This document shows, piece by piece, positions 1-64,000 of a stretch of 64,000 nt of DNA. How positions within the stretch are numbered: the first letter of the stretch is position 1; every line of letters begins with the position of its first letter. A model generated the notes under the pieces. The model was not told where the DNA came from, did not search any database, and saw only the letters and a list, made by a program, of their open reading frames with translations. The position numbers were made by a program, and so were the translations under genes. Where the stretch lies: NCBI GenBank assembly GCA_043228905.1, contig JBHGNT010000010.1, positions 13,888,001 through 13,952,000 on the forward strand. The letters are read 5' to 3'. The stretch is from Azolla caroliniana. Its lineage: Eukaryota; Plantae; Polypodiophyta.

Positions 1-126
1 TTGCTTAAGTAGCTGATAAAGGTCTAAGCAATCGTTAGTCTAAGTTACCTCGTCGTAACACCCTTTGGTGAAATGTCTTCCGTAGACACCTTGTGTTAGG
101 CTATTGTCCGGCCCTTAGGAGTAACA
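1..126 (+). repeat. 3' end of 5' LTR of element A
   Basis: Ends TAACA, matches the end of the LTR at 53244, and is followed by CAGTTTT-TGGTGACCACG (putative PBS, also seen after the B 5' LTR). Confidence 0.9.
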
Positions 127-179
127 CAGTTTTTGGTGACCACGATTCCTGCATAAAGTGCAGCGAACAATGGCGGGAA

Positions 180-3100
180 TGGATGACTAGAACAACGAAC
201 GGACCGGTTATGTATCGAGCAAGGAGAATTGCTGAGCGGCTGCGGAAGCGAGAGGCCTTCCATCAGGTGGCGGAAGAGATTCGTGCGGATCAATCATTTT
301 CCAAAGTGATCTGGCGAGTGGGCGAGGAGTCACTCCGTTTGCAACAAGGTTTCCACCCCGACGAAGGAAGCAGCTAAAGTAGTCTTCGAGAAGCGGAATC
401 CCTTCTACAAGCATTAGCTGTAGGAGAAGGTGACTCAAAACCTTTTTCGGCCTTTGAATCGGACTCGGACGGCGAAATAGCGCTCATTCCAATTACCGAA
501 GCAGTCACGACACCTCAGATGAACCAACAGACGAGGAATCGGATACCTTACCATCATCGGAACCAGTATTGACAGAACTGGAAGCCACAGACCGGCCAAG
601 GTCTAAGCAACCCCCGACACCTGAAGCAGAGGAGGAAAGACCTCCCACAGAGGAAGAAAGACCTCCGACGGATGAGGAAGAAAGACCTCCGATACCACCA
701 GCCTGCGTTCCAACACCGGACGATGACATGTCGTTTCAATATCCCAAGTACCGGGATGATCCGGGCGTAGAGGCCCACGTCTATGCATTTCAGTAGACCT
801 GGGAAGCGAATCATGTGTCACAACGCTTAACCGCGGCCGAAGCAGAATGCTCAAAGATGGCGGAGTTCGGCATGACCTTGGAAGGGCCCGCCGCCAGATG
901 GCGCCTGATCAAGATCCCAACACCATCATGACATTTGAGGCATTGAAAACTAAATTCTTACACTTTTTTCACAAAGAGGTGGATCAACGGGAAATGGTCG
1001 GCCTATTTTATACCATCCGGCAGGAGCCTACGGAGAACATTCAACAATTTGTAATCCGATTCTAGAGAATGCACAGCCAGCTCATTTGGGCACCACCGGA
1101 GGAAGAGACTAAGGCGATATTCCTAGCAGCACTCTGGGAACCCCTACGAACGGTGTGCACAGGCATTGATTTCCGCATGAGTATCGTCGACCAGGTCATA
1201 GACCGAGTCAGGGAAATGGGAAAATCCAACTCGTGGCTGACGATGGGGCACTCCAACGAGCGGTACCAACCGATGAAGACCTCCGATTTTGACAAGCAAT
1301 TCAATGTACGACTTGCCTGAATGTCGGACACTCGGCGCTAGAGTGCACTATGCGTTCTCAATGCCTGCTTTGCCATTCCAGAAACCACACAATGTGGATC
1401 GGTGTGAGTATAACTTGTTGAATAGGCAAGCGCCACTGGTCCGGAAAATTGAACCACGGAGCAACCAGGAGGAGGAAGAAGAGCGCTGGCGGCGAGAGGA
1501 GCGTTATCGGCCGGCACAAGATGTCTGGTACAGTGATCGAAGAGACGCTTATATGATACCGCGATCGGTATGATAGATATGATAGATATCGAGACTATAA
1601 TGGGGAACGGAATGAGTGATACAACGGGGATCACTCCCCCGGTTACAACCCACGAAGGGAGGACTATGACAAGTATGACCACCGGTCTCGATAGGGTTAC
1701 CGGAACAAAAAGCATTTCAACAAAAAACAACATTTCAATAAAAAAGGCGATCACCAACAGGATCCGGAAAAGGGTACATCAAGCACCCAACCGGACCAAG
1801 GCTAAGCACTTAGAACAGGACCTCAACTGGGTCCCGGAGCGATAGCAGAATCCAGCAACACCCGGAAAGCTTACTGCTACTATTGCCGACAAAAGGGACA
1901 CTACAGTAATCAATGTCTGGTGAAAAGTTACGATAAGCGACCGACGGTAAACATGGTGGTAGCGGAAGTCGCGGGCGGACATACAACAAGTGACCACGAG
2001 GTCAAAAGGAAAAGCAACGGAGTGGGAAACCCAAGAAGCCATCCGGAAGTAGGCCACCGAATGGGTAAAGAAGGCAAATGAGCAGAATGTGGCAGAACTA
2101 GAACAACAAAAAGAGAATCCAGAGGAGCCCACCGGCAATAGCCAGGCGGAAAACCCAACATGGCAGGCATTGCAAGAATGCCAAATCATGCTGCCATTAG
2201 GTCGGCTATTGCAGTTAGTACCTCGATTTACGAAAGGACTGAAGACGGGAATGACTGTGGTCGACACGCCATCGGCTCTAGTGTTCTTTTCTAATCCGGA
2301 GGAAGGACCGACTGTAGTGGACACGAGCAGTCCGGCTATCACAGCCATCGTCAAGGGACGAGAGCTACCCAAAACGATTATAGACGGAGTATCCAACGTG
2401 AACGTGATTAGCCTTTGAACTTGTAATACCCTGGGAATCTAGGACTAGGAGTCGTGCCCGTTTTGGCTCTGGATGGCGGACACCAGTTCAATAAGACCTA
2501 CCGGATTGATACGAGATTTGGAAGTAACTATCGGAGGTCACGCATTTCGCATTTCGGGAGTAGTCCTCCAGCTCAATGCACAAGGGGCATACCCACTGTT
2601 GTTGGGCCGCCCATGGCTAAAACGAGCGCACATCAAACAAAACTGGCGGAAAAACATAATTACTTTCCGGCACTGCAAATCGAAAGTACGAGTACCTACA
2701 AAACCATGTTCAGGTACCGGCAACGAGCTGACACTGTTGTATGCGGAATGTGTCAACATGCTTGAAGGATTGGATGATGAAGAGGTCGAACAATACTTAC
2801 AGGAGAATCCGAAAATCGTACCTTTATTTGAAGTTGATGTCATCGTAGCAGTAGCACCATATATAATGCAACCGGAGGATGCCGATGAAGAACTGGATAA
2901 AGAAGCCATCAGAGAGTTACGGCAAGCATAGGAAGCTTTGGAGAAGGAATTGGCAGTATCTCAACGCGTAAAAGCCTCTCAGAAGACGCAAGACCGGTTC
3001 ACATCACCAAAGAAATGACTCCAGAAAGCAATACGACAATGATCACCTTATTAAAGGAGTTCCGGGACGTATTAGCGTGGTCTTACGAGAACCCTAACTA

Positions 3101-5670
3101 TGCAGCAAAAGTAAAGGACAAAATCGACAAATTGTTACGGGTAGGGTTCATCCGACCGGTCAAGAAGGTGACATGGCTGAGTCCGATAGTCGTCGTACCG
3201 AAAAAGAACGGAAAAATCAAGGTCTGTGTCGACTACCGGAAGTTGAATGTGGCAAGGTAGCCGATGCCTTCCCACTCCCTTTTACGGATGGAGTCCTAGA
3301 TGTAGTAGCCGGTCACGAAGTTTATTGTTTCTTGGACGAGTTCAGCGGTTACAATCAGATCCGTATGCACCCCGACGACTAGGAGAAAACCGCTTTTGTT
3401 ACCGAATGGGGAGTATTTGTCGACGTAGTCATGATGTTCGGACTTAAAACGGCGCCGGAAACCTTTCAGTAGATAATCATGGAGATTTTCGAAGAGTTTA
3501 TTCTAGCATTCATGCAGGTGTTCCTAGATGATTTCGCCGTGTACAACCGGGAAGGGGAACACCTCCAACACCTACGACTATGTCTTGAGAAATGTAGGGT
3601 TTACCGGTTAAGCCTTAACCCGGCGAAATGCATGTTCGGAGTGTCAAGCGGTGCATTACTAGGCCACATCGTTAGCACGGACGGTATTGTAGTAGACCCA
3701 GACAAGGTCAAAGCAATTTTGGAGGCACTGGCGCCCACCATGGCGAAAGCATTGAGTCGGTTCCTAGGACAAATCCGGTGGCATAGTCGGATGCTCCAGT
3801 ATCTGGCAGACTTGACCACACCATTGCATGCTGCGGTGCACCGGACACCGTTTCAATGGACGGACATAGAAGAGAAGGCTTACCGGGCATTAAAAGTACT
3901 ACTATCACAAGCACCGGTGGTGCAACCTCTGGATTGGTCTAAAGAATTCCACGTATTCGTAGACGCGTCTGACATAGCAATTGGGAGCGCATTAATGCAG
4001 CTTACCGAACCGAAGTGGTACCAATCCGTGTATTGTGCCAGCCGGAAGCTGTCCTAGGCGGAGCGTAATTACTCAACGATGGAAAGAGAAGCCTTGGGCA
4101 TGATCTACAATGTCACCAAGTTCCGACACTATCTATTCAAGAGGAAATTTTCCTTTCATGTAGACCATTCGGCGTTACTTTACTTGGTCTCAAAAGCATT
4201 AGTCACGGGTAAGCTGGCCCGGTGGATGTTATTATTACAGGAATTTGAGTTCGAGATATTTAACCAGCCAAGCATACAACATGCGGTTGCGGATTATTTG
4301 AGCCGGTTAGACTCCGGTGAAACGAGTGACGGAGTCCCAGACGAGTTTCTAGATGCAGAGTTGTTTAGGGTCACAACAGAAACGATAACAGATGGTACGG
4401 TCGCCGAGGAGGACAAGTGGCTCACTAACATGCACCAATTCCTGAGCACCGGATTACCTCCAGAGGAGATGAACAGAGACGAGCGGAAATGATTAGCAGT
4501 ACAAAGCCGACACTTCAGCCTACTGCAGGACACACTATACCATAAAGGCGTGGATGACATATGGCGGCGCACAGTGTGCAGCGACAAAAAAGACCAAATA
4601 CTGCACGAAGCATACTGCGGCGTTGCCGGAGGGCATTATGCTGGGGATGCTATGGCAAGGAAAATATGGCAGAGTGGCCTATGGTGGCGGACAACATTAA
4701 AAGACGTCGTCTGGTATGTTAAAGAATGCGATTTATGTCAGCGGATGGGCCAACCAATGGAACAGGCAAGAATGCCTCACCAGTCGGTGCTACCATTGGA
4801 ACCATTTCAAAAATGGGGGTTGGACTTCGTCGGCCCATTTAAACCACCAGCAATGAGAACCGGCAACCGATACGTGATTGTCGTTACGAACTACTGCACC
4901 AAGTGGGTGGAGGCCAAAGCACTATGTGACAACACCGTGGCATCCACGACAAAGTTTTTATATGAATATATCTGGTGCCGGTATGGATGTCTGATCGAGC
5001 TAATTAGCGACCAAGGTGGGCATTTCCTAGGACAAGTGGTGGAGAGCTTGATGACATTCTATGCGGTAGTGCACAAGCGAAGCACTCCGTATAATCCGCA
5101 AGCCAACGGATTAGCCGAATCCACAAATAAGACGCTACAAAACATCCTGTGGAAAATCGTCAATGAGAACCGGACGGATTGGGATACAAAGCTGCACAAT
5201 GCACTCTAGGCCTACCGGATAGCATATAAGAGAAGTATCCGGACAACGCCTTTCCGATTGGCATTTGGATTGGAAGCGGTAATGCCAATCGAATTACAGG
5301 TTCCCAGTTTGCGGTTACAGGTTCGGCAACGCCTAAACGAGAAGGAGTCGGAAACAATCCGGCTAGCAGCACTATGTGAACTAGAGGAACACCGGATAGC
5401 CAGCCTGATGCACATGTAACTGGAGCAACGGAGAAGGAAAGCGTTCGTCGATCGACACTGGAAAGGTAACGAAAATATGTTCGAGGTCGGCAAGCCGGTA
5501 CTTGTATTCTAGACCCGGATGGGTAAGATGCCAGGGAAGCTACGGTTTCGGTGGACCGGACAATATTGGATTACACGAGAGTTCAACGGTTCCTACCAGC
5601 TAGGGACACTCGCCGGAGAAGTCATGGGTAAATGGGTCAATGGGTTTCGACTCAAACCATACTATGGACC
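180..5670 (+). pseudogene. Degenerate gag-pol of element A (Gag, zinc knuckles, protease IIDG, RT FLDD, RNase H, integrase); last codons continue at 49280-~49436
   Basis: ORF fragments contain [37 protein letters not shown] and ISDQGGHF, with many stops and frameshifts. Confidence 0.92.
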
Positions 5671-6091
5671 TGTGGAAGCGTATGTGCGGAAGCGTAAGAC
5701 AACAGCTTGACTACGTAGCAACAGAGAGAGACGTAGCAGCAGAGAGAGAGAGAGAGAGAGACATACACAGAATACAGAGAATACTCGGAGAGACAGAGAG
5801 AGCAGAACAAGAATCTTGATTCAAAAATTATATCAACACTTTGTGTATACAACGTGCTCAACAACACTATTTATACAAGTCCCGAGAGGACTGACAGAAG
5901 TACCGCGTACTTCAATGCTCACTCGAGCGTCTGGCACTGACTACGAGACTATTAACTCCCTAGTAGTCTAGCTGCTACTAGGCTTCTGTTTATTGATAGA
6001 TCTAGCTAACCGGCTCCCCAGCTCACCGGCTCACCGATCTGGCTCAGGCTTATTCAGCCGAACCGGATCTAGTTGAGATTGCCGCTCAACA
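5671..6091 (-). repeat. 3' LTR of Copia C1
   Basis: TG...CA ends, homologous to 24401-24718 plus 49189-49274, adjacent PPT. Confidence 0.9.
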
Positions 6092-6554
6092 CTCCCCCTC
6101 AAGCTCAACTTGAGGTTCGGTCATAGTGTCAACGTCTCTGGCAACCGGTTCCTCTACCCGGCTCCTTCTGGCGTCGCTCCACCTCGCTTGCGCTTCTCGT
6201 CTGGTCCGGTCCCATTTGCCGTGACCCTTCTGTTCCTGCGCACCCTGACCTCCTCGATCGGCTTGTCTGCTCAACAGGCCCAATTCAGCTTCTCAAGGAA
6301 GGAGAACCACTCTTTGTGGCTCGTCATGTGATTCGACACACCGGAATCAACATACCATACTTCCTCCGATTTGGAAGTGGTCTTCTTCATCGAATTTGCC
6401 TCGTGCTTCATCACCAAGGCCGACCCCTTACTGGTCTTCCCGGTTCCGAATCCTTTCAATCCTTGTGCGTAGTGCGAGCTTTTCCAGTTCTCCCGACCGG
6501 TTTTGCCAGATCTAGATCTGTCCGAATCGGCGCGCTTCTTCGAGCACTAGCTTT

Positions 6555-7005
6555 TGTTACCCGGCCGGCAATGGAGCTAAGGACGCCAACACCAGGGTGT
6601 AAAAAGGGGAATTGTTATTTGGGAATTTGTTGTAATTACTAGTCTTAATATATTAATATATGAGAAGATGTGGACGGACGAACCAGAATCGGTATGCCGA
6701 TCCAGATCCGGACCGATCCCGAATAGGTGCCGGTTGGCACCGTTTTGTACTTCGCACCGGTGACCTATATAAAGGCCCGGTTACAATGTAGTCATCAACA
6801 GAGAGTAATATAAACCTTTTGTTTAATCATTGAGTATTGTTCACCGTTAATTGATATCTTACGCATGTTAATGATGTATTGCTAAGTAACCGATTAAGGT
6901 CCAATTAAGCGTTGTGTCGTAAGTTATCTCGCCGTAACACCCTTTGGTGAAGTGTCTTAAGTGGACACCCTGTGTTAGGCTGTTGTTCGGCCCTAAGGAT
7001 TAACA
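6555..7005 (+). repeat. 5' LTR of element B
   Basis: TGTTA...TAACA ends, TATA-like CCTATATAAA near 6764, matches 23132 onward. Confidence 0.9.
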
Positions 7006-7060
7006 CAGTTTTTGGTGACCACAATTCCTGCACAATCGTAGTGAACAACGGCGGGAATGG

Positions 7061-7734
7061 ATGACAAGGCCAACGGACGACCCGATTATGGAGAGAGCAA
7101 GAAGACTTGCTGAACGGCGAAGGCTTTCCAGCGAGTGGCAGAAGAAATCCAATCGGATCGATCATTTTCCAAAGTTATCCGGAAAGTGGCGGAGGAGTCG
7201 CTCCGTCTGCAACAAAACGCCTACCCGGACGAAGGAAGCAGCTTAAGTAGTCCCCGGGAAGCGGAATCTCTTCTCCAGGCCTTGGCCGGAGGAGATGGCG
7301 AATCCGAAGCATTTTCGGTGCTGGAATCGGATTCGGAAGTGGGTTACAGCACGCACACGAACTATCGCAGCAGTAACGACACCCCAGGAGGACCGGAGGA
7401 CGAGGAGTCGGATACATTACCGACACCGGAACCAGAATTGTCAGACCGGGAACCTCCGGCACTAGACGTGGAGCAACCTCCGACAGAGGACCAACAACGA
7501 CCTCTGACGCCGACAGAAGAGCAGGCAAGACCACTGACACCGCCAACCCGCACACCAACACCGGACGACGACATGTCGTTCCAGTATCCCAAGTATAGGG
7601 ATGACCCGGACGCGGAGGCTCATGTTCACGCTTTTCAACAAACATGGGAGGCGAACCATGTGTCACAACGGTTAACCGCAGCCGAAGAGGAACGATCTAA
7701 GATAGCCGAATTCGGCGTGACATTGGAAGGACCG
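7061..7734 (+). pseudogene. N-terminal gag of element B (split by D)
   Basis: Homologous to A gag (MSFQYPKYRDDP...HAFQQTWEAN); continues after 14848. Confidence 0.85.
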
Positions 7735-8206
7735 TGTTATGTACACATAACGTTGGTGAGGGTAGGTCACTAATATTTACATTAGTGAAGGGTATGTTCA
7801 CTATTATTAAAAAGGGGACTAATGATTGGATAGAATGAATGATATGTGCATGCACTATCATGATTTAGACAACCAATGAATAGAGAGCCTTTTAGAAAGG
7901 CACATCTATTCAAGGGGCCTAGGAAAAGGTATAAATATGAGGCTTAGCTACCCTCATAGGGATCACGTCGGAAGGCTACTGTCGTAGACACCGGTGGTGC
8001 GGGCTAGGCTTTCGTCTCGACGATCGTGTTTATCTCTTCCAAGGTATTAGTCATCCTAATATCCGGCGGTATGGGACGTCGGTGGTAGGTTGGCTATGTC
8101 TAGGTCATAGCTCGGGGGTGGTCGGGTGGAACGGGTTCTTCTATCCAATCTATTTTCTTCCTTTTTACTTGATTTGGTCTATTGATTAGTAATAGACTCT
8201 TAACAG

Positions 8207-8218
8207 TGGTATCAGAGC
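8207..8218 (+). promoter_or_regulatory. Primer-binding site (tRNA-iMet) of D
   Basis: TGGTATCAGAGC starts 1 nt after the LTR. Confidence 0.95.
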
Positions 8219-8454
8219 TTTTACTAACAATTTTTTTGTTGTTTTGATGTTTTTTTGCGTGTGAGCGAGGGGGATCTAACAAGGCTCGTCATGCTCTTCT
8301 CAGGATCAAAACAACACTCTAAACCCGGTATTCTTCTTTTTTGATCTCTTCTCTTTTTCTATTATGCGTTCTTTATGGTCGAATCAAATTGGTATTACGT
8401 TTTATTCTCTTTCTTTCTACCTCCTACTACGCTACGATTTTACTTATTATTATG

Positions 8455-8985
8455 CATCGGGCCGAGCGTGTTTGCACTAATCGCACACGCTCAACTCATG
8501 GCCTTTTGCATATTGCGATATATATCCCACTCTCTCCTCTCTTGAACTCTTACGATAATAATTATTCTTGTGCATTGGGTCGAGCGTGTTTGCTCTAATC
8601 GCACACGCTTATCTCATGGCCGTTTTGCATATGATGTTGAGTATACCACTCTTCCCCTCTATTGAGCCATCACTTGGCCGATTCTAAGGGATGATGTGGC
8701 CTTGACGAGGTGTATGTTGCCTACCTATGCCACTCTACTCTCTATTAAGCCATCAATTGGCCGATTCTATGGGATGTTGTGGCCTTGACAAGGTATATGT
8801 AGCTTACATATGCCACTTTCCTTTTTAATTAGCCATCAATTGGCCGATTCTAAGGGATGATGTGGCCTTGACGAGGTATATGTCACTTACCTATGCCACT
8901 TTCCTCTTTAATTAGCCATTACTTGGCCGATTCTAGGGATATGTGGTGGTCTTGAGGAGGTGCATGTCAACTACCCTAGGGTTTC
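8455..8985 (+). repeat. Tandem repeats in D 5' leader (2 x ~118 bp, 4 x 83 bp)
   Basis: GAGCGTGTTTGC at 8464 and 8582; TTGGCCGATTC at 8674, 8757, 8840 and 8923. Confidence 0.85.
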
Positions 8986-9960
8986 GTATCTTAGGGCATG
9001 TTTGATTCCATACACCAAATTGTTGATTATTCTAATTAAATTTTAATTTCATAAGTATTGTTTCACTTATATGATTTTCTAGTAATTATTATTTACCCGC
9101 CCACAATTAACTCTCCTTTTTCCACTTCCTTTCCATGTATAAAGTATTTACATCGTTTATTTTTAATGTAACCTTTACGTGTAGACTATTTTTTCGTATG
9201 GAGTGGCTTGTTGAACGATTTTTTTTTCAACGGGTCATCTAGGTTTAACTCTTATCATCAAGCCTTAGAAAACGAGTAAAACCATATGAGTTCCCTTATT
9301 GATGTTTTACTCATGGATTTGAGTATTACATCTTTGCGCACAACACCGTCATCACTTGTATCAATTTGTGGCTTATGTCACAATTGTGCAAGTTATAACA
9401 ATCATATTGGGATGTATGTGTGCATACCTTGCACTTCCCATTTATTTGTGACATTGTTTTTTTCGTAGGTAACACATGGGTTCTTTTTTTTTACCCTTGT
9501 TTTCGTCACTACTTAACTCTTATGAGTAGTGCCTTATTTTATCATTTTATCATCACGTTTGCTTATTGCTCGCAAGACTAGAATATTACTTGTGAGTGCA
9601 CTTGTTTTTTCACGTAATACACTTTCTCGACCATATAATACATGATGGGTTGGCATTAATATAAGGCTATCTAGGAAATTTCATTGATGTAAGAACCATG
9701 GTTGAGCCTCGGGGAGCCGCCATGATTACTCAAGATAGAGATCCGAGAAATACATCTTAGCTATGTTTTCCCCCATGGTTTTTAAAACACCATAGTGTTA
9801 CCATAGTTATCGGATCTCGAATCACATCTCATATGTCTAGAGGGGTAAAGACATGAGATACTTTCTTGGATAAAGTTCTTTCAATCAAAATTTCAAGCAT
9901 TCATTTTGCTTGTGTATTTTCTGAACCTCCTTATTTTATTGCATACCCACAACGTGCATC

Positions 9961-12900
9961 ATGGAACAAGTTTTGAACGCAGTTGGAACGATCTCTCCAA
10001 ATGAGACCTCTCAACCCCAATCCGCATCTCGCACACAAGCTGAGATCACTATTGAGCAATTGCTCACTACTACCTTGAATCAATTGGCCGAAATGAGACA
10101 GGCCAATATGGCATTGGAAAAGAAATTCCAAGAATTAACTATTGAGTCCAAGAAAGAAGGTGAACCTTCCTTCGTAATCACGCCTTTCAAGGGAGATAAG
10201 AAAGAAAGAACCGAGGAGGCCATTAGCACTTGGCTTGGTCGTTGGGAGTCTCACTTTGAGCTTCATCCCAAGCCCGATGCAGTAAAAATTGGTTATGTCG
10301 GTCGTGAGTTAGGTGGCCGAGCTGCTGCTTGGTGGCGTGGCCTAAGGACCACAAAAAAACTTACCCACAACTTGGGAAGGTTTCGTTGATGTTTTTAAGA
10401 AACAATTATTGCAGCCACCTTCTCAAACCGAACAAGCGCAACACTTGCTCACATTGTCTAGTAAGCCATTTACCTCTCTCGAGGATTATGTGCATCACGC
10501 TCGGACCCAGATCCAAAAATCGGGACTTACGGGTGAGAAATGGTTTGTCGCTTGTTTTTTGAATGGTATTCCCAATGGGGATTATCATTGGATTGTCCAT
10601 GACAAGGACCCCACAACTTTCGAGGAAGCCGTCAACATTGTGCTGCGATACCATAGGACTTCCAAGAAAGACCACAATAAACCTGAGTTCGCCAAAACTC
10701 CGAATGTCAAGTTCATTGGGAAACGTAAGCAATCCAGTGACACTCTTGACCGCGACTCAAAGAAACCGAACCTCTTCTGTGCATATTGCAAGAAGCGGGG
10801 CCACACAAAGGATACCTGTCGTCGTCTTGAGAGGAAGTCAATGAACACCCCTCCTCAAGACAAATCTACGAGTCACACAGGTGAGTCTTTTGATATTGTT
10901 GAAGTTCATACCAATCACTTAAGTTTATGTGAATGCACTTTTCCTTCACATTTACTTGGACCTAATGATTTACTCCAAGCAGTCGGATATATCAATGGAA
11001 CACAAGCACATTTCTTGTTTGATTCCGGTAGTTCTCACAATTTTCTTAATGATCACTTTGTGCAGCAAATGGAGCTCCACATAAACGCAAGTGATCATAT
11101 CTATCAAGTTCACATGGCAAATGGAAACGTTCAATACATCAGTGGCATTGTTTGTCAACTGCCAATTCAAATAGATACTTATTTGGAGAAGCTTGACTTT
11201 CATGTTATGAAATTACAATCCGCAGATGTCATTTTAGGATATCCTTGGTTTTTTAATAAAAACCCTTCTTTGTCCATTGATTGGGTTAATCACTCAATCA
11301 CATTTGAACTTAATAATTGTAAACATTTTATTCAATGTTCCAAACTTCCTTCTCATTCACTTGTGTCTTCTAAATCTTTAAGTGAGTATTCTAGTTCATT
11401 AATTTATTCGTGTGTAATTGATCCTGCGGTTCAATTTTATTATTTTAATATTGACGCCACACAATTACCACATTTTGAGCAACGATTACTCGACTCTATT
11501 TTAGAGGATTTTCAAGATGTGTTTCCTACTGTATTACCGCTTACTTTACCACCTAAACGTAATGTGGACCATCAAATTGAACTCATCCCTGGGGCTGCTC
11601 CTGTGAGCATTCCACCTTACCGACTTAGTCGATTAGAAGAGGATGAGATCGCTAAACAACTTAAGGAATACTTGAGTATGGGCCACATTAGGTATAGTAA
11701 ATCACCTTGGGGTGCGCCAGTTCTATTAGTCAAGAAGAAGGAAGGTTCGTGGCGAATGTGTATCAATTATCGCCGTTTGAATAAAATGACAATTAAGAAT
11801 GCATATCCATTACCTCGTGCCGATGATTTGATTGATCGTTTGCACGGGGCTCGATATTTTACGAAAATTGACTTACGAACTGGTTATCATCAGATTCGCA
11901 TCGCCAAGGATGATATTCCTAAAACCGCTTTTCGTACGCGCTATGGCCATTATGAGTTTTTAGTCATGCCATTTGGGTTGACTAATGCTCCAGCCACATT
12001 CCAACAAGCGATGAATGATGTTTTCCGAGATCAACTCGGTGATTTTGTTGTCGTCTTCTTGGATGATATTTTGATATATAGCCGTACCTTGCAAGATCAT
12101 GTTCAACATGTTCGATTTGTTTTGCGAAAGTTGCGTGACAACTCTTTCTATGCAAAACATTCAAAATGTGACTTCTTCCAAAAATCTATTGTGTACCTAG
12201 GTCATTTAATTACAGAAAATGGCGTTGAAATTGAACCTTCTCGTATTGAAAAGGTTAAACTTTGGCCCATTCCTCGTAATATTCGTGAACTTAGATCATT
12301 CTTAGGGTTTGTTGGATTTTTACGAAAATCAATTCGTAACTATTCCAAATTGACTACGCCATTAACTGACCTTTTAAAAGGTCATCCACGTAAGTCTGTC
12401 AAACCAATTTCATGGAATGAACAACTTGACAAATCATTTGAGACACTCAAGGAGCATGTGTGTCAGGCTCCCACTCTTCTATTACCAGACCCTTCTAAGC
12501 CTTTCTCAATTGAAACCGATGCTAGTGATTATGCTATTGGTGCCGTTCTTTATCAAGGTGGTCACCCTATTGCTTTTGAAAGTAAGAAGCTTGATGCTGC
12601 TCAATCTCGGTATTCGGTTCAAGAGAAAGAGTTGTTTGCGGTGATACACGCACTTAAAACATGGAGGCACTATCTCTATGGAAATAAATTTGTGGTTACA
12701 ACAGACCATCAATCATTAAAGTATTTTTGTGACCAGCCCGATCTTGTTGGTCGTAAAGGCCGTTGGGCTGACCTTATGCAAGATTTTGATTTTTCCATAC
12801 GATATCGCAAGGGTTCTATGAACACCGTTGCTGATGCTCTTAGTCGCATTAAAGAAGTTAACATGCTTAGCTTCACGGAAATAAAATCTGATCTTTTAGA

Positions 12901-14365
12901 TCACCTTCGAGGGAAATACCTTGATGACAGTTATTTCTCAAAATACTGGACGAAAGCCGAATCTGGTTTAGATGCCGATACTAGCACCCTACCCTCGAAG
13001 GCGACCTTTCACATTACAAACGGTTTGCTCTACCGTAGTGGAAAGGTCTGTGTTCCAGATTTACCAAATGTTAAACAGAAAATTTTTCATGAATGTCATG
13101 ATGCACCATCTGCTGGTCATCCTGGAATACAACGCACACTCGTTCTCATCTCGTGTACTTTTTTCTGGCCTAAGATGCGCTCTGACGTGCATAAATACGT
13201 AACTCAATGCTTACAATGTCAGATTAATAAGTCGGAAAGACTTAAAGGTGCTGGTCTTTTACATCCCTTAGATATTCCCAACAATAAATGGGAAAGTATC
13301 TCGATGGATTTTATTGTTAGTTTACCTCGTACACAGAGGGGTCATGATGCCATATGGGTTGTCGTTGACAGGCTAACAAAATTAGCTAGATTTATTCCTA
13401 CAAAAACCACGGTAACCGCTCAACAGTTGGCTTATCAATTTGTTGATGAGTTATTTCGTTTTTATGGATTACCGATGGATATTGTTAGTGATCGAGATTC
13501 CAAGTTTACTAGTGACTTTTGGACTCAGGTCTTTAAGAAACTAGAAACTACGTTGAGCATGAGTTCCGCAGATCATCCTCAGTCTGATGGACAAACTGAA
13601 CGAGTTAATCAAATTATTGAGGACATGCTTCGAGCTTATGTAGCAAAAACCCCTTCTAAGTGGGAGCAATACCTTCCTATCTTAGAATTTGCCTATAATA
13701 GCTCTAAACATACATCCACTGGATATAGTCCTTTTATGTTGATGTATGGTTTTCAGCCACGTGCCCCAGTTGATGTCACGATTCATCGTGATACATTAGA
13801 CAATACACGCAATTTTTTGCAAGACATGAACCAAATGTTGCATATTGCCAAAGAAAATGTCAAGACAACTCAAGATCGTGCTCGATTTTATGCTGATCAG
13901 GATAGACGTCCTCGTGCATTTACTATTGGTCAAAAAGTTTTTTTGCGTGTCCCGACTGATTCTACGTCATTATCTACGGGCAAGTGCGTTAAGTTAGCCC
14001 CACGATATTGTGGCCCATTTGAAATCCTTAAGCGAGTTGGGTCATCTGCTTATCACCTTGCCTTACCTCGTAACGTTGGTATTCATCCTGTTTTTCACGT
14101 CAGTCGTCTAAAACCTTTTTTAGGCTCTGGTGATAACACCATCACAATCCAAGATCTTGTAACATTAGAGGATTTTTCTTACAAACCTCATGTTCCTGAA
14201 CGAATTCTTGATTCTCGTACTAAACGTTTACGTTCTAAAGAGATTCGGCTATTCAAGATCAAATGGATGGATAAACCTATTGATGATGCCACATGGGAAC
14301 GCGAGCATTCGCTTAAGGCACAATTTCCTCACTTTATATTGCAAGAGTGCAATCTTTTGAAGTAG
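9961..14365 (+). CDS. Gag-Pol polyprotein of D (Gag, CCHC, protease, RT, RNase H, integrase, chromodomain) with one +1 frameshift near 10355
   Basis: [50 protein letters not shown] and chromodomain PERILDSR...KIKW...ATWE. ORFs 9961-10389 and 10409-14365 join if one A of the run near 10353-10359 is removed. Confidence 0.93.
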
Positions 14366-14848
14366 GGGAGTATGTTATGTACACATAACGTTGGTGAGGG
14401 TAGGTCACTAATATTTACATTAGTGAAGGGTATGTTCACTATTATTAAAAAGGGGACTAATGATTGGATAGAATGAATGATATGTGCATGCACTATCATG
14501 ATTTAGACAACCAATGAATAGAGAGCCTTTTAGAAAGGCACATCTATTCAAGGGGCCTAGGAAAAGGTATAAATATGAGGCTTAGCTACCCTCATAGGGA
14601 TCACGTCGGAAGGCTGCTGTCGTAGACACCGGTGGTGCGGGCTAGGCTTTCGTCTCGACGATCGTGTTTATCTCTTCCAAGGTATTAGTCATCCTAATAT
14701 CCGGCAGTATGGGACGTCGGTGGTAGGTTGGCTATGTCTAGATCATAGCTCGGGGGTGGTCGGGTGGAACGGGTTCTTCTATCCAATCTATTTTCTTCCT
14801 TTTTACTTGATTTGGTCTATTGATTAGTAATAGACTCTTAACAGACCG

Positions 14849-17800
14849 GCCGCCAGATGGCACTGGACGCAGGACCCTAGCACCATCACCACCTTTGCGG
14901 ACTTGAAAGCTAAATTCTTGCACTTCTTTTAGAAGGAGGTGGACCAGAGAGAAATGGTGGGCCTATTTTATACCATCCGGCAGGACCCTGAGGAGAGCAT
15001 TCCGCAGTTTGTCATCCAGTTTCAACGGATGCACAGTCAGCTTATCCGAACACCTCCGGAGGAAGAAACACGGGCTATATTCTTAGTCGCGCTCCGGGAA
15101 CCTCTACATACGGTATGCATGGTCATCGACTTTCGCACAAGTACCGTCGACCAGGTCATCGACTGGGTTAGAGAAATGGAGAAAAAAAGCTCTTGGCTAA
15201 CAATGGGAGCACTCCTATGAGCGTTATCAACCGATGAGGATCTCCGGTTTCAACAGGCCATTCAATGCACAACATGCATAAATGCCGGACACTCACCACT
15301 AGAATGTACCATGCGGTCGCAATGTCTACTGTGCCATTCCAGGAACCACACAATGGAGCAGTGCGAGTACAATTTGTTGAATCGCCAAGCACCACCGGCT
15401 CGGCAAATCGAACCACGGAGTACGAAGGAGGAGGAAGAAGAACGTTGGAGGCGAGAAGAGCGATACCGACCGGCACAGGATGTCCGGTACAGGGACAACT
15501 ATGACCGGTATGATAGATATGATCAGTACCGGGATTATAATGGATGGTACGAAAGATACAATCGGGACCAATCCCCCGGTTACAACCAATGACGGGAAGC
15601 CTACGGTAGACATAATGACCAGCCCCGTCAAGAGTATCGAAACAAAAAGAAACACCATTTCAAGAAAAGGGGTCACCTACGGGAACCGGAGAAGGGCGCC
15701 TCAAGCAGCCAACCGGATCAAAGCCCCGCCGTTACCACAGGTCCCCCACCGGGGCCAGGAAACAACGCCGAATCCAGCACTACCCGGAAAGCATATTGCT
15801 ACTATTGCCGAGAAGAAGGACATTATAGTAATCAATGCCCGGCAAAGAGCTATGATAAACGACCGACGGTGAACATGGTAGTCGCCGAAGTCGCAGACCT
15901 ACAACAGGTAACCACAAGATCGAAGGGTAAGGCGACGGAATGGGAGGTGTAAGAGGTCATCCGCAAGCAGGCAACGGAATGGGTAAAAAAGGCGAATGCG
16001 CGAAACATGGCAGAGGTTGCACAACAAAAGGAAAATACCGAAGGGCGCGCCGGCGGCAGTCAGCCCAAAAATGCAACATGGCAGGCATTGCAGGAATGCC
16101 AAATCACGCTGCCATTAGGACGGCTCCTGAGCTAGTGCCCAGATTCACAGAAGGACTCAAGACAGGCATGACGGTAGGAGAAACACCACCGGCTCCAACA
16201 TTCTTCTAAATCCGAAGGAGGAACCGACGGTAATAGACACAAACAGTTCGGCGATCACAACCATCGTGAAGGGAAAGGAGTTACCCGGAACAGTAATAGA
16301 TGGAGGATCCAGCGTCAATGTGATTAGCCTCTGAACGTGTAAAACCTTGGGAATCCAAGAGTGGGAACCATGCCCGTTCTGGCTACGGATGGCGGAAACA
16401 AGCTCAGTGCGATCGACCGGCTTGATACGAGATTTGGAAGTAACGATCGACGGCCACACATTTTGCATCTCTGCAGTAGTGCTACAACTACAGGCACAAG
16501 GAGCTTACCCACTATTGTTGGGGTGGTCGTGGTTGAAAACGACGCACATTAAACAAAACTGAAGGAAGAATATAAGCACCTTTCGGCGGGGAAAAGAAAA
16601 AGTACAGGTACCGACACAACCACGGATGGGTACTGGGAAGGAATTGACACCCCTATATGCCGAATGTGTCAATATGCTAGACGGATTAGCAGACGAAAAG
16701 GTAGATCAATACTTGCAGGATAATCCGAAGATCATACCTCTATTCGAAATCAACGTAGCCGAAGCCGTATCACCATACATACTGCCACCGGACGGAGCCG
16801 ACGAGGAACCAAATAAAGAAGTGATTCGGGAGCTACGGCAAGCACAAGAGGCGCTAGAAAGAGAAATGGTTGTATCGCAACGGATTAAAGCATCCCAACT
16901 AGAGGAGGTAAATCTAGGAACTACGGAAGAGGCGAGACCGGTGTACATTGCCAAGGAAATGACTCCGGAGAACAAAATGGCAATGATTACACTTCTCAAA
17001 GAATTTCGGGACGTATTTGCCTGGTCTTACGAGGATATGCGAGGGCTCGATCCTCAGCTATATCAGCATCAGATACATTTGATCAAAGACGTCAAACCGA
17101 TAGCACAACGGCAGTACCGAATGAATCCAAATTACGCCGCCAAAGTCAAGGAGGAAATCGACAAGTTGCTGAGGGTTGGCTTTATCCGCCCAGTAATGAA
17201 ATCTACATGGTTGAGCCCGATAGTAGTTGTACCAAAGAAAAACTGCAAAATTAGAGTTTGTGTCGACTACCGTAAGCTTAATGCGGTGACGGTAACAGAT
17301 GCATTCCCACTCCCATTTATGGATGGAGTTTTGGACGCAGTCGTTGGCCATGAGGTATACAGTTTCTTAGACGGATTCATCGGATACAACCAGATCCGGA
17401 TGCACCCCGATGACCAAGAGAAAATGGCTTTCGTCACCGAATGGGGAGTGTTTGTTGCCGTAGTAATGATGTTCGGACTAAAAACGGCGCCGGCAACGTT
17501 CTAGAGGATCATCATGGAAATATTCGGAGAATTCATACCGGCATTCATGTAGGTGTTTCTGGATGACTTCGTCGTCTATAGTCGAGGAGGAGATCACTTT
17601 CAGCACCTCCGAGTGTCTAGAGAAATGTCGGGCTTACCGGCTAAGCTTGAATCCGGAAAAATGTGTATTCAGAGTGTCAAGTGGGGCGCTATTAGGACAC
17701 ATTGTGAGCAAGGAAGGAATTGCCGTGGACCCGGACAAAGTAAAAGCAATCTTGGAGGCACCAACACCAACAACGGCCAAAGCATTAAGTCGTTTCTTAG

Positions 17801-19711
17801 GCCAAATCCGGTGGCATAACCGAATGCTCCGGTATGTGGCGGACCTAGCTACACCACTACATGTTGCAATACACCGAACACCGTTCCAATGGACCGACAC
17901 CGAAGACAAGGTGTACCGGGCACTCAAAGTACTATTGTCGCAAGCGCCGATAGTGCAACCCCCGGATTGGGCTAAGGAGTTTCATGTGTTCGTGGATGCG
18001 TCAGACATTGCAATCGGAAGTGCGTTGATGCAACTTACGGAGCCAAGGTGGTACCGGCCCGTATATTACGCAAGCCGAAAGTTATCCCAAGCCGAACGAA
18101 ATTATTCCACCACGGAAAGGTAAGCTTTGGGCATGATCTAGAACGTGACAAAATTCAAACATTATTTGCTGGGAAAGAAATTTTCCTTCCACGTAGATCA
18201 TTCGGCACTCCTCTATTTAGTTTCCAAAGCATCACTAACCAGTAAGTTGGCACGGTGGACGTTGTTGTTGCCGGATTTTGAGTTTGAAATATTCCACCGA
18301 CCTGGCATACAACACGCAGTAGCACACTATTTGAGCCGGTTAGATTCCGGCGAGAGTGGTGACGGAGTCCCGGACGAGTTTCCGGATGCTGAGCTATTTA
18401 GAGTCACCGCGGAAACGGCAACAGATGAAACGGTGGCACAAGAAGATAAGTGGCTAACGAATATGCAACAATTTCTGAGCACCGGATTGTCTCCGGAGGA
18501 GATGAACCGGGACGAGAGGAAATGCCTAGCGGTACAAAGCCGACACTTTTGTTTATTACGGGACACGCTATACCACAAAGGCGCGGACAGTATATGGCGA
18601 TGGGCGGTGCGTAGCGACGAGAAGGATATAATACTACAAGAAGCACATTGCGGAGTCGCCGGAGGCCATTACGCCGGAGATGCTATGGCAGATTGGCCTA
18701 TGGTGGCCGACAACATTGAAAGACGCGGTCCGGTACGCCAAAGAATGCGATCTATGTCAGCGAATGGGCCAGTCAACCGAACAAGCTAGGATGTCGCACC
18801 AGCCGGTACTGCCGTTAGAACCATTTCAGAAATGGGGGCTGGATTTTGTGGGTCCATTCAAACCACCGGCAATGAGAACCGGCAACCGGTATGTGATCGT
18901 AGCTACGGATTACTGCACGAAATGGGTAGAAGCCAAAGCCTTGCGCGATAACACCGCGGCGTTGACGGTGTAATTCTTGTATGAATACATCTGGTGCAGG
19001 TATGGATGCCCGATCGAGCTAATAAGTGACCAAGGAGGACACTTCCTCGGACAAGTGGTGGAAAGCTTGACGTCGTTCTATGTCGTGGTGCATAAACGGA
19101 GCACGCCATACTATCCGCAAGCAAATGGGTTACCCGAGTCGACGAACAAAATGCTACATAATATCCTTCGGAAAATCGTAAACGAAAACCGGATAGACTG
19201 GGATATGAAGTTGCACAGCGCACTCTCGGCTTATCGGACAACCTACAAAACAAGCATCCAAACCACACCGTTCCGGCTAGCATTCAGATTGGAGGCCGTC
19301 ATGCTGGTAGAGTTCCAGGTCCCGAGCTTACGGATTCAGATTAGGGAAAGGTTAAACGAGAAGGAATCAGAGGCAATTCGGTTAGCAACTCTGTGTGAAC
19401 TAGAAGAACACCGACTAGCGAGTATCATGCACCTGGAACTAGAGCAGCGGCGAAGAAAGGCGTTTGTGGATCGCCATCGAAAAGGAAATGAAAAGATGTT
19501 TGGAATCGGCAAGCCGGTACTAGTGTTCCAGACCCGGATGGGAAAGATGTCGGGGAAACTACGGTTTCGGTGGACCGGACCATACTGGATCACACGCGAG
19601 TTCAATGGATCCTACCAGTTAGGGACACTCGCCGACGAGGTTCTGGGTAAGTGGGTCAACGGGTTTCGACTAAAGCTGTACGAAGGACCCATGGCCAAGA
19701 ACCCATTTTAA
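14849..19711 (+). pseudogene. Remainder of degenerate gag-pol of B
   Basis: Protease VIDGGS, RT (VCVDYRKLN, FLDD), RNase H and integrase fragments with stops and frameshifts. Confidence 0.92.
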
Positions 19712-20283
19712 CAAAAAGCCAACACCAAAGTAGATGCCGACAAGCCGACCGATACAGCAACTTGGGTTGAAAACGGCAGCCACAAAGCCGGTAAGGAGGA
19801 GCACGAAACGGCAACCGGGGAGAACAAAATGACGGCAAACAGTCAAGAGGCCGGCAGGGTGCATGCTCCGGTTAAGAATCCGGTAGGACTAGAGACAAAT
19901 TAACCTAACAATTAATTGATTAAAAAAAAAAAAATCATGCAAAGAAATCATGCAAAGGAGTGGTGCGAACGGGCATCCAAGCGAGGAGTAAAGAGGCACT
20001 TCGAAAAGGTACGAGGGGGCTATGAATAGGGCATTAAACCACCGCCATATGGCACGTAATGCTATTATAGTACACGACCTGCACATGCATAGGCTCGAAA
20101 AAGGCGCCAAGATGCAGAGAGAACCCCCCCCGCATCGAGACCTTCTTCTTTCGCGAACCAAGGAGCACAAACGCACACAAGCGCTTGAAGATCATCAGAA
20201 GAGAGCCCACACACAGAGAGCCTCCTCACACAGAGCTTCCTCATACACAGCCCTCACCAACGCTGTCCGACCTCGACGCAGAC

Positions 20284-23079
20284 ATGGACTACCAGACTCT
20301 CTCTGAGGCCGCCAAGAAATGTCTACGACAACACGGATTGGAGGGGTTCCTCACAATCATGGACGCACCACCACACAGAGAAGCTGACAAGATCATCAAA
20401 GAAATTGACACCGAGCTGATCACGGAGGAAGCAATCCGTGCACTCACAGGCCTTTCAGAGGGGCGCATCTTTACTATTGACAACCCTACCTCCAAACGGC
20501 TCATCAAATACTTCGGCGAGTATTCTCTGGCCAGCAAGGGCTACAGGACACAGGGCGGAGAAGATATGTTATTCCGAGAAATTGCCCATGTACTCCATGA
20601 GTTTGGCCACGTATACCCTCGACCCCCCGTTATGGCTTAGAACCGAGCATGCTTGATCATCGCAACATACAAAGGGGTCAAGGTGGATTGGCCGGTGCTG
20701 ATCGCCGACGGATTGTGTACAGCTATTGACACCGTAAGAGGTAAGGAAGCCAAAGAAGGCCGGAAAATATGGCATGCGGTGGCGCAATGGCTCACCCTAT
20801 TGGCACCACTTGTCGAGCCCGTCCAGACCAAGAAGCTGGGAAGAGTAACGAACGGCACCCCGAAAGCTGCTTCAAAACAACAGCAGTTGTTGGCCACCAA
20901 GACCACTAAGGGGAAGACAGTTGACACGGAGCAGGCGGCGAAGGAGCGCGCCATCCGGAAGCAGCCGATGGACACGCAGGAGGAGACACCGGCACGGCCT
21001 CTAAAGAGCACACTCCGCCGACCGGTGCAGCAAGAAACGGACACCCTAGCAGCAAGAATGAACGTCGGGACTCAGGAGGAGGAAACGGAGGAAGAACCTA
21101 CGGAGCATCTCCAGCGGCGCCCGACGACGAGCACCGCAAAATCAGTCGGGAAGCGTTCGGACCCATAGAAGGATGGAATGCCTTTACCCTACACTGAGAA
21201 TCCCACGCCAAGAGAGGAACCGGTCTCAGAAGCCCCTGCACAATAGGCAATACCGGCGGGTCAGGAAACGGAAAGCCCTGAAACGCAAGTGCCGGTAAGG
21301 CATGTGCCACCTTCCTCAGTCGGCCAAGAACAAGCAGAACAAGAGCGGCTAGCCGAAACACAACCGGAACCTGAACGGCAAAGTGGTCAGCAGGCAGAGC
21401 CGGAATTGCAGCTCGATGCAGTTAGGCAGGACCGGCCACCGGCAAGTGAACCCATTAGCCAACCCTCCGTGCAAACGCAACAACAGGGCACCAACAGCCA
21501 ATGGCTCTAGTGGATAGGAGAGTAGGTTGCCGGAGTGATACTGTATGTAGAGGCGGAAGAACGAGCGCAAATGGAACGGTTGCTAGTCACAACCGATGAA
21601 CTAGAGATGGCCCGATCAAGGATCCGGTGCCTTGAACAAGACTTGGATCGGGTCACAGAAGACATGGCCAAAATGGCCTTAACCGCAACACAGATCCAAG
21701 CACCGGTGACTCCGGTGGATGTACAAAATAAAGAAACAACCACGCCTATACATACGAATAAGACCCCGGAGACAGAAACCGTCAAGGAGAAAGATGTGGC
21801 GCAAGCCCAAGAGCTTGCCGAATTAAGGGACGAACTTGCCGCACAAGAAGCACTACGGAGCCGTGAACGAGATTTGAAGAAAGCGGGAGAAGAGGAGTTA
21901 AAGAAGACTGTTGAAAACCTCCGCCGGGCAGAAGAAAATCTGCGGAAAGGGCATCAAGCTTACGACCGGCTAAAGAAGGAAAAAGTAAAATTGTTGGAGG
22001 AGAAGGACAAGCTGCGACGGATGGCGGAAACGGAAATCGAAAGGCTGAAAGAAGAACTCCGTCAGCAAAAGGACCGGGAAGACCGCGCTCGCCGACAAAT
22101 CAACTAGAGGCTGAACCAGAAGATAGAGGACTTCGACCACCTGCATCAGAACTTTAAGAGCTTGGACACGGAGCATAAGCAACAGCAGGAAAGGATGGGC
22201 GAGCTCCGATAGGAAGTTGATAGGGCCACGACGGCACTCGCCGACGAACGGGCTGAGAATACAAAGCTGTTGGAGGAAGCGGCGAGGGACCGGATGGAGC
22301 TCCACAAACAGCACCATGAAGAAAAGGAGAGGGCGACAATGGTGTTACAGAAGTTGCAAACAACCTATCAAAGTCAATTGTCGCATTATAGGCAGCAGGA
22401 GGCGGACACGGTCAGAATCATCAAGCAATTGAAAGAGGAGCGACAAGCCGCGGAAAACAAATCACAAATGGGAATGGAACGGATCCATTGCATCTTTCGG
22501 GCATGGCTAAACAAGACCAAACGCTTGATTGACAAGAGCTCCGTGCGATGGTGGATGAAATGGGCGTAGAATTCGGCTGAACTCCAGTTGCTCAGGGCGG
22601 ACGCGGGAAACCGGCGGAAGGAAGGTGACGACTGTTACATGCTCACATCGGAGGACTTCACCGCCATAAAGGATGAGCTGGCAGAAGATTTCACAGCTCT
22701 GGCGGATGAGCAATTGGTGCAGCTCTAGCAACTCATAGCTCAATTGGACGACGATCGGATGGATGCTCAAATCCAGTTTGAGAGCTATGAGCGGTCCCGG
22801 CTTAGGGAAGAAAAAGCAAGGCAGGCGGCAACGGTCAACCGCAATGATGAGGAAACGTCGCCGGTACAAGGACCAGACGGGGACCAGGCCGGGGCAAGTA
22901 AACCAGAGAAAACTCCAACGGAGGAAACAACGAAGGAAATGCCGGTGCCAGAGCAACAATTGGAGTCACAACCGGAGTCGCAACAGCCACCGCAACAACC
23001 ACAACAGCAACAACAGATTCCCGTCGAGCCACTGGAGACCCAGGAGCAAAGCATCCTGGATATCTTGGACGAAGACTAA
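20284..23079 (+). pseudogene. Additional sense 3' ORF of B (~900 aa when stops are read through; conserved N-terminal domain, long coiled coil, Gln-rich tail)
   Basis: Consecutive ORFs 20185-20640, 20653-21168, 21289-21510, 21535-22107, 22270-22569 and 22744-23079 share one frame, separated by stops (mostly TAG). Homologous to 49824-52733 in A. Confidence 0.8.
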
Positions 23080-23131
23080 GGGGCCGGTGTGGGATTCGAC
23101 GTACAAGGTACTGTCCCACAGGCGTGCCATG

Positions 23132-23587
23132 TGTTACCCGGCCGGCAAAGGAGCTAAGGACGACAAGACCAGGGTGTGAAAAGGGGAATTGTTATTTTGG
23201 AATATGTTGTAATTACTAGTCTTAATATATTAATATATGAGAAGATGTGGATGGACAGACCGGAATCAGTATGATGATCCGGATCCGAACCGATCCCGAA
23301 TAGCTGTCGGTTGACACCGTTTTGTACTTCGCACTGGTGACCTATATAAAGGCCCGATTACAATGTAGTCATCAACGGAGAGTAATATAAACCTTTTGTT
23401 TAATCATTGAGTATTGTTCACCGTTCTGTGCTTATTGTATATCTTACGTGTGTTAATGACGTATTGCTAAGTAACCGATTAAGGTCCAATTAAGCGTTGT
23501 GTCGTAAGTTATCTCGCCGTAACACCCTTTGGTGAAGTGTCTTAAGTGGACACCCTGTGTTAGGCTGTTTTCCGGACCTAACGATTT
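23132..23587 (+). repeat. 3' LTR of element B (last bases degraded)
   Basis: Matches 6555-~7000. Confidence 0.85.
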
Positions 23588-24278
23588 CGTGGCGGATTTG
23601 TCTTGCCGGCCTCTGACGCTGCCTTGACTCCCCCTGCTTGTGGAAGTCCAAAAATTGTTGTCGGCACGTTCTCTGTGCCTTCTTCCGTGTACAGCATCTG
23701 GCTGTCCGATTGAGTGGTCCTGGACCCACTCGCGTGGTTTTCTTCGACCATCAGCATCAATTGCAAGTCGAAGAAGGTTGGTGGTTTCTCCCGGGTGTAG
23801 ATCGTTGTCTGGATTGGACCGTACCTTTGCGCTAGACCACCAAGGCAGATTTGTACCATTTCCTCTTCCTCCATCGTCACGTTGATGGACCTGAGCGCAT
23901 CGCAAATCTCCTTTATTTTGGTGGTTTAGTTCGTAACTGACGTATCTCTTGTCGGAGCTGCATCTTACGGGATGTGGTACTTGTAGCGAAAATCTTACGC
24001 AGATTTTCCCAGGCCTCCTTTGGTGTCTTTGCATCCCTAATGTAGTCGAGCATCTGCTCGTGCACACAAGACACGAGGGAGTATAATACTCAGCTCGTTG
24101 CTTGCTCCCATACCGAGAAGTCCTTGTGTCCAGGCTCTGGTGCTACCTCATTCGTTCCTTCCACGAAACTCCAATACCCATGCCCCAGTAGGTACTGGTG
24201 CATTTTGTAAGACCAGGACGTGTAGTTGTTGTGGTCAAGCTTCTCTGTAGGAAGTGAACTCACCATACCTCTGTCCAT
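23588..24278 (-). pseudogene. gag of Copia C1
   Basis: MDRGMVSSLPTEKLDHNNYTSWSYKM and EMVQICLGGL are homologous to E gag. It continues at 6554-~6288 (YVDSGVSNHM protease). Confidence 0.85.
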
Positions 24279-24400
24279 ATTTTATTTTTTTATTTTTATT
24301 TTTTTCTTTGTCTACTGTTCTATTCTCACAACTTATAGGGTTTGTCTTGCGAAAGCAAATGTCAGCTGCAGAGGTCTTCAACCCTCGCGCTCTGATACCA

Positions 24401-24718
24401 TGTGGAAGCATATGTGTGGAAGCGTAAGACAACAGCTTTACTGCATAGCAGTAGAGAGAGAGAAATACACAGAATACAGAGGATACTCGGGAGAGATAGA
24501 GAGAGCAGAACAAGAATCTCGATTCAAAAATTATATCAACACTTTGTGTATACAACGTGCTCAACAACACTATTTATACAAGTCTTGAGAGGACTGACAG
24601 AAGTATCGCGTACTTCAATGCTTGCTCGAGCGTCTGGCACTGACTACGAGACTATTAACTCCCTAGTAGTCTAGCTGCTATTAGGCTTCCGTTTACTGAT
24701 AGATCTAGCTAACTGGCT
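24401..24718 (-). repeat. 5' LTR of C1 (part 1; remainder 49189-49274)
   Basis: Homologous to 5671-~6015 and preceded by the PBS complement. Confidence 0.88.
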
Positions 24719-24733
24719 TGTAAAAGAATACAT

Positions 24734-25890
24734 TGTCATGAAGATCTGTCACTACGCACGGATCGTGAGGCGGAACCGTCGGGGTTCTGGACCGGAAGGA
24801 CTCGAAGTTTGCACAAGCTTTAGCGAGAAAGGATTTAAGATAGATTGAAAGAGAGAGAGATTGAGATAAGATAGAACGCTTGATTTTAGATTGAGAGAGA
24901 GATTAAGATTGAACTCTTGACTTTAGATTTGAAGAAGAAGGTATATCATCAAAAGGATAACGAATTTTCTTTTTAATATTAATTTTGATATAAAGTACAA
25001 AGCTCTTGATAAGAATTTTTATATTACGTCACCCCTTTGATCTTTTTCATCCCCTCTTTTATAGATGCCCTCATGCATTTGAGAGTTCAAGACATGCATA
25101 AAATGCATGTTTGCCATTTGGCGCTCATGTATTACATGTGGTGCATGATAACCACGTCACTCATTTTAGCTCTCATGTAATTTACATGTAAAGTTTCAAT
25201 GATAAAAATATAATTTTAAGAAAATGTCTTGGCTTAGCGGTAAGCCTATAGACTCTCAACTTGGAGGTGCAAGGTTCAAATCTACACTTGCACACCTTGT
25301 GTATATATATATGTGTATATATTTATTTATTTATTTATTTATATATGTGTTATCGGTTGCCGGATGCCGGATTCCGATTCTGTCGCCGGTTATCGGATGC
25401 CGGATGCTGGTTACGGTTCAGTCTCTGGGTCCCAATTACATTGCCAGATGCTGGTTACATTGCTTGATGCTGGTTACGTTGCCGGTCTAGTTTAGGTTGG
25501 GCAAAACCTTTGCAAGTAGCCAAGCCACACCCAATGGCTTAGTTCAAGTCACCTTGAACTCTCTATGCTCCACACATAGACACAAAGATAATAGCTTTTG
25601 CTCTACCTTATATATGGTGAGATCCTTTTTTCCTGTCTATGTGGGATATCTCAGAGTTTTATTTTTCTCTTCTTCCTTCTCATACTTCACTCCCACATAA
25701 GTTGTCACTTAGATGTCCGTTTTTTATGTGGTAAAGCACATTTGAAAGCTCTTGAAGACCTCCATCTTTTTGTACTAAGATATTAAACATATTTAAATTA
25801 CTATCTTCACGATTATTGTTTTATATGAATCACACTCGATTTCGTACGTTTTATTTGATTTTCACACCATTGCCGAAAATCTTCATGACA
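24734..25890. mobile_element. Probable solo LTR (1157 bp) with 12-bp terminal inverted repeat
   Basis: Ends TGTCATGAAGAT...ATCTTCATGACA. Flanks ACAT/ACGT (apparent 4-bp TSD) restore the C2 LTR sequence AATACGTT. Confidence 0.75.
25224..25345 (+). ncRNA. tRNA-like/SINE-like segment (Pol III A and B boxes) with AT-rich tail
   Basis: A box TGGCTTAGCGG at 25230-25240, B box GGTTCAAATC at 25273-25282, followed by (TA)n/(TTTA)n. Confidence 0.5.
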
Positions 25891-26102
25891 ACGTTGTGGG
25901 GAAGCGTGTGCGTAAGACTCAGAGTGCACAGTTCGGGAGAATAAGACAGTTCGGTAAAACACAGAAAATGTAGAGATGGATATGGAGAGACAAAGAGAGA
26001 TTGAGTAGACAACAGAAAACTCTGATTCAAAATAATGCTCTATTCAGTACATACACCGTGCTTAGTGAGCACCTTTTATACAAGCCCTACCAATAGGGCT
26101 GA

Positions 26103-26323
26103 TGTTGTAGGTTTTTAGGGTTAAGGTAGAGGATTATGATAGCATGATGATAATGATGGGTGTGATGATGGAGATGAGCATTGTGGAATTGATGATGACG
26201 GGATGAGCATTGAGAGAGATCATGAAGAACAAGACAAGCATTGAGGGGTGGGGGTGGTGCCTAGAATGGCTCCACCCCCCTCCCAAGGGGGTTCAACGTT
26301 AAGGGGAGAGAGAAGAAGAGAGA

Positions 26324-26379
<56 letters not shown>

Positions 26380-26645
26380 GTTCATTCTTCATTCATTCCC
26401 CATAAGGGGTTAAATAGTACAAGAGGGGGTAGTTACAAAGGGGTGTAAGCCCCATAGAGCATTCATACTGGACACTCACTCACACCTCATCGTATCCCTC
26501 CACATGCACACACGTGTGCATGTGTTCACATACATATCAACTCACAATTACATTTATGTTCCCTACACATATACAACATCATCATGATAATATTCGACCC
26601 TCGCTCATCACACTTGACTCTCCGTACAACTCGTACGGGGTAACA
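26103..26645. mobile_element. Solo LTR (543 bp)
   Basis: TGTTG...TAACA ends and perfect TSD GCTGA (26098-26102 / 26646-26650). Confidence 0.85.
26329..26376. repeat. (GA)n microsatellite
   Basis: Uninterrupted GA run seen directly. Confidence 0.95.
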
Positions 26646-26848
26646 GCTGACACAAGTACTAACAATACTTGACTGCTCATAAATGAGCCTACTACACTAA
26701 CTCCCAAAATTATTCCTTACGAGGATTATCAGACTAACGATCTTCCGGTTTATGCACCGATACAGCCACGTTATGCGTACTATTTTACACACCCAGTCTA
26801 CGCACTAGGTTACGCATCGTATTACGCACTCAATGTTGAGCTAGTCAC

Positions 26849-27981
26849 TCAACACTCCCCCTCAAGCTCAACTTGAGGTTCCGCCTGCTCTGCTGGATCT
26901 ATGCTCCGGCATCTCCTGGCTCCACGCCTCACTCGCACTCCTCGACCCATTCGATTCCGCGCGCTTCGACCCATTCGATTCCGCGCGCTTCGACCCTTTC
27001 GGTTGGCTTGTCTGCTCACACATCCCTTCTCAGCTTCCTTGTTGTTGCGGTGTTGGCGCCTCTTCTGTTGCCTTCTCTTCCGCTTGGCCCTTGGTTGATT
27101 CAGCGTATCTGAATCAAACATCTGAACCGACTCGGCTTCCTCCGATCGGTTTACGCTCTCGTCCGAGTTGGTTGTCTCCAAATCGTCTTCGGTCTTCAGG
27201 CCTTTGACAACTTCTGACCATCTCTTCGTCTTGGCCTTTATGCCCTTCTTGGCTGTATCTCCCCTAGATTTGGCTGCCCTTGGCTCTTCCCTACGATTGC
27301 GGCCCTTGCTTTCTTCTTCGGCTTCTTCAGTCGGTCCAAAATTGAATTCTTCATCTGATTCCTCATCACGGTCACTTCCGCCGTGATGAACACCTCCTCT
27401 CCTTTCACGCTCTTGTTCCTGTTCGTCTTCCTTTCTCCCCCTCAAGTTCGGCGTGGCGAGGTGACGCAACCCTAGCTCACCCAAGAAATGTCGTAACTTG
27501 ACAAGACCAAGAGGTTTTGTGAAGATGTCGGCAATCTGCCGATCGGTCGAAACATGCACCAATTCAACTTCTCTTAAAAGGACCCGCTCGCAGACAAAAT
27601 GGTAATGCACCTCAATGTGCTTGGTCGGGGAGTGAAACACAGGGTTTTTCGCAAGGTGGATACAGCTTAGGTTGTCGCAATAGATCGTCGTCGGATTAGA
27701 CATCTCTACCTGCAAATCCCGTAACAGCCGTTTCAGCCAAATGACTTCGCACGTAGCGATAGTTGCCCCTCGATATTCGGCCTCCGTGCTTGATAGTGCT
27801 AATGTCAGCTGCTTTTTGCTGCTCCACGCGATCGTTGCACTTCCTAACGAGAAGGCGTATCCGGATGTGGATCTACGATCACTGGCGTTTCCGGCCCAAT
27901 CGGCATCCGTGTAGCCGACTAACTGTTCGACTACGCTTGCTCGATAAAACAAAGCCAGGTCTTTCGTGCCGCTAACATAAC
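26849..27981 (-). pseudogene. C2 RT end/RNase H plus ~190-aa C-terminal extension
   Basis: GYTDADWAG, SSTEAEY, KHIEVHYHF and ADIFTKPL, then an open acidic and Arg-rich tail ending ELEGEC*. Confidence 0.88.
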
Positions 27982-30900
27982 TGTTGAGAGACAAGCTCAA
28001 CATCGGCCGGTTCGGCTGAAGAAGCCGAGGACCGGATCGGTTGGGACCAATCGGTTAGGCCGAGTGCGTAAACCGAGAGGTCGTTAGGAAAGATATTCCG
28101 TGAGGAATATATTTGGGAGTTAGTGTAGGAACTCTTGATGAGCATTGAAGTACTGTCAGTACTTCGGATAGTCCTTCTAGGACTTGTATAAAAGTGTTCA
28201 CTGAGCACGTCTTATGTACAGACTGAGTATTATTGTTGAATATAGTTTTTTGTGTCTTCTCTCACTCTCTCTGTCTCTCCTGCGTATACCGTGTAAGCTC
28301 AAGCTCTCCATTGAACCCGAGTTTCCTTCCTTCTGTTCGGTCTTCATACTTGCTTCCGCACGTTACTTTCTACATGGTATCAGAGCGCGAGGTTTGAGAA
28401 CCTCTCTGCAGCCAACACAGCTTGATGAAGAAGAACGAGAAGAACGATGGATAGAGGCATGGCGAGCTCGCTTCCAACAGAGAAGCTCGACAGAACCAAC
28501 TATGCGTCTTGGTCCTACAAGATGCACCAGTACCTGCTCGGGCACGACTACTGGAGTTATGTCGAAGGAGCTAATGACGCGGCACCCGAATCGACACACA
28601 GAGACTTCCCGTCGCGGGAGCAATCGGCGAGCAGGGTATTGTACTGCTTCGCGTCGTGTGTGGGCGAACAGCTATTGAGCTATGTTCGGGATGCAAAGAC
28701 GCCGAAGGGTGCGTGGGAAAATCTGAAGAAGATTTTCGCCGCGAGCACCACAGCTAGGAAGCTTCAGCTCCGACAGGAGTTGAGCAACCTACGACAACGC
28801 GACTTGTCGGTGGCAGACTACACCTCGAAGATCAAGGATATCTACGACTCCCTCGCCTCCATAGAGGTGAACATCGAGGAGAGCGAGATGGTCCAGATCT
28901 GTCTCAGAGGTTTGGCGTCGAAGTTCGGAGCGTTCCGAACGGCTGTGTGTACCCGGGAGAATACGCCGTCCTTTTTTGACTTACAATCAATGCTCCTGGT
29001 AGAGGAGAACCACACGGGTGCATCTACAAGCACGCACACCGACAGCAGAATGTTGTACACGGAGGGAGATAGGCCCTATGGACGTGGAGTACGAGGCGAG
29101 TCGGCGCGCAATGGAGGCGGCCGACGAGATCAGGAAAGAAGGCACCGAAGTGATGCCAACAGCAACTCCGGACCCTTCGGAAACAGGGGGAGTCGAAGCG
29201 ATGAGAATCGGCTAGGGAAGGCCATCGCGGAGTGCTGGTACTGTGGCAAGAAAGGCCACAGGGAAAGTGAGTGCTAGAAGAAGCGCGCCAATTCGGAGAG
29301 AACCGGTTCCGGAAACAGCTCCGGACATACCGACAAGGGAAATCGGCAGCGGTCGCACTACGCCGAAGACTCCGGGAGAGCCGGAAAAGGGTCTTTCTTC
29401 GTGACGAGACACGAAGCAAACTCAATGAAACAGACCACCCCGAGATCGGACGAGGTGTGGTACGTAGACTCCGGCGCGTCAAACCACATGACGAGCCATA
29501 AGGAGTGGTTCTCGTACCTTGAAAAACCGGTACAACCTGGAGTAGTCGCAACTGGGGACGACACTCCGCATCCGATCGCGAATGTCGAAGAAGTTCCCCT
29601 TAGCCATGTCGGGCAAAAAGGGAAACTCATGAACGTGTTGAACGTTCCGACAATCACGAAAAACTTGGTCTCGGTCGGACAGATCGTCGACCAAGGGATG
29701 GAGGTTCGGTTTATACACCTCGGGTGCTTCATTGAGGAAGAAGGCCGTGTGATTGCGCAAGGGCGTAGAGACGGTAGGATGTTCATCCTCGATTCCACTG
29801 ACGGCGGCACCGCAATGTTCGCGAAGGGACAAAAATCCGAGTCGGACATCGACTTGTGGCACAAGCAGATAGGCCACGTCAACTACCAGCGGCTTCAAGA
29901 TCTGCAATCGAAACAGGTAGTGTTCGGATTGCCCAAATTTAGTGGCCGAAAGGCACAAATTTGTGAAGCCTGCCAGCTCGGGAAGCAACACCGACTTCCT
30001 TTCCCCAACGAGCGAAACCGGAGCCGGAACAAACTCGACCTTATACACTCCGATGTGTGGGGGCCGGCACAAAACGTTAGTCTTGGCGGGAGCCGATATT
30101 TCGTCTCCTTCATCGACGACCACACGCGGCACACGTGGATCTACCTCATTGAGAGGAAGAGCGAAGTCTTCGACTGTTTCCGGGACCTCAAAGGGTTCGT
30201 GGAAGCCGAAACGGGACGAAAGATCAAGTGCCTGTGGTCGGATGGCGAGAAAGAGTACTTTTCCGGTCAATTCAACGGTTACCTACAACAACTGGGAATT
30301 CGCCGCGAATTCAGTTGTAGATACACGCCAGAGCAGAACGGCGTGGCCGAGAGAAAGAATCAGTCAGTTGTGGAAGCGGCACGGGCAATGCTGGAGGAGA
30401 AGACCTTGCCCAAGTTCTATTGGGCCGAGGCGGTAAGGACCGCGGTATACATCCAAAACCGGATCGGAGACATAGTGTCGGCACACGAGCTATATTTCGG
30501 AACGAAGCCAAACTTACGACACTTGAGGGTGTACGGTAGCATTGCGTATGTGCATGTACCGAAGGAGAAAAGGAGGAAGCTGGACGCAAAGACCGAGAAG
30601 TGCATCTTGGTCGAGCAGAAGGGTTATAAGTGCTATAACCCTCGCACCAAACAAGCGCGTGTCAGCCGCGACGTTGTGTTTGACGAGTCCGCGTCCTGGT
30701 ACCTGCCCCCAATCCGAGCTCTGACGATGAGGTCAACGAGGCCGAGATGCCTCCGAATGAGCCCGAAATCGAGACCCGCGAAGAGAGTCCGATTTCACTC
30801 CCATTAAGTGGACCGATTGGATGACTGAGTCGGTACGACCAGTCCGACGAAGAGCCGGCGAGTAGTGGAGACTCGGCCGTGCATTCCCTGCGGAAGAAGC

Positions 30901-33572
30901 CGAGGAGACGGCTTACGCGCAAAGAGAAAGGGAAGAAGAAGGTGTCGGATTCCGGCACCGATAAGAATGAGTCAGACCGACGCGAGTCCGACTCCGAGGG
31001 AACCGGTGACGAGTCTTTAAAAGTGAAGACCGCGTCGACCGAGAAGGCCTTGACATCGGCTAATACGAGATTACGCCGATCTACCCGCCAGAAGAACCCT
31101 GTTTTGCGGTTCGGATACAACGAGTACATGGCGCATCATTATGGAAGTGGAAGTGCGTGAGCCGGAGAGCTACGCAGAAGCGGCTAAAGACGCGAATTGG
31201 GGTGCCGCGATGGAGGAAGCGATGCACGCATTGGCGGAGAACGAGACCTGGGACCTAGTTGACGCACCGAAGGGGGTAAAACCGATCAGGTGTAGGTGGG
31301 TGTACAAGGTCAAGTACAACACCGATGGCTCGGTCAACCGGTACAAGGCTCGGCTAGTGGCAAAGGGCTACGCGCAGAAACACGGCATTGACTACGATGA
31401 GACGTTTGCGCCGGTCGCGAAAATGACGATTGTCCGTGTTTTGCGGCCAAGGGGTGGCACCTACATCAAATGGATGTAAAGAATGCGTTCCCGCAAGGTG
31501 ACCTTGAGGAACAAGTGTACATGGTACAACCCCTCGGATTTCACTCCGGAACGAACTCCCCGGCAGTATGCGGACTGTAGAAGTCCCTTTACGGACTGAA
31601 ACAAGCCCCGCGTGCTTGGAATGCGAAGATCACGCAACAACTGCGTTGGATGGGCTTCATCACGTCAAAATCGGACTCTTCCCTGTTCATCCGGAAAGGT
31701 CGACTCGGACCAGTTAGTATTTTACTATATGTTGATAACTTGGTCATCACCGGCGTCGACCTAGGTGAAATCGACCGCGTGAAGCTCCAGCTTGCGGCAT
31801 CGTTCGACATGAAGGATCTGGGGGACCTTCATTACTTCCTCGGGATCGAAGTGATCCATACCCCTGAAGGCATTTTGATCAGCCAACGTCATTACGTGCT
31901 AGGTATGCTCTTCAAACTCGGGATGGTCGACTGTAAGTCCGTCTCGACTCCTCTGGACAGAACTGTCAAGCTTCGTCCCGATACGGGAAATGTATGTGAC
32001 CCGATGAGGTTCCGACAAATTGTCGGAAGCCTCATATACTTGACCATCACCCGACCCGACCTCAGTTATCCGGTCGGGGTGATCAGTCAGTTCATGGCGC
32101 GACCTACCAAGGAGCACCTTCAGTGTGCGCAACGCGTACTGCGGTACGTAAGTGGCACTAAGGATCGAGGACTGCTATATCGGACCAGTGCAGCCGCGCA
32201 GTTAGTCGGCTACACTGATGTTGATTGGGTTGGCAATGCCGCGGATTGCCAATCCACGTCTGGATACACGTTCTCCCTCGGGAGTGCCGCGATCGCGTGG
32301 AGCAGTAAGAAGCAGCCGACAGTTGCACTGTCGAGCACCGAAGCTGAGTACCGAGGAGCGGCTGTCGCGACATGCGAAGCCATATGGTTGAAGCGGCTAC
32401 TTAAGGACCTGCAAGAGGAGGTGACCGATCCAACGACGATCTACTGCGACAACCTCAGCAGCATCCAACTCGCAAAGAACCCCGTCTTCCACGCACGGAC
32501 CAAGCACATTGAGGTGCACTACCATTTCGTCCGTGAGCGTGTCCTTTCCGGTGAAGTTCAACTTCAGTACGTTCCGACGGATCTGCAGGCTGCCAACATC
32601 TTCACCAAGCCTCTTGGTTTGGACAAGTTGCGGCAATTCTCAGCTGCGCTCGGATTGCGTCACCTTGACGTGCCGAACTTGAGGGGGAGAACAGTCCCGA
32701 ACAACCAAGCAAGGCAGCAGGAAAGGAGCAGAGACCGTGACATCGAGTTGGTTGACAAGTTCGACTTCGGATCGGCTGAAGAAGCCGAGGGCGGACCCGC
32801 GGAAAAGTTCGGAAGCAGACAGAAGGGGAGCAACCGAAGGAGAGAGCCGAAGCCAACCACGCATGGGGAAGATGACGCCATTGAGGGCGAGAAGACCGAA
32901 GACGAGTTGGAGACAGCCAACTCGGACGAGAGCGAAAACCGATCGGAGGTAGCCGAGTCGGTTCGGATGTTTGATTCAGACACGTTGAATCAACCGAGGC
33001 CGAAGCGGAAGAAAAGGCAGCAGAAGAAGTGTTGACACCGCAACAACAGAAGAGCTGATAAGGAATGCATGAGCAGACAAGCCGACCGGAAGGGTCGAAG
33101 CGTGCGGAGTCGAACAGGTCGAGGAGCGCGAGCGAGGCGTGAAGCCAAGAGGAACTAGAGCTGTGAGCTCGAGGATCCCGAAGAGCCTCGAGTTAAGCTT
33201 GAGGGGGAGTGTTGAGAGACAAGCTCAACATCGGCCGGTTCGGCTGAAGAATCCGAGGACCGGATCGGTTGGGACCGATCGGTTAGGCCGAGTGCGTAAA
33301 CCGGGAGGTCGTTAGGAAAGATATTCCGTGAGGAATATACTTGGGAGTTAGTGTAGGAGCTCTTGATTAGCATTGAAGTACTGTCAGTACTTCGGTCAGT
33401 CCTTCTAGGACTTGTAAAGACTGAGTATTATTATTGAATATAGTTTTTTGTGTCTTCTCTCACTCTCTCTGTCTCTCCTGCGTATACCGTGTAAGCTCAA
33501 GCTCTCCATTGAACTTGAGTTTCCTTCCTTCTGTTCGGTCTTCATACTTGCTTCTGCACGTTACTTTCTACA
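27982..33572 (+). mobile_element. Full-length Copia LTR retrotransposon E inserted in C2 RT
   Basis: LTRs 27982-28374 and 33210-33572, PBS TGGTATCAGAGC at 28375, PPT GAGGGGGAG at 33201, TSD ATAAC (27977-27981 / 33573-33577). Confidence 0.96.
28447..33035 (+). pseudogene. Gag-Pol of E (Gag, CCHC, PR, IN, RT, RH) with stops and frameshifts
   Basis: [46 protein letters not shown] (YVDD mutated) and KHIEVHYHF, in Copia domain order. Confidence 0.93.
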
Positions 33573-33577
33573 ATAAC

Positions 33578-36500
33578 ATAGTATCCTTTGCGCGCACTGA
33601 AAGTTTTCAACCGTAGGCTGTGACATGAATCGACTAGTTAGGCTGACTGGATAACTAAGATCAAGCCGAATAATCGTCAGATAGATAAGGCTTTCGACAA
33701 TCTGTCGTAATCGTGTCAGGTTGCATGCCTTACCCAAATCTCGGCGAAGCTTGAAGGTTTTGTCCAAAGGGGTCAAGATGGGCTTACAATTTGCCATCCC
33801 GAACTTGAAGAGCATACGCCTTCGGGGGTATGGATCACTTCGATCCCGAGGAAGTAATGAAGGTCTCCGAGATCCTTCATTTCAAATGATGCCGCAAGCT
33901 GAGACTTCACGCAGCGGATTTCGTCAAGGTCGGCACCAGCGATGACTAAATCATCAACGTACAAGAGTAGGCTGACTGGTCCATATTGTCCTTGCCGAAA
34001 AAATAGAGAAGAGTTCGATTTCGACGACGCAAACCCCATCCTACGCAAGTACTGCGTAATCTTTGCGTTCCAAGCTCGCGGGGCTTGCTTTAGTTCATAC
34101 AAGGATTTCTTCAATCGGCAAACTGCCGAGGTGTTTTGTTCGGATAGAAATCCGGGGGCTGTACCATGTACACCTGTTCCTCAAGATCACCTTGCAGGAA
34201 CGCGTGCTTTACATCCATTTGATGTAGGTGCCACCCCTTTTCCGCTGCTACCGCGACCAAAACACGAACGGTCGTCATCTTCGCGACAGGCACGAAGGTC
34301 TCGTCATAGTCCATGCCATGCTTCTGCGCATAGCCTTTTGTTACTAAACGGGCCTTGTAGAGATTGATGGAGCCGTTCGTGTTGTGTTTCACTTTATACA
34401 CCCATCGGCAGCCGATCGGCTTCACACCCTTCGGTGCATCAACCAGGTCCCATGTCTCGTTCTGCATTAAGGCGTGCATCTCTTCCTCCATTGCGAAACG
34501 CCAATTTGCGTCTTTCGCCGCTTCTACGTACCTCTCCGGCTCACGCACTTCCGCCACTCGCGTCATGTACACGTAATGGTGCGCCATGTACTCAATATAC
34601 CCGTATCTCTTTACGGGGTTCTTCTAGCGGGTAGATCGGCGTAATTCGTGATTACCCGATTTCACGACTTGTTCGGCTGATTTTGACCTCTTCCGTGGAG
34701 GTTCCTTCTCGACTGGCTTGATGTCAGATTCGCTTCGAACTGACTCAACACTACCGAAATCGTATTCCGGTGTCTTCTTCTTGCCCTTCTCCTTGCACAT
34801 AAACTGTCACCTCGGTTCCTTACGCGGGGACATTACGGCCGAGTCTCCACTACTCGCCGTGTCATCATCTGGTTGGCCATCTCGGCCCAACACCTCATTC
34901 GGCCCGCTTAGCTGAAATGAGATCGGACTCTCTCTCAGAGCTCCAATTTTGTCATCGTGCGGAGGCATTTCAGCCTCACTGATTTCTTCTTCAGAAATCG
35001 GATTGGAAGTGAGGTCCGAAGTCGGAGGCAATTACCAGGACGCGGACTCGTCAAACACAATGTCGCGGCTCACATGCGCTTGTTTGGTGCGTGGGTTATA
35101 ACACTTATAAACCTTCTGCTCCTCCGAATAGCTGACCAAGATACAGTTCTCGGCTTTCGCGTCCAACTTCCTCTGTTTCTCCTTCAGCACGTAGCATATA
35201 CACGATGCTGCCGAAAATCCTCAAGTGTGCCAAGTTCGGTTTCTTCCCGAAGTACAGCTCATGTGACGACAATCCTCCATTAGCAGAAGTTCGATTCTGT
35301 AGGTAGATGGCCGTCTTTACCACTTCAGCCCAATAGAATTTTGGCATATGCTTCTCTTCAAGCATTGCCCTGGCCTCTTCTTCAATTGTCCGATTCTTCC
35401 GCTCGGCCACGCCGTTCTGCTGCGGTGTGTATCTACACAAGAATTCGCATCGAATTCCCTCCTTCTGTAGATAACATGTGAACTGGTCGGAGAAGTACTG
35501 CTTCCCGCCATCGGACCATAGGCATTTGATCTTACGCCCCATTTCCCTTCAGGAAACATGCGAAGACGTCGCTCTTCTTCTCAATCATGCATGCCCATGT
35601 GTGCCGAGTGAAGTCATCAATGAAGGTTACAAAGTAACGGCTTCCACCAAGACTCATGTTTTGTGTCGAACCCCACACATCCGAATGGATCAAATCCAGT
35701 GGACTTCGACTACAATTACACTCATTTGGGAATCGAAGTCGGTGTTGTTTTCCCATCTGACAAGCTTCACAGACTTGGCCATTCCGGCCACGAAATTTCG
35801 GCAACCCGAAAACAATGTTCTTCGTCTGCTTTTCACGAAGCTGTGGGAAATTTACGTGGCCGAACCGCTTGTGCCACAGGTCGATATCCGACTCGAGCCT
35901 TTGTCCTTTCGCGTACAACACAGTTCCGGCTTGATTAGTGTCGAGGATAAACATCCTCCCTTCACAGGGCCCTTGCGCGATCACTTTGCCTTCATGTTCG
36001 ATGAAGCAGCCGAGATGCGTGAATCGAGCTTGCATACCTTGGTCAACGATCTTTCCGACCGACACAAGGTTCTTTGTTATTGTTGGGACGTGCATTACAT
36101 TCATTAGCTTCCCTTTCTGCCCAATGTGGCTGAGGGGGACTTCGCCGACATGTTCGATGGTATGCAGAGTGTCATCGCCGGTTTCGACCATTCCTCGTGA
36201 TTCCGGCTTCTCCAAGTATGAGAACCATTCCTCATGGCTCGTCATATGATTTGACGCTCCGGAATCCACATACCACACCTCACTCGATTTCGAGGTGTTC
36301 ACGGCCATTGAATTGGCTTTATGCTTCATTACAAAGGCTGGGCCCGATTTGTTTCCGGCTCGTTCAGAGCCTTCTGTGTAGTGCAATCTCTGACGCCTAT
36401 ATGCGTCTTTTCGGCCCGATTCGGCTTTGTCTGAATCAGCTCTCTTTTTCGAGCACTCGCTCTCCTTGTGGCCTTTCTTGCCACAGTACCAGCATTCCGA

Positions 36501-37078
36501 TGAAGTCTTCTCTTGCCGTGTTCTAGCGCCGCCATGACTCCCCTTGCTTGCGGAGGGTACGGAATTGCTTCCGGCATCTCGATTATGCCGTACATTCTGC
36601 TCTTTTTGGCCGCCCCCATTGTGCGCCGATCCACCTCATCCACTACGACCATGGGGCCTATCATCCTCCGTGTAAAGCATCTTGCCATCGCCGTGCGCAC
36701 TCGTCCACGCACCTGCGTGGTTTTCTTCTACGAGCAACATTGACTGAAGCTCGAAAAATGAAGGCATAATCTCCCTCGTGTAGACTACCGTTCGGAAAGG
36801 TCCAAAGTTTGACACCAAGCCACCAAGACAAACCTGCACCATTTCATCTTCCTCGACGTTCACGTTCACGGAGGCAAGGGACTCGCAGATTTCTTTGATC
36901 TTGGTGGTGTAATCAGCAACCGACATATCTCTTTGTTGTACATTGCTGAGATCCTATCTGAGCTGCATCTTTCTGGCCGTTGTGCTGGCGGCGAAAATCC
37001 TTTTGAGATTTGCCCATGCGTCCTTCGCCATCTTGGCATCCCGAATATAGCTTAGAAGTTGATCACTCACACAGGATG
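33578..37078 (-). pseudogene. Gag-PR-IN-RT of C2 (degenerate)
   Basis: Minus-strand ORFs contain YVDSGASNHM, IHSDVWG, QNGVAERKN, YKARLV and LYVDDL. Confidence 0.92.
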
Positions 37079-37717
37079 TGTGAAAGTGTTTTTAGAATTA
37101 AAGGTATTGAAGTCTACAAAAATATAAGGTATGGAGCATTCACACCCGAAGGCCAAGAACACGAGCTAAGGTTTCAAGTATAAGTCAAACTAAAAGCAAG
37201 AAAGATGGAGAAAAGTCAAAGAAGAAAAAAACGGGCCACCAAAATACAGTCTACAACGAACGACCATAACTCATTCGTTTGGAAGCCAAATATAATGTGC
37301 AAATATGGGTTAGAAAGCTTATGACGAGAGCTATCCGTAGCTTTTTAAAACTCTAAATTTGGAACATGGATGAGGGAGATATGACGATTAGAAGATCGTT
37401 GTGTCATAGCTAAGAATAGGAGATGGAAAAGCTCTAAAAAAAGCGTGGAAAAGAAAGCAAGCGAAACTTATCTACTAGAGGAGAACTTCATATAAAGCAA
37501 GAAGAGTGAGGTGGTGAGGAGAGCTTTTTTCTTGTGATGTTTTTCTTGCCTATTCATGTAGTGCGTTTTTCTAGTGATCAATTCATCCTTGTAGGCTTGA
37601 GTTTATGTATCTTCTTTCTCTTGTTTCTATGATCATCACTCCTTATTAATATATCTTTGTAGATTTGGGTTTCTATATCTTCCTTCTCTCTCTTTTCTAT
37701 CATCATCTCTCTTTTCA
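37079..37717 (+). repeat. LTR 1 of tandem array
   Basis: TG...CA ends with inverted termini TGTGAAAG/CTTTTCA; TATA-like CATATAAA near 37489. Confidence 0.9.
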
Positions 37718-37721
37718 TTTT

Positions 37722-37745
37722 TGGCGCTCCAGGGAGGGTCGATCC
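37722..37745 (+). promoter_or_regulatory. PBS of array element (tRNA 3' end complement, possibly tRNA-Asn)
   Basis: Reverse complement GGATCGACCCTCCCTGGAGCGCCA resembles a tRNA T-arm, acceptor stem and CCA end. The tRNA identity is inferred. Confidence 0.7.
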
Positions 37746-37814
37746 TTTCTGTATAACGGGAGGAACGGTTGTCCACTAATTGATGGTTGGATCTACCGAT
37801 TCATCATCAAACTA

Positions 37815-39275
37815 ATGGCAAGATATGGAGTTCGCGATGCGACAGATCTACGAAGAGAACTTTTCCAATTGCGTATGGTTTCACCAATGTGCTACCTCGA
37901 GTATGAGAAGACGTTTTTGGATATATGGTCCACTTGGATTGGACTTGTTGGAGGCGTTGAAGATGTATACTTCAAGATGGAAAGATTCAAAGCAGGGCTA
38001 GATCCATATTTTCAATATGAAGTGCATATGAAGTACCCAAGGTCTTTCCATGATTTGCTTCGAGTATGTCAAAGTTATGATCAACAATTGAAGAAGTTGT
38101 TATTCGGTGAAGCATATGGAGTATCGGCGTCATATACCATAAATCCAAGCTATAATAATTGTGGATCGGTCATGAGCCAACAACCAGCCTACTTGCAATG
38201 TCCGATTCAACAGGTTCCCTCATATCATTATTCTAATTTTTGGAGTTATAATGATGTCTATGAAGGTGATTCCAGAGACAATGAAGAAGAGGTGATGAAT
38301 GTGGAGTCCCCCCATCTAGTTCATGAGGACAACCATGATATAAAGAATGATGATGTGAAAGACGAATCTAAGGAGATTGTTATGAGAAGCGATGTTATGG
38401 ATGGTGATGCCAATGTACATCATGTTGAGGACATTATTGATACAACAAGCGATATGGTGGTTGATGATGAATATGTGCAAGATGAAATGGAAGATATGAC
38501 AAAAGAAGTTGTTGATGGTGAAGTACCCACAACGAAGTTGCAAGATGAAGAAGGTAACCTAGAAGTGATAGCTGGAGATTGGCTTTTGGAGATCAATGCG
38601 TGTAAGGAAGCATTGGTAAGTGCCAAGTTGCAGTGTATGAAGGTGTTCGTGCATGATTTATGTTTTGGATTTGCATTGAGTAGCAACAAAGTTATGTGGG
38701 CATCAACTCTTCAACAACAATTTGATCAAGAGAAAAGAGAATTACTTGCAATGCATGATTGGAGTATCATGAACTTATCACCATCAAAGGATCCACCACA
38801 ACTAATCAAATGTATAAAGGAGAAGGAATCATCTATCGACAATAGCAATCAAGAAGAGGAAAGCATAACAATTGATGAATCTTCATGGGATAGGGAAAAC
38901 AAATCATTCCACATGGTGTCTAAGGAGGAAGAAGAAGTCATTGAAGAGAAAAGCATTATCACCTTGGAGAAGATGATTTCAAGCTATATCCAAGGAGAAG
39001 AGCATCTAAGGTTTAGTTCTTTTCTTTTTGAGTTTCCAAAATTACTCATAAATGTCTATTCACATATAAAAGGAGAAGGTTGCTTCAAAGACCTTATCAA
39101 ATTGAAGGTACCAATTGCCCAAACTCTTCAAGAATCTAAGGTTGTGCAAAAGAAAGATAATAAAGCATTGTTACAAGAGAGTTTCATTTATCATATGGAG
39201 AATTTGAAGTTTGTCTCACTTATTGTGGTTGTTCCAAAGGAGAAAGACGTCAACTTCCAACCCTTGAATGATTAA
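37815..39275 (+). CDS. Gag-derived protein (capsid C-terminal part, acidic linker, RT N-terminal relics), 486 aa from first ATG; copy 1
   Basis: RRELFQLR...EYEKTF...KMERFKAGLDP...PRSF resembles Retrotrans_gag; FVSLIVVVPKEK..NFQPLN resembles the RT motif WxSPIVVVPKK..DYRxLN. Confidence 0.7.
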   Translation: MARYGVRDATDLRRELFQLRMVSPMCYLEYEKTFLDIWSTWIGLVGGVEDVYFKMERFKAGLDPYFQYEVHMKYPRSFHDLLRVCQSYDQQLKKLLFGEAYGVSASYTINPSYNNCGSVMSQQPAYLQCPIQQVPSYHYSNFWSYNDVYEGDSRDNEEEVMNVESPHLVHEDNHDIKNDDVKDESKEIVMRSDVMDGDANVHHVEDIIDTTSDMVVDDEYVQDEMEDMTKEVVDGEVPTTKLQDEEGNLEVIAGDWLLEINACKEALVSAKLQCMKVFVHDLCFGFALSSNKVMWASTLQQQFDQEKRELLAMHDWSIMNLSPSKDPPQLIKCIKEKESSIDNSNQEEESITIDESSWDRENKSFHMVSKEEEEVIEEKSIITLEKMISSYIQGEEHLRFSSFLFEFPKLLINVYSHIKGEGCFKDLIKLKVPIAQTLQESKVVQKKDNKALLQESFIYHMENLKFVSLIVVVPKEKDVNFQPLND

Positions 39276-40569
39276 ACCAAACGAGATTTATTTTTGCTTC
39301 CTTTTCGAGATGAGATTCTAGATGAAATGGTCATACATACAAAACAAGGTAATGTGAAGAATGTGGTGTGCCAAGAAGAAAGTCATGTTGATGAAGCAAA
39401 GATCGACGTAATTCAAAATATGACAATTCTGACAAGTATCGAAGCTTTAAAGGTATTTGTACAAAAGGTTCGCTCGCTTGAAAGATTTATTCATATGTTA
39501 ACATGCTTACTTCTATCAAGAGTTATGTATCACATAGACCTACTTCTGTTTGGAAAGTTGATGAAGATATACTAATTGTTGTAACCTCTTTCTTTGTGTT
39601 GACAAGGAGAAAGATGGTGATGGCAATTGTCAATGTGTATGTGTGTGTGTTTAGAAGTGTGAGGTTTTTCCTATCGACTAGCGGGGGTTTTATTCACATA
39701 GTTTGTTTCTTTTCTATTTATTTTCTCCTTCTTTGTCTATAGCCATGAATAAGACGAAGGAGAACCTTTAGTTTTATTAGTAGCTTAGGGTTCACCATAA
39801 ATGGTTCACCAAAAAGCAAGGGGGAGGGCTAAATGTGAAAGTGTTTTTAGAATTAAAGGTATTGAAGTCTACAAAAATATAAGGTATGGAGCATTCACAC
39901 CCGAAGGCCAAGAACACGAGCTAAGGTTTCAAGTATAAGTCAAACTAAAAGCAAGAAAGATGGAGAAAAGTCAAAGAAGAAAAAAACGGGCCACCAAAAT
40001 ATAGTCTACAACGAACGCCCATAACTCATTCGTTTGGAAGCCAAATATAATGTGCAAATATGGGTTAGAAAGCTTATGACGAGAGCTATCCGTAGCTTTT
40101 TAAAACTCTAAATTTGGAACATGGATGAGGGAGATATGACGATTAGAAGATCGTTGTGTCATAGCTAAGAATAGGAGATGGAAAAGCTCTAAAAAAAGCG
40201 TGGAAAAGAAAGCAAGCGAAACTTATCTACTAGAGGAGAACTTCATATAAAGCAAGAAGAGTGAGGTGGTGAGGAGAGCTTTTTTCTTGTGATGTTTTTC
40301 TTGCCTATTCATGTAGTGCGTTTTTCTAGTGATCAATTCATCCTTGTAGGCTTGAGTTTATGTATCTTCTTTCTCTTGTTTCTATGATCATCACTCCTTA
40401 TTAATATATCTTTGTAGATTTGGGTTTCTATATCTTCCTTCTCTCTCTTTTCTATCATCATCTCTCTTTTCATTTTTGGCGCTCCAGGGAGGGTCGATCC
40501 TTTCTGTATAACGGGAGGAACGGTTGTCCACTAATTGATGGTTGGATCTACCGATTCATCATCAAACTA

Positions 40570-42030
40570 ATGGCAAGATATGGAGTTCGCGATGCGACAG
40601 ATCTACGAAGAGAACTTTTCCAATTGCGTATGGTTTCACCAATGTGCTACCTCGAGTATGAGAAGACGTTTTTGGATATATGGTCCACTTGGATTGGACT
40701 TGTTGGAGGCGTTGAAGATGTATACTTCAAGATGGAAAGATTCAAAGCAGGGCTAGATCCATATTTTCAATATGAAGTGCATATGAAGTACCCAAGGTCT
40801 TTCCATGATTTGCTTCGAGTATGTCAAAGTTATGATCAACAATTGAAGAAGTTGTTATTCGGTGAAGCATATGGAGTATCGGCGTCATATACCATAAATC
40901 CAAGCTATAATAATTGTGGATCGGTCATGAGCCAACAACCAGCCTACTTGCAATGTCCGATTCAACAGGTTCCCTCATATCATTATTCTAATTTTTGGAG
41001 TTATAATGATGTCTATGAAGGTGATTCCAGAGACAATGAAGAAGAGGTGATGAATGTGGAGTCCCCCCATCTAGTTCATGAGGACAACCATGATATAAAG
41101 AATGATGATGTGAAAGACGAATCTAAGGAGATTGTTATGAGAAGCGATGTTATGGATGGTGATGCCAATGTACATCATGTTGAGGACATTATTGATACAA
41201 CAAGCGATATGGTGGTTGATGATGAATATGTGCAAGATGAAATGGAAGATATGACAAAAGAAGTTGTTGATGGTGAAGTACCCACAACGAAGTTGCAAGA
41301 TGAAGAAGGTAACCTAGAAGTGATAGCTGGAGATTGGCTTTTGGAGATCAATGCGTGTAAGGAAGCATTGGTAAGTGCCAAGTTGCAGTGTATGAAGGTG
41401 TTCGTGCATGATTTATGTTTTGGATTTGCATTGAGTAGCAACAAAGTTATGTGGGCATCAACTCTTCAACAACAATTTGATCAAGAGAAAAGAGAATTAC
41501 TTGCAATGCATGATTGGAGTATCATGAACTTATCACCATCAAAGGATCCACCACAACTAATCAAATGTATAAAGGAGAAGGAATCATCTATCGACAATAG
41601 CAATCAAGAAGAGGAAAGCATAACAATTGATGAATCTTCATGGGATAGGGAAAACAAATCATTCCACATGGTGTCTAAGGAGGAAGAAGAAGTCATTGAA
41701 GAGAAAAGCATTATCACCTTGGAGAAGATGATTTCAAGCTATATCCAAGGAGAAGAGCATCTAAGGTTTAGTTCTTTTCTTTTTGAGTTTCCAAAATTAC
41801 TCATAAATGTCTATTCACATATAAAAGGAGAAGGTTGCTTCAAAGACCTTATCAAATTGAAGGTACCAATTGCCCAAACTCTTCAAGAATCTAAGGTTGT
41901 GCAAAAGAAAGATAATAAAGCATTGTTACAAGAGAGTTTCATTTATCATATGGAGAATTTGAAGTTTGTCTCACTTATTGTGGTTGTTCCAAAGGAGAAA
42001 GACGTCAACTTCCAACCCTTGAATGATTAA
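40570..42030 (+). CDS. Gag-derived protein, copy 2
   Basis: Translation identical to copy 1. Confidence 0.7.
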   Translation: MARYGVRDATDLRRELFQLRMVSPMCYLEYEKTFLDIWSTWIGLVGGVEDVYFKMERFKAGLDPYFQYEVHMKYPRSFHDLLRVCQSYDQQLKKLLFGEAYGVSASYTINPSYNNCGSVMSQQPAYLQCPIQQVPSYHYSNFWSYNDVYEGDSRDNEEEVMNVESPHLVHEDNHDIKNDDVKDESKEIVMRSDVMDGDANVHHVEDIIDTTSDMVVDDEYVQDEMEDMTKEVVDGEVPTTKLQDEEGNLEVIAGDWLLEINACKEALVSAKLQCMKVFVHDLCFGFALSSNKVMWASTLQQQFDQEKRELLAMHDWSIMNLSPSKDPPQLIKCIKEKESSIDNSNQEEESITIDESSWDRENKSFHMVSKEEEEVIEEKSIITLEKMISSYIQGEEHLRFSSFLFEFPKLLINVYSHIKGEGCFKDLIKLKVPIAQTLQESKVVQKKDNKALLQESFIYHMENLKFVSLIVVVPKEKDVNFQPLND

Positions 42031-43324
42031 ACCAAACGAGATTTATTTTTGCTTCCTTTTCGAGATGAGATTCTAGATGAAATGGTCATACATACAAAAC
42101 AAGGTAATGTGAAGAATGTGGTGTGCCAAGAAGAAAGTCATGTTGATGAAGCAAAGATCGACGTAATTCAAAATATGACAATTCTGACAAGTATCGAAGC
42201 TTTAAAGGTATTTGTACAAAAGGTTCGCTCGCTTGAAAGATTTATTCATATGTTAACATGCTTACTTCTATCAAGAGTTATGTATCACATAGACCTACTT
42301 CTGTTTGGAAAGTTGATGAAGATATACTAATTGTTGTAACCTCTTTCTTTGTGTTGACAAGGAGAAAGATGGTGATGGCAATTGTCAATGTGTATGTGTG
42401 TGTGTTTAGAAGTGTGAGGTTTTTCCTATCGACTAGCGGGGGTTTTATTCACATAGTTTGTTTCTTTTCTATTTATTTTCTCCTTCTTTGTCTATAGCCA
42501 TGAATAAGACGAAGGAGAACCTTTAGTTTTATTAGTAGCTTAGGGTTCACCATAAATGGTTCACCAAAAAGCAAGGGGGAGGGCTAAATGTGAAAGTGTT
42601 TTTAGAATTAAAGGTATTGAAGTCTACAAAAATATAAGGTATGGAGCATTCACACCCGAAGGCCAAGAACACGAGCTAAGGTTTCAAGTATAAGTCAAAC
42701 TAAAAGCAAGAAAGATGGAGAAAAGTCAAAGAAGAAAAAAACGGGCCACCAAAATATAGTCTACAACGAACGCCCATAACTCATTCGTTTGGAAGCCAAA
42801 TATAATGTGCAAATATGGGTTAGAAAGCTTATGACGAGAGCTATCCGTAGCTTTTTAAAACTCTAAATTTGGAACATGGATGAGGGAGATATGACGATTA
42901 GAAGATCGTTGTGTCATAGCTAAGAATAGGAGATGGAAAAGCTCTAAAAAAAGCGTGGAAAAGAAAGCAAGCGAAACTTATCTACTAGAGGAGAACTTCA
43001 TATAAAGCAAGAAGAGTGAGGTGGTGAGGAGAGCTTTTTTCTTGTGATGTTTTTCTTGCCTATTCATGTAGTGCGTTTTTCTAGTGATCAATTCATCCTT
43101 GTAGGCTTGAGTTTATGTATCTTCTTTCTCTTGTTTCTATGATCATCACTCCTTATTAATATATCTTTGTAGATTTGGGTTTCTATATCTTCCTTCTCTC
43201 TCTTTTCTATCATCATCTCTCTTTTCATTTTTGGCGCTCCAGGGAGGGTCGATCCTTTCTGTATAACGGGAGGAACGGTTGTCCACTAATTGATGGTTGG
43301 ATCTACCGATTCATCATCAAACTA

Positions 43325-44785
43325 ATGGCAAGATATGGAGTTCGCGATGCGACAGATCTACGAAGAGAACTTTTCCAATTGCGTATGGTTTCACCAATGT
43401 GCTACCTCGAGTATGAGAAGACGTTTTTGGATATATGGTCCACTTGGATTGGACTTGTTGGAGGCGTTGAAGATGTATACTTCAAGATGGAAAGATTCAA
43501 AGCAGGGCTAGATCCATATTTTCAATATGAAGTGCATATGAAGTACCCAAGGTCTTTCCATGATTTGCTTCGAGTATGTCAAAGTTATGATCAACAATTG
43601 AAGAAGTTGTTATTCGGTGAAGCATATGGAGTATCGGCGTCATATACCATAAATCCAAGCTATAATAATTGTGGATCGGTCATGAGCCAACAACCAGCCT
43701 ACTTGCAATGTCCGATTCAACAGGTTCCCTCATATCATTATTCTAATTTTTGGAGTTATAATGATGTCTATGAAGGTGATTCCAGAGACAATGAAGAAGA
43801 GGTGATGAATGTGGAGTCCCCCCATCTAGTTCATGAGGACAACCATGATATAAAGAATGATGATGTGAAAGACGAATCTAAGGAGATTGTTATGAGAAGC
43901 GATGTTATGGATGGTGATGCCAATGTACATCATGTTGAGGACATTATTGATACAACAAGCGATATGGTGGTTGATGATGAATATGTGCAAGATGAAATGG
44001 AAGATATGACAAAAGAAGTTGTTGATGGTGAAGTACCCACAACGAAGTTGCAAGATGAAGAAGGTAACCTAGAAGTGATAGCTGGAGATTGGCTTTTGGA
44101 GATCAATGCGTGTAAGGAAGCATTGGTAAGTGCCAAGTTGCAGTGTATGAAGGTGTTCGTGCATGATTTATGTTTTGGATTTGCATTGAGTAGCAACAAA
44201 GTTATGTGGGCATCAACTCTTCAACAACAATTTGATCAAGAGAAAAGAGAATTACTTGCAATGCATGATTGGAGTATCATGAACTTATCACCATCAAAGG
44301 ATCCACCACAACTAATCAAATGTATAAAGGAGAAGGAATCATCTATCGACAATAGCAATCAAGAAGAGGAAAGCATAACAATTGATGAATCTTCATGGGA
44401 TAGGGAAAACAAATCATTCCACATGGTGTCTAAGGAGGAAGAAGAAGTCATTGAAGAGAAAAGCATTATCACCTTGGAGAAGATGATTTCAAGCTATATC
44501 CAAGGAGAAGAGCATCTAAGGTTTAGTTCTTTTCTTTTTGAGTTTCCAAAATTACTCATAAATGTCTATTCACATATAAAAGGAGAAGGTTGCTTCAAAG
44601 ACCTTATCAAATTGAAGGTACCAATTGCCCAAACTCTTCAAGAATCTAAGGTTGTGCAAAAGAAAGATAATAAAGCATTGTTACAAGAGAGTTTCATTTA
44701 TCATATGGAGAATTTGAAGTTTGTCTCACTTATTGTGGTTGTTCCAAAGGAGAAAGACGTCAACTTCCAACCCTTGAATGATTAA
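43325..44785 (+). CDS. Gag-derived protein, copy 3
   Basis: Translation identical to copy 1. Confidence 0.7.
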   Translation: MARYGVRDATDLRRELFQLRMVSPMCYLEYEKTFLDIWSTWIGLVGGVEDVYFKMERFKAGLDPYFQYEVHMKYPRSFHDLLRVCQSYDQQLKKLLFGEAYGVSASYTINPSYNNCGSVMSQQPAYLQCPIQQVPSYHYSNFWSYNDVYEGDSRDNEEEVMNVESPHLVHEDNHDIKNDDVKDESKEIVMRSDVMDGDANVHHVEDIIDTTSDMVVDDEYVQDEMEDMTKEVVDGEVPTTKLQDEEGNLEVIAGDWLLEINACKEALVSAKLQCMKVFVHDLCFGFALSSNKVMWASTLQQQFDQEKRELLAMHDWSIMNLSPSKDPPQLIKCIKEKESSIDNSNQEEESITIDESSWDRENKSFHMVSKEEEEVIEEKSIITLEKMISSYIQGEEHLRFSSFLFEFPKLLINVYSHIKGEGCFKDLIKLKVPIAQTLQESKVVQKKDNKALLQESFIYHMENLKFVSLIVVVPKEKDVNFQPLND

Positions 44786-46079
44786 ACCAAACGAGATTTA
44801 TTTTTGCTTCCTTTTCGAGATGAGATTCTAGATGAAATGGTCATACATACAAAACAAGGTAATGTGAAGAATGTGGTGTGCCAAGAAGAAAGTCATGTTG
44901 ATGAAGCAAAGATCGACGTAATTCAAAATATGACAATTCTGACAAGTATCGAAGCTTTAAAGGTATTTGTACAAAAGGTTCGCTCGCTTGAAAGATTTAT
45001 TCATATGTTAACATGCTTACTTCTATCAAGAGTTATGTATCACATAGACCTACTTCTGTTTGGAAAGTTGATGAAGATATACTAATTGTTGTAACCTCTT
45101 TCTTTGTGTTGACAAGGAGAAAGATGGTGATGGCAATTGTCAATGTGTATGTGTGTGTGTTTAGAAGTGTGAGGTTTTTCCTATCGACTAGCGGGGGTTT
45201 TATTCACATAGTTTGTTTCTTTTCTATTTATTTTCTCCTTCTTTGTCTATAGCCATGAATAAGACGAAGGAGAACCTTTAGTTTTATTAGTAGCTTAGGG
45301 TTCACCATAAATGGTTCACCAAAAAGCAAGGGGGAGGGCTAAATGTGAAAGTGTTTTTAGAATTAAAGGTATTGAAGTCTACAAAAATATAAGGTATGGA
45401 GCATTCACACCCGAAGGCCAAGAACACGAGCTAAGGTTTCAAGTATAAGTCAAACTAAAAGCAAGAAAGATGGAGAAAAGTCAAAGAAGAAAAAAACGGG
45501 CCACCAAAATATAGTCTACAACGAACGCCCATAACTCATTCGTTTGGAAGCCAAATATAATGTGCAAATATGGGTTAGAAAGCTTATGACGAGAGCTATC
45601 CGTAGCTTTTTAAAACTCTAAATTTGGAACATGGATGAGGGAGATATGACGATTAGAAGATCGTTGTGTCATAGCTAAGAATAGGAGATGGAAAAGCTCT
45701 AAAAAAAGCGTGGAAAAGAAAGCAAGCGAAACTTATCTACTAGAGGAGAACTTCATATAAAGCAAGAAGAGTGAGGTGGTGAGGAGAGCTTTTTTCTTGT
45801 GATGTTTTTCTTGCCTATTCATGTAGTGCGTTTTTCTAGTGATCAATTCATCCTTGTAGGCTTGAGTTTATGTATCTTCTTTCTCTTGTTTCTATGATCA
45901 TCACTCCTTATTAATATATCTTTGTAGATTTGGGTTTCTATATCTTCCTTCTCTCTCTTTTCTATCATCATCTCTCTTTTCATTTTTGGCGCTCCAGGGA
46001 GGGTCGATCCTTTCTGTATAACGGGAGGAACGGTTGTCCACTAATTGATGGTTGGATCTACCGATTCATCATCAAACTA

Positions 46080-47540
46080 ATGGCAAGATATGGAGTTCGC
46101 GATGCGACAGATCTACGAAGAGAACTTTTCCAATTGCGTATGGTTTCACCAATGTGCTACCTCGAGTATGAGAAGACGTTTTTGGATATATGGTCCACTT
46201 GGATTGGACTTGTTGGAGGCGTTGAAGATGTATACTTCAAGATGGAAAGATTCAAAGCAGGGCTAGATCCATATTTTCAATATGAAGTGCATATGAAGTA
46301 CCCAAGGTCTTTCCATGATTTGCTTCGAGTATGTCAAAGTTATGATCAACAATTGAAGAAGTTGTTATTCGGTGAAGCATATGGAGTATCGGCGTCATAT
46401 ACCATAAATCCAAGCTATAATAATTGTGGATCGGTCATGAGCCAACAACCAGCCTACTTGCAATGTCCGATTCAACAGGTTCCCTCATATCATTATTCTA
46501 ATTTTTGGAGTTATAATGATGTCTATGAAGGTGATTCCAGAGACAATGAAGAAGAGGTGATGAATGTGGAGTCCCCCCATCTAGTTCATGAGGACAACCA
46601 TGATATAAAGAATGATGATGTGAAAGACGAATCTAAGGAGATTGTTATGAGAAGCGATGTTATGGATGGTGATGCCAATGTACATCATGTTGAGGACATT
46701 ATTGATACAACAAGCGATATGGTGGTTGATGATGAATATGTGCAAGATGAAATGGAAGATATGACAAAAGAAGTTGTTGATGGTGAAGTACCCACAACGA
46801 AGTTGCAAGATGAAGAAGGTAACCTAGAAGTGATAGCTGGAGATTGGCTTTTGGAGATCAATGCGTGTAAGGAAGCATTGGTAAGTGCCAAGTTGCAGTG
46901 TATGAAGGTGTTCGTGCATGATTTATGTTTTGGATTTGCATTGAGTAGCAACAAAGTTATGTGGGCATCAACTCTTCAACAACAATTTGATCAAGAGAAA
47001 AGAGAATTACTTGCAATGCATGATTGGAGTATCATGAACTTATCACCATCAAAGGATCCACCACAACTAATCAAATGTATAAAGGAGAAGGAATCATCTA
47101 TCGACAATAGCAATCAAGAAGAGGAAAGCATAACAATTGATGAATCTTCATGGGATAGGGAAAACAAATCATTCCACATGGTGTCTAAGGAGGAAGAAGA
47201 AGTCATTGAAGAGAAAAGCATTATCACCTTGGAGAAGATGATTTCAAGCTATATCCAAGGAGAAGAGCATCTAAGGTTTAGTTCTTTTCTTTTTGAGTTT
47301 CCAAAATTACTCATAAATGTCTATTCACATATAAAAGGAGAAGGTTGCTTCAAAGACCTTATCAAATTGAAGGTACCAATTGCCCAAACTCTTCAAGAAT
47401 CTAAGGTTGTGCAAAAGAAAGATAATAAAGCATTGTTACAAGAGAGTTTCATTTATCATATGGAGAATTTGAAGTTTGTCTCACTTATTGTGGTTGTTCC
47501 AAAGGAGAAAGACGTCAACTTCCAACCCTTGAATGATTAA
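46080..47540 (+). CDS. Gag-derived protein, copy 4
   Basis: Translation identical to copy 1. Confidence 0.7.
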   Translation: MARYGVRDATDLRRELFQLRMVSPMCYLEYEKTFLDIWSTWIGLVGGVEDVYFKMERFKAGLDPYFQYEVHMKYPRSFHDLLRVCQSYDQQLKKLLFGEAYGVSASYTINPSYNNCGSVMSQQPAYLQCPIQQVPSYHYSNFWSYNDVYEGDSRDNEEEVMNVESPHLVHEDNHDIKNDDVKDESKEIVMRSDVMDGDANVHHVEDIIDTTSDMVVDDEYVQDEMEDMTKEVVDGEVPTTKLQDEEGNLEVIAGDWLLEINACKEALVSAKLQCMKVFVHDLCFGFALSSNKVMWASTLQQQFDQEKRELLAMHDWSIMNLSPSKDPPQLIKCIKEKESSIDNSNQEEESITIDESSWDRENKSFHMVSKEEEEVIEEKSIITLEKMISSYIQGEEHLRFSSFLFEFPKLLINVYSHIKGEGCFKDLIKLKVPIAQTLQESKVVQKKDNKALLQESFIYHMENLKFVSLIVVVPKEKDVNFQPLND

Positions 47541-48756
47541 ACCAAACGAGATTTATTTTTGCTTCCTTTTCGAGATGAGATTCTAGATGAAATGGTCATA
47601 CATACAAAACAAGGTAATGTGAAGAATGTGGTGTGCCAAGAAGAAAGTCATGTTGATGAAGCAAAGATCGACGTAATTCAAAATATGACAATTCTGACAA
47701 GTATCGAAGCTTTAAAGGTATTTGTACAAAAGGTTCGCTCGCTTGAAAGATTTATTCATATGTTAACATGCTTACTTCTATCAAGAGTTATGTATCACAT
47801 AGACCTACTTCTGTTTGGAAAGTTGATGAAGATATACTAATTGTTGTAACCTCTTTCTTTGTGTTGACAAGGAGAAAGATGGTGATGGCAATTGTCAATG
47901 TGTATGTGTGTGTGTTTAGAAGTGTGAGGTTTTTCCTATCGACTAGCGGGGGTTTTATTCACATAGTTTGTTTCTTTTCTATTTATTTTCTCCTTCTTTG
48001 TCTATAGCCATGAATAAGACGAAGGAGAACCTTTAGTTTTATTAGTAGCTTAGGGTTCACCATAAATGGTTCACCAAAAAGCAAGGGGGAGGGCTAAATG
48101 TGAAAGTGTTTTTAGAATTAAAGGTATTGAAGTCTACAAAAATATAAGGTATGGAGCATTCACACCCGAAGGCCAAGAACACGAGCTAAGGTTTCAAGTA
48201 TAAGTCAAACTAAAAGCAAGAAAGATGGAGAAAAGTCAAAGAAGAAAAAAACGGGCCACCAAAATATAGTCTACAACGAACGCCCATAACTCATTCGTTT
48301 GGAAGCCAAATATAATGTGCAAATATGGGTTAGAAAGCTTATGACGAGAGCTATCCGTAGCTTTTTAAAACTCTAAATTTGGAACATGGATGAGGGAGAT
48401 ATGACGATTAGAAGATCGTTGTGTCATAGCTAAGAATAGGAGATGGAAAAGCTCTAAAAAAAGCGTGGAAAAGAAAGCAAGCGAAACTTATCTACTAGAG
48501 GAGAACTTCATATAAAGCAAGAAGAGTGAGGTGGTGAGGAGAGCTTTTTTCTTGTGATGTTTTTCTTGCCTATTCATGTAGTGCGTTTTTCTAGTGATCA
48601 ATTCATCCTTGTAGGCTTGAGTTTATGTATCTTCTTTCTCTTGTTTCTATGATCATCACTCCTTATTAATATATCTTTGTAGATTTGGGTTTCTATATCT
48701 TCCTTCTCTCTCTTTTCTATCATCATCTCTCTCGCAACCCTCGCGCTTTGATACCA

Positions 48757-49188
48757 TGTAAAAGAATACGTTATGCGGAAGCATGTGCGTAAGACACAGA
48801 GTGCACAGTTCGGGAGAATAAGACAGTTCGGTAAAACACAGAAAACGCAGAGATGGAGATGGAGAGACAAAGAGAGATTGAGTAGACAACAGAAAACTCC
48901 GATTCAAAATAATGCTCTGTTCAGTACATACACCGTGCTTAGTGAGCACCTTTTATACAAGCCCTAACAATAGGGCTGACACAAGTACTGGCAGTACTTG
49001 ACTGCTCATAAATGAGCCTACTACACTAACTCCCAAAATTATTCCTTACGAGGAATATCAAACTAACGACCTTCTAGTTTACGCACCGAAACGGCCACGT
49101 TATGCATACTATTTTACGCACCCAGTCTATGCACTGGGTTACGCACCGCACCGTATTACGCACTCAATGTTGAGCTTGTCACTCAACA
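48757..49188 (-). repeat. 5' LTR of C2
   Basis: TGTAAAAG...TCAACA ends; homologous to the reconstructed 24719-26854 LTR. Confidence 0.9.
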
Positions 49189-49823
49189 CGGCTCCCCAGC
49201 TCACCAGCTCACTTGCTCACTAGGTCACCAATCCGGCTCATCCTTCCGGATCCGGTTGAGCTTGCCGCTCAATAGGACCCATGCCAAGAAACCCGTTTGA
49301 ACAGAGAAAGGTTGAGACCGAACCAGACGTCGGTAAGCACGACGAGACGATAACCGGTCAAGCAATCGGCAAGCACGAAACCGGTGAAAGGGACCACAAT
49401 CCAGAGAAGGATCCATTCGGGCCGGATACGGATTAACAAAATTGTCTTAAAAATAAAAAATAAAAAATAAAAATCGAATCAGATCAAATCAAACCCAAAT
49501 CATGTGATGGCGAGGAGCGAACAGCCACATGCAATGACAAGGAGTGAACGGGCACTTCGAAAAGCCACGTAGTGGGCTATTTATAGCGCATTAAAACGCC
49601 GCCACATGGCACTTCATTGCTATTATAGTACACGACGTGCGCATGCGCAGAAATCGACAAAGGCTCCAACATGCAGAAAGAAAACCTCCACCGCATGGAG
49701 ACCTTCTCATTTCGCGAATAGAGAATTGCAAACGCACACAGGCAATTAAAGATAATCAGACGCGGGCACCCTTAGCCCACTAACGCACCTACCTCACCAG
49801 CACCCACCGACTCAGAATGAGAA

Positions 49824-52733
49824 ATGGACTGCATGGCACTCTCTGAGGCAACCAAGAAGTGGTTGAAGCAACACAGATTGGAAGGATTCTTAAGGATCAT
49901 GGAGGTACCACCACACAGAGAGACAGAAAAGGTTGTCAAAGACATCGACATAGAAGTAATCACAGAGGAGGCAATCCGTGCCCTGACGGGCCTACCCGAA
50001 CGCGGGGCATCTTCACCATAAACAACACTATCCCGGAGCAGCTCACGAAATACTTCGGTGAGTACTCTCTGGCCAGCAAGGCATATCGCACACAGGGCAA
50101 CGAGGATGGCTTATTCCGAGAGATTTCTTGTGTACTCCACGAGTTTGGCCATGTGTACCCTTGACCCTCGGCAATGCCTAGGAACATAGCCGGTTTAATT
50201 ATAGCCACATATGAGGGTATACAGGTGGACTGGTCGGTGTTGATCGCCGATGGACTGCGCGCGGCCATCGACTTGGTAAGAGGGAAGGATGGTAGGAAAA
50301 TATGGACGGCGGTGGTGCAATGGCTCACACTGTTAGAACCACTAGTGGAGCTCATCACGGCGAAGTAGCGGGGGAGATCAATCGAAGGAACCCCCAAAAT
50401 GGCTTCAAAATGGCAGCAGCTATTGGCTGCTAAGGCAACCAAAGGGAAGGAGGCTGACATTGAAAAAACGACGAAAGAGCGTCCTAACCAGGCGAAGACG
50501 CAAGAGGAAATACCGGCACGGCCAATAAAGATTACATTGCGCCGACCAGGTCAACAGGAGCCAGATCCCTTGGCAATGAAAATCAATCTTGGGACTCAGG
50601 AGCAGGAAACGGCGGAGGAGCCCAGCGAGCACCTCCAGCGGCACCAGAAGAAGAGCACTGCGGACCATGCCGGGGAGCAATCGGGTCCAGAGAAGGATAG
50701 GACGCCGATACCCCGCCCTGATGGCCCAGAGCCAAGGGTGGAATCGGAATCGGTTCGAACAGAACCGGTCACAGAATTCCCTATGCAGTAGGCTATGCCG
50801 GCGGGTCAGGATGTAACAAGACCCGTGATTCAGGAACCGATGATTTAGTTGTCTACACCACCGGCACACCAGGACGAACCAGAGCCATAACGGTCAACTG
50901 AGGCAAAACCAGAGCTGGAACTACCAAGTGGTAAATAACCGGAGCCAGAGTTGCCAACCAGACAAGATAAGCCACTGTCAAGCGCAGAAATCGCCCAACC
51001 CTCTGCGCGGATACAACAACAAGGCATGGGCAGCCAATGGTTGTGGTGGATTGGTGAGCAAATAGCCGGAGTGGTCCATTATATGGAGGCAGAAGAGAAA
51101 GCACAATTGGACCGGTTGCTAGCCACAACCGGAGAACTAGAGAAGGCCCGATCAAAGATCCGGAGCTTGGAACAAGAATTGGAAATAGCCACGGAAGCAT
51201 TGGCTAAGATGGTCATAATAGGACCCTAGGAACAAGAACCGATGGCTCCGGTACATGTACAGAATAATGAAACACCGACAACCGTACATAATAATACGAC
51301 CCCGGTGACGGAAACAATCCTGGATACAATTATAGCGCAAGCATAAGAGCTTTCCATTCTCAAAGAAGACCTGGCCGCACAGGAAGCATTACGGGCTAGG
51401 GAAAGAGAATTAAAAATCGCAGTAGAGGGGGAACAACGGAAGACTGCCAACAACCTCCGCCGAGCAGAAGAAAGCCTACGGAAGGGACACCAAGCCTATG
51501 ACCGGCTTAAGGAAGAGAAAGAAAAATTGTTGCAAGAGAAGGATAAACTTTGAAGGATGGCGGAAACAGAGATAGAGAGGCTCAAAAAGAGCTTTGGCAG
51601 CAAAAGGATAGGGAAGACCGAGCTCGCCGCCAAATCAATCTGAAGCTAAAGCAGAAAATAGACGATTTTGACCGCTTGCACCGGGATTATAAACATGTCG
51701 AGACGGAATACAAGAAGCTCATCACCGACACCGACCGACAACAGGAGAAGATGTTCGAGCTCCGGAACGAAGTGCAAAGGGCGGAGACAACGCTAGCGGA
51801 AGAACGGGCTGAGAAGGCAAACATACGAACTGAAGCGGCACAAGAATGCCTGGAACTCCAGATGCAACATCATGTGGAAACGGAACGCACCACCATGGTC
51901 TTACAAAGAGTGCAGAAAAACTATCAAAATCAACTGGTGCGCTACAAGGACCAGTAGGTGGTAACTGCAAACCTAATCAAACAGTTGAAAGATGAACGGC
52001 AGGCTACAGAAGACAAATCAAAGATGGGGCTGGAGCAGATCCGATGCATTGTACAAGCATGGAAGAATCGAACGAAGCACTTGATTGAAGACAACTCAAT
52101 ATTATGGTGGTCGAAATGGGTGAAGCATGTTGCCGAGCTACAGTTGCTGAGGGCGGACGCAGAAAACCGGCAAAGGGAAGGAGATGAGTTCTATAAGCTG
52201 GAAAAGGAAGACTTTGTTGCCGTGAAAGATGAATTGGCAGATGACTTCGTAGCATTGGCTGATGAACAGATAGCAGTGGTCCGGCAACTAGTGGTACAAC
52301 TGGACGATGATCAGCTAGATAACCAAATCCGGTTTGAAAGTTATGAAAAGGAGAGGCTACAGCAACAATCAATCTCAGTGATGAAGAGTCATCGTCGGAG
52401 CAAAGGACGGACAAAGGCAAGGCTAGGACAAGCCAACCGGATTTAACTCAGGAGGAGCAGCCAAGGCAGGAATATACGCAACAACCGTCGGCACCAAGGG
52501 CCAGACAACAGCTATCGGAGGAGCAACGCCCAGAAGAGCCGGAGACCGCGCAGCAGCAGGAGCAACAACAACAACAACCAATGGAGCAGCAACCGGAGCA
52601 ACGGCCACAACCAACGGAGCAGCAGCAGGAGGAGGAGCAACAACAACAACAACAACAACAGTCCGATCAGCTTTCCGAAGAACCCTTAGAGCCCCTCGAT
52701 TAGAGCATTCTAGACATTTTGGACGAGGATTGA
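49824..52733 (+). pseudogene. Additional sense 3' ORF of element A (degenerate)
   Basis: Homologous to 20284-23079 (YFGEYSLASK, VLHEFGHVYP, VDWxVLIADGL, coiled coil, Gln-rich end SILDILDED). Confidence 0.8.
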
Positions 52734-52786
52734 AGGCCGGATAGTGGGATTCGATGTACAAGGTACTGTCCCACGAGCATGCAATG

Positions 52787-53244
52787 TGTTAGCCAGCCAG
52801 CAAGGAGTGGAGGAGAGTCCAGAATGTGAAAGGGCAGGACTTATCGGAAGTTGTTATTAGAATATTACGTAATTAAGTATATTTTGAGAAGTGAACGGAC
52901 GGACCGAAAACGGTATGCCAATCCGTATCCGGACTGGTTCATATCAGTGTGCCGGTTGGCACCATTTTGTATGCAAAGTCGGTGATCTATAAAAAGGCCC
53001 GGTTACATTGTAACCTGACGGATAATTAATAAAGCCCTATTGTCTTATCTCTGTGTATTGATTACCGTTCTGTGCTAATTACTTTCTATCTTACGCGTGT
53101 ATTAAGATTCATGATATGTTGCTTAAGTAGCCGATAAAGGTCTAAGCAATCGTTAGTCTAAGTTACCTCGCTGTAACACCCTTTGGTGAAGTGTCTTCCA
53201 TAGACACCCTCTGTTAGGCTATTGTCCGGCCCTTAGGAGTAACA
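52787..53244 (+). repeat. 3' LTR of element A
   Basis: TGTTAG...TAACA ends; start placed by analogy with B LTRs. Confidence 0.8.
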
Positions 53245-53537
53245 AGGTTGATGGAAGAAGCAGAGGCGCGCCATGTAGAGGCCGTCCATTATTCGGCATC
53301 GGCCTGAATCCGGGAGGAGGTAGTGAAGACCTGAAACCGAAAGACTCTGGATTCTAGCCCTCAGTGCTAGAAGGCCTCTCCGGCGCATGGCTGAAGAGGG
53401 AAGAAGCGAACCCCGCGGAGTAGCGGGTCCGGAGGTCACCGGGTGGGACGACCCGGTACAGGAGAAGACCGGCTTCGTGGAAGCCGCGTGCTAGAACTAC
53501 GAAGTTCTGGTGGATGATAAGAGGGCAGGGTGTCATG

Positions 53538-53603
53538 ATATGGCAAGACTCGAACCCATGACCTTATGCTACATGGGTCGAGCTCTTACCATTAGACTAT
53601 GAA
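53538..53603 (-). ncRNA. tRNA-like Pol III promoter segment in LTR of H (repeated at ~57832-57897)
   Basis: Reverse strand reads TAGTCTAATGGTAAGAGC...AGGTCATGGGTTCGAGTC: A box, variable loop and B box at tRNA spacing. Confidence 0.55.
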
Positions 53604-54025
53604 TTGTATTTTGTAGGATATTATTTTCATTTATGCTTTATCATAGAAAATTGATGTATATTCCAGATCTCTCTGGAACATTCTAGAAGCTTCAGGATTA
53701 TTCCTAAAAACACTATAAAAGAAGGCACAAGGCATTGTTTTGAACCAAATTGGTTCAACACCAGTCTTAAGCCTCTTAGTCGATTTGTACTTATCTTTCA
53801 TATAATATAAGAGCTGCTGTCATCATCCTATTTCTCTCTCTCTCCTTTTCTCACTTCCTCTCTCTCGGGAATCTTACGCAGTCCCGTCCTCTTAGTACTA
53901 ATAGTACTACTCTTCTTAGTACTAATTCCATCTCTGTTTTAGTACTATTCCTGACAGTTTGAACCAATTTTTTCCTCTAGCCTACTTGTCACTCTCCCTC
54001 ATCCTCCTACCCTTTCCCCTATACT

Positions 54026-55183
54026 ATGGCTACTGTTAGCGCCCAAGAATACCAATCCGTTTTCTCCGAGCTACAGTGCCTAAAAGAAAAGTTTGTTGCC
54101 TTGGAACAAGAAAACCAACGGCTGATAGGGGATCTGCAACAAATCGCTCTAGAAAAACAACAAACGCAACAACAACATGGGGAGTTAGCGTTACGGGTAC
54201 AACAACTCGAAGCAGCATTGCAACAACAAGGATCCAGTCCCCAAGGATTTCATAAAGAGCCCAAGATTGGACTTCCTGTGAAATTTGATGGAACGCGTTC
54301 GCAATTTCGGGGATTCCTTAATCAGGTACGCTTAGTCATCCAGATGCATCCTTCCCGATATCCCACTGATGCATCTCGAGTCGGCCTAATAGGCACGCTG
54401 CTTAGCGGCTCAGCCTTGGCATGGTTCGCTCCGCTTCTAGAAAAACAATCGCCCTTGCTTAATAACTTTGAAGATTTTATTGGTGAGTTTAAAGCCTGCT
54501 TTGGAGACACCGACAGCATCAGGACGGCGATCAACAAGATCCGGCGATTGCGTCAAGGCGATCGTCCAGCCTCTGCCTACGCGGCGGATTTCCGCCTACT
54601 TGCTTCAGATATACCCTGGGATGATCAAGCACTAATGGAGCAGTTTCGCTATGGCTTGCGAAACGATGTCAAAGATCTACTTCTAACTTTCCCCGAAGAA
54701 CCAAAGTCTCTTACGGAGGCAATCAGTCGAGCAGTTCGATGTGACAACCGCCTTTTTGAACGGCGTTCAGAACGTCAATTACAGATACCACGCTCTAGGC
54801 CAGAGCCCACTTACGCCGCAGTCACGGCTAAACCGTTTGCACGAGACATACCTCAAGCAAATACTTCGACACCGATGGAGATCGATACCATGCGTCGACG
54901 CGGCCCGTTATCGGAAGAAGAAAAGCAACGACAACGTGCCAATCGATTATGCCTTTATTGCGGTGGACCAGGACATATCGCCATCAATTGTCCCCATAGG
55001 CCAAGAAGACAGGTAAATCAAATCGTCGCCTGTACTAAACCTGAGTCAATTCTTCCCTTCGGAGTGTCTGATAGTAGTAATAGTACTAATAGAGTGTCAG
55101 ATAGTATTCATAGTACTAATAGCCCAAGTATCTCAAATAAATTTGAAATCCTTAGTCAATTAGATGAAGAGTTAAACGATTGA
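54026..55183 (+). CDS. Gag of H (coiled coil, capsid, CCHC zinc knuckle)
   Basis: Intact 385-aa ORF with KFDGTRSQFRGFL, LRQG...YAADFR, PMEID and CLYCGGPGHIAINC. Confidence 0.92.
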   Translation: MATVSAQEYQSVFSELQCLKEKFVALEQENQRLIGDLQQIALEKQQTQQQHGELALRVQQLEAALQQQGSSPQGFHKEPKIGLPVKFDGTRSQFRGFLNQVRLVIQMHPSRYPTDASRVGLIGTLLSGSALAWFAPLLEKQSPLLNNFEDFIGEFKACFGDTDSIRTAINKIRRLRQGDRPASAYAADFRLLASDIPWDDQALMEQFRYGLRNDVKDLLLTFPEEPKSLTEAISRAVRCDNRLFERRSERQLQIPRSRPEPTYAAVTAKPFARDIPQANTSTPMEIDTMRRRGPLSEEEKQRQRANRLCLYCGGPGHIAINCPHRPRRQVNQIVACTKPESILPFGVSDSSNSTNRVSDSIHSTNSPSISNKFEILSQLDEELND

Positions 55184-55225
55184 GTCCAGCCAAAATAGGA
55201 GCCATTTGGTTGGACAGCAGCCCTA
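55171..55225 (+). promoter_or_regulatory. Putative -1 ribosomal frameshift signal (G TTA AAC plus pseudoknot)
   Basis: Heptamer is in gag phase; stem GTCCAGCCAAA/TTTGGTTGGAC follows; pol is in the -1 frame. Confidence 0.75.
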
Positions 55226-57813
55226 GATCTGTACAGCCCATTAGTGGTTCCATTCCTTCCAAGCAAGTTAGCAATGTGTTCCTAGCCCAAGTCATTGTTA
55301 GTACTAAAAGTACTCCCCCAGTACCCGTCCTAGCACTTTTAGATTCCGGAGCTAATTCCTGTTTCATGGATCGAAATTTTGCCCAAGCTTCTCAGATATC
55401 CTTAAGAAAAATGTAGCTTTGACTGCAAGCAAGTGGAATTTCTAGGCTACGTCATCTCCTCAAAGGGCATCGCCATGGATCCAGCTAAGATCCAAACTGT
55501 ACTAGAGTGGAAAATTCCACGGTCGGTACGAGATGTACAATGTTTTCTAGGTTTTGCTAACTTCTACCGTAAGTTTATACAGGATTACTCGAAGATTATT
55601 TTACCTCTCACACAACTTACGAAGAAGGGCCAAGCATTTCTTTGGTCCATTGAAGCAGATATGGCTTTTCGGCATCTTAAGAAAGCCTTTACATCAGCAC
55701 CGATTCTAGCTCATGTGGATACAAGCAAACCATTCATCATGGAGGCCGACGCATCAGATTTCGCCCTCGGTAGCATCCTTTCTCAACAAGGTGATAAAGA
55801 AGAGTTGCATCCGGTGGCTTTCCATTCGCGCAAATTCGATGTCGCAGAAATCAACTACGAAATACATGACAAGGAGTTATTAGCCATCGTGGATTCATTT
55901 GTACAATGGCGGCATTTCTTAGAGGGCTCTCCACATCAGGTCATTGTCTTCAGCGATCATAAAAATCTTGCTTATTTTCAGAACGCTCGCGTACTAAATC
56001 GACGGCAAGCTCGGTGGGCGCAATTCCTCACGCGTTTCGACTTCAAAATCACATATCGACCGGGGAAGCAGCAAGGAAAAGCAGATGCACTATCACGACG
56101 TTCATATCTTGCACCTCGTCCTGGTGACGCAACATTTGATAATCAAAAGCAAGTAATCTTGGGACCAACACGATTGCACACGACGCGGATTTTTCACACC
56201 CCGATGGATTCACGGATTACCGATGACATACGTGCAACCTTGAAGACGGATAGTTTTGCTCAAGACATCCTGGCGCACATTGATACTTCTCGGGCATCCT
56301 GTTCTCAGTCTCAACAACCAGGTATTGACTACCGACAATTCGAATATCATGATGGTTTGTTATTCTTTAAAAAGCGCGTATATGTCCCCGATTGCTCCTG
56401 TCGCCTTCAAATTGTCCAACATTGTCACGACACCCATACGGCGGGACATTTCGGTAGTACTAAGATGTTGGAGCTAGTGCAGCGATCTTTTTGGTGGCCC
56501 CACATGCGCCGTTTTGTCGACGACTACGTTCGGACCTGTGATGCTTGCTGCCGAGCAAAGATGCCACGACACCATCCATATGGCTTGTTGGAACCTTTAC
56601 CAATTCCAAGTAAGCCATGGCAGTCTATTTGTCTTGATTTTATCACAGATCTGCCGGTCTCGAAAGGGTTCGATGCTATCCTAACCGTCATCGATCGATA
56701 TACGAAGATGGCACATTTTGTGCCATGTACTAAAGCCATCACTAGCGAGGAAACCGCCGCTCTTGTTATGCGTGAGGTTTTTCGGCATCATGGCCTCCCA
56801 GACAGTATTATCAGTGACCGAGGCCCGCAATTCGTCTCCAAATTTTGGCAGCATCTCTTCAAGATGCTCAAGGTCTCCTGCAACCTCTCCTCCGGCTACC
56901 ATCCTCAGACCGACGGACAGGCGGAACGAACAAACCAAACGCTGGAGCAATATCTCCGGTGTTTCCTGAGTTATCCTGCAACCTCTCCTCCGGCTACCAT
57001 CCTCAGACCGACGGACAGGCGGAACGAACAAACCAAACGCTGGAGCAATATCTCCGGTGTTTCCTGAGTTATCAACAGGACGATTGGGACGAGATTCTCC
57101 ACTTTGCGGAGTTTGCGTATAATAATGCTATTCACTCCTTGACTCGGGTCTCCCCATTTTTCGCTTATACCGGTTTCCATCCTCGCTGGTCGGTGATCGA
57201 CACTCCGGAGCTACCTACCAACCCTCGTGCCGAGGATCATTTGGAGAGGCTACGCAAGATCCAGATGGATCTCTCTACTCACCTTCGTCATGCTCAACAC
57301 ACACAGAAGACTTATGCGGATCGTCATCGGATTCCCTCCTCTTTTGCCATCGGAGATCGAGTATGGCTCTTACGTCGTCACATCAAGACTACTCGACCGT
57401 GCGACAAGTTGGATTATCGACGACTCGGTCCTTTCCGTATTACGGGGAAGATTAATGATGTCACCTTCCGCCTTGATCTCCCTCCGCAGCTTCAGATACA
57501 TCCGGTTTTCCATTGTTCTCTTCTTGAACCTTATAAAGCAAACACCATTCCCGATCGTGTGACACCACCGCCGCCCCCACTGGAGTTGGACGCCGGCCCG
57601 GAGTATGAAGTTGCTGCCATCCTCGATTCCAAACTTGTTCGCAACAAACTCTATTACTTGGTCGATTGGCTCGGTTATAGTCCGAGCGAACGTACTTGGG
57701 AACCCGTCAAGAATGTTGCCAATGCACAAGATCTTCTTGCTGATTTCCACCGAAAGTATCCGGACAAACCCGGTCCGCAATTAGCGCTGACTCGTTCCAC
57801 TCGTCGTCTTTAA
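55180..57813 (+). pseudogene. Pol of H: partial protease fused to RT end, RNase H, integrase, chromodomain
   Basis: LLDSGANSCF is followed directly by KCSFDCKQVEFLG (YxDD region absent), then EADASDFALG, ICLDFIT and YEVAAILDS...YLVDWLGY...TWEP. Confidence 0.9.
56876..57073 (+). repeat. 98-bp tandem duplication in H integrase (frameshifting)
   Basis: CCTGCAACCTCTCC...GAGTTAT occurs at 56877 and 56975. Confidence 0.95.
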
Positions 57814-59309
57814 GGGGGAGATAGTGTCATGATATGGCAAGACTCGAACCCATGACCTTATGCTACATGGGTCGAGCTCTTACCATTAGACTATGAATTG
57901 TATTTTGTAGGATATTATTTTCATTTATGCTTTATCATAGAAAATTGATGTATATTCCAGATCTCTCTGGAACATTCTAGAAGCTTCAGGATTATTCCTA
58001 AAAACACTATAAAAGAAGGCACAAGGCATTGTTTTGAACCAAATTGGTTCAACACCAGTCTTAAGCCTCTTAGTCGATTTGTACTTATCTTTCATATAAT
58101 ATAAGAGCTGCTGTCATCATCCTATTTCTCTCTCTCTCCATTTCTCACTTCCTCTCTCTCGGGAATCTTACGCAGTCCCGTCCTCTTAGTACTAATAGTA
58201 CTACTCTTCTTAGTACTAATTCCATCTCTGTTTTAGTACTATTCCTGACACAGGGAAGGCCAGTGGGACCACGGCCCCGAATCGGTACGAGACCCGATTT
58301 GGGCCAAAGAGGAATGAAGCCGGCAATCCCGACATGGCAGATAAAGCAAGGCCGACCGGTTACCGGTTGGGCACCGAAATCGAAAAGACGACGAACCTGT
58401 GGAAGGTCCTCGAGGAGCGGATTCTCGACACCAAGGTGGAGTTGTCGCTGAGGGAGGTGCTTGGGATTGCCAAGAAGGAGTTCCACGACTCCATCGTGGA
58501 CTTGGTGAAGTGGAAACGGCTTTCAACGGAACCGGAGCTGGAGAAGCCGGTGGAGGTGCGAACGACGCACCTGGAAGATATGGCCCTGGAGGATGAGTTG
58601 ACAGAAATTCACTATTTGAGGTTGCATTGGGCTAGAGCCACTGCAAAGACCCCCGTTCCAATCGGAGATGTCCAGGAGCCGGCGGTGGCGTTGGTAGAAC
58701 ACAGTTCGGAGATCAACCTGATGTCCATGGACTTCTACAAGAAGGGTAAGTGGCCGATCAACACCAAACACGGGTGGAAAATACGAGCGACGACGCGCAC
58801 CATGGAGGGGCTACACGAGGCCTGCCCAAATGTACTAGTGAAGATCGGCAATGTCGAGATTGATCAACACTTCTTCGTGCAGGAGGCATCCTCGCACCCG
58901 GTTACCCTCAGCGAACCGTATATCATGACGGCACGCATGGAGACGAAGGTGTTGGATATAGGTTCGGCATACGCCCGAGTGAAGACCTAGGATGGGCAGC
59001 ACTCCGTCCAATTTCTAATGGTGTGACCGAACCACGAGCGCAACTGTGAGACCCTCGACGGTGAAGGTCGAGGGGATTTTTAGGAAGGGCTATCAAGGCG
59101 TGGGGCCGCGATAGTCTGGACACCCCAGAAAAACCCCACAAGTACAATAGGAAGGAAACCATGTACTATAGACAGGAAATTTTGGTTCTCCGACAACGGA
59201 GGCTGTACAATAGCCGGCATTAGCGGCCGGGAGAAGAAGCGGGCAGAGGAACGTCTCAGGGCGTGCGGAGTCCTAGGCCCCGACGAAGTGATAGGCAGCG
59301 CCATGGATC

Positions 59310-61660
59310 GGCTCACACAGATGTTAGAAGACAGCCCAATTATGACACGACTGAGTGCGCCATCCGAGCCACCGAGTGATGAAAGCATATCTCAGCCGAG
59401 TCCGAAGCTAGACAAAGGGAAGGAGAAAATGTGGGAATATGAAGATCAGGAAGAAATTGAGATGCTTAACTCTCTTGACAATGAATTTGAAGATCTCGAC
59501 ATCCGCATAGATGGAGCGAAGAAAGCCATACTCCCCACGGATCAAGAGTTACGCCAATCCACACATGAAAAGAACCCCGTAAACCGCTACGGCTATGACG
59601 AGTACATGGTGTATCACTACGCTTTTATGATGAAAGAAGCTTTAGTACGGGAACTAGAAACGCTTTCCGAAGCCGCAAAGGGTCCGCGATGGGTCGACGA
59701 GATGAATGAGGAGATGGAAGCTTTATGCAAAAACGAGACATGGGATCTCGTTCCTCTCCCCCTGAACAAGAACGCGATTGGCTGCAGATGGATATAAAAA
59801 GTAAAATACAATGCCGATGGATCCGTAAATCACTTCAAAGCACGGCTTGTTGTGAAAGGCTACGCACGCACAAACGCACGACATAGACTATGAAGAAACC
59901 TTTGCCCCGGTGGCAAAGATGACAACTGTACGGACAGTAATTGCACTCGCCGCAGCGAAGGGATGGCACCTCCACCAGATGGACGTGAAAAATGCTTTCC
60001 TCCAAGGAGAGTTAGAAGAAGAGGTGTGCATGAAACAACCACCCGGTTTTGAATCGCGTAAACATCCGCACGCCGTATGCCGACTCAAGAAGCCACTCTA
60101 TGGCCTCAAACAAGCACCGCGTGCTTGGCATTCGAAGATCACACAGTATCTTCATCAAGTCAGATTTCGGATGACAAAATCCGATACTTCTCTGTACATC
60201 CGAAATGAGTCGAATAGCCTGATCATCATCATCCTATACGTGGATGACTTGGTCATCAGAGGAAAGGATCTCGCCGAGATCAACTAAGTCAAAACACTTC
60301 TCTCCGACAGATTCGAAATGAAAGACCTGCATGAACTCCATTACTTCCTAGGCATTGAGGTAATTCGGACACCAGTCGAGATAATGATCTCACAACGGCA
60401 CTACGTCCTCAACTTACTCTACAAGTTCGGAATGACCGAGTGCAAGCCTGTGTCTACTCCTCTTGATCGTAACCTAAAGATTGATGCCAATTCCGGAACC
60501 GCTGAGAGCGAGCCGATTCGGTATCGACAACTGATCGGTAGTTTGATGTATCTAACCATTACGTGACCCGACTTGAGTTATTCAGTCGGCCTACTTAGCC
60601 AATTCATGGAGAATCCGCGAAACCTTCATCTTGATTGTGCTAAGAGGATACTACGGTATGTCAGTACGACAATGGCTTACGACATCATGTATAAGTCGAA
60701 CACGACTATTCGACTCGAAGGGTACACCGACGCGGACTGGGCAGGCTATATAGCAGATAGACGATCCACCTCCGGATTTGTTTTCTCCCTCGGTAACGGA
60801 GCAATCTCTTAGAGTAGCAACAAATAGCCGACAGTCACACTGTTGAGCACGGAAGCCGAATATAGGGGCGCAGCAGTCACCGCATGCGAAGCCGTGTGGC
60901 TTAAACGCACACTAAAGGATCTGGGCGTTCCCATCAAGGATCCAATTCGTCTCTACTACAACAACATGAGCAGTATCTACCTGGCGCGGAACCCCGTATT
61001 CCACGCGTGGACTAAACATATCAAAGTGCATTACCACTTCATCTGCGAGTGTGTACAGGCCGGTGAGATCGATCTACAACATACTAGTACGCACCTCCAA
61101 GTTGCTGACATCTTTACGAAGGCCTTAGGAGTCGACAAGCTCGGGCAATTTGCATCAGACCTTGGTCTCATGACATCTCCATTGTCGAACTTGAGGGGGA
61201 GTACAAGTGTCGGCGACATGGAAGCAATACTCAACGATACGCAACACATACGCACTTTGATCGAGTACGCGAGTACACAACACAGCTGACTAGACAAGTC
61301 TAAGTACGAATCGAACAACCTTCTCGACAGATAGAAGTTGTGTTCGAAGGGGCATGTTGAGAGTCGAACTCAACTTCCCATAGATAGGTTTCACACTAGC
61401 TCATGGACATGTTGGGCTAGTTTTGTAAATAGTAGAAAGGGCACTTGCCCTAGCTTAGTTGGTATATAAACCAACGCATTGTAACTTAGTTACTGTTGGA
61501 TGTTTTATGTTTGATGTATTTTTTGTTAATATACAGTTTGTTTCCATCTGTGCCTTAAGAGCTCTCTCTCTCTCTCTCTCCCTCTGTTGCCTCACACACA
61601 CACACTCTCTCAATCTTCTTCCGTTGCATTGCAATCACTCTTGCCTCCCATTCCGTTACA
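59310..61660 (+). mobile_element. 3' half of Copia F (RT, RNase H pseudogene, 3' LTR 61355-61660)
   Basis: NETWDLVP, LYVDDL, GYTDADWAG and ADIFTKAL; GAAGGGGCA then TGTTG...TTACA. Confidence 0.85.
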
Positions 61661-63166
61661 GTGTCCAATGTTAGCTCCTTTTGTTGTGTTGCAGTCCCAA
61701 GCGTCACAACAAGGGTTTCCCAACTATCCGGGAGAGAGCCTAACAATAACAAAGTCAACACCTCATTTGCTAGAGGTATTTCTAGCGAGACTGTTTGACT
61801 TATAAGTCCTTGAAACGTGTTTAGATGTTTTGCCATACTAGAGCCATCTTGATATCTAAGTCTTACAAGTTTCCTAAACACACAGACTCTATTTAAGGTA
61901 TTTTTGGTCTGAAACATAGTTTCGATTTTCCCCCATAACTCGTGTGCTTTGGTTTCATCAACGAAATTGTTATATAGACTCATATCTATAAAACAACGTA
62001 TGTATGATGTTTTTAGATGCATTGCTTCCCAAGTTAATGCATCTATGTTCTCCAGTTTGGTCATACCATGTCGTACGGGCAACCACATGTCCTTACATAC
62101 CAACATGTCCCTCATTTTGGACTTCCAAATGGGTTAGTTGGATCCCATCAGTTTAATCATCCCGCCTAATGATTCGTCCATATTCCAAGTCTTTGCGGAG
62201 GGTATGAACCTCTGCTCTGATACCACTTGTTGGGAATATGAGGCTGAATCGGGATGATTTAAACTTCAAACACAATTAACACTAGATGAAACCACAAGAC
62301 GAAAATGAGAGTACACCAAAAATTTTAACGTGGAAAACCCAAAGTAGGGAAAAACCACGGGAACCGTAGGTTCCAAACAACTTCACTATAATTTTGAGTA
62401 CAATGGAATACGACCTCACTAGAGGAGTGTATCTACCTCAAGGCAATGGACTTGGTTACAACCTTCACCCAATCGGGTGGATAGAATAACAAAGATTACA
62501 AGCTAAGTACGACATCTCTAGGTTTTGACCAGAGGAATGTACAAACCTCAAGGCAGCAGCCTTGGCTACACAATAGTGGGTACAAATGAGTACGGACTCT
62601 CTCTAGGTTTTGACTAGAAAAATGTACTAGCCTCAAGGCAACAACCTTGGCAACAATCTTCACCCAATTGGGTGGATATAACAACATTAAGCACAAGAAA
62701 TGTGCTAGCCTCAAGGCAACAACCTTGGCTACAATCTTCAGCCGATTGGGTGGATACAACAATGATAAGCACAGGAAATGTGCTAGCCTTAAGACAACAA
62801 CCTTGGCTACGATCCTCACCCGATTGGGTAGATAAACCAACAAACAAATAACCTTACAATTCTTCACCCAATTGGGTGGATAGAAAAACAAGCAAAACAG
62901 GAAACAAGAAAACAACACGAAACAATTAGGTCCCGCTCTCTTTCCTCCCTATTGTCCAACGTCTATATACCTGTGTTCACACTCACACACACAAAAGACA
63001 CACACCAAAAAACATACAAGGAAAAAGGGATATGTATATATAATTATAAATAATTATCACTTTCTCCTTTTTGGCCCCACTCCCCTCCCAATCGGCTGAG
63101 CAACTCTCAGTCGGCCCTTCGGCCCCCTTCACGTTGTGGGCTCCAGTTAAGTGGATAGACCCAACA
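61661..63166 (-). mobile_element. 5' part of Copia I (5' LTR 62228-63166, PBS, gag), inserted in C4H exon
   Basis: LTR TGTTGGG...CCCAACA, PBS complement GCTCTGATACCA at 62214-62225, gag LLLLGSLPDSWETLVVTL. Confidence 0.88.
62430..62890. repeat. Degenerate ~78-85-bp tandem repeats in LTR of I
   Basis: Recurring CTCAAGGCA...CCTTGGCTACA...TTGGGTGGATA. Confidence 0.75.
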
Positions 63167-64000
63167 CTATTGAGCATATCCTAGATGCGGAGAAGAATGG
63201 CAAAATCAATGAAGACAATGTTCTACACATAATCGAGAACATCAATGTGGCAGGTAGTAATGGGTTTCGTGATCTATGCTTAATACAAGTGTCCATAGTA
63301 TTCAGTGGTTTTAGTGTGATAAATTTAATGCGGAGTCTATATATAAGCGTTTGAGGTAAATTGTTTGGCTCTCTCTCTCTCTCTCTATGTGTCTCTCCAT
63401 GTACACAGCCATTGCGACCACCCTTTGGTCTGTCGAGTGGGGATTGGCAGAACTGGTGAACAACCCTGACATATAGAAGAAGGTACGCGATGAGCTCAAC
63501 ACCATGCTCGGCCAAGGCAATCTCATCTCGGAGCCAGACATCCCAAACTTGCCATATCTTCATGCCTTTATCAAGGAGACTATGAGATTGCACATTGCTA
63601 TTCCTCTGTTGGTGCCTCACATGAATCTAAAGCAGGCAAAGCTTAGGGGTTATGACATCCCGGCAGAGTAAGATGTTGGTGAATGCATGGTATCTTGCCA
63701 ACAACCCGGAGTCGTGGGATAAGCCTGAGGAGTTCCATCCTGACAGGTTTCTAGGCACCGAGAAGATTGAAGCCAATGGAAACGACTTTCGGTTCATACC
63801 CTTTGGGGTTGGGAGGAGGAGCTGCCCTGGTATCATCCTCGCAATACGTATACTGGCTATTGTTCTTGGACAGCTTGGGGCAATCCTTCGAGCTTTTGCC
63901 CACCACCCGGGCAAAACAAGGTGGACATGACAGGGAAGGGAGGGCAATTCAGCTTGTACATCATGAACAAGTCTATTGCGGTTTTGCAAACCTCTACTTT
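63167..64000 (+). pseudogene. C4H: Cinnamate 4-hydroxylase (CYP73A) pseudogene, last two exons; intron 63254-63408
   Basis: IEHILDAEKNGKINEDNVLHIIENINVA|AIATTLWSVEWG, KETMR, PLLVPHMN, EANGNDFRFIPFGVGRRSCPG and GGQFSL. TAG at 63474-63476; frameshifts near 63668 and 63880. Confidence 0.9.

What the first reader, a model, noticed from the sequence alone, without database searches (positions are those of the whole stretch)
37079..48732. 11.65-kb head-to-tail array of a coding, non-autonomous LTR element sharing LTRs
Seen: LTR-int-LTR-int-LTR-int-LTR-int-LTR with exact 2755-bp period. Every unit has a PBS, a PPT and an identical ORF. No protease, YxDD, RNase H or integrase is present. The array is inserted antisense in the gag of C2. 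Established: tandem-array TRIMs and Gag-only TR-GAG elements exist. Inference: this is a protein-coding tandem array in which each unit is a complete mobilisable cassette, a parasite of a Gypsy helper caught becoming a satellite. Near identity implies very recent amplification.
Basis: partly seen in the sequence, partly recalled or inferred. Interest (0 to 1): 0.8.

Follow-up and report, generated by a model that had tools for sequence, protein, structure and literature searches.

The report
Tandem-amplified parasitic Tat retrotransposon
Four identical copies of a crippled plant jumping gene sit head-to-tail sharing their terminal repeats, likely multiplied in place by DNA recombination after one copy landed; such arrays are well known, and the only unusual part is the gene they carry, half a capsid protein fused to polymerase scraps, whose reading frame relatives keep open.

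Summary
The array is in the sequence: 5 LTRs, 4 internal regions, period 2,755 bp; units 2-5 identical, LTR1 differs at 2 sites. Corrections: no target-site duplication, LTR5 lacks its last 5 nt, and about 255 bp of the host Copia are missing at that end. The ORF is not a Gag precursor: it is a capsid C-terminal domain (predicted fold), an acidic linker, and protease/RT scraps without the catalytic palm. An intact Tat-type helper sharing LTR end, PBS and PPT region was found, and dispersed relatives exist. One private change in each outer LTR and a premature stop shared by all four units point to amplification of one inserted copy by recombination, not to a satellite in the making. Shared-LTR tandems, including the 5-LTR form, are published. 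Residual interest: relatives keep the frame open (about 9 stops expected, 1 seen) while amino acids drift almost neutrally. An assembly artefact is not excluded. The scan noted a non-coding three-LTR tandem earlier on other DNA.

The parts
37079..37717 (+). LTR1, 639 bp, TG...CA, TATA-like box at LTR position 413; differs from LTR2-5 at positions 169 and 185 (both in the likely U3)
37722..37742 (+). Primer-binding site of unit 1, 4 nt behind the LTR; non-Met type (Asn-like from recall, not tested); same motif in 5 of 10 loci
37815..39275 (+). ORF of unit 1, 486 aa from ATG; no Pfam family
37833..38108 (+). Capsid C-terminal domain (aa 7-98; 58% identical to helper P0061 aa 79-170); N-terminal domain and zinc knuckle absent
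38262..38594 (+). Acidic linker (34% D+E in aa 150-260), no match in the helper
38586..39272 (+). Decayed protease C-terminal half, linker and RT fingers (helper aa 499-761, 37% identity); protease DSG absent
39276..39548 (+). Same frame behind the premature stop: end of RT fingers joined to RT thumb (helper aa 764-784 then 902-951); catalytic palm with FIDD deleted; part of the ORF in relatives
39811..39828 (+). Polypurine tract of unit 1, 5 nt before LTR2
39834..42588 (+). Unit 2 (LTR2 39834-40472, ORF 40570-42030)
42589..45343 (+). Unit 3 (LTR3 42589-43227, ORF 43325-44785)
45344..48098 (+). Unit 4 (LTR4 45344-45982, ORF 46080-47540)
48099..48732 (+). LTR5, lacking its last 5 nt; abuts a deletion in the host
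48733..49215 (-). Host Copia: Met-type PBS (48745-48756) and 5' LTR; about 255 bp of leader and gag start missing at the junction
33580..37078 (-). Host Copia gag-pol, resuming at the left junction; itself broken by stops

Best explanation
This is a four-unit, shared-LTR tandem of a non-autonomous Gypsy element with a Tat-type helper, likely built in place after a single copy had inserted into an old Copia. Steps: (1) the family derives from a Tat-type element by loss of the capsid N-terminal domain, zinc knuckle, protease active site, RT palm, both RNase H domains and integrase (shown by alignment to an intact relative); (2) it likely borrows the helper's enzymes through a shared PBS, PPT region and LTR end (sharing shown, mobilisation inferred); (3) one copy inserted antisense in the Copia gag and its two LTRs each gained one change (inferred from allele polarity); (4) the block 'internal region + 3' LTR' was then likely multiplied by LTR-to-LTR recombination between sister chromatids, either repeated unequal exchange with the crossover downstream of LTR position 185 or one break-repair event that copied the unit several times; (5) a deletion removed the last 5 nt of LTR5, the target-site duplication and about 255 bp of host (shown), possibly in the same repair event (inferred). 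The family's ORF is likely kept open for translation as such (for example to protect the RNA from nonsense-mediated decay) more than for its protein sequence; the four units here have lost that property through a shared stop and are likely poor donors.
For: Array and differences. Polarity: at LTR position 169 the two informative loci L009 and L010 agree with LTR1, at 185 L009 and 94-99% of summed contig depth in X1 and X4 agree with LTR2-5; reverse transcription would give both outer LTRs the same U3 (established), so the LTR2-5 allele at 169 arose after insertion and before multiplication. One source unit: at five internal sites (38734, 38849, 39274, 39438, 39754) all four units carry a letter that differs in 5 of 5, 6 of 6, 4 of 4, 6 of 6 and 3 of 3 loci that cover them. 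No TSD here, whereas three neighbouring elements in the window have 5-bp TSDs. Helper: P0061, 1,730 aa, Gag-PR-RT-RH-aRH-INT intact; L006 has 77 of 77 LTR-end bases and the PBS of the window element with a Gag 91% identical to P0061; L002's aRH-integrase ORF (97% to P0061) is followed by the element's last 183 bp at 93% and the PPT. Frame: 172 distinct substitutions against L001-L004 gave 46 synonymous (39.5 +/- 5.2 expected, P 0.12) and 1 nonsense call against 9.2 expected (0 of 5,000 simulations at or below 1); codon-wise comparison found 0 stops in L001-L004 and all net ORF indels in them and in L008, L009 in frame. Literature: tandems with shared LTRs are common and polymorphic (PMC11899658).
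Against: No read spans the array or was seen across a junction, so unit number rests on the assembly. Polarity at position 169 rests on two loci only 81% and 75% identical in the LTR, plus the lack of a row in a cut table (699 rows hidden). Two differences give a wide age range. A sixth candidate site (38378) is the same in 4 of 4 loci, so not all rare-looking letters are private. Most published tandems keep their TSD (73 of 97 in beet); this one does not, so an extra event is needed. The four ORF relatives are collapsed short-read contigs, not independent, and were found with protein patterns, which favours open frames; 4 of the 10 loci (L005, L006, L007, L010) do carry stops or frameshifts. 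Pairwise dN/dS of 0.53-0.68 (P 0.015-0.077) leaves room for weak selection on the protein. No transcript was examined.
Confidence: 0.65

Rival explanations
1. The array was inserted ready-made: a read-through or circle-derived concatemeric RNA was reverse transcribed and integrated by the helper.
For: Proposed for tandems in PMC11899658 (discussion) and PMC7215508 (passages); mobilised TA-TRIMs with different TSDs reported in maize (10.1101/010850, passages). Perfect identity of units 2-5 fits.
Against: LTR1 should then equal LTR5 in U3; it differs twice, one difference being the family state. Both changes falling in one given LTR has probability 0.003 if spread evenly, unless one conversion event. 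No TSD and a clipped end; an 11-kb RNA exceeds the helper's coding length of about 5.2 kb.
Confidence: 0.1
2. Assembly artefact: one or two real units were expanded by the assembler.
For: Units 2-5 are 100% identical; no spanning read or contig seen; the family is multi-copy, which confuses assemblers. In X1 the contig depth carrying the window's letter at LTR position 139 is about 68, close to the 50-62 of host-specific pieces and not five times that, a weak hint since contigs drop rare variants.
Against: LTR1 keeps two own letters and all units keep letters rare in the family, so the assembly did not fill in the family majority; neighbouring repeats are assembled with intact TSDs; 11.7 kb is within long-read length (own knowledge).
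Confidence: 0.13
3. Integrase-independent recombination of new cDNA or one-LTR circles into the resident element, repeated several times.
For: Reported for yeast Ty1 as cited in PMC11899658 (background); explains shared LTRs without new TSDs.
Against: With tens of family copies as possible donors the units should differ; all four share five rare letters and the stop, so the donor would have to be this locus itself, which merges with the best explanation.
Confidence: 0.08
4. Incipient satellite: the unit is spreading as a tandem repeat through the genome.
For: Exact period and identity; L001 and L002 also read internal-LTR-internal.
Against: Four units only; L001 and L002 are short-read metagenome contigs that can loop through a shared LTR, and their neighbouring units are 78-84% identical or belong to other elements; LTR-end contigs are about 2.6-3.2 times deeper than internal ones in X1 and X4, not the roughly 1.25 of pure arrays (weak, as the helper shares the LTR).
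Confidence: 0.04

Closest known systems
Tandem LTR-retrotransposons with shared LTRs (Morales-Diaz et al. 2025, PMC11899658; main text read)
   Same: Alternating LTR and internal regions, high identity, Gypsy, coding domains, one locus of origin.
   Different: Here four units, non-autonomous, no TSD (10 of 28 rice cases had one), clipped last LTR with host deletion; host likely a fern.
Tandemly arranged non-autonomous elements: TA-TRIMs incl. the five-LTR four-internal form in maize (10.1101/010850, passages), Cassandra arrays (PMC7215508, passages), sugar beet families (PMC13570524, sections 27, 38, 42)
   Same: Same L5I4 architecture; beet has 97 tandem copies in 38 families with 3-21 LTRs, and 14 families with RT, RH or INT fragments.
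   Different: TRIMs are short and non-coding; this monomer is 3,394 bp with a 486-aa ORF. The sections read do not describe an ORF kept in frame across a deleted RT palm.
TR-GAG (PMC4350172, passages) and Gag-supplying partners Quinta (PMC11302176, abstract) and Sabrina/WHAM (PMC9744471, passages)
   Same: Under 4 kb, LTRs, PBS, PPT, one ORF with Gag similarity, depends on a helper.
   Different: Only the capsid C-terminal domain is left, no zinc knuckle, and RT and protease scraps are fused to it; it cannot supply a full Gag.
Tat lineage with aRH between RH and INT (PMC6317226, passages; fern cluster Tat D with the 'retroviral' structure, PMC13468544, passages)
   Same: The helper P0061 has RH (965-1095), aRH (1144-1265), integrase (1341-1509) in this order; non-Met PBS.
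   Different: The array element itself has lost these domains; no RT tree was built.
Ty1 p22/p18 and Drt2 capsid-CTD restriction factors (PMC8458377 and PMC10951436, abstracts)
   Same: Capsid C-terminal domain without the N-terminal domain; Drt2 is among the top fold matches (Z 9.1, rmsd 2.3, 85 residues).
   Different: Those are yeast Copia-type, with tested restriction; here the domain rides on a mobile Gypsy derivative, no purifying signal inside the family, no functional data.

Membership tests
Tandem LTR-retrotransposon (shared LTRs) | Alternating LTRs and internal regions, beginning and ending with an LTR | tested here: met
   (last LTR 5 nt short)
Tandem LTR-retrotransposon (shared LTRs) | Units highly similar, from one element | tested here: met
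Tandem LTR-retrotransposon (shared LTRs) | Flanking TSD (frequent, not universal) | tested here: not met
   10 of 28 in rice, 73 of 97 in beet have one
Tandem LTR-retrotransposon (shared LTRs) | Confirmed by spanning long reads | not testable with these tools
   only contigs offered
TRIM / TA-TRIM | Under 1.5 kb and non-coding | tested here: not met
   monomer 3,394 bp, 486-aa ORF; threshold
TR-GAG | Under 4 kb with LTRs, PBS, PPT, several copies | tested here: met
TR-GAG | ORF encodes a Gag precursor | tested here: not met
   only helper aa 79-170 matched; no Pfam Gag hit
TR-GAG | No similarity to protease, RT, RNase H, integrase | tested here: not met
   E 4e-19 to helper protease-RT region, E 3e-11 to RT thumb
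Tat (OTA Gypsy), for the helper | Additional RNase H domain in the polyprotein | tested here: met
   RVT_3 at 1144-1265 of P0061, E 1.9e-28
Tat (OTA Gypsy), for the helper | RT phylogeny inside Tat | not tested
   no reference set on hand
Tat (OTA Gypsy), for the helper | Identity of the primer tRNA | not tested
   Asn-like is recalled, from no call
p22/Drt2-type restriction factor | Capsid CTD fold without NTD | tested here: met
   predicted model pLDDT 80; top VIA matches capsid CTDs, Z 10.9 against 4.9 for the best unrelated row; Foldseek best E 0.034, none under 0.001
p22/Drt2-type restriction factor | Purifying selection on the domain | tested here: inconclusive
   13 missense and 5 synonymous among four relatives; few sites
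p22/Drt2-type restriction factor | Expressed, binds Gag, lowers transposition | not testable with these tools
   no raw RNA reads
Satellite DNA | Long arrays of many units | tested here: not met
   four units; rest of genome not held

The most novel reading that the evidence does not exclude
The family is a mobile defective-interfering retrotransposon: it makes a capsid C-terminal domain with a long acidic tail that co-assembles with, and blocks or redirects, the particles of its Tat helper, a plant counterpart of yeast p22/Drt2 that spreads by parasitising the element it restrains, and it swaps LTRs to follow whichever helper is active; tandem amplification raises its dose.
Probability: 0.12. 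Interest if true: 0.75.

Novelty: new variant of a known kind. Interest (0 to 1): 0.35.

Why it matters
As an array it adds one clean case to a known class, with allele polarity that favours growth after insertion, a point that PMC11899658 left open. The family is the more useful lead: an ORF that has lost every enzyme yet avoids stops and frameshifts makes it testable whether non-autonomous elements keep reading frames for RNA survival or for a capsid-derived regulator.

Tried and rejected
Whole genome not held. Pfam found nothing in the ORF, whole or in three pieces; Rfam nothing in the window; Tandem Repeats Finder misses the array because its longest period is 500. The Atlas does not hold the window's protein; with homologue P0001 the best hit was a plant RT polyprotein cluster at 0.90 with 124 of 256 features, a lead only. 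Laying contigs on the right junction was inconclusive: no bridging piece among 32 listed of 1,125; the left junction could not be read from the cut tables. Contig depth was used as a rough hint only. L001 and L002 were rejected as proof of further tandems (possible graph loops). A microhomology of about 3 nt at the deletion is plausible from the 72% paralogue but cannot be shown without the intact allele. No complex prediction was run: capsid CTD pairs would pass by likeness to solved structures. Searches for frame-only selection or NMD avoidance in non-autonomous LTR elements (5 papers; 35 papers, 15 listed) showed no matching title or abstract start; listings only, and subscription papers are not covered. 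Searches were read as listings; no supplements were opened. Earlier findings by sequence and by place gave nothing.
Full report
1. Observation. Self-alignment shows one 8,899-bp match at 99.978% with offset 2,755 and its harmonics, from 37079 to 48732. Cut at the period, units 2, 3, 4 and the fifth LTR are letter-identical; unit 1 differs only at LTR positions 169 and 185. The LTR runs from TG at 37079 to CA at 37717 (639 bp), followed by four T and a primer-binding site; a purine tract lies 5 nt before each next LTR. The same LTR start after the same tract occurs in 5 of 5 loci positions examined that have a tract. LTR5 ends 5 nt early. No 4-6 bp duplication joins the two ends at any tested offset, while three neighbouring elements have 5-bp TSDs. 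The host is a minus-strand Copia; against its paralogue in the window it lacks about 255 bp between its PBS and the left junction.

2. The ORF. It has 486 codons from the ATG and no Pfam match. A search returned 7 proteins among 3,667 candidates, 5 of them full-length at 82-87%; the profile-free search of cluster representatives gave 53 hits, the longer ones Gag or RT proteins. A search with the full Gag of locus L006 among longer proteins found 2 of 3,713 candidates, both complete polyproteins. P0061 (1,730 aa, cluster of 76) has Gag, zinc knuckle, protease with DSG, RT with FIDD, RNase H, an additional RNase H and integrase, the Tat arrangement (PMC6317226, passages), which PMC13468544 (passages) gives for ferns; an earlier unchecked note calls this genome a fern. 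Mapped on P0061, the ORF holds aa 79-170 (58%), then an unmatched acidic stretch, then aa 499-761 (37%); the frame behind the stop holds aa 764-784 joined to 902-951. So the N-terminal capsid domain, knuckle, protease site, RT palm, RNase H domains and integrase are gone. The first 100 residues are predicted to fold as a capsid C-terminal domain (pLDDT 80; top matches Copia capsid, PEG10, Arc, Drt2, Z 9-11; Foldseek agrees in rank but without E below 0.001). All 10 full-length relatives listed run on past the place of the window's stop.

3. Family and helper. L004 is a 5' end inside another element, L009 a 3' end, L003 a 5'-cut copy in unrelated sequence: dispersed relatives exist. L006 shares the last 77 LTR bases exactly and the PBS; L002's aRH-integrase ORF is followed by the element's last 183 bp and tract. 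This meets the PBS, PPT and LTR-end criteria used for wheat partners (PMC9744471, passages); co-timing and co-expression were not tested. In public runs, contigs identical to the internal region have depth near 3,000 in X1 and 1,300 in X4, against 50-62 for host-specific pieces in X1: tens of copies as a rough hint, since contig depth is no copy number.

4. Selection. Against L001-L004, dN/dS is 0.53-0.68 with P 0.015-0.077, no stops, and all net indels in frame, whereas 3' non-coding indels are often not. Pooling 172 distinct substitutions and simulating the same spectrum, synonymous changes are not clearly in excess (46 against 39.5), but stops are depleted (1 call against 9.2; 0 of 5,000 runs). 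The capsid part shows 13 missense and 5 synonymous changes. Against the helper the RT fingers have fallen further (55% against 85% between the two helpers) than the capsid domain (58% against 69%). I read this as selection mainly for an open frame, perhaps against nonsense-mediated decay (inference; the stop doubles the distance to the LTR from 285 to 558 nt), with a possible minor role of the capsid domain. Caveats: four non-independent collapsed contigs, found by protein patterns; 4 of 10 loci are broken.

5. How the array arose. Reverse transcription copies one U3 to both ends (established). At position 169 relatives agree with LTR1, at 185 with LTR2-5: one private change per original LTR, the 3' one then copied four times. 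Five internal letters rare in the family, the stop among them, are in all four units. Outer LTR divergence is 0.32%, unit divergence below 0.05%. This favours multiplication of one resident copy by LTR-to-LTR recombination (0.65) over insertion of a concatemer (0.10), cDNA recombination (0.08), a spreading satellite (0.04) and an assembly artefact (0.13), which I could not test: only contigs were available and none listed spans a junction.

6. Comparison. Shared-LTR tandems are common and polymorphic in plants, mostly Gypsy and coding (PMC11899658, main text); non-autonomous beet families have 97 such copies with 3-21 LTRs and some keep RT scraps (PMC13570524, three sections); the five-LTR form was validated in maize (10.1101/010850, passages). 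The element fails the TRIM and TR-GAG definitions (PMC4350172, passages) and is best filed as a non-autonomous Tat derivative. It resembles Ty1 p22 and Drt2 in keeping only the capsid C-terminal domain (abstracts), without functional evidence. Two literature searches for frame-only selection in such elements showed no matching listing; this is weak evidence of absence.

7. Verdict. Real in the sequence, architecture known, satellite reading unsupported; the ORF makes it a new variant. Interest 0.35; the boldest reading, a mobile interfering capsid domain, has probability 0.12.

Noticed in passing
L001:877-1611, L002:2075-2785, L004:1248-1953: Internal regions 89-96% identical to the window's sit behind a second LTR type with no BLAST match to the window's LTR, while PBS, PPT and the first five LTR bases are shared: apparent LTR swapping between subfamilies. 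L004 shows the 5' end of such a copy inserted in another Gypsy's protease region.
   Followed up: partly
L002:1-6916: One contig reads helper 3' end, LTR, non-autonomous unit, second LTR (78% identical), helper-like Gag; P0005 and helper member P0072 both list a longest contig of 8,880 bases. Either mixed helper-parasite tandems or assembly paths through shared LTRs.
   Followed up: partly
L005, L006, L007, L010; P0006, P0007: Sister non-autonomous subfamilies share the fingers-to-thumb RT deletion but keep more of Gag and a dead protease, so the RT deletion predates loss of the capsid N-terminal domain.
   Followed up: partly
P0016, P0019, P0027: Database proteins that by eye repeat a Gag unit two or three times (self-BLAST listed only the diagonal); they may be gene models across similar tandem arrays in other genomes.
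   Followed up: no
window 53531-58250: Young Gypsy (LTRs 99.8%, 5-bp TSD) without a TGG primer site, with a pol ORF in which Pfam finds RNase H and integrase but no RT, and an exact 98-bp duplication at 56876-57073.
   Followed up: no
window 7735-14843: Apparently intact chromovirus (1,339-aa pol with chromodomain, LTRs 99.4%, 5-bp TSD) with an 83-bp tandem repeat in its leader at 8642-8975.
   Followed up: no
window 25891-49215: The host Copia is an old nest: a second Copia (27982-33572, 5-bp TSD) sits in its RNase H region and a further insert splits its 3' LTR at 26103-26645.
   Followed up: partly
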